From: Polyangiaceae bacterium
Lineage (GTDB): Bacteria; Myxococcota_A; Polyangia; Polyangiales; Polyangiaceae
Length of the DNA: 64,000 nucleotides
Assembly (NCBI GenBank): GCA_025936115.1
Contig: JAICTZ010000038.1
Coordinates: 1,975 to 65,974 of the forward strand
Reading direction: 5' to 3'
Shown: piece after piece, positions 1-64,000 of the stretch
Position numbering within the stretch: the stretch's first letter is position 1
Layout of the letters: every line of letters begins with the position of its first letter
Program-made: the position numbers and the translations under genes
The notes under the pieces: model-generated
Database searches by the model: none
What the model saw: the letters and a program-made list of their open reading frames with translations, nothing else
Told to the model about the DNA's origin: nothing

Positions 1-83
1 TCTTCTGCCGGTATGTACGCTCGAAACATGTCCGGACGGTACGCACGGCGGGGGAGGTGCGCAAGGTGACGTGGCGGGGAAGG

Positions 84-130
84 GTGGGCGGGACAGGGGT
101 CGAACCTGCGACATCCGGTATGTAAAACCA
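84..130 (-). repeat. att-site direct repeat: displaced copy of the 3' part of tRNA-Val (not a functional tRNA)
   Basis: 47/47 nt identical to 11850..11896 (gtgggcgggacaggggtcgaacctgcgacatccggtatgtaaaacca). Flanking bases differ on both sides (g83/a11849, a131/g11897). The tRNA 5' half is missing. Confidence 0.9.
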
Positions 131-246
131 ATTTTCGGCTTTCTCCAGATCGGCAGGAACCCGCGACGAAACGCGCGATCGAGCTGAAATCTTGCTCATT
201 TGGCTCGATTGCGTTTCCGGCACGGCTACGCGTACTATGCCACGCC

Positions 247-1611
247 ATGCCGGCGAAGAGTAGCGGCAAAAGTAGCGGCAACGATTCGGGCCAGGTAGCG
301 GCGAAAGCCGGCCGACCGCGCCGCCATCGAACGCGCCATCCCGGGGTCGTACTCATCCCGCCTCGCGGCCGGGATTGGTGGCGCGCAAGGTACCGAGACC
401 CCGATTCGGGACGGCTCCGCTGGGAAACCCTGGAGCACATTCTAACGACCGCCGAGCAGCGCGAGCAGTGGGCGCGCCGCAAGAGCGAAGCCCTTGCAAA
501 GCGGCGCTTGGAGCTCGACGGCGGGGCGCCTCGGACGACGGGCACAACGCTCGAGGCTGCCGTCGGCCGCTACTACGAGCACCACCCGCACCTTCGTCCG
601 GCGACCGTCGCAACGTACAAGGCGGCGACGGATAAGCTCATCGACTGGGCCAAGCGCGTGCGCCTCCAGAGCGCCGACGATCTGACGGCGCCGCAACTGC
701 TCGCGTTCCGCGCCGAGCTCGTCGGCGTCACCAAGCGAGTGCGCGTCAAGGGCAAGCGAGGTGCCAATGCGCCGAGTGAGAAGAAGCGATCGGCTTGGTC
801 GGCGAACCGTGAGCTAGCGGCAGTCAGCACCGCACTCACGTATTGTCGGCGGCTCGGCCTGCTGCCGCGACTCACCGGCGACGGCATCAAAGACGGCCTC
901 AAGAAGCTCCGCGTCGATCGCAAGAAAATCGACTTCCGTGAGCCGCGCGAGCTACAGAAATTCTTGGAGGCCGCGCTTCGGCACGACGCCGACGTGTTCA
1001 AGCTCACGCGCGCGGGCGACACGGACGCGCCCCGCTACAAGCCGGCGGCTCCGGTGTGGGTGACAGCGATGCTGAGCGGTATGCGGGCAGGGGAGCTGCT
1101 CGGGCTCACGTGGGATCGTGTGAAGCTTGCCGACGAGGGAAAGCTCGAAGTCACTTCGGAGAGCAAGACGCACCACGCGCGCGATGTGACGCTTGAGGTG
1201 TGCCCGGCGTTGAAACGCCTGCTCACGGCGATGCATCTCGCGCGAGGACGCCCCAACGACGGCAGCGTGTTTGACCTCACGAAAGGCGAGGCGAAGGCGG
1301 CCGAGCGTCGGCTCGTCGCCGATTACGGCGCGCCGAAAAAGTGCAATCTCCAGGCGATGCGCCGCACGTGCGGCACCTTCTTGACCAACGCGCCGTCGAT
1401 CTTTGGCGCTGCGAGCGCGTATCGCTCAGCGAAGCAGCTCGGGCACTCCGTCAAGGTGGCGGAGGATCACTATCTCGGCGTCGTGCGCGTGTCGCCGGAG
1501 GCACGCACGATCGAGGCCGCGATGCAGATAGATAAACAAGTGGCAGCCGTGATCGACTCGGTCAGCTCTGCCGCTCCGCGAGATAGGCGAGCAAGCTCTC
1601 GCGCGGAATGA
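247..1611 (+). CDS. int: Tyrosine recombinase / phage-type integrase
   Basis: 454-aa ORF next to the att repeat. The C-terminal catalytic region shows TGMRAGELLGL (Arg box), HHARDVTL, RRTCGTFL and LGHSVKVAEDHYL (His/Tyr box), typical of tyrosine integrases. Confidence 0.9.
   Translation: MPAKSSGKSSGNDSGQVAAKAGRPRRHRTRHPGVVLIPPRGRDWWRARYRDPDSGRLRWETLEHILTTAEQREQWARRKSEALAKRRLELDGGAPRTTGTTLEAAVGRYYEHHPHLRPATVATYKAATDKLIDWAKRVRLQSADDLTAPQLLAFRAELVGVTKRVRVKGKRGANAPSEKKRSAWSANRELAAVSTALTYCRRLGLLPRLTGDGIKDGLKKLRVDRKKIDFREPRELQKFLEAALRHDADVFKLTRAGDTDAPRYKPAAPVWVTAMLSGMRAGELLGLTWDRVKLADEGKLEVTSESKTHHARDVTLEVCPALKRLLTAMHLARGRPNDGSVFDLTKGEAKAAERRLVADYGAPKKCNLQAMRRTCGTFLTNAPSIFGAASAYRSAKQLGHSVKVAEDHYLGVVRVSPEARTIEAAMQIDKQVAAVIDSVSSAAPRDRRASSRAE
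260..303 (+). promoter_or_regulatory. Three direct copies of GTAGCGGCR, candidate integrase arm-type sites (left end)
   Basis: gtagcggca at 260..268 and 272..280, gtagcggcg at 295..303. The same 9-mer recurs three times at the other end of the element (11783..11824). The copies lie inside the first codons of int. Confidence 0.4.
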
Positions 1612-1945
1612 GGACGCGGCTCGATCCGCCTTTCACGCGCCGCACTGACTTGAGCTCGCCCGTCGCCACGAGCCGGCGGATCTGCCGATCGGAGCAGCGG
1701 AGCAGCGCGCGGGCTTCGGCGAGCGTTACGAGAGCGCGAAGGCCGCCCATTGCCGCCTCATCCGCCACGGTCGCGTTAGCGAGCGCGTCGGCGACGGCAG
1801 CCTTCACGAGCTCGGCGAGCGCCGGCTCCGGTGGGCCGTACTCAGCGAGCAGCCAATCGATTGTAGCGGTGACTGCCTCGCCGTCGATCCAGCCTGTCGG
1901 CGCGCTCCACGTCGGGCGCCATTGCGCACGTGCTGTCGAGCTCAT
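1562..1945 (-). CDS. Excisionase-like helix-turn-helix DNA-binding protein
   Basis: 127 aa from the internal ATG of the over-long 1562..2800 ORF. The C-terminus LVTLAEARALLRCSDRQIRRLVATGELKSVRRVKGGSSRVLIPRESLLAYL matches the MerR/excisionase-type HTH pattern. Its ATG overlaps the upstream stop (ATGA at 1942..1945). Confidence 0.65.
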   Translation of the reverse strand: MSSTARAQWRPTWSAPTGWIDGEAVTATIDWLLAEYGPPEPALAELVKAAVADALANATVADEAAMGGLRALVTLAEARALLRCSDRQIRRLVATGELKSVRRVKGGSSRVLIPRESLLAYLAERQS

Positions 1946-2901
1946 GACACCGCGCCCCCGGCCAGCGGTGAGCGAAGCGAACCGCGATGGCCGGAGTAGC
2001 TCGCGATCGAGCGCCGCCATTGTCGCGCCGTGCGAATCGCGTCGCAGTGCCCGTGTTTGCAGTGAATCGCGCCGCTGCCGCAGTAGTCGCGCGGCGCGTA
2101 GTAGATCGTGCTGCCGTCGCCCGGCGTGCCAGTGGTGTGAGCCAGATCGCGCGGACAAATGATCCGCAGGGAGCCCGGCGCGGGGCCCGGGCCGACGACG
2201 AGGCCCGCGCTTCGTAGCGCTTCGAGCAGTGGCGGCGGAGTCATGCACTGCTCTGGCCTGGCGCGCTCGCTCCGCTCGCGCTTGGCCAGGGGCGTAGAGG
2301 CAGCGCGCGGGGAGAGTTTCGCCGCCGGGGCTTCGGGGAGGTCGATGACGCCGATCGCGTGCAGGTCGCCCATCGTCGGCCACGCCTCGGGGGCGCCACC
2401 GTCGCGCGCCGCGTGCGGCAGCCGAAAGAGACGGGTCCAGTCGGCGCAGCTGCGATCGGGCTCGAGCCCGAACCGCATGAAGTCGTCGCACTTCGCGGCG
2501 TACCGCGCGCGCCACATGCGGGCGTCGAGCTCGGTGCCGATAGCGAACGGATCGAGCAGTTGCCCGACGATCCGAGCTCCCCCGCGCGTGAAGTAGATGA
2601 AGCACCCCGGCGCCGCCGCCGTCGCGCGCTCTGCGAATTGCGCGCGCCATGCCGGCGTGACCGGCGCATGCCCCGCGGTGTCGAAATCGAAAGCGATCGC
2701 GCGGAGCTCGATCGGCATGCGACCGATGTCGCCGCTCGTGAGCCGGCGGCGCCGGAATCGAGAGCTCGTCGCGAGCTGCGCATGCGCGTCGCTCGGCCAC
2801 GCTCGCTCGAGCGCGTCGCCGAGCGGCATCTGCTCACATTCGATCGTCGCAAGGCCGCCGCGCACGCGTGCATGATCCAGGCAAGTGACGAGCGGCGTCA
2901 T
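1942..2901 (-). CDS. Primase-polymerase (AEP)-like protein with C-terminal Cys/His cluster
   Basis: 319 aa from the ATG at 2901. It has an acidic IAFDFDTAGH motif (DxD-like), TRLFRLPH, and a C-terminal CPRDLAHTTG...YCGSGAIHCKHGHC zinc-finger-like cluster. It sits directly downstream of the helicase gene. The function is inferred. Confidence 0.5.
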   Translation of the reverse strand: MTPLVTCLDHARVRGGLATIECEQMPLGDALERAWPSDAHAQLATSSRFRRRRLTSGDIGRMPIELRAIAFDFDTAGHAPVTPAWRAQFAERATAAAPGCFIYFTRGGARIVGQLLDPFAIGTELDARMWRARYAAKCDDFMRFGLEPDRSCADWTRLFRLPHAARDGGAPEAWPTMGDLHAIGVIDLPEAPAAKLSPRAASTPLAKRERSERARPEQCMTPPPLLEALRSAGLVVGPGPAPGSLRIICPRDLAHTTGTPGDGSTIYYAPRDYCGSGAIHCKHGHCDAIRTARQWRRSIASYSGHRGSLRSPLAGGAVS

Positions 2902-3092
2902 TTTGAAGCCTTCGAGCGCTTCGAGCGCTTCGGCTTCGGGTCCGCGCGCAGCTCTGTGGGCTCCTCCGCGCTCGTCAGCCAAGCTTCGGGCTCGCCTACG
3001 TCGCGCTCGTCGCCCTCGAACCGCTCGATACGGATCTTCGGCTCGGGGGGCTTGCGAGCTTTCGAGAGTTTCTTTTGCAGGCGCCGGGTCAT
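2898..3092 (-). CDS. Small basic hypothetical protein
   Basis: 64 aa (MTRRLQKKLSKARKPPEPK...). The start overlaps the helicase stop (ATGA 3089..3092) and the stop overlaps the primase start (ATGA 2898..2901). Confidence 0.4.
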   Translation of the reverse strand: MTRRLQKKLSKARKPPEPKIRIERFEGDERDVGEPEAWLTSAEEPTELRADPKPKRSKRSKASK

Positions 3093-4624
3093 GCTGCCGC
3101 CTCGACGGCTTGGGCGACCCGCCAACGCGCACCCAGATTCGATTTTCCGGCCATCGTAATGCGCAGGCGGTGCTGCGCGCTGGAGATGATTCGATCGCGG
3201 TGCTTCTTGAGCAGCGCACCGACCTTGCGCACTTCGGGGCGCTCCGTTTCCGGCACTTGGCAGGCCGCTCCGAGCGCGCGCATCAGCCGTTGAAACTTAG
3301 GATCGTCCTTCCGTGCGGAACATGCGCTGAGGAGGTCGTGCACGTCCATCACGCGATCGCCAAGCGCCTCGAACCAAGCCCCGAAGAGCTCTGACGCCTC
3401 GTCGAGCTCCGTCACCATCGTCTCGCGAAGCTCGTCTTGCGTCGTTACGGGATCTGCGGCCCCTGCCCAGATGAGCGGCGCGCGCACATGCTTCGACCAC
3501 TGCTCGAAGGATCCCATGCCGCGCATCTCTACGGAGGGCCGTCCCGCGCAGCTGTAGGCGCGGAAGATGGTAAGCGCCGCCGCCAGCAATGAAGAGCGGC
3601 TTGCACGTATGTGGTCGGTGAGGTGAGGGTGCTTGAACCCGGCGCGGAGCTCGGGCCGCTCCGTATCGGGCACAAGCCGGCAGTGCAACGAGCGACGTGC
3701 CAAATCGACGGTTATCTCGGCTCCGTTGCCCGTCAGAAAAAAGACCGCCGTCACGTCGGTCTCCACCATCTCTGTCGTGCGCATTCTTCGTCCGGCAAAC
3801 TTGCCGCTCGTCAGAACCGCTTCCAGCGCAGCCGATGCGACGCGGCCCCGCAGATTGTCGAAGAGCACGGCCGGCGCCGCCCCTGCGCAGATAGCGGTCA
3901 TCGTTCTTTGCCACTCGTCGTCTTGGGACGGCGCCGCCTGCGCTGGCGGTGCCTCGTTCAGCACGATCCGCGCGGCGCTGTTGGCGAGGAGCGTCTTGCC
4001 GCTTCCCGGCGCAGTAGCGTCGAAATAGAACGCGGGGACAGGCCCCGCGATCGCAGGGCGCGCGATCAACGTCAACACGGCCGCGATCCAAACGGCACGC
4101 TCGGCCGCGGAAGTGATCGGGAAGTCTGCGATCACGTCGAGGAGCACGCCGAGCGCGGCACGCGCGTCCGCTTGCGTGGGAGCACTTGGGAGGTCGATTT
4201 TAGGCAGGCCGGCCAAGAGGTAAGCCGTCTCTGCGTCGTACCCGTTCGTACAAACGATCGATCCATCCGAGCGCAGAATCGGCCAACTGGCGATCCCGCG
4301 CAGCGGTCGGATGTGTCGCCAGCTGCCGAGCTCGTGAAGCGAGTCTCTTAGTTGAGTGGGCGGGCTGGATTCTTGCTCATTCGCGCCGGGCCCCCACGTG
4401 AACCACTCGGCGCCGAGTTCGAGCTCATTGAATAGGAGCACGCGCGGCAGCTCGCGCAGGCGCGGTTGCCCCGTTAGCTCAATGACGTTCTCGCGCTTCA
4501 CCGGTTCGCGCACGACGTGCACCAAGCGGCCGGCGCGCTGATATACCTCGCGTAACGCCAGAGCCTTGCACGCCTCTTCTATCTGCTGGTCGATCGCGTA
4601 GTCCGTGTTGATCTTCGGGGGCAT
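3089..4624 (-). CDS. SF3 / D5-P4-type replicative helicase (P-loop NTPase)
   Basis: 511 aa. It has Walker A ATAPGSGKT and a Walker-B-like AVLFDNL, with the overall layout of phage/plasmid primase-associated helicases. Confidence 0.7.
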   Translation of the reverse strand: MPPKINTDYAIDQQIEEACKALALREVYQRAGRLVHVVREPVKRENVIELTGQPRLRELPRVLLFNELELGAEWFTWGPGANEQESSPPTQLRDSLHELGSWRHIRPLRGIASWPILRSDGSIVCTNGYDAETAYLLAGLPKIDLPSAPTQADARAALGVLLDVIADFPITSAAERAVWIAAVLTLIARPAIAGPVPAFYFDATAPGSGKTLLANSAARIVLNEAPPAQAAPSQDDEWQRTMTAICAGAAPAVLFDNLRGRVASAALEAVLTSGKFAGRRMRTTEMVETDVTAVFFLTGNGAEITVDLARRSLHCRLVPDTERPELRAGFKHPHLTDHIRASRSSLLAAALTIFRAYSCAGRPSVEMRGMGSFEQWSKHVRAPLIWAGAADPVTTQDELRETMVTELDEASELFGAWFEALGDRVMDVHDLLSACSARKDDPKFQRLMRALGAACQVPETERPEVRKVGALLKKHRDRIISSAQHRLRITMAGKSNLGARWRVAQAVEAAA

Positions 4625-4633
4625 GTCGCGGCC

Positions 4634-4843
4634 TCACGCCTTTACGGCGGGCGTGCTCGCGACTGCGAGCGGCATCAGGCCTGCTGCTTGGGCGACGGCG
4701 ACGAGCCGCCGTCGCGGCTCAGTTCGCTCGAGCACGTGAAGGGGCTGGCCCGCCTGGAGCTCTTCGAGAAACGATTGCGCGACGCGCACGTCCACGCCGG
4801 CTTTGCTCGCTAGTTCGCGAGCCGAAACGCTGTCATTCATCAC
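4634..4843 (-). CDS. Small winged-helix/HTH-like protein, first gene of the leftward replication operon
   Basis: 69 aa. ARELASKAGVDVRVAQSFLEEL resembles an HTH. It ends 9 nt upstream of the helicase start. Confidence 0.45.
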   Translation of the reverse strand: MMNDSVSARELASKAGVDVRVAQSFLEELQAGQPLHVLERTEPRRRLVAVAQAAGLMPLAVASTPAVKA

Positions 4844-4885
4844 AACCTCGCACGCACTGTGTGTGCGGCTCTATCGAGCTTATGG

Positions 4886-5023
4886 CCCCCGGGACTGACC
4901 TCGGCTACTTTTCGGCCCCGCGGCCGGTGATTGAGGTGAATCACTCCTACATGTAGCGTTTGGGGAGCTTCTCAATTCGGTATTGGGGGAAGTGATTCAC
5001 CGTCAGTCACCGTCACCCCCGGG
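4886..5023. promoter_or_regulatory. Palindrome cluster upstream of the replication operon (operator and/or origin candidate)
   Basis: GTGAATCAC at 4936..4944 and GTGATTCAC at 4992..5000. There is a perfect 10-bp palindrome CTACATGTAG at 4947..4956. CCCCCGGG occurs at 4886..4893 and 5016..5023. This is an AT-richer 196-bp intergenic region. Confidence 0.35.
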
Positions 5024-5039
5024 TGCACGCACCCCATCG

Positions 5040-5273
5040 TTAGTCGTCCGACTCGGGGCAAGCCGGAACCGGTGGAGGCTCGGCATTGAGCGCCAGCCAG
5101 ATTTGAACGCCGACACCGACGGTCATAACGAGGGTAAGGATGGCGATCACGTAGGTCAGCACGATCAGGTGCTTCGTCTGCCGTGTGGTGGCCTCGTTGA
5201 ACTCCCTGATTGTCTCGTGCAAAGCCTTCGTCGCACCTGAGCCCGACCACTCATCTAGCGGGATTCCCGACAT
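5040..5273 (-). CDS. Small single-pass membrane protein
   Basis: 77 aa from the ATG at 5273 (an alternative start is 5309). The hydrophobic span is HLIVLTYVIAILTLVMTVGVGVQIWLAL. It is divergent from the XRE-like gene. Confidence 0.45.
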   Translation of the reverse strand: MSGIPLDEWSGSGATKALHETIREFNEATTRQTKHLIVLTYVIAILTLVMTVGVGVQIWLALNAEPPPVPACPESDD

Positions 5274-5401
5274 CAGAGTAGCGGACCACCCGGCGCGCGG
5301 GTCGCGCAAGTGTGCTCTCTCCCCGCCGCTGGAACAGTGTGGGGCACCTCAAGGCCGCAGGGCGTCGCGAGTCTCGCGCGGCAGTTGGGCCGATTTGCGG
5401 C

Positions 5402-5472
5402 TTTCCTGGAAAGCGCGGCATTTCGTAAGCGCCGCGCTGCGGGGCGCGCGCGAACGGGCGAGATTTCCAGGA
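5402..5472. promoter_or_regulatory. Two TTTCCWGGA half-palindromic sites upstream of the XRE-like gene (operator candidates)
   Basis: TTTCCTGGAAA at 5402..5412 (perfect palindrome) and TTTCCAGGA at 5464..5472, 62 bp apart, in the divergent intergenic region 5274..5528. Confidence 0.3.
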
Positions 5473-5528
5473 GAGCAGATCGTTTGCTCGGCAAAGCCGC
5501 CGGCTACGCGCTCTTGAGGATTTTCGCA

Positions 5529-5999
5529 ATGAACGATGCAACGCCCGACGACGTAGCAACCAAACCCGTGACGCTGGCAGCGAACGAGGGCGCGCGCTTG
5601 CTACGCCTCGCCGGCACGATCGATCACTGCGCCGCGGAGACGCAACTCTCGACGCGCTCGATCACGAGCTACCGCAACGGCGCCGTGCCCAACGACGCGG
5701 CAGCCGCGCGCCTCGCGGCCGCGCTCGGCATTCCTCGGAGCGCATGGCGGCAGCCGCCGACCGCGTACCGCGATCCGCCTTGGCTCCAAGACGCGCTCGA
5801 AGCGCTCACGGCGTACCCAGCGGCGACCTTCGCGCTGCTGAGGCACCTCATCGTGAAGGCCGGGGACGCGGCCGCACTCGCGCACTTCGACGCGAACGAG
5901 CTCCCGGGCGACGAGCGGACGCAGGCGCTACTGCGCGCCGCGCAGGAAGCCGAGCGCGCGCTGATACCGGCGGTATACGGCGACAGCACCCGCGCCTAA
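5529..5999 (+). CDS. XRE/cI-like HTH transcriptional regulator
   Basis: 156 aa from the internal ATG. ETQLSTRSITSYRNGAVPNDAAAARLAAALGIPRSAW fits the XRE-family HTH pattern. The upstream part of the 5310 ORF is Arg-rich junk. Confidence 0.55.
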   Translation: MNDATPDDVATKPVTLAANEGARLLRLAGTIDHCAAETQLSTRSITSYRNGAVPNDAAAARLAAALGIPRSAWRQPPTAYRDPPWLQDALEALTAYPAATFALLRHLIVKAGDAAALAHFDANELPGDERTQALLRAAQEAERALIPAVYGDSTRA

Positions 6000-6230
6000 G
6001 CCGCCGACACCGACCACCGCTCCGGCGCGATAGCAGAGGACGAGTGCCACCGAAGCGACGGTTGTGATGAGCGCGAGCACGACGACGACGCGCCAGCCGC
6101 CGGCCGGAAGCGTGCGCAGAACGGCGACGAGACCGCTCCAATGAGGCCCCGGCGCACCTACCGGTCCGCTTCGGGTTGCGTTGCTGTAACTGGACGGCTC
6201 GCGGTTCTCATGGTCATCTTCGTCCGCCAT
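5928..6230 (-). CDS. Small two-pass membrane protein
   Basis: 100 aa with two hydrophobic segments (WRVVVVLALITTVASVALVLCY and AVVGVGGLGAGAVAVY). GC3 is high by eye. Its 72-nt convergent overlap with 5529..5999 lowers confidence. Confidence 0.4.
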   Translation of the reverse strand: MADEDDHENREPSSYSNATRSGPVGAPGPHWSGLVAVLRTLPAGGWRVVVVLALITTVASVALVLCYRAGAVVGVGGLGAGAVAVYRRYQRALGFLRGAQ

Positions 6231-6732
6231 GCGGGCTCTCTTCCTATCGTGCTGATGGGACGGGTTTGCTGGGCGATGGTTCGGGGCTGGTTGCCGCCAG
6301 CCCCGGACCGACTAACTTCGCGTGGACGTGTAACCGGGCGAACGCCCCGGCGCTAGGAATCGGCAAGCCGTTCATAAATGGCACCGAAATCGCGGCTGGA
6401 GGCTGTAGCTGTGACGTTCAAAGTCACACCTGGCTTGACACCTGAGGTGGGCGACGACCGCGAGATGCCCACTTTGCGGCGGGGCCGCGTCTCCACCATC
6501 CGCTGCTTTCTAAGACGAGACTCATAGCTTGTCCCCAGGGCGGGCACCAAAATGAACGAAGCCCCGGCGACGCGGGGGAGCATCACCGGGGCGGGTTGAG
6601 GTTCGAAGAGGCTGTACGATCGCGTCTACCCTGTGGATAAACCCGTGTCAACGGGGAGACCCTCAACAGGCGCGACGAAGGCGCCCAACCAGACGCGCGC
6701 CGAGCTCCGCGAAAATCGTCTCGCAAACCGTT

Positions 6733-6760
6733 GCACCGCGCGGCGGTGCGCTGCGGTGCG
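6733..6760. promoter_or_regulatory. Palindrome plus direct repeat just upstream of the rightward operon
   Basis: GCACCGC-gcg-GCGGTGC palindrome at 6733..6749. The direct 8-mer gcggtgcg occurs at 6743..6750 and 6753..6760, about 20 nt before the ATG at 6777. Confidence 0.3.
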
Positions 6761-6776
6761 GGGTCACATTTTCAAT

Positions 6777-6944
6777 ATGGTCAATTCAAGCCTGCGCCTC
6801 GAACCAGAGTTGCGCGAAGCGTGTGAGGCGGTTGCGCGAGACCTCACCCGCCGTACCGGCGTAACCGTCGGCTGGACGCTCGTGCTGCGCCGTGCCGCGA
6901 GCTTCGGCTTGCCCTTCGTTCAGCGCGAAGCGGGCGGCAAATGA
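6777..6944 (+). CDS. Small ribbon-helix-helix-like protein (tentative)
   Basis: 55 aa (MVNSSLRLEPELREACEAVARDLTRRTGVTVGW...). It has a beta-strand then helix pattern like CopG/Arc. Its stop overlaps the next start (ATGA at 6941). Confidence 0.35.
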   Translation: MVNSSLRLEPELREACEAVARDLTRRTGVTVGWTLVLRRAASFGLPFVQREAGGK

Positions 6945-7234
6945 GCGCCGTCGGCTCGGTCGTCAGCGCCGAAATCGCGCAAGAGAAGACGCGCCGACTG
7001 GTCCACGCTGCCGCCGCGCGCGACACCCGCCAACGCGGCCACGCGCTCGCCGAAGGCGTCGAGTGCGCCGCGCGCCAAGCGCTCGAGCTCGGTCCCGTGC
7101 TTCGCGCCGCGGTTGCACGCCGCGCCGAGGATGCGCCCGATCGCGTGCGCCGAGAACACGACGCGCACTACTTTGCGGGCCCGCGCTTTACGTCGCGGGT
7201 CCGAGACGGCTTGCCCGTCGCGGTGAGCGAATGA
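6941..7234 (+). CDS. Hypothetical protein
   Basis: 97-aa ORF with ATGA start/stop overlaps at both ends (6941 and 7231). An antisense ORF (6920..7168) competes, and GC3 cannot separate the two. Confidence 0.3.
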   Translation: MSAVGSVVSAEIAQEKTRRLVHAAAARDTRQRGHALAEGVECAARQALELGPVLRAAVARRAEDAPDRVRREHDAHYFAGPRFTSRVRDGLPVAVSE

Positions 7235-7896
7235 ACCGCACCGAAGAATACATGCTCATCGGCAGCGTGCCGGGGCCTCGTTCCGATGCGTTTTGCATGG
7301 CTGCACGAAAAGCCTGGCACGCGGGCGAGTACCCCGATTTCCACGCAGCGCAGGTAGCGCTCGCGCCGCGATTCATCTCCGACGGCGGCCCGGCGACGCC
7401 GCCCGCGACACCATCGACCCCGAAAACTCCCCGCGCGGAGCCCGCGCCGAAAGAAGAAATGGCCGACGAACCCCAAGATCCGCGGATCGCGAAAATCATC
7501 AAGGCACTCCGAGCCGGCGATATCGACGCCGCGCGAGAGCTCTTCAAGAATCTCTCCGACACGAGCGACGCCGTGGCCGTCGTTGACGTGCTCCGGCAGG
7601 CGCTCAAAACGCAAGACGCCCTGCTGCGCGCGCTCGGCACCGGCGCGCACGCGAAGCCGATCGGCGAAGCCCAAGAGTTCGATCGCCTCATGGGCATCGC
7701 GGCGCCGCAGCCGCGCGGCGTGATCAACGACGGCGCGCTGCAAGTCTTCGGCGCCGCACCGCGAAACGAGCGGCTCGACGCGCACGAGCTCGACAAGCTC
7801 ATGCGCGTCGATCGCGCCGCCGGCACTGCGGGCGCAGCGAACAGAGGTCGGGTCGTCTTCAACGCTGCCGAAGGCATCCAGTATTTTGGAGTCTGA
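7231..7896 (+). CDS. Hypothetical protein (element-encoded)
   Basis: 221 aa from the internal ATG (MNRTEEYMLIGSVPGP...). It has a Pro/Thr-rich linker then a helical C-terminal part. No motif was recognised. Confidence 0.55.
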   Translation: MNRTEEYMLIGSVPGPRSDAFCMAARKAWHAGEYPDFHAAQVALAPRFISDGGPATPPATPSTPKTPRAEPAPKEEMADEPQDPRIAKIIKALRAGDIDAARELFKNLSDTSDAVAVVDVLRQALKTQDALLRALGTGAHAKPIGEAQEFDRLMGIAAPQPRGVINDGALQVFGAAPRNERLDAHELDKLMRVDRAAGTAGAANRGRVVFNAAEGIQYFGV

Positions 7897-7900
7897 CCAC

Positions 7901-8713
7901 ATGGCAACCGTAGCAACTCACGAAGAGCGAAAGCGCGCACTCGAGGCCGCGCTCCACGAAGCCGACTCAGAAAATGATCGTGCGCGAGAAAAGATCGCGA
8001 CGGCGCAACGCGGGCAGGCCGCTGCGTATGCCGCGCGCAAGGCGCAACTGCAAGCCGACTTCGACGCGGAAAACGCTGCTCACTCGCGATCCGTCGCGCA
8101 GCAATTTCAAACCGCCACCGTGCCCGTTATCGCGCGCATTCACGCCGAACCCACACATGCCGATGCGCGGCAACTTGCCGAAATGGCAGCGTCGGCGCGC
8201 GCGGGTTGTATGGGCGTGCTCGGGCAAGAGTTCGACCTCGCCGCGCACTTGCGTCTCGCCGTCACGCGAGTCTTGGTGGCCGAGGACCCCGCACGCCTGG
8301 GCGCACTATCGCAGCCGCGTGAGGTAGGCATTCCGGATCCGATCGCGCTGCCCGCCGCAAAGGCAGCCGAGGCCGTCACTAGCCGTGACGCCGCCGCGAT
8401 CATTGTCGCTGTGGGCGCGCTGCAAAGCGCGCTACGCGCACAATCGGCGCGACCCACCGGCGACGCGGCGATCGGCCGCGAACGACTCGACGTGATTGCG
8501 TCCTTCGCTACGCGCTCGGAGATTTTCCTGGCGCTCGAGCGCTTCGAGGCGGAGCAAGCTCGGCTGAAACGCGAGCGTGACGCGGCCGATTGGCAACAGA
8601 CGCAGCGCGACGCCGACCTTGCGCGCAGCGGCGTCGATGTCCCGGGCCGTGAGCAAGCCTGGATCGAGGCCGTGAGGCGCATCGGCCGCGAAGTCGTGGC
8701 GCGGATCGTATGA
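7901..8713 (+). CDS. Hypothetical alpha-helical/coiled-coil protein
   Basis: 270 aa from the ATG at 7901 (a TTG at 7886 is also possible). It is Ala/Arg/Glu/Gln-rich helical sequence with no recognisable catalytic motif. Confidence 0.55.
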   Translation: MATVATHEERKRALEAALHEADSENDRAREKIATAQRGQAAAYAARKAQLQADFDAENAAHSRSVAQQFQTATVPVIARIHAEPTHADARQLAEMAASARAGCMGVLGQEFDLAAHLRLAVTRVLVAEDPARLGALSQPREVGIPDPIALPAAKAAEAVTSRDAAAIIVAVGALQSALRAQSARPTGDAAIGRERLDVIASFATRSEIFLALERFEAEQARLKRERDAADWQQTQRDADLARSGVDVPGREQAWIEAVRRIGREVVARIV

Positions 8714-8813
8714 CTCTTCGGTTGTGCGTCGCGGCGCGTGGTTCGCCCTGCGATCGTCGCAGGCTGCTGAGGCGGTCCAGCTCTCGTGTCGGCGGGCCGC
8801 GCACGCACAACCG

Positions 8814-8928
8814 ATCTAACTCTTTCGGCGCCACCCTGCGGCTGGCTCCCCGCGTGAACGGTCACGCGCTGCGGAGGCGGGTCGCACTCTTACCCGTGTC
8901 CGCAGGCAGGGTTGCGCCGAATCTAACT
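8814..8928. other. Nested-hairpin element flanked by 8-bp direct repeats
   Basis: ATCTAACT at 8814..8821 and 8921..8928. The outer imperfect inverted repeat is ggcgccaccctgcgg (8827..8841) with ccgcaggcagggttgcgcc (8900..8918). The inner perfect hairpin is cgcgtga-acgg-tcacgcg (8851..8868). Confidence 0.4.
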
Positions 8929-8963
8929 TCCCAGAGTGCCGCGGAAGCGCGCCGAGCAGCCGC

Positions 8964-9269
8964 GTGAAGCGCGTTGCGGCCGGCGCCGTCGCGCCCGAGC
9001 GTCTCGTGCTCACGCTTCGTAATCGTGACGGCGCAACGCTCGCGGAGCGTCTCGACTTCGGCACCGTGACGGCCGCGAGCATTCGAGTGCTCGACTCCGA
9101 CACTCGGTGGACGGCAACGATTCTCTCCGCCGCTTCCGACGAGCTCACGATCGCGCATCCGTTCGGCGCGCTCGACGTTCCGCGGCGCGCCTTGCTGCGG
9201 CTCTCCGTTGAGCTCGCTACCCCCGGCGGCCTGCGCCGGAGCGCACCCATTCCTCTCGAAGTGACCTAA
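8964..9269 (+). CDS. Hypothetical small beta-rich protein upstream of the fibre gene
   Basis: 101 aa with a GTG start. The alternating hydrophobic pattern (LVLTLRNRDGATL...IRVLDSDTRWTATILSA...LLRLSVELA) suggests a beta-sandwich. Confidence 0.5.
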   Translation: MKRVAAGAVAPERLVLTLRNRDGATLAERLDFGTVTAASIRVLDSDTRWTATILSAASDELTIAHPFGALDVPRRALLRLSVELATPGGLRRSAPIPLEVT

Positions 9270-9297
9270 CCGCGCCTCACCGCGCGAGCTATTTCCG

Positions 9298-9459
9298 ATG
9301 ATCGATGATCCGAAATCCGAGACGCCCGACGCGCAGCCGCGGCCCGAAGCGCCGTCCGACTGGGAGAGCGAGTTCTTTCGGGCGATCTGCGTAACCGACG
9401 AAATGGTTGCCGCCGCCGCGGCTGCCGCTGCCGCTGCCGCTGAGCCGGTGGAGCGCTAA
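9298..9459 (+). CDS. Small acidic protein with poly-Ala tract (below the ORF-track size cutoff)
   Basis: My own translation gives MIDDPKSETPDAQPRPEAPSDWESEFFRAICVTDEMVAAAAAAAAAAAEPVER. Its TAA overlaps the fibre gene ATG (TAATG at 9457..9461). Confidence 0.4.
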   Translation: MIDDPKSETPDAQPRPEAPSDWESEFFRAICVTDEMVAAAAAAAAAAAEPVER

Positions 9460-10514
9460 TGGGAATCCTCACAGAGTCGTCTACCTTCGACGCGGACATC
9501 ACGGTACCGGTGGGTGGCGAAGATCTGAACGCCGAAGTCTTGACGGCCGGATGCCTTCGCAAGCTCACGAATCGCACGCGCTACCTGCTGAACGGAATCA
9601 ACGGCTTTATCGTCGGCAACGGGCCCGGCGCTGACTACACGCCAACCGGCGACCCGATCCAAATTTTCGGCTCCGGCTTTCGCGTCATTGGCGCGCTCTT
9701 CCGCGCGACCGGCAACGTCGAGATCGGCAACGATGTAGGCGACAGTTTCACCGTCACGAGCACTTCATTTCTCAACGGCCCCGTCAACATGACTCAGGGC
9801 CTAACAATCGGCAGCGCCGACGACAACGGCCCAAGCAACAACGTTTACGGCAATATCACCTTTCGGCGCACGACGACGTTCGGCACCGCGGGAAGTCCTG
9901 TCACGGTCAATTCCTATGCGGAATGGACTCAAACCGGCAATTTTTCGATCGCCGGCGGCTCTGGCAACACCTTCGATTGCACCGCTGTGATTCACAGCCA
10001 TTCGGATGTGATCTTCGGCGGCAGCTCCAAGACTTTCACGTGCTCGATCCCGGCGCACTTCGACGACAACGCGCCGACCACCTTCGACGGTAACGTGACG
10101 CTCGGCAGCACTTCGAGCGATGCGATCACTGTCAAAGGCACCACGATGATCTCAGCGCCGGTAAGTACCAGCGGTAGCGGGCGACTCATCTATCGTCCGC
10201 TCACGGTGCTAAACGCCGACTACGAAATCAACGCGTCGAGCGCGCGAATCGTTTTCTTCAATTGCGGCGCACCGCATCCCGCCGCGACGGTGACTGTCAA
10301 TGACACGGGTCTGGTCGATGGCGACAAGTTCCGCATGTCGATGTCGCCCCTGTCATTGCCGTCCACCACAGCGCGATTCGTTCCGGGCCTCGGCTTGCCG
10401 GTGACGATCAAACGCAACACCTTCGCAAGCGACGGCCTCGGCTGGGCTGAGTTCGTACGTGTGGACGGCGTGTGGCAGCTCAGCGCCTTCGGCGGCCCGG
10501 TGGACTTCACGTAA
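9459..10514 (+). CDS. Tail-fibre-like beta-helical protein
   Basis: 351 aa. The N-terminal CLRKLTNRTRYLLNGI matches the LxNRTxYL motif common near the N-terminus of phage tail-fibre proteins. The body is Gly/Thr/Ser/Asn-rich with repeated G-N-x-T-F/V-x-G segments. GC is visibly lower than its surroundings. Confidence 0.6.
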   Translation: MGILTESSTFDADITVPVGGEDLNAEVLTAGCLRKLTNRTRYLLNGINGFIVGNGPGADYTPTGDPIQIFGSGFRVIGALFRATGNVEIGNDVGDSFTVTSTSFLNGPVNMTQGLTIGSADDNGPSNNVYGNITFRRTTTFGTAGSPVTVNSYAEWTQTGNFSIAGGSGNTFDCTAVIHSHSDVIFGGSSKTFTCSIPAHFDDNAPTTFDGNVTLGSTSSDAITVKGTTMISAPVSTSGSGRLIYRPLTVLNADYEINASSARIVFFNCGAPHPAATVTVNDTGLVDGDKFRMSMSPLSLPSTTARFVPGLGLPVTIKRNTFASDGLGWAEFVRVDGVWQLSAFGGPVDFT

Positions 10515-10684
10515 TGCGCGCGCGGCATCGTCGGCTGGCGATGCTTCGAGCTCACGAGCTCTTGAGCGAACTCGAGCGCGGCGGCGACGGCGCTCCGCCC
10601 GCTTGGGTGCTCAATGAGACGCGCGAAGCGCTCGGGCGTCACCTTGCAGCGTCACTTGTGCCGAAGCGCCGCCGCAAGCGGTGA
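10514..10684 (+). CDS. Small hypothetical protein coupled to the fibre gene
   Basis: 56 aa (MRARHRRLAMLRAHELLSELERGGDGAPPAWVLNETREALGRHL...). Its ATG overlaps the fibre stop (TAATG at 10512..10516). A chaperone role is speculation. Confidence 0.4.
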   Translation: MRARHRRLAMLRAHELLSELERGGDGAPPAWVLNETREALGRHLAASLVPKRRRKR

Positions 10685-10690
10685 GTGCTG

Positions 10691-10882
10691 CTAGCGCTCG
10701 ACGCAAAGCCAAGCGCAGTGCGAGTCGTCGCGGTCCGGGCAGTAGCAGAGCGCGCGCTGCCCAGTGCGACAGTTCGGTTGCACGTGAGTGGCACAGCCGC
10801 CTCGCACCGGCGGCGAGCTCGCGCCGCCAGCCGCAAGGCATAGCAGCGCGAGTCCCAGAACGACGACGAGAGCGCGTATCAC
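10691..10882 (-). CDS. Small secreted cysteine-rich peptide
   Basis: 63 aa from the GTG at 10882. It has a signal-like VIRALVVVLGLALLCLAAGG followed by about 40 residues with six Cys (C..C..CYC..C..C). The GTGA overlap with the upstream stop is at 10879..10882. Confidence 0.45.
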   Translation of the reverse strand: MIRALVVVLGLALLCLAAGGASSPPVRGGCATHVQPNCRTGQRALCYCPDRDDSHCAWLCVER

Positions 10883-11214
10883 GCCGCGCGCCCGATTTCG
10901 TCGAGGTAGGCGGCCACGTATATCGAACGCGCGGCCCGTCGCGCCAGCAGAACGCAGCATGTCGAGCCGGGATAGTCGTTTTCGGCTCGGAGCAAGTCAG
11001 TGAAGCAGGCGGCGGCATCCGCGGCAAAGTTGCCGTCGTGCAGCGCAGCGTCGGTGCCCCGCTCTTCGGGACTCGCGTCGAGCCACGCGCGCGCGTCCGA
11101 GCGGGCCTCCCGGTCGATCTCGCCGCGGATCAACTCTTTCAAAACTTCGACGCGGCTTTTTGTTTGGCGGTCTCGCGCTTCGGCCTCGGACGGGGGTAGA
11201 ACACTTTCAGCCAT
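10879..11214 (-). CDS. Hypothetical protein
   Basis: 111 aa with protein-like composition (MAESVLPPSEAEARDRQTKSRVEVLKELIRGEIDRE...). It is coupled to the downstream Cys-rich ORF. Confidence 0.5.
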   Translation of the reverse strand: MAESVLPPSEAEARDRQTKSRVEVLKELIRGEIDREARSDARAWLDASPEERGTDAALHDGNFAADAAACFTDLLRAENDYPGSTCCVLLARRAARSIYVAAYLDEIGRAA

Positions 11215-11382
11215 TGGGAAGGGTCCTTCTTTCCGGTGGTGAAGGGACTGCGGCGCGGGCTCTAATCCGCGCTGCGGCCCCGGCTTTTGATCGACGAGTA
11301 TCGCCGCAGTGTGGCGAGCATGTCAATGCCGAACTGCCGCACGCTCGACTGCATAGCAGCTAATAGCATTGGATAGCAGACT

Positions 11383-11652
11383 TCAGCGCTTGACTTTCGG
11401 GATTGCTGCACTGGATTGCGGTGCGCGCGGCCGCGTTGCTACGATGCTATTCGGCATCGTCGGTCGCGCCGTCGCCGATGAGGCCGTGGAACGCTGCAGC
11501 CGTTGTGCATGCTCGCCGGGCGGTTCGTCGGGCTTCGCGTGCGCGAGCATGGCGACGACCTGCTCTAAGAGTGCGTGCGCCCGTCGCGCTTCGCGCAGCT
11601 GATGGGTGAGCTCGGGGAACTCGGATACAATGGCGTCCGTCATGAGGGTCAA
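11383..11652 (-). CDS. Hypothetical protein (weak)
   Basis: 89-aa ORF. The N-terminal 45 aa look helical and protein-like, but the C-terminal half is low-complexity. GC3 is only moderate. Confidence 0.3.
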   Translation of the reverse strand: MTLMTDAIVSEFPELTHQLREARRAHALLEQVVAMLAHAKPDEPPGEHAQRLQRSTASSATARPTMPNSIVATRPRAPQSSAAIPKVKR

Positions 11653-11782
11653 CTCCTCGTGGCCGGGGCGTCGGCTGCTAGTAACAGCGCGGCGCCCGTT
11701 TTCAGGGGCGTGGTTTAGGTCGATGGTGGGCGGCCGACCGCGAACCGGCCCGGCGCTCGGCTGGCGTGTCGCCGAGGCATTG

Positions 11783-11824
11783 GTAGCGGCAGGAGTAGCG
11801 GCAGCTTGTTGGGGCTGCCGCTAC
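11783..11824. promoter_or_regulatory. Three copies of GTAGCGGCA (two direct, one inverted), candidate arm-type sites (right end)
   Basis: gtagcggca at 11783..11791 and 11795..11803, with the inverted copy tgccgctac at 11816..11824. The last two form a perfect 11-bp-stem hairpin (11795..11805 / 11814..11824), followed by a T-run at 11841..11849. It could alternatively act as a terminator. Confidence 0.4.
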
Positions 11825-11849
11825 GATCGCGAATCGAGCTTCTTTTTTA

Positions 11850-11896
11850 GTGGGCGGGACAGGGGTCGAACCTGCGACATCCGGTATGTAAAACCA
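11850..11896 (-). repeat. att-site direct repeat within the intact tRNA-Val
   Basis: Identical to 84..130. It covers tRNA positions 28..73 plus one nt 3' of the gene. Confidence 0.9.
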
Positions 11897-11922
11897 GCGC
11901 TCTGCCGCTGAGCTACCCGCCC
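11851..11922 (-). tRNA. tRNA-Val (anticodon TAC)
   Basis: The reverse complement folds as a cloverleaf: acceptor GGGCGGG/CCCGCCC, D arm GCTC-AGCGGCA-GAGC, anticodon arm CTGGT-TTTACAT-ACCGG, variable ATGTC, T arm GCAGG-TTCGACC-CCTGT, discriminator A. It is 72 nt and CCA is not encoded. Confidence 0.93.
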
Positions 11923-12137
11923 GGGGTTCGGGGGACCCGGACGCGCAGAGCCTAGCAGCGAAGTTTGCGGCGCGTGCGTGGAAGCTTGCTCGGCGCGGAG
12001 GGAACGCGCTCTGGGCGGACGCATGGGGAGAGCTGACGCAGTTTCGCCGCGGAAAATGCCGTGGGACCGCGGGCCGGGAGCGCCGAGTTGCGCCGAAGGC
12101 ATGGCGATGGGCAGGGGCGAGCCTTACGTTTTCTTAC

Positions 12138-13490
12138 GTGAAGCTTCGGCAGCACGTGGTCGTGATCGGCGGCGGCTTCGGCGGACTGGCCGTGACGCAG
12201 GCGCTCAAACGGGCGGACGTGCACGTGACGCTGGTCGATCGCTCGAATCACTTTTTGTTCACGCCGCTCCTCTATCAAGTGGCGATGGCGGGCCTCGCGC
12301 CGGCCGAGATCGCGTCGCCGACGCGGAGTTTGTTGCGCCATCAAGCGAACGCTCGTGTGCTCTTGGCGGAAGTGACCGAGGTGGATCTGGTCGCGCGCGA
12401 GGTGCATACGCGGGAGACTCGGCCGCTCGCGTACGACTATCTCGTGCTCGCTCCTGGCTCGACAAATGCGTATTTCGGGCACGACGAGTGGGTGAACGTC
12501 GCGCCGGGCCTCAAGGATCTCGACGACGCAGTCGAGATCAGGCGGCGCGTGCTCTTGGCGTTCGAGGCGGCCGAGCGCGAGACGGACGAAGCGGCGCGGC
12601 GCCGTCATTTGACGTTCGTCGTGATCGGCGGCGGGCCGACGGGCGTCGAGCTCGCCGGAGCGATCGCCGAGCTCGCGACCTTCGTGCTCGCTCGGGATTT
12701 CCGCTCGATTCGTCCGGATTCGACGCGCGTGATCTTGGTCGAAGGCTCCGAGAGCGTGCTCACCTCGTTCGGTCCCGAGCTCTCCGCGCGCGCGCTCGAG
12801 AGTCTTCGCGCGATGGGCGTCGAGGTGCGCCCGAAGACGCGTGTGACGAACATCGACGCGCGAGGCGTCGAATGCGGGGGGGAGCGCATCGACGCGTCGA
12901 CCGTGCTCTGGGCGGCTGGCGTGCGCGCGGCGCCCCTCGGGGCGTCGCTCGGCGTGCCGGTCGACAAGCAGGGGCGCATCGTCGTCGAGCAGGACTGCAG
13001 CATCCCTGGTCATCCGGAGGTCTTTTGCATCGGTGACGCCGCGCTCTTCGTGCCCGCGGGCGAAGAGCAGCCACTGCCGGGGGTGAGTCCTGTCGCGATG
13101 CAGCAGGGGCGCTTCGTCGCGAAGAAGATCGCTCGTCAGGTCGACCGCCAGCCGAGCGCGCAGACCTTCAAGTACCTCGATAAAGGCATCATGGCGACGA
13201 TCGGCAGGAGCCGCGCCGTGGCGCGCATCGGCCGCATCCGGCTTTCGGGCTTCATCGCGTGGATCGCGTGGCTTTTGCTGCACATCGTCTACCTCATCGA
13301 TTTTCGCAATCGCGTTCTCGTGCTGATTGATTGGGCGTGGTCGTATTTCACGTACCAGCGCGGGTCGCGGCTGATTACCGGGCATCGGTTGCACGCGGGG
13401 ACACCCGGAGATCAGCTCGACCGGCAGGGTGAACCCGTTCCCGACAAACCGTTGAACGGTTTACCGCGGGTCGGGCACGACACGGCATGA
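12138..13490 (+). CDS. ndh: Type II NADH:quinone oxidoreductase (NDH-2)
   Basis: 450 aa. The N-terminal VVIGGGFGGLAVTQAL dinucleotide fold, NHFLFTPLLYQVA and a second GGGPTGVELAG motif are the classic NDH-2 layout. Confidence 0.9.
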   Translation: MKLRQHVVVIGGGFGGLAVTQALKRADVHVTLVDRSNHFLFTPLLYQVAMAGLAPAEIASPTRSLLRHQANARVLLAEVTEVDLVAREVHTRETRPLAYDYLVLAPGSTNAYFGHDEWVNVAPGLKDLDDAVEIRRRVLLAFEAAERETDEAARRRHLTFVVIGGGPTGVELAGAIAELATFVLARDFRSIRPDSTRVILVEGSESVLTSFGPELSARALESLRAMGVEVRPKTRVTNIDARGVECGGERIDASTVLWAAGVRAAPLGASLGVPVDKQGRIVVEQDCSIPGHPEVFCIGDAALFVPAGEEQPLPGVSPVAMQQGRFVAKKIARQVDRQPSAQTFKYLDKGIMATIGRSRAVARIGRIRLSGFIAWIAWLLLHIVYLIDFRNRVLVLIDWAWSYFTYQRGSRLITGHRLHAGTPGDQLDRQGEPVPDKPLNGLPRVGHDTA

Positions 13491-14353
13491 ACCTGGTTCG
13501 TTCCCGGGCCGCCCGTATGCGTTTGCTCGCGCTCGCCACGACCGTGGCCACGCCTGTGCTGCACGCGGAACCCGTTGCGACCGCGCCGCCCGCTGCTTCC
13601 GTGCCACCTGCCGCGAGTGCGCCGTCCGCCGCGCCGGCCGTCACCACGGCGCCGCCGGCTGCTGCCGCGCCGCCTGCCGCGATTGCGCCGCCGGCTGCGA
13701 CTGCGCCGCCGGCTGCGACCGCGCCGCCGGCGCAAGCTCCACAGCAGACGCCCGTCGCCGGCGGTATGAACGCGCAACCGTACGACGGGCCCCCGCTACT
13801 GCTCGGTTCAGGCAAGAAACACGTGGTCGGTGCATACGGCGGACTAGGTGTCGCCTACACGCACATGCTGCACCGCGACGGCGTCGTCAGCGATCTGGAG
13901 GTTGCGGTCCTCGCTGAGCACCGTTTGAGCCTCGGCCTCGCGGGATACGCCTTCTCGCGCACTCCGAGCGGGCCGCACGCGCTCGACGGGACGTCGCAGG
14001 AGTACGCGGCGGGCTACGGTGGCTTGTTGTTGCGCTACGCGGCCTTCGCCGATTTCCCCGTGTACGCCTCGATCGGCATGCTCCTCGGCGGCGGCGTCGT
14101 GAATCTACATGCGGCCGACTACTCGGGCTCCGATCACCACTCCGACGACTGCTGCTACGACTCGTACGACGAAAACGAAGGGTTCTTCGTGTTTCAGCCC
14201 GACATTTCGCTGCACGCGAACGCGACGCGCTGGCTCCGCTTCTCGGCGACGGGCGGCTACCGCGTCGCGACGGCTGCAAAGCGCTTCGGGTACGACGGGA
14301 CGGCCCTCGGCGGCGTGGTCGTCGGCGGCAGCGTCGAGCTCGGCTGGTTTTAG
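13487..14353 (+). CDS. Secreted Ala/Pro-repeat protein with outer-membrane beta-barrel-like C-terminal domain
   Basis: It has a signal peptide (RLLALATTVATPVLHA), a (A/P)PPAA-type repeat region, then alternating-hydrophobic strands ending in GSVELGWF (aromatic C-terminus). Its ATG overlaps the ndh stop (ATGA at 13487). Confidence 0.7.
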   Translation: MNLVRSRAARMRLLALATTVATPVLHAEPVATAPPAASVPPAASAPSAAPAVTTAPPAAAAPPAAIAPPAATAPPAATAPPAQAPQQTPVAGGMNAQPYDGPPLLLGSGKKHVVGAYGGLGVAYTHMLHRDGVVSDLEVAVLAEHRLSLGLAGYAFSRTPSGPHALDGTSQEYAAGYGGLLLRYAAFADFPVYASIGMLLGGGVVNLHAADYSGSDHHSDDCCYDSYDENEGFFVFQPDISLHANATRWLRFSATGGYRVATAAKRFGYDGTALGGVVVGGSVELGWF

Positions 14354-14417
14354 GCTGGAGCACGCATAGCCCCGAAAGGCGCCGTTCGGTGTCGAGCGGC
14401 GGTATGCTCGCTCCGGC

Positions 14418-15038
14418 ATGTCCGAGCGCCCATTTCTCGAAGCCGCGGCCAAGGAGCGCACGTCGGCGGCCGTTCGCCGCATCGAGGCCCAGACGGCCGT
14501 CGAGGTGGTCGTCGCCGTGCGGCGCAGGGCGGCGCGCTATCTCACGACGAGCATCGCGTTCGGCGCCGCCTGCGCCGCGCTCGCGTTCGCCGTGATGTGG
14601 TTCAGCCCGCGCGTCTACGACGTACGTACCATGCCGCTCGACGCCGCCCTCACGCTCGTCGTCGGCGCCGTCGCGGCGACCGCGCTGCCGGGCCTACGCC
14701 GGCTGCTCACACCGAAAGCGACGCTCGAGCGGCGCGCGCAACGCGCCGCACAGGAAGCGTTCTCGGAGCTCGGGATCGCGAAGACGCGCGGACGGACGGG
14801 ACTGCTCGTGTACGTGGCGCTCTTCGAGCGTGCGGCCGTGCTCGTCCCGGACAGCGGCATCCCCGCGGCCCTGGTCACGGGGTCGCTCGCGTCAATCGGG
14901 CGGGCGCTCACCGGCGCCGTCGCCGCGCTAGATATCGACGCCTTTCTTGCCGCGCTGGCCGAGCTCGGTCCTGCCGCTGCGGGCGTGCTCCCACGGCGAG
15001 CCGACGACGAGAACGAGCTGTGCGACGACGTGGCTTGA
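14418..15038 (+). CDS. TPM-domain-like membrane protein
   Basis: 206 aa. AAVRRIEAQTAVEVVVAV and GLLVYVALFERAAVLVPDSGIP resemble TPM (TLP18.3/Psb32/MOLO-1) motifs, split by two hydrophobic segments. Confidence 0.55.
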   Translation: MSERPFLEAAAKERTSAAVRRIEAQTAVEVVVAVRRRAARYLTTSIAFGAACAALAFAVMWFSPRVYDVRTMPLDAALTLVVGAVAATALPGLRRLLTPKATLERRAQRAAQEAFSELGIAKTRGRTGLLVYVALFERAAVLVPDSGIPAALVTGSLASIGRALTGAVAALDIDAFLAALAELGPAAAGVLPRRADDENELCDDVA

Positions 15039-16546
15039 AGCGCACGCACGTCGCGCTGTTCGTGGGCGCGCTGTCGTTCACCACGGCGGTGGGCGCGCGA
15101 CCGGGCGGCGGCCAAGCGTATCGTGGCGGCAGTAGCCGTTCGAGCGGCAGCAGTTCGCACTACTCACCGAGTAGCGGCAGCTCGCGGAGCTACGGGCCGA
15201 GCGGGGGCGGGGGAGACGTCGACTCTGGGCTCGTGCTCGAGCTCCTGCTGCTCTGTTTTCGTTACCCGCCGCTCGGGTTGCTCGTGGTCGGTGGCGTCGT
15301 TGGCTTCGTCATTCTCAACCGGCGACGAACGCGTGGGCTTTCGGACTGGTCCGTGGGCGGCATGCCAGCGCGCGTCGAAGCAACGACACGCACGACTTCG
15401 GCACGGCGTGAGCTCACGCGGCTCGTCGAGAGCGATCCGGGGTTTTCGCTGGTTCTATTCGAAGATTTCGCGTACGCCCTCTACGCCGAGCTCGAGATGA
15501 AGCGGCCGGGGGGCGAGCTCCAGCGACTCGCCGCCTTCTTGAGTCCGCCCGTCATGGAGCTGCTCCACGATCCGAAGTTGGAACGTGTCGACGGCGTCGT
15601 GATCGGCGCGATGCGCTACGTCGCCGTGGATCACGGTAGCGAACGCACGGCCGTGACCCTCGAGCTCGAGGCGAACCTCAGCGAAGTGCGCGCGGGCGTG
15701 GTGCAGCGTTTCTACGTCTGCGATCGACTCGTGCTCACGCGTGCTCGCACGGCGCGCTCCCGCCCGCCGGGTCGGAAGCGCAAGCTCGACTGTCCGAACT
15801 GCGGCGCGCCACTCGAGGGCATGCGCGGCACGACATGCGGCTATTGCCGGCAAGAAGTGGGTGGCGGACGGCTCGACTGGCAAGTCGAGCGCATCGAGCG
15901 CCTCACGACGGAGCAACGGCCGCCGGACATCCTGTCGGACGCGGCGGAAAGCGGCAATCAGCTGCCGACGCTCGTAGCGCCCGGGGCCGAGCAACGCATG
16001 AGTCAATTGTTGGCTCGAGATCCGGCAAGCGATCCGGCGGCACTTTCGGCGCGCGTCGCCTTCGTCTTCAACGCGCTCCAATTCGGCTGGTCCAATCGCG
16101 ACCTGGCTCGGATTCGGCCCTTCGTGACCGACGGTCTTTTTCAATACTTCGGCTACTGGATTGACGTGTACACGACCGTGCGGGCCCGCAACATCACGGA
16201 AAATGCACGCATTTTGAACATCGAGCTCGCCGATGTCGTCGCCGATGCCGTCTACGACGCCGTCACCGTGCGGCTCTTCGCCGTGAGCGTCGACTACACG
16301 CTCTCCGACGACGGCAAGGTACTCTCCGGCAGCCGCGAGCGCGAGCGACACTACAGCGAATATTGGACGCTCGTGCGGGGGCGGGGCGCTCAGGGGCGGC
16401 CGCGCACGGAACCGGTGTGCCCCGCCTGTGGCGCACCGCTCGACATCGGCATGGCGGGCAATTGCGGCTACTGCCATGCACGCATCGTGAGCGGAGAGTT
16501 CGATTGGGTGCTCTCGCGCATCGAGCAAGACGAAGCTTACGGCTGA
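15035..16546 (+). CDS. Tim44-like domain protein with two zinc-ribbon motifs
   Basis: A TTG start overlaps the upstream stop (TTGA). It has a signal/TM region and a Ser/Gly-rich tract. There are two copies of a module ending in CPNCGAP...CGYC / CPACGAP...CGYC. FGWSNRDLARIRPFVTDGLFQYF resembles a Tim44-like domain. Confidence 0.65.
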   Translation: MKRTHVALFVGALSFTTAVGARPGGGQAYRGGSSRSSGSSSHYSPSSGSSRSYGPSGGGGDVDSGLVLELLLLCFRYPPLGLLVVGGVVGFVILNRRRTRGLSDWSVGGMPARVEATTRTTSARRELTRLVESDPGFSLVLFEDFAYALYAELEMKRPGGELQRLAAFLSPPVMELLHDPKLERVDGVVIGAMRYVAVDHGSERTAVTLELEANLSEVRAGVVQRFYVCDRLVLTRARTARSRPPGRKRKLDCPNCGAPLEGMRGTTCGYCRQEVGGGRLDWQVERIERLTTEQRPPDILSDAAESGNQLPTLVAPGAEQRMSQLLARDPASDPAALSARVAFVFNALQFGWSNRDLARIRPFVTDGLFQYFGYWIDVYTTVRARNITENARILNIELADVVADAVYDAVTVRLFAVSVDYTLSDDGKVLSGSRERERHYSEYWTLVRGRGAQGRPRTEPVCPACGAPLDIGMAGNCGYCHARIVSGEFDWVLSRIEQDEAYG

Positions 16547-16563
16547 CGGAATCCGCGCTGGGG

Positions 16564-17787
16564 TCAGCGCGCCGTCACGTAAAAGAAGTCGCGCGTCGAG
16601 GAATGCCCGAGGTACTGGTCGGGCTCGTACAAGAAGCCCTTCACGGCTCCGACGGCGCTGAGCTTGCCGGAGTCGCTCTCTTCGTACACGACGAAGCGCG
16701 GAAACGAGAAGTTCACGTCCAGCTGCGCGACCGTGACGGCGCCGGCGTCCCGCATGCCGAGCGCCATCGCGCGCGCCGTCGTCGAGTTGCTGATCCCCAC
16801 GAACAACGTGCTGCCGTCCGGGCTGAGGCCCATCGCGGAGCGGCGGATCACGGTGTCGCCGTCGATGGTCGCACCCCAATTTTTGGTGTCCGCGGAGCGC
16901 AAGCCTGGATGCAGCACGCCGTTTTCCAGCATGCACCCGGGAGTCTGGCGCCACCAGACGAGCTCCTCTGCGGCGGGCGCAAGCTTCGACCAGGGCGCGA
17001 TGCTGAGCGTACCGTCCGCCGTGGCGGCGATCGTGCAAGAGAGCGGCCTCGGCGGGAGTAACGTCTTGCCGTCGACCATCATGCCGAACTGACCGTGCTC
17101 GGCTTTGAACCCGCCGTTGAATGCCGCGATGAGCTCGCCGCGATCCGCATCCGGCACGACGCCGGGACGCGCGGCGCTCGGTGTGCTGTCGGTGCTCTTC
17201 GGCTCGATGCTGCCGGCCGTCGCGTGGACGCTCAGCTTCGAGAGATCGAGCGCGAAGACGAAGAGCTCGGCGTAGCTGCGCTGGGGATCGGGATGAATCA
17301 GCGTGCGGAACAGCGCGGGCGTGCTGCCGGTGCGGACCGGCACCGCGCTCCACACGCCGTCGCCCGCTGCTGCGACGGCGGGGTAGGGTGCCGCGACGTT
17401 TGGCGGACGGTGCTCGAGCGCGAGAGTCGCGGGCAGCTCCTCCGTGCCGGACAACAGCGCGGCCGGCGTCACATCGGAAAGGGCGCGGGCCTTGCCGGTG
17501 CTCGTCGCCTGCTCCACGTGGTCCTCGACGTCTGCCACGGCCTCTTCGAGCTCGGTGACATGCTCGCTTCCAATCGCGCTACGCAGGGTGTCGGCGACGA
17601 GCGGGCCGAACGAGGGCAGCGTGCGCAGGGACATCCAGCCGCTGAGCGCAGTGAAGGAGAGCAGCGCCGTCGTGCGGAACATCCAGCGCGAAGGCTTCCG
17701 TTCGGGCGGTTTCGAGGCGCTCCAGCCGCTCGGCGGCGCGGGTGTGCGTAAGCCAAATGGAGTGAAACCAAAGCGTGACGAGGACAT
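16564..17787 (-). CDS. Phosphodiester glycosidase family (NAGPA/DUF2233-like) protein
   Basis: Start at the ATG preceded by GGGGAG. It has a TM anchor, FNGGFKAEHGQFGMMVDG, and GLSPDGSTLFVGISNSTTARAMALGMRDAGAVTVAQLD, as in DUF2233 proteins. Confidence 0.7.
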   Translation of the reverse strand: MSSSRFGFTPFGLRTPAPPSGWSASKPPERKPSRWMFRTTALLSFTALSGWMSLRTLPSFGPLVADTLRSAIGSEHVTELEEAVADVEDHVEQATSTGKARALSDVTPAALLSGTEELPATLALEHRPPNVAAPYPAVAAAGDGVWSAVPVRTGSTPALFRTLIHPDPQRSYAELFVFALDLSKLSVHATAGSIEPKSTDSTPSAARPGVVPDADRGELIAAFNGGFKAEHGQFGMMVDGKTLLPPRPLSCTIAATADGTLSIAPWSKLAPAAEELVWWRQTPGCMLENGVLHPGLRSADTKNWGATIDGDTVIRRSAMGLSPDGSTLFVGISNSTTARAMALGMRDAGAVTVAQLDVNFSFPRFVVYEESDSGKLSAVGAVKGFLYEPDQYLGHSSTRDFFYVTAR

Positions 17788-18029
17788 GTTTTGCTCCCCG
17801 GTCGGGGAGTAGTGCACCCGGTGTGCCATTGGTGTGCGCGCTGTCATCGTCGCGCGCCGTGGCACCGAGCCGCCAGATTTCGGCTATTGTTGATGAGCGT
17901 TCAGGCCGCCGCTCCACCGTCAGCGGAACAGCGCTGTTACGACGGCTCGACTTGTGGCGTCACACCCACGCGACCGTACGCAGACGGACACGCGTCGTAC
18001 GCACCTGCGCGCAGTCAGCTGCGCTGCGC

Positions 18030-18320
18030 TCAGTCGTGCGATTCGAGGGCGATCGGCAGCACGGCGGCGCGCGCTTGGGCCACGAGCTCTCCGCTCACGG
18101 CCGAGCCGTCGCGGCGCTGAATAATCAGTCGCTCGAAGATGCCGCGGCCGAGAGTACGCACTTGGTACGTCGAGACCACGATGCCGAGAGCGAAGAGCAC
18201 CCGGTGCAGCTTTCCGATGACGGGCGAGTGACCACGCTGCCCGATCTCCACGGCGGTGAGCTCGCTCCCGTTTTCGACGAAATGCACTTCGGTATCACTG
18301 TCCACGGCAGCTCCTGACAT
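18030..18320 (-). CDS. Hypothetical small protein
   Basis: 96 aa from the internal ATG (MSGAAVDSDTEVHFVENGSELTAVEIGQRG...). No secure motif was recognised. Confidence 0.45.
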   Translation of the reverse strand: MSGAAVDSDTEVHFVENGSELTAVEIGQRGHSPVIGKLHRVLFALGIVVSTYQVRTLGRGIFERLIIQRRDGSAVSGELVAQARAAVLPIALESHD

Positions 18321-18514
18321 GCGTACGACGACCCATGGTGTCAACCGACGCGGCGGTCGATCATTCCAGTCGCCGAGTGAGGTTGCGAAATGGGGCAGCA
18401 CCCCTGAGGGGCCGCTTCGTTCCCGAGGATTCGGCACGGTCGGTGCCTGAGCGTCCGGCCGGCCCGGCTGCGGAAAAGCCGCTACGGACGTGACGCGCTA
18501 GACCAATCCCGCCT

Positions 18515-19756
18515 GTGTCGTCTGAGCCTGCCGAACGTTCCGCGCTCGTTGCCCTGCGTCACCACAATTTTCGCCTGCTCTGGTTCGGCACGTTCGTTTC
18601 GATGGCGGGCTCGAACATGCGCCAGGCCGCAATCCTGTGGCACGTCTCGTTGCTCGTCCCGCAGGGACAGAAGGCCATTGCGCTCGGGGGTGTGGGACTC
18701 GTGCGGGTCGTTCCCATCGTGCTCTGCTCGCTCGTGGCGGGGGTCGTGGCGGACGCGTTCGATCGGCGCCGCGTGCTCTTCGCGACCAACTCCGTGATGC
18801 TGCTCATCTCGGGGACGCTCGCGCTCCTCACGTTCACGGGCCTGCACAGCGTGTTCACGGTGTACGCGCTCGCAGCCTTGAGCGCGGCCGCGGGCACGTT
18901 CGACAATCCGGCGCGAAACTCGTTCTTCCCCTCGCTCGTCCCGCGCGAGCACCTGCCGAACGCGATCAGCCTGAACAGCATTCTGTTTCAAGCCGCGTCC
19001 GTGGTCGGCCCCATGATCGCGGGGCTCGTGATCGCGGCGACGAACGTCGGAGTCGTGTACGTCATCGATGCCGCGAGTTTTGCCGTATTGATTGGGTCGC
19101 TCCTCTCGATGCGCGACCTGCCGCTGCATGCGGGAGCTGGACGTGGAGCCGTGACCGTGCGCGCCGCCTGGGAAGGTATTGCGTTCGTCTTCGGTCGTCC
19201 GCTGATTCGCGGCTCGATGCTACTCGACTTCGTTGCGACGTTCTTCGCGTCGGCGACGGCGCTCTTGCCGCTCTTTGCGCAGGACATTTTGCACGTCGGC
19301 GCCCACGGCTACGGCGTGTTGGCCTCGGCTTCTGCCGTCGGAGCAGTTCTCACGAGCATCTTCATGGTCGATGCCATCGAGCGCATTCGCCAGCGCGGGC
19401 GAGTGCTCATCACGGCGGCGGCATGTTACGGGCTCGTCACGGTGGCTTTCGGCCTGTCGCGCGTGTTTTGGTTGAGCTTCGCGTGCTTGTTCGCCGCGGG
19501 CGCGGCCGACATGGTGAGCACGGTGCTCAGGAACGTCATTCGCCAGCTCGCGACACCCGACGAGATGCGCGGCCGCATGACCAGCGTGAACATGATCTTC
19601 TTCATGGGCGGCCCTCAGCTCGGTGAGCTCGAGGCGGGGCTCGTGGCGCAGGCGTGGGGCCCCGTCTTTTCCGTGGCGTCGGGCGGCTTGGCCTGCGTGC
19701 TCGCGGTGCTTTGGATCGCTTGGCAAACCCCGTCACTCGCCAAGTACACGCTCTGA
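18515..19756 (+). CDS. MFS transporter (EntS/DUF894-like)
   Basis: 413 aa with about 12 hydrophobic spans. The N-terminal ALRHHNFRLLWFGTFVSMAGSNMRQAAILWHV is typical of this MFS subgroup. Confidence 0.85.
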   Translation: MSSEPAERSALVALRHHNFRLLWFGTFVSMAGSNMRQAAILWHVSLLVPQGQKAIALGGVGLVRVVPIVLCSLVAGVVADAFDRRRVLFATNSVMLLISGTLALLTFTGLHSVFTVYALAALSAAAGTFDNPARNSFFPSLVPREHLPNAISLNSILFQAASVVGPMIAGLVIAATNVGVVYVIDAASFAVLIGSLLSMRDLPLHAGAGRGAVTVRAAWEGIAFVFGRPLIRGSMLLDFVATFFASATALLPLFAQDILHVGAHGYGVLASASAVGAVLTSIFMVDAIERIRQRGRVLITAAACYGLVTVAFGLSRVFWLSFACLFAAGAADMVSTVLRNVIRQLATPDEMRGRMTSVNMIFFMGGPQLGELEAGLVAQAWGPVFSVASGGLACVLAVLWIAWQTPSLAKYTL

Positions 19757-20182
19757 CGGCGTATCCACGCCCACGCCGAACTTGAAGACGAGGTGCCCGC
19801 CGAACCAACCCGTTGCCGAGACGAGCGCACCCCCGGCGAGCTCGAGGCCGAGGGGCAGCGCGCCCGGAACGGCACCCGCGGATGGCCGCAACGCGAACGC
19901 GAGTCCGAAGAGCGACAGCGTCCCGAGCGCGAGCCCGGCGTGGGTGAGCGCGACCTTCGTGAGCGTCGGACTCGGCGCATCGAGTCGATAGAGGTCGGCG
20001 AAGCCTGCCAGCGCGGCGAGCACGCCTCCGACGAGTCCCGCAAGCTCCAGGTAGTGTCCGACGACGGCGAGGCGCGTCGCCAGGCCGAGCCAGGCGACCA
20101 GGTCGCACACCGGAGCGAGGCCGAGCAAGGCGAGCGGGAACGCGACGAGCATCGGGTGCACAGGATGGCCGAAGAGGCGCAT
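19733..20182 (-). CDS. DUF2231-like membrane protein
   Basis: 149 aa. The N-terminal FGHPVHPMLVAFPLALL motif and four TM segments support the call. Confidence 0.75.
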   Translation of the reverse strand: MRLFGHPVHPMLVAFPLALLGLAPVCDLVAWLGLATRLAVVGHYLELAGLVGGVLAALAGFADLYRLDAPSPTLTKVALTHAGLALGTLSLFGLAFALRPSAGAVPGALPLGLELAGGALVSATGWFGGHLVFKFGVGVDTPSERVLGE

Positions 20183-20200
20183 GACGTTGCTCGCTGGAGC

Positions 20201-20542
20201 TCACGCTCCGGTGACGCTCACGAGCAGGGTAACGAAGGCCGCGACGGCAACGATCGCATGCACGAGCACGAGCCAGATCGGCAGCGCCAACTTGCGTAGG
20301 TGTCGGAAAAACAGCACGAAGCCACCTGCCGCCGCGACGAGAAACACGACGAGAGCGCTCGTCGCGAGCGCTGCGCCCGGTTTCTGGACCGCCACGATCA
20401 GCGTGATGAGCCCCGCGGCTGCCGCGACACCGTGCACGAGCGCCACGGTCATGGATGGATACGGCTTTCCGCGAAATCGGACGGCGGCCATCGTAATCCC
20501 GACGACAGCGGCAACGGCAAACAACACGAGAGCGAGCGTCAT
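20201..20542 (-). CDS. Small integral membrane protein
   Basis: 113 aa, four hydrophobic helices, no other motif. Confidence 0.65.
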   Translation of the reverse strand: MTLALVLFAVAAVVGITMAAVRFRGKPYPSMTVALVHGVAAAAGLITLIVAVQKPGAALATSALVVFLVAAAGGFVLFFRHLRKLALPIWLVLVHAIVAVAAFVTLLVSVTGA

Positions 20543-20651
20543 GACGAATGGAGTCGGACTCCGTACGAAAGGTTCCGTAAGTCACGACGCGGCACGTTTC
20601 GTCCGGCGGCGTCGCGATTCGCCACGCAGGTCCGCGGGCGACGCCGCCGAC

Positions 20652-21071
20652 TCAGGCCCGCTTGCGTAGGGTACCGAGGGTGACGAGCGCGGTGACGGCC
20701 ACTCCGAGCAGCGCAGGGCCGAGAAAGAAGTACTTGAACGACAACAACGTGCTGGCGAGCTGCGTCGCCGCGAGCGCCCAGGCGATGGTTGAGACATCGC
20801 CCCAGCGTTCGCGGGGAACCTTGTCGAGCTGCCAGGCGACGACGGCCGAAAAGACGATGTACGCCGAGACCATGATGCCGAAGCCGAACCAGAAGCCGTA
20901 CCAGGTGGAGTCGGCGCCGTTGAACACGAAATGCACGGACTTCATGGCGTCGAACACCGTGTCTGCACCAGGGCCGAGGCTTTTTTGGGCGAGCATGCCG
21001 CCGCCGGTGTGCCCGGCGCAGAAAATCACGAGCAGGTAGGTGGCGAGACGGAAGGGGGTGAGGAACCTCAT
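20652..21071 (-). CDS. Integral membrane protein
   Basis: 139 aa from the ATG preceded by GGAG. It has four TM segments. Confidence 0.65.
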   Translation of the reverse strand: MRFLTPFRLATYLLVIFCAGHTGGGMLAQKSLGPGADTVFDAMKSVHFVFNGADSTWYGFWFGFGIMVSAYIVFSAVVAWQLDKVPRERWGDVSTIAWALAATQLASTLLSFKYFFLGPALLGVAVTALVTLGTLRKRA

Positions 21072-21233
21072 GCTGCGCTCCGTGTGCGCAGTTTGCGTGA
21101 CCATCCGTTCACTGGACGCAGTAAAACGTGAGAATTCACGAACTTTTCTGAGAAATCATGACCAGTTGCGGTATCCATTCGGTTACATATCGCCGATCGG
21201 CGCCGGGCAGTCAAGAGCGTATGCTCGGCGTGG

Positions 21234-21833
21234 ATGCCGGAGCGGCTCGTGAGTGTGATCGGCGCGCTTGCGATGATGGGGTTCGCCTTCGCGCTTTGCC
21301 CCGGTGAACGCCGCCGTCATGTCAATCGACGCACGGTCGCGATGGGCATCGCGGTGCTCGTCGGGATGGCGGTGCTCGTGTTGCGCACGCCGGTACGCGC
21401 TTTGTTCTCGCTCGCGAATACGGGCGTCGAACGTCTGCTCGCCTTTAGCCACGAGTCATCGCCAAGCTGATGCTGCCGGAAGTCGAAGCGACCGAGACCA
21501 GCGGCGAGCTCCAGGTGGAGATCCCCAGAACGACCGCCAACGTCCTCGACGCGATCGCCGCGGGCGCAACGGACGGGATCAAGCTCGCCGTGAACGTGGG
21601 CGGAATGCTGCTCGTCTCCTTGGCGCTGACGGCGCTCGCGAACGCCGTATTCGGCTGGCTCGGTACGCACCTCTTCGGCTTGGAGCTCACGCTCGAGCGG
21701 CTCTTCGGTTGGGTGTTCTCCCCGCTTGCCTGGCTCCTCGGTGTGCCGGCGGCCGACGTGACCCTTTCGGGCGATGCTCGGCGGGATGCTCGCCACGAAC
21801 CTGGTTGCCTGCGTCGCGGGAGCACTCTTGTGA
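21234..21833 (+). pseudogene. Decayed NupC-family nucleoside transporter
   Basis: An N-terminal domain fragment (21234..21470) is followed in another frame by a piece matching the NupC C-terminal domain (VLDAIAAGATDGIKLAVNVGGMLLVSLALTALANAVFGWLG...FSPLAWLLGVPAADV). A third frame then encodes the extreme C-terminus (AMLGGMLATNLVACVAGALL, stop at 21831). About half of a ~400-aa protein is missing. Confidence 0.7.
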
Positions 21834-22000
21834 GCGCGGCGTCCTTTTTCGGCTGTAACCGATGGATATGACAGAATAATTTACGAAAGCGTCACGGGGT
21901 TCCAAAAAAATCGCAAGCCTTGTCGATCCGCGTCAGTCGCCGTTCGTTCGGGGGTCGAAGCTGCCGAACACCGGCGGCGACTCAGCCAAAGGAAAACGAC

Positions 22001-22354
22001 ATGAACCAGTATCTCTTGTCCGTGCACATGGTCGAAGGCGCCGCTCCCCCGAGCCCGGAGGTCATGCAGAAGATGTTCGCCGACGTGGACGCGTTCAACC
22101 AGGTGCTGCAAAAGTCGGGCGCCTGGATTTTCGCAGGCGGCCTGCAGCCCGTCACGAGCGCGACCGTCGTGCGCATCAAAGAGGGCGAAGTGCTTTTCAC
22201 CGACGGCCCGTTCTCGGAAGCCAAGGAGCAGATCGGCGGCTTCTGGGTGATCAAGGCCAAGGACCTCGACGAAGCGCTCAAGTGGGCCGCAGGGGCCACG
22301 CGCGCTTGCGGCGCACCCGTAGAGGTGCGCCCCTTCCAGGAACCCGCTCCGTAG
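22001..22354 (+). CDS. YCII-related (DGPF) domain protein
   Basis: 117 aa with an AAGGAAAA ribosome-binding site upstream. GPFSEAKEQIGGFWVIKAKDLDEALKWA is the YCII signature region. Confidence 0.85.
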   Translation: MNQYLLSVHMVEGAAPPSPEVMQKMFADVDAFNQVLQKSGAWIFAGGLQPVTSATVVRIKEGEVLFTDGPFSEAKEQIGGFWVIKAKDLDEALKWAAGATRACGAPVEVRPFQEPAP

Positions 22355-22356
22355 GC

Positions 22357-23595
22357 ATGGAAAGCTCGGAAGTCGAGCGCGTCTTCCGTGAGTGCTCGGG
22401 TCGGGCGGTCGCCACGCTGGCGCGCCGCTTCGGCGACCTGAGCCTCGCGGAAGAGATGGTGCAGGAAGCGTTCATTCAGGCGCTCGAGCACTGGCCGCGT
22501 GAAGGACTGCCGGCGAGTCCCCCAGGTTGGATCATCACGACGGCGCGCCGTGCGGCACTCGACCGGGTACGGCGCGAAGCTTCGCGCGACGAACGCCAAA
22601 AACAAAGTTTGCGCCTCTACGGCCCCGAGGAATCCGAACCTCTCGACGAGGGTCCCATGCTCGACGACGAGCTCCGGCTCATGTTCACCTGCTGTCACCC
22701 GGCGCTCGCGCCGAGTGCGCAGGTCGCGCTTACTTTGCGGCTGATCGCCGGTCTCGAGACCCGCGAGATCGCGCGCGCGTTCCTGGTGCCGGAGGCGACG
22801 ATGGCGCAGCGCCTCGTGCGCGCAAAAAACAAGATCCGCGACGCCAACATTCCGTACCGCATCCCGCCGTCCGAGGAGCTGCCGGCGCGGCTTCGCTGGG
22901 TGCTCGCCGTGATCTACTTCGTGTTCAACGAGGGCTACGTGTCATCCGCGGGGACGGAGCTCGGACGCACCGATCTCGTGAACGAAGCCCTGCGGCTCGC
23001 GCGTCACCTCGTCGAGCTCATGCCCGAGGAGCACGAAACCGTCGGCCTTTTGGCGCTCTTGCTCTTGATCGAGGCGCGCCGGCCCGCGCGCACGGCGCCG
23101 GACGGCACGCTCGTGCCGCTCGGCGAGCAAGACCGTTCACTGTGGGACCCGAAGCTCATCGCGGAAGGGCAGGCGCTCGTACGCCGCTGTCTCGTCGCGA
23201 ATCAGCCGGGCCCCTACCAAATCCAAGCGGCGATCAACGCCGTGCACGCCGACGCGCGACGCGCGGAGGACACGGCCTGGGAGCAAATCGTCGCGCTCTA
23301 TGACCAATTGCTCGTCTTCACGCCGACGCCCGTCGTGGCGCTCAATCGTGCCGTGGCCGTGGCCGAGCTGCGTTCGCCGAGCGAAGCGCTCACGCTCGTG
23401 GAACAGCTCGGGCTCGAGCCGTACTACTTGTTTCACGCGGTGCGCGCGGACTTGCTCGCGCGCGTGGGTCGGCTTTCGGAGGCAGCGAGTGCGTACGAAC
23501 GCGCGGGCACGCTCACGGCGAATCAAGCCGAGCTCAAGTTGATTGAGCGGCGACACCACGAGCTCTTGGCTCGCGCGCGAGTGCTCGCGCATTGA
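22357..23595 (+). CDS. ECF-type sigma-70 family factor with long C-terminal extension
   Basis: 412 aa. Region 2 (AEEMVQEAFIQALEHW) and region 4 (ETREIARAFLVPEATMAQRLVRAKNKI) are followed by a ~230-aa helical extension. It has the usual partnership with an upstream YCII gene. Confidence 0.85.
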   Translation: MESSEVERVFRECSGRAVATLARRFGDLSLAEEMVQEAFIQALEHWPREGLPASPPGWIITTARRAALDRVRREASRDERQKQSLRLYGPEESEPLDEGPMLDDELRLMFTCCHPALAPSAQVALTLRLIAGLETREIARAFLVPEATMAQRLVRAKNKIRDANIPYRIPPSEELPARLRWVLAVIYFVFNEGYVSSAGTELGRTDLVNEALRLARHLVELMPEEHETVGLLALLLLIEARRPARTAPDGTLVPLGEQDRSLWDPKLIAEGQALVRRCLVANQPGPYQIQAAINAVHADARRAEDTAWEQIVALYDQLLVFTPTPVVALNRAVAVAELRSPSEALTLVEQLGLEPYYLFHAVRADLLARVGRLSEAASAYERAGTLTANQAELKLIERRHHELLARARVLAH

Positions 23596-23623
23596 GAGCG
23601 GTGCTCAGGGCGCGCACCCAAAT

Positions 23624-24547
23624 TCAGAAGGAGCCGCCGCCGCCGAAGTGGAGCGCCCAGAATTTTCCTGAGTCGAACGCGAAACCGTATGGCTCGTCGA
23701 TGTTGAGCACGAGGCTCGTATCGAGAAATATGGAGCCCAAGTCGAAGCGGCCGTACGGCTCGATCGCAAAGAAGGTCGACGCGTCGCCACCTTCTGTCGG
23801 TACCCAGGTCAACGGCATGCGCAGGCCCACGAGGACCACGTCGGTCGCGTAATAGCCGACGCCCGGCGCGAGTTGAATCGAGAGCTCGGCGTCCCCTCCG
23901 GCCGTCGAAAAATGCAGGCCGAGCTGAGCGTCACCGCTCACGACGAGGCGTTCGCCGTACTCGAAGCGCGCGGGCGCGACGACACTGAACGCCTCGGGAG
24001 CCCACAGGCCCAGGTGTTCGCCACCGTAGGCAGCATGAGTCGCGCGGACGGCCCGGCGGGCCGTCCTACCAAAGTCATTGGTCCAGGGGCCCCACTCGAG
24101 CGCGCCGCCGACCTTGAGCCGCCAGGGGCGCTCTGCGCGCAAGTAATTCACTCCGAGGTGCAAATTGAGCAGCGCAAATCCGCCGTCGCTCTCGGCTTGG
24201 GTTTGCCCGAGATACGAGGCCGATCCGCCATACTGCGTCCAGGCGATCGGCAGCGCCGCCTCGATTTCGAGAGCGGGCAGGACTCGGTAGGCGCCACCGA
24301 CCAACAAGTTCAGGCCGTTGGTATGATCCTCGATAGTCGTACCAAGTACGTCGTCCGATTCTGCGGCGCGCGTGAATGCAAGCTCCGCGTAAGCGCGTGC
24401 CTTCTGGTCTCCGACGAACGATATGCCCGCTCCGAGCTGTCCGTTTGGCGCCGCGAAGCGATCAGTGCGATCGAGCTCAATTTCTGCTGCAAAAGCGTGC
24501 GTGGTGACGGCGAGCGAAATCAGCGTTGAAGCTGCAAAGGGTCGCAT
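23624..24547 (-). CDS. Outer-membrane beta-barrel protein
   Basis: GAGGAGG ribosome-binding site, signal peptide ending HAFAAE, alternating strands and a C-terminal GGGGSF. Confidence 0.7.
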   Translation of the reverse strand: MRPFAASTLISLAVTTHAFAAEIELDRTDRFAAPNGQLGAGISFVGDQKARAYAELAFTRAAESDDVLGTTIEDHTNGLNLLVGGAYRVLPALEIEAALPIAWTQYGGSASYLGQTQAESDGGFALLNLHLGVNYLRAERPWRLKVGGALEWGPWTNDFGRTARRAVRATHAAYGGEHLGLWAPEAFSVVAPARFEYGERLVVSGDAQLGLHFSTAGGDAELSIQLAPGVGYYATDVVLVGLRMPLTWVPTEGGDASTFFAIEPYGRFDLGSIFLDTSLVLNIDEPYGFAFDSGKFWALHFGGGGSF

Positions 24548-24739
24548 CGAGCTCCTCCTCGCCTGAGCGGCGTCAGGCACATGCGAAACTTTCTATCGCA
24601 GCGTCATCGCAGAACCAAGCAATCGGTGCTCGCGGGCGAACTCGTATCGCAGGTTGTGGGCCGACGTGCGTTCGAGTCGGCGAGGTCCAGACTTTTGCTG
24701 ACTTCGTTCTCGTGATGTGGGTACAGACACTCGCGAAGC

Positions 24740-26536
24740 ATGACGTGTCACTCTGCGCTCAGGTGTGTAGCGAGGCGCCGGGTAGGTCCGAGCGCGCAGC
24801 TCGTGAGCTGCGGCGCTTGGCTCGTGCTCGTCGCGTGCGGAGGGGGAACGACGAGCACCGAGCACACGCCGGCGGCGCGAGCTGCGGCGGGACAGGCGGG
24901 CGCGAGCGCGGCGCCGTCGGCGGGCGGCGCAGGCGGCAGGCCGAGCCTACCGGCTGGGGGTGCGCCGAACAGCGCCGGTACGGCGGGAGCTTTCGGCGGA
25001 ACTGCGCAGGGTCTGGCGGGAAGTGCTGCTGTCGTCGCTGGCTCTTCGAACGGTGGCGCGGGCGGGCTCGGAGCAGCGGGTGGAGGCGCGGATCAGGCGG
25101 GTAGCGCGGGGACGTCCGGCGGCGCTCTGGCGGGTAACGGTGGCGGCGCGGGTGCGGCGCCGCTTGGCGCTTTGACGCTCACGGGCCTCAAGATCGAGGC
25201 GAACCCGAACATGACGATCTCGTGCTTCGTCTCCTGGACGACGGCCGAGCCGGCGAGCGCCGAGGTCGATTTCGGAGAAACGAGCTACACGTCGCGCATC
25301 GTCGACCGGACGCTCGCCACCGAGCATCGCGTGCTCGTGATCGGCATGCACGCGAAGCAAGCGTACAAGCTCAAGGCGGTGTCCGCGACCGCGACGGCGT
25401 CAGGTAGCCTCGAGGGGACGTTCACGACGGGCACGCTTCCCGCGAGCTTGCCGACCCCTACGCTGACCGCCAGCGACTCAGCGAATACCCAGCCAGGCTG
25501 GACGCTCACGAACATCATGCCCGCCACGAGCGCGCCCGCGCTCGCCGTGATGTACGACGAAAAGGGGCTGCCGGTGTGGTACTACGTGCACGGGACGCAC
25601 GCCGATAGCCGCGGTGACGTCGACACGAAGCTCGTCGGCAGCAGCGTGCTCGTGGGACCGACGAGCGGCGAGCCGGCGCGGGAAGTAGATCTTTCGGGTA
25701 AAGTGCTGTGGGAGGGGCCAGCGCAGAGCAATCAGGAGCTCGCGACGCATTTCTTCGGCAAGACGTCCACGGGGAACTACTTGTTGAACATCGAGCTCGA
25801 CAAGGCCGCCCAGAACGGCTCGACCAAAATCGACAATCAACGCATCGAGGAGCTTACCTCGAGCAAGGCGAGCGCGTGGTCGTGGACCTTCTTCGATCAC
25901 GTCATGCCCGCCGGCAATCGCGAGGAGCTCTGCCACGGCAATCTGATCATCGACGACGAGGCGGCCGGGGTCGTCTACTACAATTGCCGGTTTCTCGGCC
26001 TCTTCAAGCTCGAGCGCTCCTCGGGCAACATCCTCTGGCGTCTCGGCGGCAGCTACGACACCACGAGCATGGGTCCCGGTGACTTCACCTTCGATCCGCC
26101 GGCGTCGCAGTTCAGCGACTCGCACGAGCCGGAGTTCCACGCGGACGGCACGCTCATCCTGTACGACAACGGCGGCTATTCGCAGAGCGGCGGCTTCGGC
26201 GGCAACTCACAGAACTACCACTCGCGCGTCGTCGAATATCAGCTCGACGAAGCGCAAAAGACGGCGACGCGCACGTGGGAGTTTCCCGGCAACTTCGACG
26301 TGGACGCTTGGTACAAGACGAGCTGGTATTCGCCATTTTGGGGCGATGCCGATCGGCTGGCAAACGGCAACGTGCTCGTGACGGCGCCGACCAAGTCCTC
26401 GAGCGCCTCGACGCGCATTTTCGAGGTCACGCGCGCAGGCAAGGTCGTCTGGGAGCTCACGTTCCCGGCGAACGTCGGCACCTTCAAAGCGGATCGGCTT
26501 TGGCCGCCGCCGCTCGTCGAAGCCATCACGCCCTAG
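24740..26536 (+). CDS. Arylsulfotransferase (ASST)-like beta-propeller lipoprotein
   Basis: Lipobox LVLVAC, a ~110-aa Gly/Ala/Ser linker, then GNILWRLGG and HEPEFHADGTLILYDNGG motifs of the ASST-type propeller. Confidence 0.75.
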   Translation: MTCHSALRCVARRRVGPSAQLVSCGAWLVLVACGGGTTSTEHTPAARAAAGQAGASAAPSAGGAGGRPSLPAGGAPNSAGTAGAFGGTAQGLAGSAAVVAGSSNGGAGGLGAAGGGADQAGSAGTSGGALAGNGGGAGAAPLGALTLTGLKIEANPNMTISCFVSWTTAEPASAEVDFGETSYTSRIVDRTLATEHRVLVIGMHAKQAYKLKAVSATATASGSLEGTFTTGTLPASLPTPTLTASDSANTQPGWTLTNIMPATSAPALAVMYDEKGLPVWYYVHGTHADSRGDVDTKLVGSSVLVGPTSGEPAREVDLSGKVLWEGPAQSNQELATHFFGKTSTGNYLLNIELDKAAQNGSTKIDNQRIEELTSSKASAWSWTFFDHVMPAGNREELCHGNLIIDDEAAGVVYYNCRFLGLFKLERSSGNILWRLGGSYDTTSMGPGDFTFDPPASQFSDSHEPEFHADGTLILYDNGGYSQSGGFGGNSQNYHSRVVEYQLDEAQKTATRTWEFPGNFDVDAWYKTSWYSPFWGDADRLANGNVLVTAPTKSSSASTRIFEVTRAGKVVWELTFPANVGTFKADRLWPPPLVEAITP

Positions 26537-27545
26537 CCGCGAGCTCGACGCGGATCTCACCCGTCGTAAGGCCCGCGTAGTTGCGGAGCGCGGGGCGCGC
26601 GTGCGGCTCGAGCAGCGGAAAGCGCGAGAGGTCGTCGAGCACGCCGAGCGTCTGCAACACCGCGACACAGAGCGGCGCGAGCGCGCGTTCGCCGCCGTCG
26701 TGCACCTTGATGGCGATGCCGAGCGGCGGATCACGAAAGCCGATACCCTGGATCGCCTCGGCGCCGCCCTTGTTCACGACGTTGCCCGGGAACGAACGCG
26801 CGAGGTCGTAGTCGAACCTGGCGTCGCCCGAGATCAAGAAGGGCTCCTTTTGCATCGCGTCGCGCACGCGGGCGAGCGCGCTCGCGGTGTCCCGGTCCGG
26901 CGCGCTTGCGAGCGCCAAATTCCTGAAGGCGAGGGCCACGTGCGTGAGCGGCAGCGCGTAGGTGGGCGCGCTGCAGCCGTCGATGGCGGGCACGAGCGAG
27001 TCGGGCAGCAGCTCGGACGCGCGTTCGATCGCGCGGCGCACGGCGGTTTGAACCACGGCCTGCGGCTCGAGGTACGCCGCCGGCGGCTGCGCCAAATGGC
27101 GCGAGAGCGCCAAGAATCCGGCGTGTTTCCCGGAGCAGTTGTGGCGCAAGGGATCGCGATCTTCGCCGTGGAGCGGGTAGGCGCCGCGCAGGCGCAGTTC
27201 GAGCGGGAGCTGGGTGCCGCACTTCAGTGCTTGCGGGCTCGCGCCGGAGCGAGCGAGTAGTCGCGTCACGACGGCGACATGGCGATCGCTGCCGTTGTGC
27301 GACGCACAGGCCACGGCGAGCTCGGCGTCGTCGATGCCGAGCGCATCGAGCGCGCCGGAGCTCGCGAGCGGCAAGGCTTGGAACGGCTTTGCGGTCGACC
27401 GCAGCACGACGTGTGCCGCGGGATCGCCGAAGTGCGCGACGAGCCGCCCCGCTTCGGCCACGACGGCGACTGATGCCGTATGAACTGCATCGACGTGCTC
27501 ACCTCGGAAGACGCGCACCATGGCGGCCGGGTGTGAAATCGACAT
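26526..27545 (-). CDS. Asparaginase II family protein
   Basis: 339 aa. STAKPFQALP and NCSGKHAGFLAL are signatures of the Rhizobium-type (PF06089) asparaginase. Confidence 0.8.
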   Translation of the reverse strand: MSISHPAAMVRVFRGEHVDAVHTASVAVVAEAGRLVAHFGDPAAHVVLRSTAKPFQALPLASSGALDALGIDDAELAVACASHNGSDRHVAVVTRLLARSGASPQALKCGTQLPLELRLRGAYPLHGEDRDPLRHNCSGKHAGFLALSRHLAQPPAAYLEPQAVVQTAVRRAIERASELLPDSLVPAIDGCSAPTYALPLTHVALAFRNLALASAPDRDTASALARVRDAMQKEPFLISGDARFDYDLARSFPGNVVNKGGAEAIQGIGFRDPPLGIAIKVHDGGERALAPLCVAVLQTLGVLDDLSRFPLLEPHARPALRNYAGLTTGEIRVELAARA

Positions 27546-27727
27546 GCGGCTAGTCTAATCGCGCCGGCATGCCGTGCAGCGACTGGCAGCATCGCTACGG
27601 GCGCGCGTGGTGGTTCGAGCCCGAACGCAGGTGAAAGCGGCATGTCCGCACGCCTTCGACGCGCTGTTCTGAGCGTCGAGTCACCGCGCATTGGCCTCCC
27701 GCGCACGTGAGGTGCGGGAGGTTCGCG

Positions 27728-29008
27728 TCAGACCCGGGCTCTGAGTCCGCGCACGCTCGAGGCGACGCCGACGAGCATGACGCTTCCGGCGAGCAGCGCC
27801 CACTCCGTCAAGAGTCGCCGATCGATGAGCGCCCCCGCGACGATCGGTCCCACGATTTGCGACACGGACATCAGCGATTGGTTCAAGCCGAGCACGACGC
27901 CTTGCTCGCTGCGGCTCACGTGCTGGGTGATGAGGCTCGTGAGCACGGGCCGGAGCACGCCCGTCCCGAAGGAGGCGACCGTTACGGCGACGGCGAGGGA
28001 CGAGATGCCGTAACTTGCGCCGAGCAGCGCGTAGCCCGCCGCCGCAGTGACGAAGCCGAGCAGCACGAGGCGTGGCTCGCGCACGGCTCGGACGAGGGCG
28101 CCCTGCCGTAGCGAGCTCTGCACGATGATGCCGAGGAAACCCGAGTACATGAAGACGTACCCGACTTCCTTCGGCCCGAAGGGCACGCCGTGGAGCGAGT
28201 AGCGCCGTTCGGCGAAGAGCGCTGCGCCCGACGTGAACATCGAAAACGCGAGCGTGAAGAGGAAGAATTCGAGCAGCAGTGCCCCGAGCACGGGGCGGCG
28301 GAAGTACCCGGCGTAGGTGCCCCAATCGAGGACACGTAGCCGGCGACCGCCCGGCGCGACGGGTGCGTTCGGATCGTCCGTGGGACCGTGTTCGGGCTTG
28401 CCGCCGGGCAGGAGCACGAGCGTGCCGAGAATGCTGAGGAAGGAGAGCCCGGCGGCGCCGAGGATCGGCACACGAAAGCCGAATTGGTGGGTGAGGTAGC
28501 CCGACGCCCCCGGGCCGACGAGAAATCCGATGCCGAAGGCGATCCCGATCAAAGCAAACGCTCGAGCGCGCTCTTTGGGTTGCGTGGTGTCGGCGATGTA
28601 GGCCTGCGCCGTGGACAGGTTGCCTGCCGTGAGTCCGTCGAGCACGCGCGCCACGAAGACCACGGCGAGATTCGGCGCCCAGGCGAGTAGCAAGAGGCCT
28701 GCGAACGTGCCGACCTGGCTCACGGCGAGCACGGGTTTGCGCCCGACTCGGTCGGAGATCTGACCGAGCACGGGACCCGCTACGAGCTGACAGAACGCGT
28801 AGGCGCCGACGAGTAGGCCGACGACCGCCGGACTTGCTCCGAAGTGCTCGGCGTAAAACGGCAAGAGCGGGAGCATGATCGTGAGGGCGAGGACGTCGAC
28901 CGCCACGATCAGAAAGATGGGGAGCAGCGAAACGCCGCCGGGCGCGCTTTTGCCTGGAGAGGGAGCCAAGAAGGGTGCCGGGGTGGGCGGCCGCCCGCGT
29001 CTTAGCAC
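27728..29008 (-). CDS. MFS efflux transporter (Tet/TCR-like)
   Basis: 426 aa with 12 TM segments. The GQISDRVGRKPVL motif lies between TM2 and TM3. Confidence 0.85.
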   Translation of the reverse strand: MLRRGRPPTPAPFLAPSPGKSAPGGVSLLPIFLIVAVDVLALTIMLPLLPFYAEHFGASPAVVGLLVGAYAFCQLVAGPVLGQISDRVGRKPVLAVSQVGTFAGLLLLAWAPNLAVVFVARVLDGLTAGNLSTAQAYIADTTQPKERARAFALIGIAFGIGFLVGPGASGYLTHQFGFRVPILGAAGLSFLSILGTLVLLPGGKPEHGPTDDPNAPVAPGGRRLRVLDWGTYAGYFRRPVLGALLLEFFLFTLAFSMFTSGAALFAERRYSLHGVPFGPKEVGYVFMYSGFLGIIVQSSLRQGALVRAVREPRLVLLGFVTAAAGYALLGASYGISSLAVAVTVASFGTGVLRPVLTSLITQHVSRSEQGVVLGLNQSLMSVSQIVGPIVAGALIDRRLLTEWALLAGSVMLVGVASSVRGLRARV

Positions 29009-29077
29009 GCGAGGACTCTACGGTGGTCCGAAACGCGCTACCCCTAACCGGTCACGCTGCGTGCGTTTTTGTCGCGC

Positions 29078-29863
29078 TCAGCGCTTGCCCGCCCACTCGA
29101 TCGCGTGCGTGAGCATGCCCAGAAAGAGCGGCTCGCCGTAGCTTTGCTTGGTGTGGCCGAGCGCCGTGTAAAACGCGCGTCCGCCCGCGTACTCGTGGAG
29201 CCAGGTGATGGGGTGATCGGCGCCCATCGTCGCCGTGCCGGGCGAGTAGCTCGACTCGTCGAGCGTGAGGAGGACGTGCACGTTCGGCCGTGGATTGTCG
29301 CGGAACGCGTACCATTCATCGGTGCGTGACCAGGTCGCGGGTAGCCCGACCGTCGTCGGGTCGTTCGCGTCCTCGAGCTTCAAGTCGGCTGCTTGGATCG
29401 CCGGGTGTTCGCGGAAGTAGGCGCCGACGAGCTCGCCGTAAAACGGCCAATCGTACTCCGTGTCACTCGCGGAGTGGACGCCGACGAAGCCCTTGCCGGC
29501 ACGAATGAAGCGCTCGAAGGCCGCTTGCTGGTCGTCGTCGAGCACGTCTCCGGTCGTCGAAAGGAAGACGACGACGTCGAGGGCTCCGAGGCCTCGGTCC
29601 GTGAAGACGCTCGCGTCGTCGGTCGTCGAGAGAGTCCACCCCGCGCTCACGGCTATCTTCTCGAGCGCGGCCTGGCCGTCCGGGATCGAATCGTGGTGGT
29701 AGGCCGCCGTCTTCGAGAAGACGAGCACGGCGAGTGACGCACCCGGAGCGCCCGCGGAGCCCGCCGCGCCAGCGGCGCCCGAATGCGGAGGTGTCGCGCG
29801 GTCACTGCTGCACGCGACGCTCATCACGGCAGCGAACACGACGAGATGGCGCGAGAGCCGCAC
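29078..29863 (-). CDS. ThuA-domain lipoprotein
   Basis: GTG start and lipobox AVMSVAC. VLVFSKTAAYHHDSIP, FVGVHSASDTEYDWPFY and HPITWLHEYAGGRAFYTALGHT are ThuA-like. Confidence 0.75.
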   Translation of the reverse strand: MRLSRHLVVFAAVMSVACSSDRATPPHSGAAGAAGSAGAPGASLAVLVFSKTAAYHHDSIPDGQAALEKIAVSAGWTLSTTDDASVFTDRGLGALDVVVFLSTTGDVLDDDQQAAFERFIRAGKGFVGVHSASDTEYDWPFYGELVGAYFREHPAIQAADLKLEDANDPTTVGLPATWSRTDEWYAFRDNPRPNVHVLLTLDESSYSPGTATMGADHPITWLHEYAGGRAFYTALGHTKQSYGEPLFLGMLTHAIEWAGKR

Positions 29864-29919
29864 GCGGCGGGAGTCTACACGACGCTGCCGGACGCGCGAG
29901 ACGGCCGCAGGCGTCCGAC

Positions 29920-30255
29920 TCAGCGCTTCGAGAGTCGCGACAGTCGCGCCGCTCGCCGGTTCCAAGCCGGGACGAAGGTGAGCCGCCCGACCAGGAAATA
30001 CACGCCCGTGAGCACCGCCGGCAGCACCCACGGCGAAAGCACGGGCCGGTCCAGAAATCTACCGGCCAGCAGCAGGAGCACGTTGCCGACGACGCCGAAG
30101 AGGCAGCCGAGCAAGAGGCTCATCGAAAACGCACGGCCGATGCCGATCCGCTCGTGGCGTGCCGGACGGAACGCTAGCAGCGGCCCCCAGTTGCTTTCGG
30201 AATCACAGTAGTCGGTGAAGAGGTTGTCGTCGTGCGTTGGATTCGGCTCGAGCAT
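29920..30255 (-). CDS. Small membrane protein
   Basis: 111 aa from the internal ATG, with two or three TM segments. Confidence 0.5.
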   Translation of the reverse strand: MLEPNPTHDDNLFTDYCDSESNWGPLLAFRPARHERIGIGRAFSMSLLLGCLFGVVGNVLLLLAGRFLDRPVLSPWVLPAVLTGVYFLVGRLTFVPAWNRRAARLSRLSKR

Positions 30256-30420
30256 TAAGCTTACCCCAGAGTCACATTTTCTGACACGCGGAGCGGCTCC
30301 TCGCAAACGGCGCCCGCGTTTCTGCGAGCGCTTCGGCCAAATCTTTTACTTGAGCGACGCCTCCCGAGGCGCGACCCTGAGGGGGTGCATGTAGGGAGCG
30401 TCGGCACCGCTCGGGACGGA

Positions 30421-31374
30421 ATGTACGAGAGACGTGAGGTGCGGCCTTGGGTGCTCGTCCTCGGCGTGCTCGCTTGCAGCCCTGCGCCCGCGCGCGCGCC
30501 CGCTCCGGCGCCGAAATCCCCGCAGGCGCTTCCCACTCCCGCCGTGGCGCCGCTCTTCGAGCAAGGCAATGCGAGTTGCGAAAAACGGATGGCGACCTCG
30601 CTGTCGCGGCAAACGACGTTGGCGGGCAAGCTCGACGTCCTCGAGCACGCGTGCGCGCTCGGTTGTGCAGCCGCATGCGACGGTGCCGGCACGCTGCTTC
30701 GTACGGGTCCCTCCGAGCCGAGGAGCGACGAGCGAGCGGCCGCGTACTACGAGCGCGCCTGCACGGCCAAGGACCCGCGCGGGTGCATTCATCTCGGCGA
30801 GCTTCGAGAGCGCGGGCAGGGGACGGCGCGTAGTCTCGCCGGCGCGAGGGAAGCCTATGACGCCGCGTGCGAGCTCCGCGACGGCGACGGTTGCGCGGCG
30901 CACGGCGAGCTCCTCGAAGCCGAACCGCCCGATCTGCCGGCGGCCGTCGCCGAGTACACGCGCGGTTGCGCGCTCGACAGCGGCCGAGCCTGCGCGCGGC
31001 TCGCGCGGGCGCACGAGCGCGGGGACGAGGTCGCACGCGACGTCGCGCGCGCCGTAGAGCTGTACGAGCGTGCCTGCGAGCTCGAGGCTGCGAGCGGTTG
31101 TGTCGGAGCGGCGCGGCTCCTCCAAACGGCGCCGGAAGGCGCGGATTCAGCGCGTATCGAGCGCCTCGAGCGCAGGGCGGTCGCGCTCGCCGCACAGAGC
31201 TGCAACGACGGGGAGGCGCAAGCGTGCGCGCTGCTCGGGGACGCTTACCGAGACGGCGCCGGAGTCGAGAAAGACGTGAAGCGTGCGGCTCGGCTCTACG
31301 CCCTCGGTTGCAAAGAAGGTGTCGAAGCGGCGTGTGAAGGCTTGAAGCGCTTGCCGGTCACGACGCAGCCGTGA
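30421..31374 (+). CDS. Sel1-like repeat (SLR/TPR) lipoprotein
   Basis: Lipobox LGVLAC. It has repeated ~36-aa units of the form A..YY/LYERAC...D..GC..LG.L...G.GV. Confidence 0.8.
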   Translation: MYERREVRPWVLVLGVLACSPAPARAPAPAPKSPQALPTPAVAPLFEQGNASCEKRMATSLSRQTTLAGKLDVLEHACALGCAAACDGAGTLLRTGPSEPRSDERAAAYYERACTAKDPRGCIHLGELRERGQGTARSLAGAREAYDAACELRDGDGCAAHGELLEAEPPDLPAAVAEYTRGCALDSGRACARLARAHERGDEVARDVARAVELYERACELEAASGCVGAARLLQTAPEGADSARIERLERRAVALAAQSCNDGEAQACALLGDAYRDGAGVEKDVKRAARLYALGCKEGVEAACEGLKRLPVTTQP

Positions 31375-31392
31375 GTCAGGTAGCTCGCGACT

Positions 31393-32484
31393 TCAGTACT
31401 TGGGGGCGAGCGCGAGTCGCGGCGACCCGGCGAGTTGCCCGCAGGCTCCGTCCACGTCGCGCCCTCGTGAGCGGCGCACGGTCACGAGCGTCGGCCGGCG
31501 ACCAACGAGCGCGTGCAGGAACGCGTCGATGCGCGCGTCGTCCGGTGACTCGAAGCGCGCCCCCGGGTGCGAGTTGAACGGGATCACGTTGACGTGGTGC
31601 GGAAATCCCGCGCACAGGTCGGCGAGGCGCGCGGCGTCCGCGGGCTCGTCGTTCACGCCGGCGAGCAGCACGTATTCGACGGTGATGCGTTCGCGTGGTC
31701 GACACGGGTAGCGCTCGAGCGCGCCGATCAGCGTCTCGAGCGGGTAGCGACGGTTGACGGGCATGAGCGCGTCGCGGAGCTCGTTCGTGGTCGCGTTGAG
31801 GCTCACGGCGAGCAGGGGACGTGCGGGAACGTGCGCGAGCGCTTCGATCGCCGGCACGAGCCCAGCCGTCGAAAGCGTGATGCGCCGGGGCGAGAGCCCT
31901 AGGCCCGCCGTCGTGGTGAGCACGCGCACGGCGCGCACCACGTTCTCGAAATTGTGGAGCGGCTCGCCCATGCCCATGAACACGAGCGAAAGCTCGCCGG
32001 GGTGGCGCGGGCCAAGCTCGCGGAGCACGACCAAGACCTGCGCGACGATTTCGCCCGCGCTCAGGTGACGTCCGAATCCGAGCGCGGCCGTCGCGCAGAA
32101 CGCGCAGCCGAGCGCGCAGCCGACCTGGCTGGAAATGCAGAGTGTGACGCGGCCCTGGCCGACCGAGCGAGGCATATAGACGACTTCGACGCGGTCGCCG
32201 CGTGCCGGCATGATGAGGACCAGCTTTTCTGCGCCGTCGCTCGACCGGCGCCGCGCGCCGATGAACGGCAACGCCGCACCTCGCTCGGCGACGGCCTGCG
32301 CGGCGCGCGCGCCGAGTGCAGGTCGCCCGGCGTGCCAGCGCCATGGCCGCTGCAGGGCTGAAAACAAGGTGCTTCCCGAGACACCCGCTGCGAGTGCGTC
32401 GAGCTCGGCCGGCTCGAGCGCCCAGCTGTCGCACGCTTGGCCGAGCGCTGCCGAGGGCACGAGCATGTCGCGTGGGTAGCGCAT
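31393..32484 (-). CDS. rlmN: 23S rRNA/tRNA (adenine-C2)-methyltransferase, radical SAM
   Basis: CISSQVGCALGCAFCATA (CxxxCxxC) and MGMGEPLHNF, with the overall RlmN length and layout. Confidence 0.88.
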   Translation of the reverse strand: MRYPRDMLVPSAALGQACDSWALEPAELDALAAGVSGSTLFSALQRPWRWHAGRPALGARAAQAVAERGAALPFIGARRRSSDGAEKLVLIMPARGDRVEVVYMPRSVGQGRVTLCISSQVGCALGCAFCATAALGFGRHLSAGEIVAQVLVVLRELGPRHPGELSLVFMGMGEPLHNFENVVRAVRVLTTTAGLGLSPRRITLSTAGLVPAIEALAHVPARPLLAVSLNATTNELRDALMPVNRRYPLETLIGALERYPCRPRERITVEYVLLAGVNDEPADAARLADLCAGFPHHVNVIPFNSHPGARFESPDDARIDAFLHALVGRRPTLVTVRRSRGRDVDGACGQLAGSPRLALAPKY

Positions 32485-32535
32485 CGCCGCACGCTCGGGA
32501 AGCTTGCTCAGGACGGCGTGCTATCGACAACTCGC

Positions 32536-33531
32536 ATGCTTTCATCCCGGCTCCCTGTTTTGGCCAGGCTGCCTCTCGCGCTTGCCGTCGCTCTTCCTGC
32601 CTGTTCTTCGCCGTCGAATGGCGGAGGCAGCGGCGGGGCGGGCGGCGCTGCCGGCCTGAGCGGAGGCGCGGGCCGGGCCAGCGGTGGCCTGGGGCCTGGT
32701 GGCACGAGTAGCCGCGGCGGCAACGCAGGTAGCGGCGGCGGCAATGGAGGCATGGCAGGGACGAGCGGCTCCGCAGGAAGCAGCGCCGGCGCCGGAGCGA
32801 GCGCGGGCACGAGCGCCGCTGGCGCCGGTGGAACGAGCGGCGCCGGATGCGCCGCAGTGGCCGGCAAGATCCTGTGCGAGGATTTCGAGTCCGAGATGGC
32901 GGGCTCGTTGCCGACGGGCGCGCCTTGGGCGGCGCTCAACTGCTTCGACACGACGCACGTGCTCAAGGTGGACGCAGGCGCGCGTCACGGCGGCACGCAA
33001 TCACTCTTGGGGGAGAACATCCCCTACGCCGATTGCCAGCTCCACGCCGATCTGGGCGCGTCCCTCGGCGAGTATTGGGTGCGCGCCTGGATCTACTACG
33101 GCAATGCGGCGCCCACGTCCTCCACGCACGAGGTGAGCTTGTTCGAGCTCATGCCCCAGGCGAGCACCGACGATCCTTCCATTCGCGTCGGGTACCGCGG
33201 TGACACCTGCAGCCCCGTGGGCGTGGAACTGAACATCACGGGCGGCGGCCAAGAAGAGACCGGCTGCACCGGGGCGGTGCCGGCTGCAAACACCTGGTAC
33301 TGCTACGTCCTTCACGTCAAACAAGCGGCGACGAGCGTCACGGCCGATCTCTCCATAGACGGGATGGATCAGTCGTACACGAACCACGGCAGTCCGCAGA
33401 CGGAGATCACGAGTCAGGTGGCGAATATCCGGTACCTGCGGCTCGGTCCGCGCTCGTACTCCGGCAATTTTGGCAGCCCAATTTACGTCGATGACGTGGC
33501 CGTCGCGACCGAGCCGCTCGGGTGCCAGTAG
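32536..33531 (+). CDS. Lipoprotein with ConA/LamG-like jelly-roll C-terminal domain (tentative)
   Basis: Lipobox ALPAC and a Gly/Ala/Ser linker, then a ~230-aa beta-rich domain (YWVRAWIYYG..., IYVDDVAVA) reminiscent of LamG or polysaccharide-lyase-type folds. Confidence 0.6.
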   Translation: MLSSRLPVLARLPLALAVALPACSSPSNGGGSGGAGGAAGLSGGAGRASGGLGPGGTSSRGGNAGSGGGNGGMAGTSGSAGSSAGAGASAGTSAAGAGGTSGAGCAAVAGKILCEDFESEMAGSLPTGAPWAALNCFDTTHVLKVDAGARHGGTQSLLGENIPYADCQLHADLGASLGEYWVRAWIYYGNAAPTSSTHEVSLFELMPQASTDDPSIRVGYRGDTCSPVGVELNITGGGQEETGCTGAVPAANTWYCYVLHVKQAATSVTADLSIDGMDQSYTNHGSPQTEITSQVANIRYLRLGPRSYSGNFGSPIYVDDVAVATEPLGCQ

Positions 33532-33656
33532 GCTTCTGTCCGAACGCTTCCCCGCGTGCAGAAAATTCTGGCAGTCTCCCACGGGTAGTCTCCCCCCTGA
33601 CACTCGGATCCTGGATGACGTGGTCCCCGCTCGTGTCATACTCCGAGGGCTTGACC

Positions 33657-35867
33657 ATGAAGTACACGACGCGACGCACCCTCGCCGGCATCGGCATCGG
33701 CATCGGATTTCTCGGTGGCTGTTCGGCGACCGGTAACAACAACGTCAACGACGGCCTCGACCCCAGCCAGAGCGGCGGCAGCGCCGGCACCATCAACGTC
33801 GGCACCGGTGGTAGCGGCGCGAGCTTCAACACGGGCGGCACCGGCAACACGATCGGCGGCATCAGCGGCTCGAGCGGGAGCGTCAGCGTGGGCGTCTCCG
33901 ACGGCGTCGTGCCGGACGATGATCCGAGCAACGGGACCATCACGCATCCGACGTGTGGAATCGGTACCTGTACGGACTTTCCTGACGCTCCGCTCATGGG
34001 CGACGGCGTTCCCGCGAACGCCGCGAGCCTCTTCGGCGATGCCGACAACTTCTCGGCGGGCAGTCTCTGCGTGCTCGAGCCGCAGCTCTCGTCGGGCACG
34101 ACGCCCGGCGTGATGATGCCGGCGAACTGGCTCCGACCGCGCTTCAAGTTCAACGCGGCCGGCGCGGATCTGTTCGAGATCCGCATCAAGAACGCAGCGC
34201 AGAAGAACGAGCTCGTGGCTTACACGAAGAGCTCGACCTGGTACCTCCCGAAGGAGATCTGGGCCGGTACGGGGACACCCGGCATGAACAACGTGCCGGC
34301 TTCGGGCAACGGCGCGGCCAACAACGGTGCGGGGGCGCCCTTCACGGTGACGATTCGCGCGCTGAACAGCGCGTCGCCCGGTAAGCCCGTCGGTATGCGC
34401 GGCGATTTCAACGTCGCGCCCGTGGTCGCTTCCGGCAGCATGGTGTTTTGGACCGTGAACTCCGCGCAGGTGACGCCCGATTCCAGCAAGCTGCTCGGCT
34501 TCGCCGTCGGCGACGAAGGTGTGGCGGAAGCACTCACGCTGAATGAGCTCAAGTGGGCAGGCCAAATGGGTGAGGACGGCTCGGTCCTGCGTGGTTACTA
34601 CGACAAGACCAAGCTCGCGGGGTTTACCGACGGACAGGTGCGATGCATCGGCTGTCACACGTCGACGCCCGACGGCACGGCGGTCGTCTTCACCGACGAC
34701 TGGCCGTGGTCGAAGGCCGTGGCCTCGATCACCGCGGGCGCGGCGGGGCAGATCCCGTCGTTCCTCTCCTCGGGCGCGAGCGCGCTTCTCAAGATGCCGT
34801 GGCTCGGTACACAAACGATGTCGCTGGCGCACTGGAAGCCCGGCGATCGCACGCTCATCACCAGTTACGGCGTGAAGACGAAGTCAGGCAAATCGCGCGA
34901 CAAGGCTTGGTTCGCGGACATCTATGACGACCCGAATAACCCCGACAAGGTCGGGACGCACCAGCTCGCCTGGTTCGATCTCGAGTCCACGGCGTCGATT
35001 AACGTGGCCGTCACCGACACGCCCGACTACACCCAACCACTCACCGACCGGCAAGCGGCCGCGATGGCCGCCAAGGGTACGGGTTGGGGTCTCATTGCGA
35101 CGGGCGACACGCTGAGTGCCGTCTCGCCCGCGATGAACCACGCCGGCGATCAAATCGCCTACGTGACGACCGATTACTCGCCCGACGGCCACCCCGACTA
35201 CGTCGCGACCACCGCCGACGTGAAGGTCGTCCCCTACAACAACCGCTCAGGCGGGACGGCCCAGGCCGTCAAGGGCGCGTCCGACCCGAATTTCCTCGAG
35301 TATTACCCCTCGTACTCCGCTGACGACAAATGGCTCGCGTTCACGCGCGCGCCGAAGCCGAGCGCGCAGTCACCCGACGGCCCGTACTACAATCGGTTTG
35401 GACAGGTCATGATCGTGCCGGCTGCCGGCGGGACGCCCGTGACACTCGTCGCCAACGATCCGAACGCGTGCGCGGGCGACGACATGGCGCGCGGCATCAT
35501 CAACAGCTGGCCGAAGTGGTCGCCCGACGTCTTCGCCGCTCACGGCAAGACGTATTACTTTTTGATCTTCTCGTCGGCGCGCAAGTACGGCGACGAGTTC
35601 GCGCAGCCCTTTCAGCTGCCGTCCTCGTCCGCCAGCGACTTCAAGGGTCTTCAAGATTCGTCGCAGCTCTGGCTCACGACCATTCAGGTGGACAACACGA
35701 CGGGCGAGGTCGTGACCTACCCGGCGCTCTACGTCTGGAATCAGAACCGCCTCGCGACCAACGGCCAGGGCGCGGCCATTCAGTTCAGTAATCTCACGCC
35801 CGCCTGGGATCCCTTCGCGCTGCCGCCTATCGTCATCAGCGAAGTTCCGACCGAGCCCGTGCGCTGA
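33657..35867 (+). CDS. Lipoprotein with TolB/PD40-like beta-propeller repeats and a single CxxCH motif
   Basis: Lipobox FLGGC and a G/S/N linker. It has RCIGCHTSTPDG, plus PD40-like segments (AMNHAGDQIAYVT, YYPSYSADDKWLAFT, SWPKWSPD). Confidence 0.7.
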   Translation: MKYTTRRTLAGIGIGIGFLGGCSATGNNNVNDGLDPSQSGGSAGTINVGTGGSGASFNTGGTGNTIGGISGSSGSVSVGVSDGVVPDDDPSNGTITHPTCGIGTCTDFPDAPLMGDGVPANAASLFGDADNFSAGSLCVLEPQLSSGTTPGVMMPANWLRPRFKFNAAGADLFEIRIKNAAQKNELVAYTKSSTWYLPKEIWAGTGTPGMNNVPASGNGAANNGAGAPFTVTIRALNSASPGKPVGMRGDFNVAPVVASGSMVFWTVNSAQVTPDSSKLLGFAVGDEGVAEALTLNELKWAGQMGEDGSVLRGYYDKTKLAGFTDGQVRCIGCHTSTPDGTAVVFTDDWPWSKAVASITAGAAGQIPSFLSSGASALLKMPWLGTQTMSLAHWKPGDRTLITSYGVKTKSGKSRDKAWFADIYDDPNNPDKVGTHQLAWFDLESTASINVAVTDTPDYTQPLTDRQAAAMAAKGTGWGLIATGDTLSAVSPAMNHAGDQIAYVTTDYSPDGHPDYVATTADVKVVPYNNRSGGTAQAVKGASDPNFLEYYPSYSADDKWLAFTRAPKPSAQSPDGPYYNRFGQVMIVPAAGGTPVTLVANDPNACAGDDMARGIINSWPKWSPDVFAAHGKTYYFLIFSSARKYGDEFAQPFQLPSSSASDFKGLQDSSQLWLTTIQVDNTTGEVVTYPALYVWNQNRLATNGQGAAIQFSNLTPAWDPFALPPIVISEVPTEPVR

Positions 35868-35945
35868 GCGCCGGCGTCCGGCGCAGGTCTCCGAGCTCGT
35901 GACGGCCGTGTTCAAAGTCGGCCGTCACGAGTATAGGAACGCTGC

Positions 35946-36638
35946 ATGCCGAGAACGGGCTACCGCGAACAGCATCGGAGGAGCCGGGTGGGGTGGCTGC
36001 GTGCGGCCGTGCTCGGCGCCAACGACGGCATCGTTTCGACGGCCGCGCTCGTCGTAGGCGTCGCCGCGAGCGGTGCGTCGATTGGCTCGATTCTGATGAG
36101 CGGGCTTGCGGGCGCCGTCGCGGGCGCGATGTCGATGGCCGCGGGCGAATATGTCTCGGTACAGTCGCAGGCCGACGCCGAAACGGCGGACCTGGCGATC
36201 GAAGAGCGCGAGCTCGCCGAGGAACCGAAGCGGGAGCTCTTGGAGCTTGCCGGCATTTACGTCAAACGCGGGCTCTCGCACGAGCTCGCCCGCCGCGTCG
36301 CGGAGGAGCTCACCGCAAAAAATGCCCTCGACGCCCACGCGCGCGACGAGCTCGGCATCACGGACGCGCAGCGTGCTCGCCCACTCCAAGCGGCGCTTGC
36401 CTCGGCAGCGTCCTTCACGGTGGGTTCGGTGCTTCCGCTCGGCGGCAGCTGGCTCGCGCCCGCCGGCCGCGTTCAAGCGGTCACGACGGCGCTCACGCTC
36501 GTGAGCTTGGCTCTCACGGGTGCACTCGCGGCGTTCACGGGCGGAGCGCCCGTCGTGCGCGGTGCGCTTCGCCTCGTCTTCTGGGGAGCGCTCGCCATGG
36601 GCACGACCGCGCTCGTGGGGCGGCTGTTCAACCTGTGA
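35946..36638 (+). CDS. VIT1/CCC1 family iron/manganese transporter
   Basis: LRAAVLGANDGIVSTAALVVGVA and MAAGEYVSVQSQ motifs, with hydrophobic helices in the C-terminal region. Confidence 0.85.
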   Translation: MPRTGYREQHRRSRVGWLRAAVLGANDGIVSTAALVVGVAASGASIGSILMSGLAGAVAGAMSMAAGEYVSVQSQADAETADLAIEERELAEEPKRELLELAGIYVKRGLSHELARRVAEELTAKNALDAHARDELGITDAQRARPLQAALASAASFTVGSVLPLGGSWLAPAGRVQAVTTALTLVSLALTGALAAFTGGAPVVRGALRLVFWGALAMGTTALVGRLFNL

Positions 36639-36727
36639 TCCTCCGCGGGAGGCGCGCTTGACACTCCGGGGGTCGGGTGAGAAAACGGGGTAAGGACTGC
36701 CCGGGACGTCGGGCTGGGTCACGAGCA

Positions 36728-37588
36728 ATGGGTGCGTGGGCGAGCAACCTGCTGAGCCGATTACAGAACGTCCCGTTGCGCGAGAATCTGCCGAACTTGC
36801 TCGGTCGCTTCAGCGGCGTCCGCAGCGCGTACGGGCGGACCATCGGTGGATTTCAACGGCTTGGAGCGTTGCCCGGCATCACGCCCGCGCGGGAGGAAGT
36901 GGTGCGCGGACCGCGTCCCGCCGCGCTCGTCGAGGCGCTCGAGCGTGAGTCGGCGCACATCGGGCTCGAGCTTTCGAGTGAGACCGTGGACGCAATCGTG
37001 ACGGCGAGCCGCGCGTTGCCGGTACGTCAGTGGTTCACGCTGCGACAATTTCGCTTCGAGGACGTGCACGACGGGCGGCTCCCGGACGGCAGTCCGGCGC
37101 TGATTGGCGACGTGCTCGGGGTGGACGGCATCGCTGCGGCGCGCGCGGTCGCGCACTCTCCGCGCATCCTCGGCGCGCTCGAACATTACATGCATTACCG
37201 CCCCATCGGCGTCGACGTGCGCGTGCTCGCGAGCTTCGCCGGGGACTTTTCGGACGACACCTGGCGCGCCTACGGCCAAACGCTCGATTTTCAGTTCGAC
37301 ATCCACGGCTTTAGTTTCATCGACGCGAATTACTACCTGACCGACGTCGACGCGAGCTCGGGCGCGCACGTGCTGGTACACGGCACGCATCGGAAGAAGC
37401 CGCTGTCATGGCTCTTGGGGCAGCCACGCCGCAGCGACGACGAGGTCGCGCGCGTTTACGCCTCGGAAAACGTGCGCACCATCGCAGGCCCGCGCGGACT
37501 CGGCTTTCTCGAGGACAGCTCCTGCTATCACAAGGCGCTGCCCCCGAAGACGCGCGACTGCTTGATGCTTCACATCCGTTATTACTGA
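36728..37588 (+). CDS. Hypothetical protein (possibly Fe/2OG-dioxygenase-like)
   Basis: 286 aa from the internal ATG. It is His-rich (GAHVLVHGTHRKKP, CYHKALPP). The fold assignment is a guess. Confidence 0.5.
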   Translation: MGAWASNLLSRLQNVPLRENLPNLLGRFSGVRSAYGRTIGGFQRLGALPGITPAREEVVRGPRPAALVEALERESAHIGLELSSETVDAIVTASRALPVRQWFTLRQFRFEDVHDGRLPDGSPALIGDVLGVDGIAAARAVAHSPRILGALEHYMHYRPIGVDVRVLASFAGDFSDDTWRAYGQTLDFQFDIHGFSFIDANYYLTDVDASSGAHVLVHGTHRKKPLSWLLGQPRRSDDEVARVYASENVRTIAGPRGLGFLEDSSCYHKALPPKTRDCLMLHIRYY

Positions 37589-39129
37589 GCGCCGTCGCGC
37601 GCCGAAGCCGCGTATGGCAAGCGGCAAACGACGAACTTTACGCCGCTCACGAGGTCCGCAAGATCCGAGCAAACCGCGCCGTGGGCGCGAAACGTCTCGA
37701 TCTGCGGCACGCCTGCGGGCACGAGCGCGGTTGCAAAGTGCCGCTCAGCGAGCCAAACGTCGAGAAAATCGCGCGGCGCGAGCCCTTCTCGCACGGCGAT
37801 GCCCGACCAGGTGCCGTCGAGCACGACGGCGGGGTAGCGATTGTCCGTCGAGCGCCACGGCTGCGAAAAGACATCGTGATCCGCGTAGAGCGGCCGCGGC
37901 AGGCGCGAGACGGCATTTGCCGCCCGGGCGAGCTCGGGCACGCCGGCGGCAGTGCAGAGCTCGATGCGCCCGAGGTGCCCCGGCCACGCAAGCTGTGCGA
38001 ACGGAAATAACGCCCAGGGCGTGAGCAGCGTGGCGCCGAGCAGTAGCGCTTCACGTGGCGGGGGCTCCGTTTCCAGCAACCGAACGAGCGTGAGCCAGCC
38101 CGCGAGCGCGCTCGTGACGTAGCCGTCGAAGAGGTAATTTTTGTTCGCACCTTCGCGACCGAGTCCCGCGATGCCGAGCGCTACGGCCACCGCGCCGATG
38201 ACGAGGAGCGCCTGCTCGGGCTGCGGGCGGCGGCGCCATGCTGCGGCGAAACCTCGACGCGCGTCGAGTAAGAACACGCACGGCGCGAAGCCGAATAGCC
38301 ACGTATTTTGCGGCAGCGCACGCGAGACCACCTCGAGCCAAAGCGAGAACCGATACCGGCTGATCGCGGGCGCCACGAGGATCGAAAAGCGATAACGTTC
38401 CCCGCCGAGCAGCAGGCTGAGGGCCGTGAGCACCGCGAACGGCACCGCGAGCGCGCTGAGCTGACGGAAGTTGCGCTTGAGCACGAAGACCGCCGAGAGG
38501 GACCCGAGGAAGCTCAAGATCGCTGACTGTTTCATGGCCCAGGCGCACCAAAATACGAGTGACGCGGCTACGAACGTCGAACGCGACTCCCTCGCGAGGC
38601 CGCGCAACACGAGCCCGACTCCCGCGAGCCCGAGCAGCAGGGCCCACAAGTCCGGACGAATGTCGAACGGCCACCACGACAGAAACTGCGTACCGAACCA
38701 GACGCCGAAGGAGAGCGCACCGAGCGCGACCTTCGCGCCAGGTCCGCGCGCGGGCGCGTACAGCCACGCCAGGCGAGCGAACAGCGCCGCTCCGAGTCCG
38801 GCGGCGAGCAGGGTGAGTGCGCGAGGCGCGAGCAGCAGGCCCTCGTCGTTCACGCCGAGGACCCGCATGACGGCCGCGTAGAAGTAGTAAAACCCGAAGT
38901 TATAGAGCGTCAGGCTGTAGGGCGGTCGGTGTGGCCATTCGTAGAGCGGGTAGCCGTGCAGCACCCGCCAGAGCGCGTAGATGCCGGGCCCCTCGCGCCC
39001 GTCGGTGATCTCCCAGTGCCAGCAGCGCAGCAGTGACGAAGCGCGCAGGTAGAACACGGCGAGCGCGCCGAGGGCGGAAGTGACCAACAAAGCCCAGTAG
39101 AGACGCGCCGGGCGCCGCAGCAAAGGCAT
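37582..39129 (-). CDS. GT-C-type polytopic membrane protein (putative glycosyltransferase)
   Basis: 515 aa from the ATG at 39129 with about 12 TM segments. It has an aromatic-rich first loop (YPLYEWPHRPPYSLTLYNFGFYYFY), as in ArnT/PMT-like enzymes. Confidence 0.6.
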   Translation of the reverse strand: MPLLRRPARLYWALLVTSALGALAVFYLRASSLLRCWHWEITDGREGPGIYALWRVLHGYPLYEWPHRPPYSLTLYNFGFYYFYAAVMRVLGVNDEGLLLAPRALTLLAAGLGAALFARLAWLYAPARGPGAKVALGALSFGVWFGTQFLSWWPFDIRPDLWALLLGLAGVGLVLRGLARESRSTFVAASLVFWCAWAMKQSAILSFLGSLSAVFVLKRNFRQLSALAVPFAVLTALSLLLGGERYRFSILVAPAISRYRFSLWLEVVSRALPQNTWLFGFAPCVFLLDARRGFAAAWRRRPQPEQALLVIGAVAVALGIAGLGREGANKNYLFDGYVTSALAGWLTLVRLLETEPPPREALLLGATLLTPWALFPFAQLAWPGHLGRIELCTAAGVPELARAANAVSRLPRPLYADHDVFSQPWRSTDNRYPAVVLDGTWSGIAVREGLAPRDFLDVWLAERHFATALVPAGVPQIETFRAHGAVCSDLADLVSGVKFVVCRLPYAASARDGAQ

Positions 39130-39142
39130 GCGTTGCCCTCTA

Positions 39143-39730
39143 TCAGAGCCGGTCCGACGTGGGATCGGAAGATCGTGCCTCGCGGACCAGGGCGTATTCG
39201 AGCTCGTGGCCGTCTCGCACGGCCCTGAGCAGGAGCGCCCCACGGCTCATATCGCCCCGCCCCAGGAATTGACGAGGAAACAGCAGCCGCGCGCCGAAAA
39301 TCTCGAGCAGCGGGGCGACGTACTTGTCGCTCGCGATGCTGCCGAGCAGCACGAAGCGCGTCGTTTCCGGCTGGGTGTCCAGGAGGGCGCTCGCCTGGCG
39401 CAGGAGCGGCGCCGTGAAGTGGGGGTTCTCGGCGTGAATGGCGACGGACGCCCAACCGCGCAGGCGCTCGAGCCGGACGGGCTCGTCGAGCGGAAAGAGC
39501 CCGCCTCCGGCCGTCATCACGAACGCGGCTGGCGAGCCGTCCGTGGTGCGGGCGAAGAGACGCGCGTAGCTCGCCTTGCCGCGAAAGTAGAGGCCGCTCA
39601 CGAAGCTGAACACTTCTCCGAGCGGCGCGCCTTCGTGCGAGCGGACTCGTCGCGCGAGTGGAAACTCCGCATCACCGCCGAGGAGCAAGCGCCCGCGCTG
39701 CCCGCCGAGCTTGGCGGGCGAGAGCAACAT
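39143..39730 (-). CDS. Conserved-looking hypothetical protein, first gene of an operon with the GT-C gene
   Basis: 195 aa, globular composition, FPRQFLGRGDMSRGALLLR motif. No family was recognised. Confidence 0.55.
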   Translation of the reverse strand: MLLSPAKLGGQRGRLLLGGDAEFPLARRVRSHEGAPLGEVFSFVSGLYFRGKASYARLFARTTDGSPAAFVMTAGGGLFPLDEPVRLERLRGWASVAIHAENPHFTAPLLRQASALLDTQPETTRFVLLGSIASDKYVAPLLEIFGARLLFPRQFLGRGDMSRGALLLRAVRDGHELEYALVREARSSDPTSDRL

Positions 39731-39875
39731 GATGGTCGACGGAGCAGGAGGTTCGATGCGGAAAGTATGACGTGAGTTTGGCGCCCGCGCGGCGGCACGC
39801 TTCGCTGGGCCAGACTCGATTTACATTCTTCGTCGAAGAAATTAGGCGATCGACGCGGGCGGCCTCCGGTGTAGT

Positions 39876-40544
39876 GTGCCGCGCGACCTGGGAGCGTCCG
39901 TGACGAAGAAGAGCTTTTTTTGCGCCTTGTCGATGATATGTGGTGTCCTCGCTGTCTCGCCGCAGGCGGACGCCGAGCCACGTTTCACCGTGGGCGCCTA
40001 TGGCGGTTACCTGTTCGGTACGAGCGTCGAAGGCACGTCGAGTACGCTGACGAGCCGCGCGTCCGTCGAGGGCGCCGTCGATTACGGCGCCGTCGTCGAC
40101 GTAGCCTTGCGGCCGTTTGCGTTCGTCGAGCTTTCCTACACTCACGCGCCGACCGAGCTCTCGCTGCAGCAGTCGGACGGCGCCGCCTACCGTTACGATC
40201 TGCTCGTTCAATACGTGCAGCTCGGCGGTCTACTCGTTTATCCAGCCCCCGGCGCAAAATGGCTGCGCCCCATCTTCGGCGGCACGCTCGGCGCGAGCGT
40301 CTACTCCGCCGACAGCGAAGGCTTTCGCTACACCGAGTGGCGTTTTTCCATGATGTTCGAGGGAGGCCTCCAAATCCAACCCCTCGATTACTTCGGCATT
40401 CGCTTGCAGGCGCGGCTCGGCGCGACGTTCCTCAGCGACAACAGCGCGCTCTTCTGTGCGTCCGGCGCGGGTTGCGCGCTTGCCTACTCGGGGACCGCAG
40501 TGCTGCAGCCCGAGCTCGCCGCTGGCGCGTACGTCGCGTTCTAG
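39876..40544 (+). CDS. Outer-membrane beta-barrel protein
   Basis: Signal peptide ending PQADAEP, alternating strands and a C-terminal AAGAYVAF. The start is uncertain (GTG at 39876 or 39900). Confidence 0.65.
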   Translation: MPRDLGASVTKKSFFCALSMICGVLAVSPQADAEPRFTVGAYGGYLFGTSVEGTSSTLTSRASVEGAVDYGAVVDVALRPFAFVELSYTHAPTELSLQQSDGAAYRYDLLVQYVQLGGLLVYPAPGAKWLRPIFGGTLGASVYSADSEGFRYTEWRFSMMFEGGLQIQPLDYFGIRLQARLGATFLSDNSALFCASGAGCALAYSGTAVLQPELAAGAYVAF

Positions 40545-40565
40545 CCGGTTTCCGAAAGGCCGAGC

Positions 40566-40889
40566 TCAGACCGCTCGAACCTTCACCATGGCTTGTTCGA
40601 CGGCGCTCCAGTCGATCCTGGCCAGGGAGGGGAGCCCGTCGACCTCTCGACACGAACGCGCGAGCGCGCGCAGGGCCTCGACGCGTGACGTAGCTTTCGA
40701 GCCGGTGCTCGGTGCGTCGGGAGCGGTACTGGCTTGGGCGACGATGCGCCACTCACCCGCATCCGTCGGGAAGAAGACGCGCAGGACGAGAGCGGTGCCC
40801 GCGCAGTCGAGCTCGTAGGTCATGTTCGAGGATTCTCGAAACTGCACCGTAATGCGCGCCTGCAGCGACTCTTCGCTAGGAGTCGTCAT
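40566..40889 (-). CDS. Hypothetical protein
   Basis: 107 aa. Its ATG overlaps the Usp stop (ATGA at 40886..40889). Confidence 0.5.
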   Translation of the reverse strand: MTTPSEESLQARITVQFRESSNMTYELDCAGTALVLRVFFPTDAGEWRIVAQASTAPDAPSTGSKATSRVEALRALARSCREVDGLPSLARIDWSAVEQAMVKVRAV

Positions 40890-41854
40890 GATGCGCTCGC
40901 GACGGCGTGGCGCAAGCCGGCGCTGAACGCCGGACGGTGCATCCAAGTGACGTTGTCGCGTACCGGATCGCTGAGCCTCACGCGGTCCTCGGTCTCCGGC
41001 GTCATGATCGAGAGCACGGGCACGGTCGCCCGCCGCCTGATCGAGGACACCATGCCGGACGACGCCGTCCGTTCGTTTTCGTGGGAGTGCATGCCCATGA
41101 TGATGAGGTCGCTTTCCTCGCGTTCACGGCAGGCGAGGATCGCGTGTGTCGTCCCTTGCTGGGCGATCATGGTTTCGCAAGTCACGCCGTTGCTGCGCAA
41201 GCGCTGCTCGACTTCTTCGAGCATGGTGTGCGCGCGCGCGAAGCTCGTCTGCACGGATTCGCCGTGGCGCGGCGGTTCGCTGCGCAGCGCTGTCGAGCCG
41301 ACGGCGTGCAGCACCCGAACCGTCGCCGAGAAGCGGTGGGCGAGGAGCGTCGCCCATTCGAGGGCGCGCGCGGTTGCGGGCGAGAAATCGACAGGGAGCA
41401 GGATCCGCGTCACCGAAGACTTACTGCTCGCGAGCGGTACCGTCAGGATGGGGCAGCCGGTCGAGCAGCCGAGCTCGTCACTGAGCGCGGGGCGCTGCTC
41501 GTGCCTTGCGAGCGTGCGTCTCGAGGCGAGAACAATCAAGTCGGAGTTGCATTCTGCCGACTGCGCGAGAATCGCATGCGGCTCGCTGCTCACGAGCCTC
41601 GCTTTGACTTGGATCGTGTCTTTGCCTGAAAGCAGCGTTGCAAAAAGCAACTCTGCCTCATGACTCGCGTCGAGCTCTGGTGTCAATTGAGCTCGCGCTC
41701 CGGCCGAATGCGAAGGTCGCGCTTGGTCGGAACGCACGAGGAGCGCATCGACGCGAGCGTGAAACGGGCTCGCGATCGCGCAGGCGTGCGACAAGACGTC
41801 AATCTCGTCGAGCCGCAACTGAACGGCGCACAAGACGCGCTGCACGTTCAGCAC
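40886..41854 (-). CDS. Tandem universal stress protein (UspA) domains
   Basis: It has two Usp-like halves, each with a beta1 (RVLCAV / RILLPVDFS) and a C-terminal G-x2-G-x9-G(S/T)-like part (SDLIVLASRR..., SDLIIMGMHSH...GMVSSIRRRATVPVLSI). Confidence 0.75.
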   Translation of the reverse strand: MLNVQRVLCAVQLRLDEIDVLSHACAIASPFHARVDALLVRSDQARPSHSAGARAQLTPELDASHEAELLFATLLSGKDTIQVKARLVSSEPHAILAQSAECNSDLIVLASRRTLARHEQRPALSDELGCSTGCPILTVPLASSKSSVTRILLPVDFSPATARALEWATLLAHRFSATVRVLHAVGSTALRSEPPRHGESVQTSFARAHTMLEEVEQRLRSNGVTCETMIAQQGTTHAILACREREESDLIIMGMHSHENERTASSGMVSSIRRRATVPVLSIMTPETEDRVRLSDPVRDNVTWMHRPAFSAGLRHAVASAS

Positions 41855-42329
41855 GCGTCACCACCGGTCGTGCAATCGAATTGAAAATGCTCGACCGGGG
41901 GTGTGCCGTGCCGGCTCGCTGCGATCATCGAAACCTCCAGGCCTCGACGAACACTCGACGGCGAATGCCCAGCGCGGCAAAAAGCGCAGCGCGGAACTCA
42001 GCGGCGCGGCGAGTCAACTTTGCGTGCGCGCCGCAACCCTTGCGCCGGCGCACATCGACCGTCAGGAACATACGGCTCGAGCGGAACCGGGTCAAGTTCG
42101 ATTTCTGGTTTGCCCTTCTTACTGGAAGGCGCTACTTTGCCTGAACACAGAGTTTCCGGTAACCGCCTGGCTGTCCGTCGCCCACCCAGCGATCGCGGAA
42201 AGTCGTTTCCGGCGATCCTGTGAGGCGGCGTCAATGCTGCCGGCCGGTATTCGTGATCGCGGTTTTCGCGTCCGAGCCACCGGTGCGCACGTTCCGGCGA
42301 CGGAACTGAAATCCCCCGCTGGAGGCGGC

Positions 42330-42812
42330 ATGACTGGACGACCGAGCGTCAACAAACGACAGCGTGAGCTCCTACGCAAAGAACGGCAGGCGGACAAGAT
42401 CGTCAAGCGCGACGAACGTCGCGCCAAGCGCAACGAAGAGCCGGGCGAAGCGCCGCTCGAGGGCGAGCTGATCGAGGGGCTCGACCTTGCACAGCCGGGC
42501 GTCGACCCGGCACAGCCAGGCGATCCGGCGCAACCAGGCGCCGAGCCAGCGCCGCCCGCCGTTGCCGCGCCGCCCGCCGTTGCCGCGCCGCCCGCCGTTG
42601 CCGCGCCGCCCGCCGTTGCCGCGCCGCCTGCCGTTGCCGCGCCGCCCGCCGTTGCCGCGCCGCCTGCCGTTGCCGCGCCGCCTGCCGCCGCGCCGCCTGC
42701 CGTTGCCGCGCCGCCTGCCGCCGCGCCGCCTGCTGCCGCGCCGCCTGCTGCCGCGCCGCCTGCTGCCGCGCCGCCGGTCGCCGCGCCGCGGGCCGCGCGA
42801 GCTACGAAGTAA
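42330..42812 (+). CDS. Small protein: basic N-terminus plus (APPAVA)n/(APPAA)n repeat tail
   Basis: A GGAGG site lies 5 nt upstream of the ATG. It is 160 aa, and about half is the tandem repeat. Confidence 0.6.
   Translation: MTGRPSVNKRQRELLRKERQADKIVKRDERRAKRNEEPGEAPLEGELIEGLDLAQPGVDPAQPGDPAQPGAEPAPPAVAAPPAVAAPPAVAAPPAVAAPPAVAAPPAVAAPPAVAAPPAAAPPAVAAPPAAAPPAAAPPAAAPPAAAPPVAAPRAARATK
42549..42782 (+). repeat. In-frame tandem repeat: 18-bp unit gcgccgcc(c/t)gccgttgcc x8 interleaved with 15-bp units x6
   Basis: Counted directly. Seven consecutive 18-mers occupy 42549..42674. These are followed by a 15-mer, an 18-mer, four 15-mers and one variant 15-mer. Confidence 0.9.
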
Positions 42813-42820
42813 CGGAGCCG

Positions 42821-43165
42821 ATGGCAAGCTCCGAATTCACGGGGGAACCGCCGGGAAGCGACGCCAGGGGGCGGGGCGCCATTCTCCGGCACGGCCCATC
42901 TGCCGTCGGTGCAGCTTGGGTCCGATCGCTCTGCGCTGCGCTTGCCGAACAAGGTCGACCCGTCGCGGGCGGTTGGCCCGGCACCATGGTCGAAGCCCGT
43001 GCGCTCATCGGTAGTCACCTGCGCGTCGAACTCGACGGACGCGGGCTTCGCACCGCGTCGAGCACGGAACTCGCACGTGCGGCCGAAGCCACCTATGCGC
43101 GCGCGCGTTCGGAATGGCTCGGCCTCGAGCGACACGCGCGCTCCCTCATGCGTAATCGCATGTAG
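42821..43165 (+). CDS. Hypothetical protein
   Basis: 114-aa ORF immediately after the repeat protein. No motifs were recognised. Confidence 0.4.
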   Translation: MASSEFTGEPPGSDARGRGAILRHGPSAVGAAWVRSLCAALAEQGRPVAGGWPGTMVEARALIGSHLRVELDGRGLRTASSTELARAAEATYARARSEWLGLERHARSLMRNRM

Positions 43166-43228
43166 CGGTTGCCCTCACGTGGGCCAAGGGGCTACTTCGG
43201 TACTACGACGGTTCAGTCGTGAAAATCG

Positions 43229-44890
43229 ATGGAGCCAGTAGCGTTCAAGGCGATCCTCACCGGCAGCAAGCGGGTGCTCGTCCTGCTTTACGCGCTCGTG
43301 CTCCTAGGCTTCCTCTTACCGAGGCTCGGCGTCGAGCCTTACGACGACTCGTACTTTTTCAAGCGCGTTGCCGTCAACCTGCTCGACCACGCCAAGCTCG
43401 CCTGGAACCTCGATGAAGGGCCCGTCTACGGCCTCACGTCACAGACCTTTCAGCTGGTGAGCCTCGCTACCGCGGCGCTCGCCCGCGACCACTTCGTCCT
43501 CGGCGTGCGGCTCGTGCTCGCGCTCTGCCTGGTCGCCGCGTGCGGCGGTCTCGTGTCACTCACGAGAGCGTGGGACCGCGGGAGTAGCGCCGTCTACCTC
43601 TCGTGCTCGCCCGTGGTGCTTTACATGGCGCTCTCGGGTATGGAGACGGCGTTCGCGCTCGCGGTGCTCACGGCGTACCTCTGGCTCGTGTACGCGAACG
43701 ACGCGAGGCAGCGAGCTTTCTGGGTCGCGCCGGCCGTCGCGATCTTCGCGTGCCTCACGCGCCCCGACGTCGTCGTGCTCGTTCTGCCGCCATTGCTCTT
43801 CGAGCGTTACCGCGTGTCGCATCGTTGGCCTTGGCGCGAAGCGGCCGTACTCGGCGGTGGCCTGGTGCTGGTGTTTTCGCTCTTGCGGCTGGCGTACGGC
43901 ACCTGGCTGCCCTTGCCGTTCTACGCCAAGACGAGCTTCCTTTCGCCCTATGACGCGCACTTTCTCGCCGTGTCGAAGCCAGTGCAGCACCTGAGGTTCG
44001 GGCTGTGCGTCGCGGTTGCGCTGCCGCTCCTTCTGCTCGCCCTGGGTCGGCTCGACGCGACCAACGGCGTCCTGCTCGCGAGCGTGCTCGTCTACGAGAG
44101 TTATCTTTTCGTGACGACGGTAGACGTCATGGGCATGCAGGGGCGTTTCTATGCGCCCGCGCTGCCGCTGCTCGTCGTCGCGGCGGCGCGCGGAGCCGCC
44201 CGAGCGCACGCGGCGCTGGAGCGGCCCGCCGTCGCGCTCTCGGCGTGTGCGCTCTACCTCGGATTCTTGTTGGCGCTTGGCCATGCTCATTGGCTGCCGC
44301 GCGCCAATGATTGGTGGATGGACACGGTTGACCCTTGGTGGTTCGGGACGACCGTGGCGGGCGGCGTCGTCCTCCTCATGTCGCGGCCGTGGCGCTCGAC
44401 GCGGGAGCTTGCCCCGTTCATGGTCGTGCTCGCGAGCGGCGTTGCTTCATTCGGCACGCCCCTGGAAAGTGGAGCTCAGGCCCTCGACGACGACGCTTAC
44501 CTCGTGCGACACGCGGCGCACGTCACGACCTATCGTGGCATGGACGCGCTGCGCCACTGCGTCGGTAGCGACATTCACGTCTATCACAGCGAGGTCGGCG
44601 TTACGGGGCTGCGCTTTCAAGCCGGTAAGGTGACCGATTTGGCCGGCCTCTGGAGTCCACGCTGGGTCTTTCGCCGACCTGGATCCTTCGACGAATTCTG
44701 CAACGCAGAGCGTCCCGAGGCCATCTTCTTACCGCACAAGAACTACCAGCGGCTCAATCAGGAAATCCTCGCCGGTACTTGCATTCGCGACTATCGACGC
44801 GTCGTCGCGCAGTCGAGCTGCCCGCTCTACGTGCGGGCGGATCTCGTGAGCCGATACCTGAGCTGCCCCGAGGCGAACGAGTGGCGTTGA
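43229..44890 (+). CDS. GT-C-type polytopic membrane protein (putative glycosyltransferase)
   Basis: 553 aa with about 12 TM segments. It has an N-terminal EPYDDSYFFKR acidic loop after TM1, as in GT-C enzymes, and a soluble C-terminal ~130 aa. Confidence 0.6.
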   Translation: MEPVAFKAILTGSKRVLVLLYALVLLGFLLPRLGVEPYDDSYFFKRVAVNLLDHAKLAWNLDEGPVYGLTSQTFQLVSLATAALARDHFVLGVRLVLALCLVAACGGLVSLTRAWDRGSSAVYLSCSPVVLYMALSGMETAFALAVLTAYLWLVYANDARQRAFWVAPAVAIFACLTRPDVVVLVLPPLLFERYRVSHRWPWREAAVLGGGLVLVFSLLRLAYGTWLPLPFYAKTSFLSPYDAHFLAVSKPVQHLRFGLCVAVALPLLLLALGRLDATNGVLLASVLVYESYLFVTTVDVMGMQGRFYAPALPLLVVAAARGAARAHAALERPAVALSACALYLGFLLALGHAHWLPRANDWWMDTVDPWWFGTTVAGGVVLLMSRPWRSTRELAPFMVVLASGVASFGTPLESGAQALDDDAYLVRHAAHVTTYRGMDALRHCVGSDIHVYHSEVGVTGLRFQAGKVTDLAGLWSPRWVFRRPGSFDEFCNAERPEAIFLPHKNYQRLNQEILAGTCIRDYRRVVAQSSCPLYVRADLVSRYLSCPEANEWR

Positions 44891-44920
44891 GTCTCGGTTC
44901 GCCTCTTCGAGCTAGCGTCG

Positions 44921-45769
44921 CTATTGGGCAGTGACGAGAGCCGTCGTGAAGTCGATGCGGCCGGAGCCGCCGCCAGCCTCGACGAGAACCTTGGCTTCTT
45001 CCATCTTGCCGAGGCTCATGCCCATGCCTTTCCAGGCGTCGAAGTGCTTGGTGAGCGAGATGTGCCCACAGGTGCGGACCGCCTGCCGGACGCTGATGAA
45101 CTGGTCGAACGTGGTCGTGCCCTGAATCGAAGGCTGGTTCACCTGCTGGTGGACATAGACGTCGTACGTGCCTTCGCCGTCGATGGTGAACGTGCCTTTC
45201 TTGGTTCCGCTGCCGCTGAGCCGGCCATACGAGTCTTCCACCACGTAGAATTCCACAATCGGGCTTACGGACCAGCCATAGACGCCGATTGACGAGTAGC
45301 CGCCGCCGCTTCCGGACTTGGTCTCCGCGAAGTCGACACCGATTGTGCCGAACTGGTCGTAAGTCTTATTCGAGCCCATTGCCAGGCCGACGCGCGCCAG
45401 GAAATCTCCCGAGTTGTTCCAGGTAGCGCTGAATGCTGCATCCGAACCGTACGTGATGAGGCATCCGCCACCTCCGCTCGACCAGATGGTCCACTGCTGA
45501 CTGCCCACGGTGCCCGACTGATTCGACGAACAGTGAGAAGTGCCACCGCTCGGGACCATGGCAGAGGCGCACGCGTTGACAGCACCAGCGCTCCCGCCGC
45601 TGCGCCCGGCAGCGCCGCCTGCGCCCGTCCCGCCAGCCTTTCCACCAGAACCTGGCGTGCCCCCACGTCCGCTGCCGCTGCTGCCGCCGCGTCCGCTGCC
45701 AGCCGTGGCGCCACGGCCACCATTGGGTGGCGTCATGCCACCGGATCCGGACACGCCCCCTCGACTCAT
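44921..45769 (-). CDS. GH11 endo-1,4-beta-xylanase with Gly-rich N-terminal region
   Basis: YGWSVSPIVEFYVVEDSYG, TYDVYVHQQVNQPSIQGTTTFDQFISVRQ and HFDAWKGMGMSLG are GH11 jelly-roll signatures, including the catalytic Glu contexts. No hydrophobic signal peptide follows either candidate start (45769 or 45868). Confidence 0.8.
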   Translation of the reverse strand: MSRGGVSGSGGMTPPNGGRGATAGSGRGGSSGSGRGGTPGSGGKAGGTGAGGAAGRSGGSAGAVNACASAMVPSGGTSHCSSNQSGTVGSQQWTIWSSGGGGCLITYGSDAAFSATWNNSGDFLARVGLAMGSNKTYDQFGTIGVDFAETKSGSGGGYSSIGVYGWSVSPIVEFYVVEDSYGRLSGSGTKKGTFTIDGEGTYDVYVHQQVNQPSIQGTTTFDQFISVRQAVRTCGHISLTKHFDAWKGMGMSLGKMEEAKVLVEAGGGSGRIDFTTALVTAQ

Positions 45770-45910
45770 ACTGTGAGTGAAGTCTTCCACTCGTGCTGCT
45801 GAGATCGCGTGCGAGCTGTCGAACGAAGCTGTCCGTTTACTGCGGAAGGAAGCCCGGGCTGTTCGCATTCGTGCTTCAATGTCGGCTTGTTCAGCTCCAC
45901 GCGTTGTCGT

Positions 45911-48055
45911 GTGCCGGGTGCGGAGATTGTCGGCGCGAAAATCAAGTGGGGCCTGGTGTTCGCGGCGGCGGCCGCACTCGCTTGCTCCTCACTCCCGAGC
46001 GAACATCCGGGTGCTCTCGACGGATCGGGCGCAACTGCCGGCACGATCGCCTCGGGGGGCAGCGGCGCCGAGGCCAATGGCGGCTCCGATGCGAGCGGTG
46101 GTGCGAGCGCAAATGGAGGCTCCGGCGGGAGCGGGATCATCAGCCTAGGCGGTAGTGGAGGCTCCGGCGGTGCGGGCACGGGCGGCACTGCGGGCGACGA
46201 CGACGTTTATTGCGGAGACGGTCTCGTCAATCGCGCGGGCGAGGTGTGCGACGACGGCAACGCCGAGTCCGGTGACGGCTGCACGGCGACGTGTCAGATC
46301 GAGGCCAACTACGCGTGTCCGACGCCGGGGATGCCCTGTGTGAGCACGGTGCGGTGTGGCGACGGTCGCGTCGACGGTACTGAGACCTGCGACGACACGA
46401 CCCACACGCCCGCTTCAGGGGACGGCTGCGATTCGAACTGCCGACTCGAGCCGGGATACGTGTGCCCCGTCCCCGGTGCTGCTTGCCGTCCGATCTGCGG
46501 CGATGGAATGGTTCTCGGGCGCGAAGAGTGCGATGACGGCAACACGACGCCCGGCGACGCGTGCGACGAGAACTGCGCGCTCGAGCCCGGCTGGGTGTGT
46601 TTGCCGGGGGAGCCTTGCCGCATGACCGTCTGCGGCGACGGCGCCGTCGAAGGTTCCGAGCAATGCGACGACGGCAACACGCACCCCTATGACGGCTGCG
46701 CTCCGGACTGCACGAAGGAGCCGACGTGCGGCAGCGCCTCGAGCCCCGTGGGGCAGTGCGCTTCGACTTGCGGCGACGGCATCCTGCTCGCATCGGACGG
46801 CGAGGAGTGCGACGACGGCAACATGGTCGCGGGCGACGGGTGCGGCGCCGACTGCAAGCTCGAGCCCGGCTATCAGTGCTCGACGGTCGTCGACAATCCT
46901 CCGGACTTCGTCGACCTGCCGATCGTCATTCGCGACTTCAAGAACGGTAAGAAGGGGGACGCGACGGTCGGCCACCCCGACTTCGCGACGTTCTGCTGCG
47001 GCGAGCCCGAGGGGATCGTTCAAGCGCTACTCGGGGCCGACCGCAAGCCCGTCTACGGCGGTACGGACGCCGACCCGATTGCGACGACGAGCGGCAAAAC
47101 GAACTTCGACCAATGGTACCGCGATGTCGACGGCGTCAATATGCGCTTCGATCAGAGCATCCGCTTGCTCCGCACGACGAGCGGCGCTTACTCGATGAAC
47201 AGCGCGACCGATGCGCCCTGGGCGATGCTCACGAGTCCGCCGGGGTTTTTTCCCATCGACGACATGGGCTTCGGCAACGAGTACCTCAATCACAATTACT
47301 CCTTCACGAGCGAGCTTCGCTATTGGTTCGAGTTCAAGGGCAACGAGACTCTGAACTTCAGTGGCGATGACGACGTCTTCGTGTTCCTCAACGGCCAGCT
47401 CGCCGTCGATCTCGGCGGCGTCCACCAGCGTGAGTACGGCACGATCGCTCTCGATCCCATGGGCCACGGACAGGGTTGCACCGGCCAAAATTGCACGCCG
47501 GCGGGAGACATCGACTTCGCGATGCAGGTCGGCAACATCTACGAAGCCGTCGTGTTTCAGGCGGAACGAAATCCGAGCGACTCGAACTACTGGCTCACGC
47601 TGACGAACTTCCTCTCGGGCAAGAGCCAATGCACTCCGGTCTGCGGCGACGGCGTCGTCACGGCGGACGAGGCGTGCGACCTGGGCACCGCCGAAAATAC
47701 GGGTGGGGAAGGTGGCTGCAATCCGGACTGCACGCTCGCCGCCTACTGCGGTGACGGTCACGTCGATCCGCAGGAAGATTGCGACGACGGTTCGAACACG
47801 AGCCTGTACGGTGGCTGTGCGCCCGGCTGTGTGGTCGGGCCGACCTGCGGCGACGGAACCGTGCAAGCGCCGTTCGAGGAGTGCGACGACGGCGAGAACC
47901 CCGGCGGGTACGGCAAGTGCGACCCCGATTGCCACTACGGGCCGCGTTGCGGCGACGGCATCACCGACAACGACTTCGAGGAATGCGACGACGGCGCCGA
48001 CAACGGCAAGGACGGCCTCTGCCGCGGTGACTGCACGATGCAAGGCGTGCGCTGA
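45911..48055 (+). CDS. Lipoprotein with Myxococcus cysteine-rich repeats flanking a fibro-slime (PA14-like) domain
   Basis: Lipobox ALAC. Five CGDGxxxxxExCDDGNxxxGDGC repeats are followed by PDFVDLPIVIRDF...GHPDF...FFPID...DDDVFVFLNGQLAVDLGG (fibro-slime). Four more repeats follow. The start is approximate (GTG at 45911). Confidence 0.85.
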   Translation: MPGAEIVGAKIKWGLVFAAAAALACSSLPSEHPGALDGSGATAGTIASGGSGAEANGGSDASGGASANGGSGGSGIISLGGSGGSGGAGTGGTAGDDDVYCGDGLVNRAGEVCDDGNAESGDGCTATCQIEANYACPTPGMPCVSTVRCGDGRVDGTETCDDTTHTPASGDGCDSNCRLEPGYVCPVPGAACRPICGDGMVLGREECDDGNTTPGDACDENCALEPGWVCLPGEPCRMTVCGDGAVEGSEQCDDGNTHPYDGCAPDCTKEPTCGSASSPVGQCASTCGDGILLASDGEECDDGNMVAGDGCGADCKLEPGYQCSTVVDNPPDFVDLPIVIRDFKNGKKGDATVGHPDFATFCCGEPEGIVQALLGADRKPVYGGTDADPIATTSGKTNFDQWYRDVDGVNMRFDQSIRLLRTTSGAYSMNSATDAPWAMLTSPPGFFPIDDMGFGNEYLNHNYSFTSELRYWFEFKGNETLNFSGDDDVFVFLNGQLAVDLGGVHQREYGTIALDPMGHGQGCTGQNCTPAGDIDFAMQVGNIYEAVVFQAERNPSDSNYWLTLTNFLSGKSQCTPVCGDGVVTADEACDLGTAENTGGEGGCNPDCTLAAYCGDGHVDPQEDCDDGSNTSLYGGCAPGCVVGPTCGDGTVQAPFEECDDGENPGGYGKCDPDCHYGPRCGDGITDNDFEECDDGADNGKDGLCRGDCTMQGVR

Positions 48056-48075
48056 CGAGCAGGTAGTTCCCGTCC

Positions 48076-49953
48076 TCAGAACGTCCAGCGGTGCCCACGG
48101 TACGAATAGACGTACCAACGGCTCGGGTCGGCAAAACTCAGGTCGAGCGCTGCGTCGAACACGAGCGTGTCGAAGGAGACGGTTCCGTCGTCAGCGACGT
48201 GCGTCGCGAACTCCTTGGCCACGGCTGGATTACTCGCGCTGCCGCCGGGTTGGATGAAGACGTTGCCCGTCGCGGGGAGCTCGTAAGCGTTGGACACGAA
48301 ATACGACGACTCCCGCTTCGTGAGCACGAGCTCACCCAGCTGTCGAACAGTGAGCGCGGCCTCGTCGACCCGATAAACGACGGCGCGCGAGTAGCTCGCG
48401 TACGTGGGCCCGAAGTGCCGGCTGCAGCCGTTATCGAAGAGGAGTAGATCGCCGCTCGGAAGCAGCGTCGGCGAGTGCTGGCCAAAAGGCCAATCGAATT
48501 CCGGTGCATTGGGGTCGCCGGCAGCCGCGTCCCCGAGCTGCACCGAGTCGTCGTACGGTGTCCCGGTCGCATCCACCGCCGTCAGCAGCTTCTCGGACTG
48601 GGGAGCATTCCAGCCTTTGTGCGGTGCCAAGAGCCAGACCAGGCTCCCGTCGCGACGGATCTTCGCGACGCCTTGGTGCCGGCCCGACACGATGATCGAT
48701 TCGTCGACTGCCGAGTAGGCGAGGCCGTTGTCGTGAAGCCAGTCACCCGCGCCCGGAGCCCACGCCTCGGGATCGACGAAGGTCGTGCGCGTCGGATCGA
48801 ACACCCCTGCCAAATCCCATTCATTTTCGAGCGTGCCGGTCTCGGAGTCGAGCTCGAGGATGCGATCCTGGACCGTGGACGCACCGTTCTTCGACGCCAG
48901 CACGAGCAGGTTGCCGAAATGTGGGCTCGCCGTCCCGTCCGCGACCCCCTCGCAGGTATCTTTGCTGCCGATCTGCAAGATCTCGTGGTTTAGCGTGTGG
49001 TCCGGCACCTTGAAGCTTTTCGTGATGCGGCCGAGCTTGGTGACCTCGATCAGCGTGTCGAGGGAGCCGGTCAGAAAATTGTCGTTGATGGAACGCCTCA
49101 GCGTGAACGTCTCGCCCTTCGGGAGCTCGTCGAAGCGGAGAGCCCAACGGATCGCGCCGCGTTCATCGAACGCGATCGAGCGGGTCCACTCGACGAACAC
49201 GACCGGTGGGCTCGGAAGGGTTTCGATGTTGATCTCCGCGACTGTCCAACCCGGCTCCATCTGCTCGGGTAGTGCGGTGTTGATCGTAATACGGGGCACC
49301 CAGGCCTCCTCGTCGGGGTTCGAGAGAGGAGTCTCGATCGACAGCGCGAGATCCAGTGGATCGTGCTCGCTGCGAGCGAGGCGGACTCGCACGGCGTTCT
49401 GGCGATCGGCGTACAAGCCGAAGACGGGCACGTGGTAACCCGCCTCGGGAAAGCTGAGATCCGAGGTGTCCAGGTTGTTCACGAGCTCCGTGTCAGTCGG
49501 CGCGTAAGTCTTCACGAAGTCCGACGCACCGTCCTGCCCCGTCACCACCACCTCGACGCTCTTCACGTCGGTCGCTTCGATGCCGCGCAAGTTGACGACC
49601 GCGACGAGGGGGCTCGTGGCGTAAGGATTGACCACGACGTCGTAACTGGTTCCGTCCGCGGCCACGCCGTTAGCGGCGCCCGCTCGCCCGCCAGCATTGC
49701 CGGCCGCCGCGACGCCGGCTGCCATGCCGGCACTATTTGCGGCGCCGCCGCTGCCCGCGCTCCCGCCGCTGCCCGCGCTCCCGCCGCTGCCCGCGCTCCC
49801 GCCGCTGCCCGCCGCGCCCGTGGCCCCACCCGCGGCCGTCCCACACGCGAGCGCCGCCAAGGCAGCTGCCAGTAGCGCCGAGCCCGCCAACGGAAAGGAG
49901 GTGACACGCCGCGCTCCGCTCCAATCGCCCCTACCCAGATCCGGATTCACCAT
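48076..49953 (-). CDS. Arylsulfotransferase (ASST) family beta-propeller lipoprotein
   Basis: Lipobox LAALAC and a G/S/A linker. It has WLHDNGLAYSAVDESIIVSGRHQGVAKI and FGQHSPTLLPSGDLLLFDNG motifs. It is a paralogue-like relative of 24740..26536. Confidence 0.8.
   Translation of the reverse strand: MVNPDLGRGDWSGARRVTSFPLAGSALLAAALAALACGTAAGGATGAAGSGGSAGSGGSAGSGGSAGSGGAANSAGMAAGVAAAGNAGGRAGAANGVAADGTSYDVVVNPYATSPLVAVVNLRGIEATDVKSVEVVVTGQDGASDFVKTYAPTDTELVNNLDTSDLSFPEAGYHVPVFGLYADRQNAVRVRLARSEHDPLDLALSIETPLSNPDEEAWVPRITINTALPEQMEPGWTVAEINIETLPSPPVVFVEWTRSIAFDERGAIRWALRFDELPKGETFTLRRSINDNFLTGSLDTLIEVTKLGRITKSFKVPDHTLNHEILQIGSKDTCEGVADGTASPHFGNLLVLASKNGASTVQDRILELDSETGTLENEWDLAGVFDPTRTTFVDPEAWAPGAGDWLHDNGLAYSAVDESIIVSGRHQGVAKIRRDGSLVWLLAPHKGWNAPQSEKLLTAVDATGTPYDDSVQLGDAAAGDPNAPEFDWPFGQHSPTLLPSGDLLLFDNGCSRHFGPTYASYSRAVVYRVDEAALTVRQLGELVLTKRESSYFVSNAYELPATGNVFIQPGGSASNPAVAKEFATHVADDGTVSFDTLVFDAALDLSFADPSRWYVYSYRGHRWTF
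49747..49813 (-). repeat. 18-bp in-frame tandem repeat (3.7 copies) encoding (GSGGSA)n in the ASST linker
   Basis: gccgctgcccgcgctccc at 49747, 49765 and 49783, plus a partial copy from 49801. Confidence 0.85.
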
Positions 49954-50163
49954 GGATCATTCCCGGCAAGGCGTTCCCTGCACCTGGCGTCGTCCCGTTT
50001 CTCTGAAAAACGAGCGCGGACGTCAGGCTGCCGAACGGCCGGCGCACGACTTTGAAGTCGCGCTCCGCCACCTCGGTTTGCAGGGAATTGGTCACACGTC
50101 CGCCAATCACGGAGCGCTTTGGACTGCGCGCCATGGCACGCCCCATGCAGCCGCCTCGACGAC

Positions 50164-51111
50164 ATGGACTTCAAGATCTTCGACAGGTCCTCGCTCGCCC
50201 TGGCGCTCGGCGCCGTCCGCGCGGTGGAGCCGAACCCATCGCGCGAGCAAGACGCACTACTCGTCGCGGTGGCTCGCTTCCACGGCGTGGACCTGTATCC
50301 GCGGCTCCTCCCGAAGACGGGCGTCCTCGGCGTCAATCGCGTCTTGCGCGACGCGCGGTGCCGCCGGCGCGTGCTCGAGCTGGCCGTCGCGCTGTCGGCA
50401 AGCGACGGCGAAGTGCGGCCGCGCGCGGCCGCGAACCTCGCGCTCCTTGCACGAACGTTGGACCAGACTGATCGGCATGTCAGGGAGCTCCGAGACCTCG
50501 CCAATCACTACTACCTGCGTGCGCGCATCGATTTCACGCGCCGCATGGCCGCGCGCGTCGTGAGCGATGCCTGGCCGAGGGAGCAAGAGCGGGGGATGCT
50601 GGAAATGCTCAGCCGCGCCCTGCAGGTTCGCATCGATTCGACGCTGGCGGCGCGCTACCACGCGCTTGCAGCGCTGCACCCGGCAAGCTTCGGCCATGCG
50701 CTCTGGGATCATTTCCGGCGAAACGCCTTCCGCTTTCCCGGCGAAGGTGGCGGCGTTCCGGAGCGGCTCCTGTTCCACGACGTGGGCCATGTCCTGTCGG
50801 GCTACTCGACCGATTCGGAAGGCGAGCTCGAGCTTTCGGCGTTCCAAACCGGCTGCATCCGTGACGGCGATTTCATGCCGCTCTACCTCGGGATCTTGCA
50901 GTTCCACGTCGCCGTGCGCGCACGGCCCGCGGCGAACGACCTACCGACGTGTGTAGACTTCGAAAAGGTCGCCAGGGCACTTGCACGGGGCGCGTCGTGC
51001 CGCATCGATCCCACGGAGGCTTGGGACTTCTGGGGTCGCTTGCCGCAGCCGCTCGACGACGTGCGGCGCTCGCTCGGGATTGCTCCGCTCGCCCACTCGG
51101 TCGCCGCGTAA
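50164..51111 (+). CDS. Coq4-like (HDxxH-x11-E motif) protein
   Basis: FHDVGHVLSGYSTDSEGELE fits the Coq4 family zinc-ligand motif. The N-terminal ~150 aa are helical and unassigned. The start is uncertain (50119 or 50164). Confidence 0.5.
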   Translation: MDFKIFDRSSLALALGAVRAVEPNPSREQDALLVAVARFHGVDLYPRLLPKTGVLGVNRVLRDARCRRRVLELAVALSASDGEVRPRAAANLALLARTLDQTDRHVRELRDLANHYYLRARIDFTRRMAARVVSDAWPREQERGMLEMLSRALQVRIDSTLAARYHALAALHPASFGHALWDHFRRNAFRFPGEGGGVPERLLFHDVGHVLSGYSTDSEGELELSAFQTGCIRDGDFMPLYLGILQFHVAVRARPAANDLPTCVDFEKVARALARGASCRIDPTEAWDFWGRLPQPLDDVRRSLGIAPLAHSVAA

Positions 51112-51151
51112 GGATAGAATGGGAGCTCGAGCGCGTGCTCGAGTCACTCGC

Positions 51152-51670
51152 TCACGGTAAGCGGCCGATGGCCTTGTTCGTGAGCGATACGAGCACACCC
51201 TTCGAGGGCGCGGGATCGAGGAGCGCGCTGAACGACACGAGGTAGCCTTTGGCTTTCGCCGTCACACCCGCCTCGACGCTGTCGCCCCAGTAAGTCGCTT
51301 CGTCGCCGACGCCGGAGACGTCCATCTTCGTCCCGCCGGCTCCCGCCGAGTCGAAAGCGAGCTTCAGCAGATTGCTGCCGTCATCGTTGAACGCGCCGCT
51401 CACGGACAAACGCACGCTGTGAAGATGGTCTTGCGCCGAGTAGTCGCAACCGCGAGCCCAAAACTCGGCAGTCGTCTCTTCGCCGCCCTCCTGGCCGCCG
51501 TCGTGGTCAGGGAGGATCGTCGCGACCTCGGCTCCTGTGAGCAACGAACAGACGTGCACGATCGGCTGCTTCGAGGGAAATTCGTCGCTGCAGCCGCTGA
51601 CCCCGAACGCGACCATGACCGTGATCCCCAAAGCCTCGTGGCGTCCCGTCAGCCACCCTTTCGAGTACAT
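51152..51670 (-). CDS. Lipoprotein, unknown function
   Basis: Lipobox GVSGC, 172 aa. Confidence 0.6.
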   Translation of the reverse strand: MYSKGWLTGRHEALGITVMVAFGVSGCSDEFPSKQPIVHVCSLLTGAEVATILPDHDGGQEGGEETTAEFWARGCDYSAQDHLHSVRLSVSGAFNDDGSNLLKLAFDSAGAGGTKMDVSGVGDEATYWGDSVEAGVTAKAKGYLVSFSALLDPAPSKGVLVSLTNKAIGRLP

Positions 51671-51805
51671 CCACGCAGCTTACCGCAACACCGCGGCGCG
51701 CGCTGCGTAGCTGGTTCTGCCTTCCCCAATCCGAAGCGCGAGGTTTCGCGGAGTCGCAACCGCAGGCCGAGCGGCGTATGCTGACCGGCAACGGAGTCAC
51801 AGCAG

Positions 51806-52519
51806 ATGGTGGCCGTCGTTCCCAATCCCAGGAAGATCAAGAGCTTTCGTGACGAGGCAGCGTTCGAAAAGTGGCTGGCTGAAAACCACGCACGCGAAAC
51901 GGAAATTTGGGTGCGCATCTTCAAGAAAGACTCGGGTTTCGCGAGTGTGACGCACGCCCAGGCGGTCGACGTGGCGCTCTGTTGGGGGTGGATAGACGCC
52001 ATCCGCAAGCCGCTCGACGCTGCCGCTTTCTTGCAGCGCTTCACGCCGCGCAAGAAGAAGAGCATTTGGAGTCACATCAACCGCGAGCACGTTGCGCGAC
52101 TCACGGCCGCCGGCCGCATGGCTCCTCCCGGGCAGCGTGCCGTCGACGCCGCCAAGGCAGACGGCCGCTGGGAGGCAGCCTACGCGCCCATGCGCAACGC
52201 GAGCGCCGAGAGCTTCCCCGCCGATCTGCGCGCCGCAATCGACGCGAACCCGCGCGCGCTCAAAACATTGGGCACACTGGACCGGCAGAACCTGTTCTCG
52301 CTCATCTTCCGCACGAACAACATGAAGACTGCGGCCGGTCGCGCGAAGAAGATCGCGGCTCTCGTCGCGACGCTCGCGAGCGGCAAACCCATCGTGCCGC
52401 CGCGTCCCTCGACACGGAAAGCAGCTTCGGCCGGCACTAAAGCGGCCGCGCGCGTACGGGGGGCAGCGCGCGCACAGCGGCCGTCCCCGAAGCGCGCGAA
52501 GCGGCGCGTGACGCGATAG
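51806..52519 (+). CDS. YdeI/OmpD-associated family protein
   Basis: FRDEAAFEKWLAENH...EIWVRIFKK...ALCWGWID...FTPRKKKSIWSHIN is the typical YdeI pattern. It has a Lys/Arg/Ala-rich tail. Confidence 0.78.
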   Translation: MVAVVPNPRKIKSFRDEAAFEKWLAENHARETEIWVRIFKKDSGFASVTHAQAVDVALCWGWIDAIRKPLDAAAFLQRFTPRKKKSIWSHINREHVARLTAAGRMAPPGQRAVDAAKADGRWEAAYAPMRNASAESFPADLRAAIDANPRALKTLGTLDRQNLFSLIFRTNNMKTAAGRAKKIAALVATLASGKPIVPPRPSTRKAASAGTKAAARVRGAARAQRPSPKRAKRRVTR

Positions 52520-52562
52520 TGAGGCGATCCTTCGGCGACGGCGGATCAGTGCCGTGGTGAGC

Positions 52563-52721
52563 TCAGCGCACCGCTTCGAAAATCTTCCAGCCGAGCGCCG
52601 CCGCGAGCCCGACCGCGCCGACCAGCGTGATTGCGCACGCGCCGAGAATGCCGAGGATAATGAGCAAGAGCTTGGTGCCGGTGAGCTTGGATGGCGTTGC
52701 CGCGTCATTCGATTGGCTCAT
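52563..52721 (-). CDS. Small single-pass membrane protein (below the ORF-track cutoff)
   Basis: My own translation gives MSQSNDAATPSKLTGTKLLLIILGILGACAITLVGAVGLAAALGWKIFEAVR. GC3 is high by eye. Confidence 0.4.
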   Translation of the reverse strand: MSQSNDAATPSKLTGTKLLLIILGILGACAITLVGAVGLAAALGWKIFEAVR

Positions 52722-52997
52722 GCGCTAATGATAGCGCCTCTGGCGCGCGCAAACTGGAGCTTCGGACGGGGTCTGCCGCTCGCGGGAACGTGCCAGAGCA
52801 CGTCCTCAGCCGCCGCCTAGCGGGCCGCGAGGCCGCGTCGCGGAGGAGTTGGCGCCGTTGCACCAAGTGCTGCACACGAACCGGACCGTAAAGCGTCTGC
52901 CGCCCCGTTGAACGAAACGCCGCCGTCCGGGAACTCACTCTGCGGCCACGATCGCGGGTCGTCGTTCTACGCCCGGCCCGCCGGAGGGAGTTCATCC

Positions 52998-54338
52998 ATG
53001 TTTCGAAAGTTCATCGTCCTCGCGTCGCTCGCCGTCCTCGGCGCCTGCTCCAGTGACAAGGCCGCGACGCCTCCGGCCGCGTCTACGTCGAGCGCGCTCA
53101 CGTATTACGACGACGCCCTGCCCATCTTCGAGCAGCATTGCCTCGAGTGTCACCAGAACGGCGGGATCGCGCCGTTTCGGCTCGATCAGTACGCCGACGC
53201 GAAGCTGCAGGCGGGCGCCATCGTCGCCGCGTTACAGAGTCGTGAGATGCCGCCGTGGGCCGCGACCTCGGACGGCAGCTGCCAGAATTTCTCGCACAGC
53301 TTGGCGCTCGCGGACGAGGACCGCCAAACGCTGACGCAATGGGCGACGAGCGGCGCGGCCGAAGGCACGCCGCGCGCGGTCGAGCTGCCGTCGCGCCCAG
53401 CGCTCCCCGATGCGACCGATTTTTCGACGCCGATGTTCTCGCCGGTCGCGCAGGGAGGCGACCTCGCCGAATTCGACGAATATCGCTGCTTCATGCTGGA
53501 TCCGGGCATCGACGACGTGCGTTACATCACCGGTTACGACGTGGTTCCCGGCACGCCCTCGGTCATTCATCACGTGCTCGTCAGCATCGTCGATCCGGAC
53601 GCCGAGTCCGACTTGGAGGGCATGACTAATGGCGAGGTCATGACGGAACTGCACGCTCAGTCACCGGATCGCGAAGGTTGGCCGTGCTTCGGTGGGGCGG
53701 GTGACAACGTGAACGTCGAGTCCGTCCCCGTCGCATGGGCACCTGGGCAAGGCATGGTCGAGTACCCGGGCGAGAGCGGCGTCCCGCTCGTCCCCGGACG
53801 TCGTCTCGTCGTGCAAGTTCACTATAACCTCGCCGGCAATCCGGGTGCGATCACGGACCAATCCGTCGTTCGACTGCGCCTGGCGCAAACCGTTCCGAAC
53901 GTCGGCGTCGTCGTCTTGGAAGACCAGCTGCTGGACACTCTGTTCGACGGCACCCCGCACGCCCTCGAACCCGGTAAACCGTCCGTCACCTACGGCTGGC
54001 AGACGCACGTGAGTGACTACTTTGGCAGCCTGAGCGACGTGAAGCTCTATGGCGTGATGCCGCACATGCACCAGCGGGGTCACAAATTCCGCATGAACGT
54101 CAGCTCAGGCGCCACCCCGACGTGCGGTATGGATGTCCAGCAGTGGGACTTTCACTGGCAGCACATGTACTTCTACTCGCAGCCCCTCGACGTGACACCC
54201 GACACGAAGATAGACGTGACGTGCGACTTCGATACCTCTTCGGATACGGCGCCGGTGTTGCCGGGCTGGGGCACGCGTAACGAGATGTGCCTGGCGGTGA
54301 TGTACTTCGTCGTACCAGCCGCGGAGCTCGCGCAGTAG
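52998..54338 (+). CDS. Lipoprotein: cytochrome-c-like CxxCH module fused to a copper type II monooxygenase (PHM/DBH)-like domain
   Basis: Lipobox VLGAC. HCLECHQNGGIAPFRL resembles the planctomycete-type cytochrome c motif. VIHHVLV and MPHMHQRGHKF with downstream Met resemble the HxH...M copper site of PHM-like domains. Confidence 0.6.
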   Translation: MFRKFIVLASLAVLGACSSDKAATPPAASTSSALTYYDDALPIFEQHCLECHQNGGIAPFRLDQYADAKLQAGAIVAALQSREMPPWAATSDGSCQNFSHSLALADEDRQTLTQWATSGAAEGTPRAVELPSRPALPDATDFSTPMFSPVAQGGDLAEFDEYRCFMLDPGIDDVRYITGYDVVPGTPSVIHHVLVSIVDPDAESDLEGMTNGEVMTELHAQSPDREGWPCFGGAGDNVNVESVPVAWAPGQGMVEYPGESGVPLVPGRRLVVQVHYNLAGNPGAITDQSVVRLRLAQTVPNVGVVVLEDQLLDTLFDGTPHALEPGKPSVTYGWQTHVSDYFGSLSDVKLYGVMPHMHQRGHKFRMNVSSGATPTCGMDVQQWDFHWQHMYFYSQPLDVTPDTKIDVTCDFDTSSDTAPVLPGWGTRNEMCLAVMYFVVPAAELAQ

Positions 54339-54356
54339 GGGTCCGAGCCGCCCGAC

Positions 54357-55217
54357 TCAGGGTCGAACGATGCCCGGTGACGGCGCAGCTACTGCCGCGG
54401 CGCGCGCCTTGAGCCGCAGGAAGCGCCGCTCGAAGAAGTGCCACGACAGCGCGGAAATCACGACTGCCTCGGCGAACTCGACGATGATGGCGAGCGCGCG
54501 GGGACAGTCGGCGAACAGCGCGATGCCACTGACGTGCGCGAACCAGGGCGGGCCCGGGACGAACGGGTGGTAGACGTAGAATCCGTAGCTGATGACGCCG
54601 AGCCAGCGCAGTGGGGAGAGCTCCAAGAAAAGGACGAGACGACTGGTTTGCCGTTGCGCGACGTAGCTCACGAGACAGCCGCTGAAAAGCAGCCCGGTGA
54701 GGTAGAGCACGAGCGGATGACCGCCCAGTGGATCGTAGCTCGGGCGTGTCAGCGTGAACGCCAGCGCGAAGGCAATGCCCGTCCCGGCCAGCAATGGCGT
54801 GCTGCGTGAGAGCCGAACGCCGAGCGAAGTAGCCGAGGAGAGTCGCGCCAGACCACCGAGAGCCATGAAAGCGAAGCTCGTCGGGGGCAAGAGCGAGAGG
54901 GCGAGGGGATCGTAGTGAGCGAGCTCGGCCCCGAGCACGAGCGCGCCGCACGTCGCGAGCATGCCGGCGAGCAAGCGCTCGTGAAGGCGTGCCGGCACGA
55001 GGACGAGCAGCGGCGCGCTCAGGAGGTAGAATTGCTGTTCGAGGGCAAGCGACCAAAAATGCGAGACTCTGCTCCATTGGTGGCTCACGAGGGCGATGTA
55101 GACGTTTTGGACGTAGAAGAGATAGTAGGGGAACGCGCGCGGCTCGACGGCCGACGTGAGTAGGAACAGCGAGAAGAGCACCGCGTAGTAGAGCGGCAGG
55201 ATCGCTTGAACGTGCAC
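54357..55217 (-). pseudogene. N-terminally truncated acyltransferase-3 (OafA-like) gene
   Basis: It retains AILPLYY and HFWSLALEQQFYL plus downstream TM helices. The first ~80 aa (GLRG and FFVLSG helices) are missing, and the upstream in-frame sequence is Arg/Pro junk abutting the divergent gene at 55370. Confidence 0.5.
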
Positions 55218-55369
55218 GACGACCAGTTCGACGCTGCCGAGGCGTGTCGGTCGCGGTCGCGTTAGCTGCTGGCTGGGCGCCGAACGGCAGGGGTGGCCAC
55301 TTCTTCGGTTTTCGTGACGGAAGTCTCCGGCGTCGGCCACGAGGGAGCGCGCTTGGATGGGAGACGAAC

Positions 55370-56665
55370 ATGAAAAAGTACGGGACAGCTGTGAGTAGCG
55401 GGGTGCTCGTGATCGCGAGCGTGTTCGCGTTTCAGGGCTGCATGCCGGATACGCTCGTGGTCGGGAACAACCCGGGCGGGGCGGGCGAGGCTGAAAGTGG
55501 GGACAGCGGCGCCGCGGCCGGAACCGGTGGACAGGGCGGCCCGAGCGCCGGGACGGGCGGTTCGGGACCGCGTGCCGGGCGTGGCGGACGCGCTGGGTCG
55601 GGCCCGAGCGCCGGGACGGGCGGGTCTGGCCCGCGCGCGGGGGCTGGGGGCTCCGCGCCGCGCGCAGGGAGCGGAGGCACGGATGCGACTGCAGGAACCG
55701 GTGGCAGCGTGGCGGGGAGCGGAGGCACGGGACCGGGAGGCACAGGACCTGGCGGAAGCGGACCGGGCGCTGGCACGGGACCGAGCGCCGGCACGGGGTC
55801 GAGCGCGGGTGCCGGCGGTGAGGGGAGCGCGCCGTTCGTGTTCGACGGGGCGTGCAGCTGCAGCGCGGTGGGAGCTCACGAGTTCTCGTGCACGCTCGAC
55901 CGGCTCTCACTCGACAGTCGCATCACCGTGCCGAACAGTTGTGAGGCGGGCCTCGACTACGTCCACCGCAATGACTGCGGGCAGGGCTTCTCGACGTATC
56001 GTTGGGAGGACCACGGCAGTGAGTACTCGGTCGGCGTTCATATCGGATTGTTGACCAGCATGAAGGCCGTGGGCGGCGTGGGAGCGATCTGCGGCATCGA
56101 TGATCCGATTTATCGGACGGGAACGATCGCGACCGATCCGCCGCCTCCAGAGCTTGGCGCGCCAGATGAATGCCCGGCTTGCTCGGCGTGCGACGGCCCG
56201 GGCGCGGACGGCTCGACTTCCGCTCTGCCTCGTTGCGAGCCGTGCGATGACACGACCTTTGAGGGAACGTACGAAACGATCGCTGATTTCTGTCAATTTC
56301 ACAACTGTCCCGCGGATCTGGCCGCCGCCGAGACGAGCCTCGGAGCCAAGTGTCCCTCGAGCCCGTCAGCGAACTACATGGATTCGAGCGTACAGACCGG
56401 ATGTGGGCTCATCGGAGTTCGGCGACAGTTCGGCGGGGATCTCGTGGAGGCGTATTACTTCGACTCGCAAACGCATACGCTCGTCGGCGCGCTCCTCAGT
56501 AACGACCTCGCCTGGGGTACGTGCGGCTCATTCGCGTACTTCGGGGGGACCGTGCCGAGCTCCGGCGACAGGTGCGCCGACGCGTCCACTTGCACGCTCT
56601 GCGCGTATCCTTCCGATGACGTGCCCGAGGGCTCGAGCGCACCGCCGCCAGCCTGCACGGATTGA
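55370..56665 (+). CDS. Lipoprotein with long Gly-rich linker and Cys-rich C-terminal domain
   Basis: Lipobox AFQGC. GPSAGTGGSGPRAG-type repeats are followed by a ~270-aa domain with about 20 Cys. Confidence 0.65.
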   Translation: MKKYGTAVSSGVLVIASVFAFQGCMPDTLVVGNNPGGAGEAESGDSGAAAGTGGQGGPSAGTGGSGPRAGRGGRAGSGPSAGTGGSGPRAGAGGSAPRAGSGGTDATAGTGGSVAGSGGTGPGGTGPGGSGPGAGTGPSAGTGSSAGAGGEGSAPFVFDGACSCSAVGAHEFSCTLDRLSLDSRITVPNSCEAGLDYVHRNDCGQGFSTYRWEDHGSEYSVGVHIGLLTSMKAVGGVGAICGIDDPIYRTGTIATDPPPPELGAPDECPACSACDGPGADGSTSALPRCEPCDDTTFEGTYETIADFCQFHNCPADLAAAETSLGAKCPSSPSANYMDSSVQTGCGLIGVRRQFGGDLVEAYYFDSQTHTLVGALLSNDLAWGTCGSFAYFGGTVPSSGDRCADASTCTLCAYPSDDVPEGSSAPPPACTD

Positions 56666-56766
56666 TTTCTCGTGACGCATTTCGCGCGCGGCGGTCTCGG
56701 GGAAAGGCGCAAGCTCACGAGAAGCTCTGTCACTCTCGGGAAGAGCCATGGCAAGCTGCGCATGTG

Positions 56767-57801
56767 ATGGTCGCGCAAATACGGCTTGCACGCCGGATCC
56801 GGGCGAGTCTCTGTGCGCTCGCCGTGAGCGCTCCCGTGCTGCGCGCACGCGCCGAGGAAAGCGCGCCGGTCACGCTCGCGTGGAGCGCTCCGGCGGGCTG
56901 CCCCGACGAAACGGCCCTACGTTCCCGCATCGAACAGCTGCGCGGCGAGCACGGCACGGCTCCGCACGCTACGCCGCTCGAGGTGCGTGCGTTCGTGACG
57001 CTGCTCCCCGACGCGACCTTTCGCGCTCAGCTCGACCTCGTGCAGGGCGGCAGTGAACGTTCGCGCGTGCTCGAAGCGCCCACGTGCACGGACGTGACCG
57101 AAGCGAGCGCCGTCGTCATCGCGCTCGCGATTGCACCCGACGCGGAGAACGCGAGCGGTGCGCTCCCGATGCCGCCGCTCGAACCAGCCCTGGCGTCTCC
57201 CATCACCCTGCCGCCCGCCGCTGCGTTCACACCGGCGGCCGATCGCGGCGTGACGCGCCGGCCGGAGGCGTCACACGGCACTGCGGCTCTTGGAATCGAC
57301 GCGAGCGCGGGGCCCGCGATGGACTTCGGCGCGACCGCGAGCGTCGCCTTGGGAGCGACGGTGCTCGGGCGCTTGCGCGTGGGACGTCTCGTCTCCTTCG
57401 GGCTCCGCGGCAGCTTCTTTCCGTCGCACGCCTCGACGGTACCGCTCGAGCCGAGTCAAGGTGTCGATATCTGGCTCGCGGCCGTGGCTCCGCTCGCGTG
57501 CGTGAGTCCCGTCGAGCTCCCGTTCGAGCTCGACGGGTGCGCCGAGTTCGAGGCGGGCTACCTCCACGCGAGCGGATTCGGGCCGCCGCTCCGTTACCAA
57601 GAAGGCGCTCCGTGGCTTGCTCCGGGCGCCGGCTTGAGCGCGGCGTTCCCGAAGCGGGGGCGGGTGCGCTCGCGTGTGAGCGGCGATCTGCTTTTTCCGC
57701 TGAATCACACCGAGTTCGTGCTGACGAACGTCGGCGTGGCGCACCAATTGCCCGTCGTCGCTCCGCGCGTCGGCCTTTACCTCGAGCTCGCTTTTCCGTG
57801 A
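56767..57801 (+). CDS. Secreted hypothetical protein upstream of the ECF sigma gene
   Basis: Signal peptide ending LRARAEE. The C-terminal half has alternating strands ending LYLELAFP. Confidence 0.55.
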   Translation: MVAQIRLARRIRASLCALAVSAPVLRARAEESAPVTLAWSAPAGCPDETALRSRIEQLRGEHGTAPHATPLEVRAFVTLLPDATFRAQLDLVQGGSERSRVLEAPTCTDVTEASAVVIALAIAPDAENASGALPMPPLEPALASPITLPPAAAFTPAADRGVTRRPEASHGTAALGIDASAGPAMDFGATASVALGATVLGRLRVGRLVSFGLRGSFFPSHASTVPLEPSQGVDIWLAAVAPLACVSPVELPFELDGCAEFEAGYLHASGFGPPLRYQEGAPWLAPGAGLSAAFPKRGRVRSRVSGDLLFPLNHTEFVLTNVGVAHQLPVVAPRVGLYLELAFP

Positions 57802-57832
57802 CGGAAGACCGGACGCTCGGTAACTAGCTCGG

Positions 57833-58402
57833 ATGGCCGCCTCACCGGACGCCATGCCTCGACTCGCGCTGGCGGGAAGCACCGGTGTGAACGACTGGTC
57901 GGTTTTTTATGACGAGCACTTCGATTTCGTGTGGCGGAGCCTGCGACGGCTCGGCGTGCCGGAAGCGTCGCTCGACGACGCGGCGCAAGAAGTGTTTCTC
58001 GTCGCGTTTAGGCGAGGAAATGAGTTCGAGGGTCGCTCGTCGGTGCGCACCTGGCTCTTCGGCATCGCGTGGAATCGCGCGCGCGAGCTGCTCCGCGGTG
58101 CGCGGCGCCGGCCCGAAGAGCCACTGCCGGACGTATTGCCTGCAGCGCCCCGCGCGGATCAGGAGCAAACTGCCATCGAACGCGAAGCGCTCCGCTTCGC
58201 GTACCGCGTGCTCGACGAGCTCGCTCCCGAACGGCGCGCCGTCCTCGTCATGGTCGACGTGGAGGAGATGACGGGCGTGGAGATCGCCGAAATCCTCGGG
58301 GTCCCAGTCAACACCGTGTACTCGCGCATTCGCCTGGCGCGGCGCGATTTCGAGGCGGCGCTCAAACGCTGCCGTGCGCGAGAGCCAAGGAGGCAGGAAT
58401 GA
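57833..58402 (+). CDS. ECF sigma factor
   Basis: Region 2 is DDAAQEVFLVAFRR. Region 4 is EEMTGVEIAEILGVPVNTVYSRIRLARRDF. Confidence 0.88.
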   Translation: MAASPDAMPRLALAGSTGVNDWSVFYDEHFDFVWRSLRRLGVPEASLDDAAQEVFLVAFRRGNEFEGRSSVRTWLFGIAWNRARELLRGARRRPEEPLPDVLPAAPRADQEQTAIEREALRFAYRVLDELAPERRAVLVMVDVEEMTGVEIAEILGVPVNTVYSRIRLARRDFEAALKRCRAREPRRQE

Positions 58403-59247
58403 ACGAGCTCAAGCCCGAGGCGCGCGCAGTGCTCGATGCGCTCAAGGCCGACGGCCCGAGCACCGAACGAAGGGCGCACGTCAAATCGCGAGTGCTGCTC
58501 GCTCTCGGTAGCGGCGCTGCGGCGCTCGGTGGCTCGGCGGCAGCAGCGAGCCCCGTCGTGTCGAGTGCAGCCGTGGGCACGGCCGTCGGCGCGGCGAAAG
58601 GGCTCGCCGTCGGTTCTTTGTTGGTGTGGTTTGGGGTGGGAGCCGCGGCGGGCGTCGGAGTGAGCGGCGTGATCGCGGCGGCGCGCGTCGTAGCGGCCCC
58701 GCCCGCGAGCGCGCCGCCGCCTCCAGTGCCGCTCGTGCCCCAAGGCGTCGTGCCGCAGCCGGAGCTCCCGGCGCGCCCGGGTGCGGTGGCGTTTTCGGAG
58801 CCGAACGGCGACGATACGCAGCGAGGCGTCGCGAATGAAGGTGCCCGGAACGTTCTTCGTGGTCCTAACGGCGCACCTGGGCGCGTGGTTCCGTCGCCTG
58901 CGAATGCACCGTCCGCGGCGAACGCGCCGTTCGTGACGAACGCGCCGTCCGCTGCGACGAGCTCGACCTTGAGCGAAGAAGCAGCGCTTCTGCAGCGCGC
59001 CGAACGGGCGCTCGCCGTGCACGCTCCCACCGCGGCGCTCGCCGTGCTGAGCGAACATGAACGGCGTTTCCCCGCAGGCGCCCTGCGCGAGGAGCGTGAA
59101 GCCGCGAGAGTACTGGCCTTCTGCGCACTCGGCCGCGTCGCAGACGCGCGCTCACTCGCGCGAGCCTTCGTGAGCGCCGCACCGCGCTCGGTGCTCGTGC
59201 CACGTCTCGAGCGCTCATGCGTGGGTTCGGACGTGAAGTCGCGCTAG
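58399..59247 (+). CDS. Putative anti-sigma factor (single-pass membrane protein)
   Basis: Its ATG overlaps the sigma stop (ATGA). It has a short N-terminal cytoplasmic part, a TM segment (LLVWFGVGAAAGVGVSGVIAAA), a Pro/Ala linker and a helical TPR-like C-terminus. Confidence 0.6.
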   Translation: MNELKPEARAVLDALKADGPSTERRAHVKSRVLLALGSGAAALGGSAAAASPVVSSAAVGTAVGAAKGLAVGSLLVWFGVGAAAGVGVSGVIAAARVVAAPPASAPPPPVPLVPQGVVPQPELPARPGAVAFSEPNGDDTQRGVANEGARNVLRGPNGAPGRVVPSPANAPSAANAPFVTNAPSAATSSTLSEEAALLQRAERALAVHAPTAALAVLSEHERRFPAGALREEREAARVLAFCALGRVADARSLARAFVSAAPRSVLVPRLERSCVGSDVKSR

Positions 59248-59512
59248 TCGCCGACGGCTTGCCCGATCCCATTCGAGTAGGTGTTGCGGGGCCGAGGGTG
59301 GTCGTCTGGACGGCTCCATGACGCATTCACCTGGCGCCACGTTCGTCGCCAGTGGTCGCAACCCTGAGCGGCCGGCGCACGCGCTCGTCTCAAGGCGCGA
59401 ATGGCGCCGTCCCGGCATGAGAAGCGCGAGTCAATCCGAGCTCGCGTCGCCGTGCAACCTCGTGACTCTACGTGGCCACGCGCCGGCACGGTTCGTGGAG
59501 TGTCTAGACACG

Positions 59513-59788
59513 ATGAAGCGCACGCCGAGCGACGAAAGATTCTTGGTCTCTTACATGGCGAAGGTCGACCGCATGGCCGCTGTGCTCGGAGGTATTCCGG
59601 TGTGGGAGGTCCTGCCGGACAGCGCCGCCGAAGCGGCGGGGCTCCTGTTCGGGGACATCGTCCTCAGCATCAATCGGACGCCCACGCCGACCTTCGCCGA
59701 CTTCCTCGAGGCCGGGCGGATTCACCTCGAACGCCTCGAATTTCAGGTGTTCCGCAACGGGCAACTGCTCGAGCTCTGCGCCGAATAG
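59513..59788 (+). CDS. Small PDZ-domain protein
   Basis: VLPDSAAEAAGLLFGDIVLSINRTP matches the PDZ GD-I-hydrophobic-x-hydrophobic-N core. Confidence 0.55.
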   Translation: MKRTPSDERFLVSYMAKVDRMAAVLGGIPVWEVLPDSAAEAAGLLFGDIVLSINRTPTPTFADFLEAGRIHLERLEFQVFRNGQLLELCAE

Positions 59789-59931
59789 CGCGACTCATCT
59801 CTTGTCGAGGCACGACGAGAGCCCTTTTCTGGAGGTAGGCGGGCTGACTCAAGCCTGTCCCATTGACCGGCACTCGCGTTCCCGGGTGTGATTCGACGAC
59901 GGCGTAGAGCGCCGCGAGGGTCACGTCAGGG

Positions 59932-61461
59932 ATGGATAGGTACGAACAGGCCGCGAGCGTCAGCGTCGGAGAGATCCTGGCGGGGAAGTACCGGATCGAT
60001 CGCGTGCTCGGCGCGGGCGGCATGGGCGTCGTCGTGGCGGCGCACCATCTACAACTCGACGAGCGGGTCGCCATCAAATTCCTTTTGCCGGAGATGCTCG
60101 CCCAGCAAGACGCCGTGATGCGTTTTTCGCGCGAGGCCCGCGCCGCGGTGAAGATCAAGAGCGAGCACGTCGCGCGCGTGACGGACGTGGGCACGCTCGA
60201 GACCGGTGCCCCGTACATGGTGATGGAGTACCTCGAGGGCGCCGACCTCGCGGAGCTCGTGAGAAGGGGGCCGCTGCCGATCTCGCAAGCCGTGGATTTC
60301 GTGCTGCAGGCGTGCGAAGCCATCGCCGAGGCGCACGCGCTCGGCATCGTGCATCGCGATCTCAAGCCCGCCAATCTTTTCCTCGCGACCCTGCCTGGCG
60401 GAGTGCAGAGCGTGAAGGTGCTCGACTTCGGCATCTCCAAGCTCACTGGGCTCAGCGCGTCCGGCGGTCAGGATTCCGCGACACGGACGAAAGCGCTGAT
60501 GGGGTCGCCGCTCTACATGTCGCCAGAGCAGATGGAGTCGTCGAAAGACGTCGACGTGCGCAGCGACCTCTGGGCGCTCGGCATCATCCTCTACGAGCTC
60601 ATCGCCGGCGTTTCACCTTTCCTTGCCGACACGATGCCGGAGCTCATTTTGCGCATCATGTCGAGCTCGGCGCCGTCCTTGCGCGAGCGGCGGCCCGATG
60701 TGCCAGCCGGCCTCGATGCCGCGATTTTGCGCTGTCTCGTGAAGGATCGCGCGCAACGCTGGCAGTCGGTGGGCGAGCTCGCCGCGGCGCTCTCGCCGTT
60801 CGGCACGCGCAAGGCGCGCTTGTCGGCCGAGCGCATCTCGCAGGTCATGGGCACCGCAGGAGCGCCGGGCAGCGTGCCGTGGAACCCGCTCGATTCGATG
60901 GCGCCGCAGGCTCCGGTGTCCGCCGTCGGCGGGACGGCAGCGTCCTTCGGCACGTCGGTGCACAAGCCGCAGCGCTCGCGATCAGTCGTCGTGCTCGGCG
61001 GCTCGGCGGTGGTCGTGGTCATCGCCCTCGCGGCGTATGCCGGACAGCGGCTCTGGCGCCACGAGGATTCGCCCGTCGTGCGCGAGATGCCGCTCGGCGT
61101 GACGACCCGATCCGTGAGCGCCTCGGCGCCACCCGCGCCCCCGAGCGAGCTCGCGCAGAATCCGAGCGGAACCACGACGGCGCTGCCAGTCGCGCCCGCG
61201 CTCGACGCGCACGTCACGCCCGCGCCCGAGGCGCCCGTCGCGCCGGCTCCAGCCGCTGTGAGCGCTGCGCGTGTGACATCGCCACGGCCCGGGGCGCCCG
61301 CCGTCGCGCGCCGTGGCGCCAAAGCAAGCGCGCCGCCCGTCGCCGCGCCCGCAGCCGTCGTACCGGCCGTCCGCACGCCCGCCGTGGCCCCGGCACCGCC
61401 GACGGCCAACCCGAGCTCGAAGAAAGCCTCGCCGTCGTCGCTGATCGACGAGCGGTACTGA
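59932..61461 (+). CDS. Ser/Thr protein kinase with TM segment and Pro/Ala-rich tail
   Basis: GAGGMGVVV, VAIKFL, HRDLKPANLFL, DFGISK and SPEQ Hanks motifs. There is a TM at VVVLGGSAVVVVIALAAY. Confidence 0.92.
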   Translation: MDRYEQAASVSVGEILAGKYRIDRVLGAGGMGVVVAAHHLQLDERVAIKFLLPEMLAQQDAVMRFSREARAAVKIKSEHVARVTDVGTLETGAPYMVMEYLEGADLAELVRRGPLPISQAVDFVLQACEAIAEAHALGIVHRDLKPANLFLATLPGGVQSVKVLDFGISKLTGLSASGGQDSATRTKALMGSPLYMSPEQMESSKDVDVRSDLWALGIILYELIAGVSPFLADTMPELILRIMSSSAPSLRERRPDVPAGLDAAILRCLVKDRAQRWQSVGELAAALSPFGTRKARLSAERISQVMGTAGAPGSVPWNPLDSMAPQAPVSAVGGTAASFGTSVHKPQRSRSVVVLGGSAVVVVIALAAYAGQRLWRHEDSPVVREMPLGVTTRSVSASAPPAPPSELAQNPSGTTTALPVAPALDAHVTPAPEAPVAPAPAAVSAARVTSPRPGAPAVARRGAKASAPPVAAPAAVVPAVRTPAVAPAPPTANPSSKKASPSSLIDERY

Positions 61462-61465
61462 ACTC

Positions 61466-62455
61466 ATGCGCCAGATCCCCATCGTTGCCTTGTTCGTGCT
61501 GTCCGTTATTTCGGCGCGCCCGGCGCGAGCCGGCGACGTCGCGGAAGCGGAAGCGCTTTTTCGCGAGGGGCGCGCCAAGATGGATGCGGGCGACTACGCG
61601 GCGGCGTGTCCGAAGCTCGCCGAAAGCTTCGAGCAAGATCCGGGCACGGGAACGCTCCTGGCGCTCGCGATGTGCCGCGAGCGCGCCGGTCAGCTCGCGA
61701 GCGCCTGGGCGAGCTACGGTCAAGTCGCGTCGCGCTCGAAGCGTGAAGGACGCGCCGATCGCGAGCAGGCGGCGCGCGAGGCCATGCAGGCGCTCGAACC
61801 GCGCCTTTCGCATCTGACGATCACCGTGGACCGCACGACGTCAGCGCTAGCGGGCCTCGTCGTCAAGCGAGACGGCGCGCCCGTCGGCTCGGGCGCTTGG
61901 GGCGCGGCCCTGCCGATCGATCCGGGCGAGCACGTGATCGAGGCCTCGGCGCCCGGCAAGCAGCCCTGGAGCAAGAAGCTCAGCATCGGCGCCGAGCGCG
62001 ACACCCAGAACATCGAGGTTCCCGAGCTCGTGCCGGAGCCGGCGGCTGCTTCGGCGCTGCCGACTGCGGCGGACGCGTCGGGTAGCGCTCCGGCGAGCAA
62101 GGGACCGCCGCTGCGCACGCTCGGCCTCGCCGTGGGCGGCGCTGGCGTGGTCGGGCTCGGGCTCGGCGTCGGTTTCGGGCTTCGCGCGCAAGCGTTGAAC
62201 GCACAATCGAACGAAAACGGACACTGCAACGCCCAGAACCAGTGCGATGCGGTCGGCGGCCAAAAGCGTGACGACGCGAAGAGCGCGGCCACGATCGCGA
62301 CGGCCGGCTTCATCGCGGGCGGTGTGCTCGCCGCGGCGGGTGTCACGCTCTTCGTCCTGGGAACCCACCGGCGCGAGCGTGCGGCGACGGTCGTAGAAGC
62401 AACCCCAGTGGTCGGACAGAACGACGTCGGGTTGCTCGTGCGCGGGTGTTTCTGA
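61466..62455 (+). CDS. Secreted TPR-like protein with C-terminal membrane anchor
   Basis: Signal peptide, EAEALFREGRAKMDAGDYAAACPKLAESF (TPR-like) and a C-terminal TM segment (IATAGFIAGGVLAAAGVTLFVL). Confidence 0.65.
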   Translation: MRQIPIVALFVLSVISARPARAGDVAEAEALFREGRAKMDAGDYAAACPKLAESFEQDPGTGTLLALAMCRERAGQLASAWASYGQVASRSKREGRADREQAAREAMQALEPRLSHLTITVDRTTSALAGLVVKRDGAPVGSGAWGAALPIDPGEHVIEASAPGKQPWSKKLSIGAERDTQNIEVPELVPEPAAASALPTAADASGSAPASKGPPLRTLGLAVGGAGVVGLGLGVGFGLRAQALNAQSNENGHCNAQNQCDAVGGQKRDDAKSAATIATAGFIAGGVLAAAGVTLFVLGTHRRERAATVVEATPVVGQNDVGLLVRGCF

Positions 62456-62468
62456 GCACGCGGGACGC

Positions 62469-64000
62469 ATGATGACGCAACGGATTTCGGCGCTGAAGCT
62501 CGCGTTCATGGCGGGCTTCCTGGCGTTCGGCTGCGAGAGCGTGCTCGGCATCCAGGACTGGACACCGAAGCCGACCGCAGGACAGAGCTGCACGCTGAAC
62601 ACCGATTGCGCGACGGATCTCGTGTGCGTGTTCGCTCACTGCAGCATCGCTTGCCGGAGTGATCGCGACTGCTCGGGCGTCGCGCGCTGCCTCACGCTCG
62701 ACGATGGGACGAGCGGCTGCGTCTCACCCGAGCAGGCGAGTTGCGTGACGAGCGAGTGCGTCGGCGGGACCGAGTGCGCCGCCGGTCAATGCCGCACGCC
62801 ATGCAGCGCCGGCTGCCGCACCGATCAAGCGTGCGACAGCGGCGTGTGCGTCGGGCTCGACGAGCCCGGCACCGGGGGCGGCGGCAACGGCGGCAGCGGT
62901 GGCCGCGCAGGCACGGGCGGCTCGAGCGCAAGCGGCGGCAAAGGCGGCAGCGGCGCGACGGGGCAGGGCGGAACGAAACCGACCGGCGGCGATGCAGGCG
63001 AGCTCGGCAGCGGCGGCACGTCCAGCAGCGCGGGCGGCGCCGGCGAAGGGGGCGAAGCAGGCAGCCCCGAGACTGGCGCCGGCGGAAGCGGTGGCAAGGG
63101 TGGGGGCGCCGGCAAGGGTGGCAGCAGTGGTTCCGGCGGCAAGAGCGGCAGCGCCGGTAGCGCTGGATCGATGCCCGATGCGTGCGTCGGCGTCGCGTGC
63201 GAAACACCGCCCGCGACGGCCTGCAAGGATACGAGCACGCTGCGCACGTACAGCGGCGTTGGCTCGTGCAGCGCCGGCGAATGCACGTATGCGTCGACGG
63301 ATACAGCGTGCCAGTTCGGCTGCGCCGCCGCGGCCTGCAAAGGCGATCCTTGCACGGGTGTGGCATGTAGCACGCCGCCGGCGAATCACTGCCAGGATAC
63401 CGGGCACCTGGTCGCGTATGACACGACCGGCAACTGCAGCAGCGGCAGCTGCTCCTATTCGTCGAGCGTCATCGCGTGCACGTGCACGGGCAACGCCTGC
63501 GTGAACGACCCGTGCGCGACGGTCGTTTGCGACAGCCCCCCCGCGTCCACCTGCTCGGGCGCCAACACCCGTCGCACCTTCTCCTCGGCCGGCACGTGCT
63601 CGGCCGGTTCATGCAGCTACACGTACACCGACACGGCGTGCGCGTTCGGCTGCGCGGGCGGCGCTTGCAACGCCGATCCGTGCGCGAGCATCAGCTGCAA
63701 CAGCCCGCCCGCGGCGTCGTGTCCCGACAGCCTCACGTTGCGCACTTACAACTCGAGCGGGACCTGCAGTAACGGAACCTGCAGCTACGGCCACCTCGAT
63801 ACGCCATGCGCGCAGCAATGCAGTACGAGCGCGGGCGCGCATTGCGCGTGCAACCCGGGGTATTCCGGCAGCGGCGTCGTGTGCAACGACGACAACGAGT
63901 GCACGCTCGACACCGACGACTGCGACTCGTCCCCCGCGGCCTCGTGCAGCAACACGCCGGGCAGCTTCGATTGCAGCTGCCCTGCACCGTACGTCGGCAC
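62469..64000 (+). CDS. Partial Cys-rich lipoprotein: four 8-Cys repeats followed by an EGF-like (calcium-binding type) module; runs off the window
   Basis: This frame is absent from the ORF track because no stop occurs before the edge. I translated it by hand and found it open through 64000. It starts MMTQRISALKLAFMAGFLAFGC (lipobox) and continues with a Cys-rich N-domain and a G/S/A linker. Four DPCxxxxCxxPPxxxC...GxCSxGxCxY...C..C...C units follow. The last readable part is CNDDNECTLDTDDCDSSPAASCSNTPGSFDCSC. Confidence 0.8.
   Translation, partial: MMTQRISALKLAFMAGFLAFGCESVLGIQDWTPKPTAGQSCTLNTDCATDLVCVFAHCSIACRSDRDCSGVARCLTLDDGTSGCVSPEQASCVTSECVGGTECAAGQCRTPCSAGCRTDQACDSGVCVGLDEPGTGGGGNGGSGGRAGTGGSSASGGKGGSGATGQGGTKPTGGDAGELGSGGTSSSAGGAGEGGEAGSPETGAGGSGGKGGGAGKGGSSGSGGKSGSAGSAGSMPDACVGVACETPPATACKDTSTLRTYSGVGSCSAGECTYASTDTACQFGCAAAACKGDPCTGVACSTPPANHCQDTGHLVAYDTTGNCSSGSCSYSSSVIACTCTGNACVNDPCATVVCDSPPASTCSGANTRRTFSSAGTCSAGSCSYTYTDTACAFGCAGGACNADPCASISCNSPPAASCPDSLTLRTYNSSGTCSNGTCSYGHLDTPCAQQCSTSAGAHCACNPGYSGSGVVCNDDNECTLDTDDCDSSPAASCSNTPGSFDCSCPAPYVG

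Follow-up and report, generated by a model that had tools for sequence, protein, structure and literature searches.

The 11.77-kb element inserted at a tRNA-Val gene in the 64-kb stretch of DNA analyzed here (the window) is best read, with an even chance of being right, as a mobile, self-replicating phage satellite of an undescribed family that would exploit Mx4/Mu-like myoviruses. Its anatomy and its lack of capsid and packaging genes agree with the satellite-like character assigned in the original prediction; satellite status itself is less firm, however, since no helper, excision product, or packaging signal was seen and a single relative was found.

The boundaries of the element are as follows.

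84..130, minus strand: attL, a partial copy of tRNA-Val (3' 47 nucleotides), exact 47/47 repeat of 11850-11896
11850..11896, minus strand: attR core, within the intact tRNA-Val(TAC) gene at 11850..11922 (ARAGORN, Rfam, exact repeat)

ARAGORN and Rfam (score, 64.9 bits) agreed on a single tRNA, tRNA-Val (anticodon TAC) at 11850..11922 on the minus strand, and ARAGORN called none at attL. A repeat search of the window confirmed the perfect 47-bp repeat that had been predicted to bracket the element; it covers the 3'-terminal 47 nucleotides of the tRNA, starting at the anticodon loop. Two exact copies of a 47-mer in 64 kb are far more than chance would produce, and the flanks of the two copies showed no relatedness on either side. 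Site-specific recombination placed the element in the 3' half of the tRNA-Val gene, with the tRNA restored. The distance between the cores is 11,719 bp, or 11,766 bp including one core. The G+C content is 66.6%, versus 67.4% in the rest of the window, and GC3 is approximately 0.71 to 0.80, versus 0.80 to 0.86 in the flanking genes. An empty integration site was looked for in related genomes, as had been proposed, and was not found; nor was a circular junction observed. The host is a Polyangiaceae soil myxobacterium.

The genes and candidate sites for integration and excision are as follows.

247..1611, plus strand: tyrosine integrase, 454 aa (phrog_1 integrase, 7.2e-29, residues 36-439)
260..280 (260-268 and 272-280), plus strand: two direct copies of GTAGCGGCA, candidate integrase arm-type sites, attL side
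1562..1945, minus strand: HTH_17 (MerR/Xis-type) protein, 127 aa, candidate excisionase (Pfam HTH_17, 2.7e-10)
11783..11824 (11783 plus, 11795 plus, 11816 minus): three copies of GTAGCGGCA, candidate arm-type sites, attR side

The PHROGs match supports the predicted integrase; the match to Pfam Phage_integrase (3e-4) fell under the Pfam cut-off, and the RxxR/GHS...Y motifs were read by eye. The xis-like assignment is likewise supported by the HTH_17 match, and the same protein matches phrog_66 "excisionase and transcriptional regulator" (1.2e-6). As predicted, the integrase gene converges on the leftward operon, its end overlapping that of the xis-like gene, which is the final gene of that operon and is joined to the preceding gene by an ATGA overlap. 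The 9-mer GTAGCGGCA occurs six times in the window, versus 0.53 expected (at least six copies in 0 of 100 shuffles), and five of the six copies lie no more than 150 bp from the element ends; these copies look like candidate integrase arm sites. The element can probably excise and replicate on its own.

The leftward operon includes the primase-like and helicase genes, and the GC3 frame plot supports the predicted gene layout.

1942..2901, minus strand: primase-like protein, 319 aa, with AEP-like motifs and a C-terminal Cys/His knuckle (similarity to P0034)
2898..3092, minus strand: basic protein, 64 aa (GC3 frame; ATGA coupling at both ends)
3089..4624, minus strand: P-loop helicase of a primase-associated family, 511 aa (phrog_29234, 4.6e-60)
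4634..4840, minus strand: 68-aa protein, first gene of the operon, upstream of the helicase gene (GC3 frame)
4935..5001: perfect 11-bp inverted repeat, GGTGAATCACT / AGTGATTCACC, 45-nt spacing, candidate operator or origin

The inverted repeat sits in the 196-bp gap upstream of this operon. ATGA coupling, which had been claimed for the whole operon, was found at the three downstream junctions (helicase to 64-aa ORF at 3092..3089, 64-aa ORF to primase-like gene at 2901..2898, and primase-like gene to xis-like gene at 1945..1942), but the first junction, from 4634..4840 to the helicase gene, is a 9-nt gap. The 64-aa protein and the 68-aa protein, the latter a putative wHTH protein in the original prediction, had no family match in Pfam or PHROGs. 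The helicase also matches phrog_19930 "DNA polymerase/primase" (2.6e-23), several of its 32 homologues carry a fused Prim-Pol, AEP-TOTE, Toprim, or PriCT-1 domain, and its GK, DN, N, and RR alignment columns are invariant. A helicase, as predicted, is supported; its placement in SF3, however, reflects motifs read by eye and was left unclassified by Pfam and by the family profile against PDB sequences. The primase-like protein had no match in Pfam, PHROGs, or PDB; however, over residues 21-201 it shares 36% identity (E, 1e-24) with the N-terminal extension of the helicase homologue P0034. This fusion, together with conserved DxD and RLFRLPH motifs, supports the predicted AEP-primase-like assignment; FDFD and TRGGxRxVG are also conserved.

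The remaining genes include the payload, for which one relative, the contig L001, was found in 5.8 billion proteins.

5040..5273, minus strand: 77-aa protein with one hydrophobic helix (GC3 frame; sequence)
5529..5999, plus strand: XRE-like regulator, 156 aa (60% identity to L001 orthologue)
5928..6230, minus strand: membrane protein, 100 aa, convergent with the regulator (50% identity to syntenic L001 gene)
6777..6944, plus strand: ribbon-helix-helix-like protein, 55 aa, opening the rightward operon (50% identity to L001 orthologue)
6941..7234, plus strand: 97-aa protein (46% identity over 46 residues to a 95-aa L001 gene; ATGA coupling)
7231..7896, plus strand: 221-aa orphan, predicted helices and Pro-rich linker (AlphaFold)
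7901..8713, plus strand: 270-aa orphan, predicted all-helical with a helix of ~76 residues (AlphaFold)
8710..8967, plus strand: Arg-rich ORF, 85 aa, coupled at both ends, putatively coding (ATGA and GTGA overlaps; GC3 phase fits)
8964..9269, plus strand: 101-aa protein, beta-rich by eye (GC3 frame)
9298..9459, plus strand: acidic/Ala-rich protein, 53 aa, coupled to the fibre gene (TAATG overlap)
9459..10514, plus strand: tail-fibre-like protein, 351 aa, beta-rich (N-terminal match to P0042)
10514..10684, plus strand: basic helical ORF, 56 aa, coupled to the fibre gene (TAATG overlap; sequence)
10879..11214, minus strand: 111-aa protein (GC3 frame)
11383..11643, minus strand: 86-aa protein adjoining attR (GC3 frame)

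The predicted XRE-like regulator owes its support solely to its L001 orthologue, which matches HTH_3 at 7e-4; the protein itself matched phrog_638 transcriptional regulator at 0.0077. The L001 orthologue of the 55-aa protein has a weak RHH_1 match. The rightward operon is joined by ATGA overlaps at 6941, 7231, and 8710, a GTGA overlap at 8964, and TAATG overlaps at 9459 and 10514. The coupled row therefore runs through the fibre gene, as predicted, but does not end there, since the coupled 56-aa ORF follows; two leftward genes (10879..11214 and 11383..11643) separate that ORF from attR. A promoter scan gave a sigma-70-like match at 11326-11297, upstream of the 111-aa gene. There was no family match for the 101-aa or 86-aa protein in Pfam, PHROGs, or PADLOC, or for the 111-aa protein in Pfam or PADLOC.

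No ORF in the element matched capsid, portal, terminase, or tail genes in Pfam or PHROGs. Its four ORFs of at least 300 aa encode the integrase, primase-like protein, helicase, and fibre, and the helicase carries the sole P-loop detected in a six-frame scan, which revealed no packaging ATPase. These results bear out the predicted absence of capsid and packaging genes. The possibility that 7231..8713 conceals a capsid, portal, or terminase gene gave a negative answer within the reach of the tools, with no homologues and no predicted strands: the 221-aa orphan had no homologue but itself among 5.8e9 proteins and no phage tblastn match at an E value of ≤1, and the 270-aa orphan had no match in Pfam, PHROGs, PDB, phages, or metagenome contigs. 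An AlphaFold model of both proteins as an artificial fusion (pLDDT 51, low confidence) consisted of helix and coil with zero strands. The 270-aa orphan is scaffold-like by shape only, and because neither protein has homologues, any role can be guessed only from shape and position. The element showed no recognizable small terminase, cos or pac site, or known capsid-redirecting protein, and no helper phage was present within the window, in which the right flank is ordinary chromosome. With no head, tail, or packaging-motor gene of its own, the element therefore most likely spreads in the particles of another phage.

It is conceivable, although very improbable, that the element is instead a small autonomous virus of unknown kind, in which the orphan helical proteins and small membrane proteins would form the virion and the 351-aa protein would serve as its spike. 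The majority of the payload proteins lack homologues and a recognizable fold, two small membrane proteins are encoded, and the size of approximately 12 kb is close to that of known small enveloped or pleomorphic bacterial and archaeal viruses. However, the fibre N-terminal domain matches tailed-phage fibre proteins, a packaging ATPase is absent, the head protease of L001 is of the HK97-lineage type and suggests the heads of tailed phages, not a novel type of virion, and the middle block differs between the element and L001, which would be odd for core virion proteins.

L001 is an 8.5-kb contig with unknown ends and no integrase in view. Five of its genes share 46 to 60% amino acid identity with those of the element, and its genes between regulator and fibre follow the same compact arrangement, in ~5 kb. 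At the positions of the 221- and 270-aa orphans it has, respectively, a head-maturation protease (Mu-like_Pro, 6.6e-19; phrog_328, 1.5e-23), 36% identical to Mx4 p48, and a helical protein; no capsid gene was found on the contig and no head or tail genes between protease and fibre. Conservation of the compact order at such protein identity indicates that the short form is old and maintained, not a recent deletion. An unlikely alternative is that the element is the remnant of a larger temperate myovirus that lost its head and tail genes through internal deletions, leaving the ends and the integration, replication, and fibre genes; such a remnant may still excise but would have no route between cells. 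The fibre gene and the L001 head protease are ordinary phage late genes, the orphan small ORFs and the regions of unclear coding (10685-10878 and 6231-6776) could be debris, and the failure to find a helper in the window or a packaging signal fits this explanation. Against it, all recognizable genes are intact and translationally coupled, the att repeat is exact, the arm-site repeats are kept at both ends, the L001 order is shared, and tblastn (E ≤ 5) detected no frameshifted remnants of the L001 protease or other phage genes. The L001 order and pN/pS values below 1 for the shared genes suggest that the element is not the product of random decay.

The fibre has a conserved N-terminal anchor (approximately residues 1 to 90), a solenoid-like middle of short strands, and a beta-sandwich-like C terminus. 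Over residues 3-90 it shares 48% identity with P0042, whose gene follows those for sheath, tape measure, and baseplate in the fibre slot of a 52.6-kb contractile-tail contig. The fibre has 208 remote homologues; those scanned include proteins of phrog_4549 "tail fiber protein" as well as baseplate or virion proteins, and P0055, a full-length remote homologue, is located after Mu-like tail genes. Together, these findings support the predicted tail-fibre-like identity. The structure model is all-beta but weak (pLDDT 57), and Foldseek returned no significant match. The N-terminal motif also starts the gene after baseplate J in L092, whose baseplate J has relatives in Mx4 and MMP17. The motif is also present in the siphovirus-like contig L094; therefore, the helper morphotype is not fixed.

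The fibre could alternatively be cargo, for example, a surface or adhesion protein or an antiphage decoy that blocks or poisons incoming phage tails, on an integrative plasmid-like or mobilizable island that moves outside virions. We regard this explanation as improbable. Integrase, Xis, and primase-helicase modules occur in nonviral islands too, another locus (L006) combines helicase, HTH_17, and integrase genes with different cargo, three remote fibre homologues match Bactofilin, a cellular beta-helix family, and satellites and islands often carry defence cargo. However, there was no relaxase, coupling protein, or oriT-type match (Replic_Relax at 0.047 is noise) and no PADLOC defence match. 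Furthermore, the fibre lacks a signal peptide by eye, its N-terminal module starts proteins in phage fibre slots, and its gene lies inside a coupled late-operon-like row rather than a separate cargo cassette.

A satellite identity invites comparison with P4, whose genome is approximately 11.6 kb. The P4-like satellites of Enterobacterales, which have P2-like helpers, resemble the element in their near-equal size, tyrosine integrase directed into a tRNA gene, own primase and helicase, lack of capsid, portal, terminase, and tail genes, and contractile-tailed helper (inferred for the element); its midsize helical proteins might act on the head, as do P4 Sid and Psu. Unlike P4, the element has no match to Sid, Psu, Delta, Eps, or the alpha primase-helicase in Pfam or PHROGs, encodes primase and helicase separately, has a tail fibre gene, and resides in Myxococcota. 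The arrangement of integrase, regulator, primase/replication core, and then a morphogenesis-related block is reminiscent of PICIs, cf-PICIs, and PICMIs, and the element falls within the satellite size range of 7 to 20 kb given in PMC13376191. It differs from PICIs in having no recognized small terminase or Rpp/Ppi-type packaging redirector and from cf-PICIs in lacking capsid, portal, and connector genes. Furthermore, cf-PICIs depend on borrowed tails for their host range (10.1101/2025.02.11.637232), whereas the element encodes its own fibre. The Streptomyces satellite MiniFlayer is likewise reported to encode a tail fibre protein, in a putative adsorption module, but to have its own machinery for encapsidation and to be missing both a lysogeny module and key replication genes (PMC10690885); the element is the reverse, with replication and integration genes present and encapsidation genes absent.

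The best candidates for the helper type are Myxococcus phage Mx4 and related Mu-like-headed myoviruses. Proteases of Mx4, Meiothermus MMP7/MMP17, and Thermus Riverbug are 30 to 36% identical to that of L001, and the L092 baseplate J that resembles those of Mx4 and MMP17 lies next to an N-terminal fibre homologue. Unlike the element, these are complete 33- to 57-kb phages that encode terminase, portal, capsid, sheath, and baseplate, and no protein common to the element and Mx4 was detectable.

As a satellite, the element might be expected to behave as follows. A switch around the XRE-like regulator would turn on the leftward operon, possibly upon helper infection or induction; integrase and Xis would excise an 11.77-kb circle in which the GTAGCGGCA arm sites flank the core, and primase and helicase would replicate it. 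The rightward operon would yield the helical proteins and fibre, and the 221- and 270-aa orphans may influence how heads assemble, for instance, by reducing head size. The DNA of the element would be packaged in the heads and tails of a helper phage, for which a contractile-tailed Myxococcota phage of the Mx4/Mu-like type is the most likely candidate. It can be envisioned that the fibre docks on the helper baseplate via its conserved N-terminal domain, so that it sets or widens the range of hosts open to particles carrying the element.

There is good support for regarding the element at 84-11896 as a mobile integrative element that carries replication genes of its own, a view that we consider very probable. 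The tRNA-Val(TAC) gene at 11850..11922 on the minus strand is the sole tRNA that ARAGORN found in the 64-kb window; Rfam agreed (64.9 bits) and matched no other RNA family. As originally predicted, the 3' 47 nt of this gene (11850-11896) are repeated exactly (47/47) at 84-130, placing a direct repeat of the 3' part of a tRNA at both ends, with the intact tRNA at attR. The flanks of the two copies share no similarity, and the cores are separated by 11,719 bp, which becomes 11,766 bp when one core is counted. An intact tyrosine integrase gene lies beside the att site and is accompanied by one for a putative recombination directionality factor. The integrase matched phrog_1 over its full length (7e-29), with a Pfam Phage_integrase match under the cut-off, and its catalytic residues were identified by eye; the 127-aa protein is of the HTH_17/excisionase type (Pfam HTH_17, 2.7e-10; phrog_66).

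The 9-mer GTAGCGGCA occurs six times in the 64 kb, versus 0.53 copies expected, and five of these copies cluster at the element ends: a pair at 260-280 and three, one of them inverted, at 11783-11824. Lambda-type integrases usually have arm-type sites that flank the core on both sides; on the excised circle, the GTAGCGGCA copies would take up this layout, making them candidate arm-type sites. Together, the end-clustered copies, the 47/47 repeat and the intact genes argue for a retained ability to move. The sixth copy (15171-15179) lies 3.3 kb beyond attR on the right, outside the element, and probably arose by chance. In the search for an empty site, the contig of the closest relative (L011, from Polyangiaceae MAG SMAG_U15136) stopped inside tRNA-Val, and in the other relatives there was no tRNA near the orthologous flank gene. 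The L011 flank gene shares 85% identity with the window copy, which makes the host a polyangiaceous myxobacterium; an exact-protein look-up for the window copy returned no record. L011:1-44 corresponds to window positions 11883-11926, and the contig ends approximately four bases before the anticodon of the orthologous tRNA-Val, within the att-core segment of the window. This break would fit an insertion that is variable or heterogeneous at this tRNA in the species concerned but proves nothing.

The element has a G+C content of 66.6%, versus 67.4% for the rest of the window, and its GC3 (approximately 0.71-0.80) is below that of the flanking genes (0.80-0.86). The right flank is ordinary chromosome, encoding an FAD oxidoreductase, MFS transporters, and an ECF sigma factor. 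One flank gene (13487..14353) contains 18-nt periodic direct repeats (GCGCCGCCGGCTGC...) at 13565-13731 that would encode an Ala/Pro-rich repeat segment. Since ORF lists are noisy at such high G+C, genes were called by GC3 frame plot, as listed here.

Predicted genes of the element (positions in the window)
247..1611, plus strand, integrase
1562..1945, minus strand, xis-like protein of 127 aa, leftward row
1942..2901, minus strand, primase-like protein of 319 aa, leftward row
2898..3092, minus strand, basic ORF of 64 aa, leftward row
3089..4624, minus strand, helicase of 511 aa, leftward row
4634..4840, minus strand, 68-aa protein, start of the leftward row
5040..5273, minus strand, one-helix protein of 77 aa
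5529..5999, plus strand, regulator
5928..6230, minus strand, membrane protein of 100 aa, convergent with the regulator
6777..6944, plus strand, RHH protein of 55 aa, first of the rightward row
Between the 55-aa and 221-aa genes, plus strand, 97-aa protein, rightward row
7231..7896, plus strand, 221-aa protein, rightward row
7901..8713, plus strand, 270-aa protein, rightward row
Between the 270-aa and 351-aa genes, plus strand, proteins of 85, 101 and 53 aa in that order, rightward row
9459..10514, plus strand, fibre of 351 aa, rightward row
10514..10684, plus strand, 56-aa protein after the fibre, rightward row
10879..11214 and 11383..11643, minus strand, two leftward genes near attR

Checking of the sequence showed that the basic ORF is joined by ATGA overlaps to the helicase gene on one side and to the 319-aa gene on the other, and that the 319-aa gene is coupled in the same way to the xis-like gene. 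The proposed ATGA-coupled leftward operon thus stands at these three junctions and falls at the first, where a 9-nt gap separates the 68-aa gene from the helicase gene. The rightward row is almost entirely coupled by ATGA, GTGA and TAATG overlaps. No ORF from 6141 to 11652 matched a Pfam or PHROG family.

The replication module consists of protein families that are covered by neither a curated model nor a solved structure. The 511-aa helicase had no Pfam match; it matched phrog_29234 (4.6e-60) and phrog_19930, annotated as "DNA polymerase/primase," and 32 homologues were found, in many of which this domain is preceded at the N terminus by Prim-Pol, AEP-TOTE, Toprim or PriCT-1. Across the homologues, the GK, DN, N and RR columns are invariant (G208-K209, D255, N299 and R309-R310); by eye, they would fit the Walker A, Walker B and motif C elements and the arginine finger of an SF3-type helicase. 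A family profile of 27 sequences found nothing of note among PDB sequences, an exact-protein look-up returned no identical protein on record, and the viral contigs contained no close relative. The 319-aa protein matched nothing in Pfam, PHROGs or PDB, but over residues 21-201 it shares 36% identity (E 1e-24) with an N-terminal extension carried by a helicase homologue, P0034; FDFD, TRGGxRxVG and RLFRLPH, which resemble AEP primase motifs, are conserved between the two. This extension corresponds in position to the Prim-Pol and AEP-TOTE domains of other helicase homologues. Because its homologue is fused to the helicase in P0034, gene-fusion logic suggests that the 319-aa protein is the primase-type partner of the helicase. 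Six contigs that encode helicase homologues (L002 and L006 to L010) have nothing else in common with the window. On one of them (L006:1908-5067), a small metagenomic element carries co-directional genes for a helicase (38% identical), an HTH_17 protein and an integrase, with unrelated neighbours; this helicase-Xis-integrase core seems to be reused among different small integrative elements.

The 351-aa protein, originally predicted to be tail-fibre-like, had a single relative among 5.8 billion proteins, P0002 (47% identical), encoded on an 8.5-kb Logan contig, L001. The protein itself matched no Pfam or PHROG model and no PDB sequence; there was no identical protein on record and no close relative in viral contigs, and tblastn against GenBank phages was empty. 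An exhaustive profile search yielded 208 remote homologues, 56 of which were scanned: 14 belong to the uncharacterised viral family phrog_14293 and six to phrog_4549, "tail fiber protein," and the rest include virion and baseplate families, with three matching Bactofilin. Over residues 3-90, the protein shares 48% identity with the start of P0042, a homologue whose gene is in the post-baseplate slot of a 52.6-kb contig, immediately after sheath-like (DUF2586), tape-measure-sized and baseplate-sized genes. The N-terminal motif LTE..FDADITVP..GD...A......Q.L.NRTR.L starts many otherwise dissimilar proteins of 150-350 aa. On the viral contig L092, a motif-headed gene follows a baseplate J homologue at a distance of a few hundred bases that includes a single short ORF, and this baseplate J has relatives in Myxococcus phage Mx4 and Meiothermus phage MMP17. 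On the siphovirus-like contig L094, the motif-bearing gene comes after a giant tail-tip gene, and P0055, a full-length remote homologue, comes after Mu-like tail genes (DNA_circ_N). We conclude from these fibre-position homologues that the 351-aa protein is of the modular tail-fibre type with a virion-anchoring N terminus, in agreement with the original prediction.

The AlphaFold model of the fibre, which is of low confidence (two sequences, pLDDT 57), is all-beta, its strands being short at 60-240 and longer at 242-350. Foldseek comparison with PDB and BFVD gave no match at E<=0.001, and the top non-significant matches were tailspikes, beta-helix adhesins, and uncharacterised Caudovirales proteins. 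A double jelly-roll, which would have implied a tailless virus, was also considered for the 351-aa protein and was dropped, since the model combines a solenoid of short strands with a sandwich, the element lacks a packaging ATPase, and the homologues are encoded in tail clusters.

A further question was whether 7231..8713, encoding the 221-aa and 270-aa proteins, hides diverged capsid, portal or terminase genes. Neither protein had a homologue among proteins, PDB entries or GenBank phages (tblastn), or, for the 270-aa protein, among metagenome contigs; the PDB sequence search gave nothing for the 270-aa protein and only insignificant matches (E 0.008-0.99) for the 221-aa protein and the helicase. 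A low-confidence single-sequence model of the two joined proteins (pTM 0.26) consists of helices and coil, including a helix of approximately 76 residues at pLDDT 75-87, with no strands, and as far as this model can tell, they are not an HK97-type or jelly-roll capsid, a portal or a terminase. The earlier claim that the element has no capsid or packaging genes is likewise borne out: there was no Pfam or PHROG match to head, packaging or tail genes. Two independent arguments speak against a hidden virion core, because the single P-loop in the six frames of the element is that of the helicase and the only ORFs of at least 300 aa are those of the integrase, the primase-like protein, the helicase and the fibre. 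PADLOC found no defence system, its one Cmr5 match (0.008) being noise. The absence of a virion core is thus supported, and the element, like phage satellites in general, has no complete virion or packaging gene set. We regard a small virus of unknown type as highly improbable.

The large terminase, portal, major capsid and tail genes of a complete temperate tailed prophage are missing, and there is no room for such a set because the 11.8 kb includes 4 kb of replication and integration genes. A whittled-down prophage would explain the integrase and the fibre as remnants. The evidence from L001 bears on this alternative. Five window genes occur there in the same order, encoding the regulator (60% identity over the aligned protein; the L001 copy matches HTH_3 at 7e-4), the membrane protein (50%), the RHH protein (50%), the 97-aa protein (46%) and the fibre. 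Between the 97-aa gene and the fibre gene, L001 has different genes, for a 248-aa head-maturation protease (Mu-like_Pro, 6.6e-19; phrog_328, 1.5e-23), a helical protein of 318 aa and two short ORFs. No similarity was detected between this protease and the 221-aa and 270-aa proteins. In L001, the stretch from the protease to the fibre is free of capsid, portal and tail genes. Judged from this one relative on an 8.5-kb contig, the compact form therefore appears to have been kept across a deep divergence; pN/pS is 0.54-0.82 for the genes common to both. We consider a whittled-down prophage to be a minority possibility.

Virus association of the element is supported by the fibre gene and the L001 protease. 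We think a non-virion island with fibre-like cargo unlikely. The protease is 36% identical to p48 of Mx4, whose gene sits just upstream of the Mx4 capsid gene, and has further relatives among the proteases of MMP7/17, Riverbug and SuMu. Two separate and indirect leads, this lineage and the baseplate genes beside the fibre-anchor homologues, point to Mx4/Mu-like myoviruses as the phages with which these elements may interact.

Several other observations concern these comparisons. Matches from tblastx of the element against Mx4 and other phage loci were discarded as low-score compositional matches typical of high-G+C DNA. An alignment search with the regulator found no match in genome or metagenome contigs and no close relative in viral contigs. 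Directly after the fibre, L001:5771-7321 encodes a 516-aa protein that has no window counterpart and no Pfam or PHROG match, with a beta-looking N-terminal 200 residues followed by long Ala/Thr/Arg-rich repeats. In both the window (6231-6776, approximately 545 bp) and L001 (1287-1930), the membrane-protein and RHH genes are separated by several hundred gene-poor bases; the window stretch contains a hairpin with a 13-bp stem (6278-6309). The stretch may hold a late promoter, an origin or a packaging site. GenBank KX853514.1 (Virus Rctr16k, 16.7 kb, from a methane-oxidising enrichment) encodes a homologue of the L001 head protease and could be another compact element of the same sort; from the same study, KX853510.1 (Virus Rctr197k, a 197-kb record) encodes a homologue of the window helicase.

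Because it is a mobile, replicating, virus-associated element with no virion core and is analogous to P4, the element may be a phage satellite, a reading to which we give an even chance; no helper phage or packaging signal was recognised in the window. It resembles P4 in its size, its integration into a tRNA gene, its primase and helicase, its helical proteins (which in P4 act on the head) and a contractile-tailed helper, here a candidate one. However, the P4-like marker set (Sid, Psu, Delta, Eps, AlpA and the alpha primase-helicase) had no PHROG or Pfam match in the element, and its phrog_29234 helicase belongs to a family other than that of P4 alpha. The small terminase (TerS) and the packaging-redirection genes (Rpp, Ppi) of PICI and PICMI elements were not recognised in any ORF by Pfam or PHROGs, beyond whose reach very divergent versions would lie. 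Unlike cf-PICIs, which encode their own capsid, portal, protease and head-tail connector, the element has none of these genes, and L001 has only the protease. With the P4-like, PICI, PICMI and cf-PICI markers all missing, the element, if a satellite, represents an undescribed family.

Knowledge of phage satellites comes mostly from Enterobacterales, Firmicutes, vibrios, and marine bacteria, and our literature search found no paper connecting them with Myxococcota. The MiniFlayer satellite has encapsidation genes, and a fibre has been reported (PMC10690885); the element, with a fibre and no head genes, is the reverse. The host range of cf-PICIs is reached via borrowed tails (10.1101/2025.02.11.637232), whereas the element encodes its own fibre. 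More tentatively, and with somewhat less confidence than in the satellite reading itself, we postulate that the element might be the first member of a Myxococcota satellite family that encodes its own receptor-binding fibre and no head genes, and that Mx4/Mu-like heads are remodelled by unrelated helical proteins here and by a captured protease in its relative.

If this is true, the choice of cells for the hybrid particles to enter would fall to the parasite, not the helper. The tail of the helper sets the host range in the satellites reviewed here; a satellite with its own fibre would cross host boundaries by a different strategy and would be an instance of natural fibre swapping. Furthermore, because the fibre anchor and the protease of its relative point to Mx4-like phages as candidate helpers, the element provides a handle on the almost unknown phages of the Polyangiaceae.
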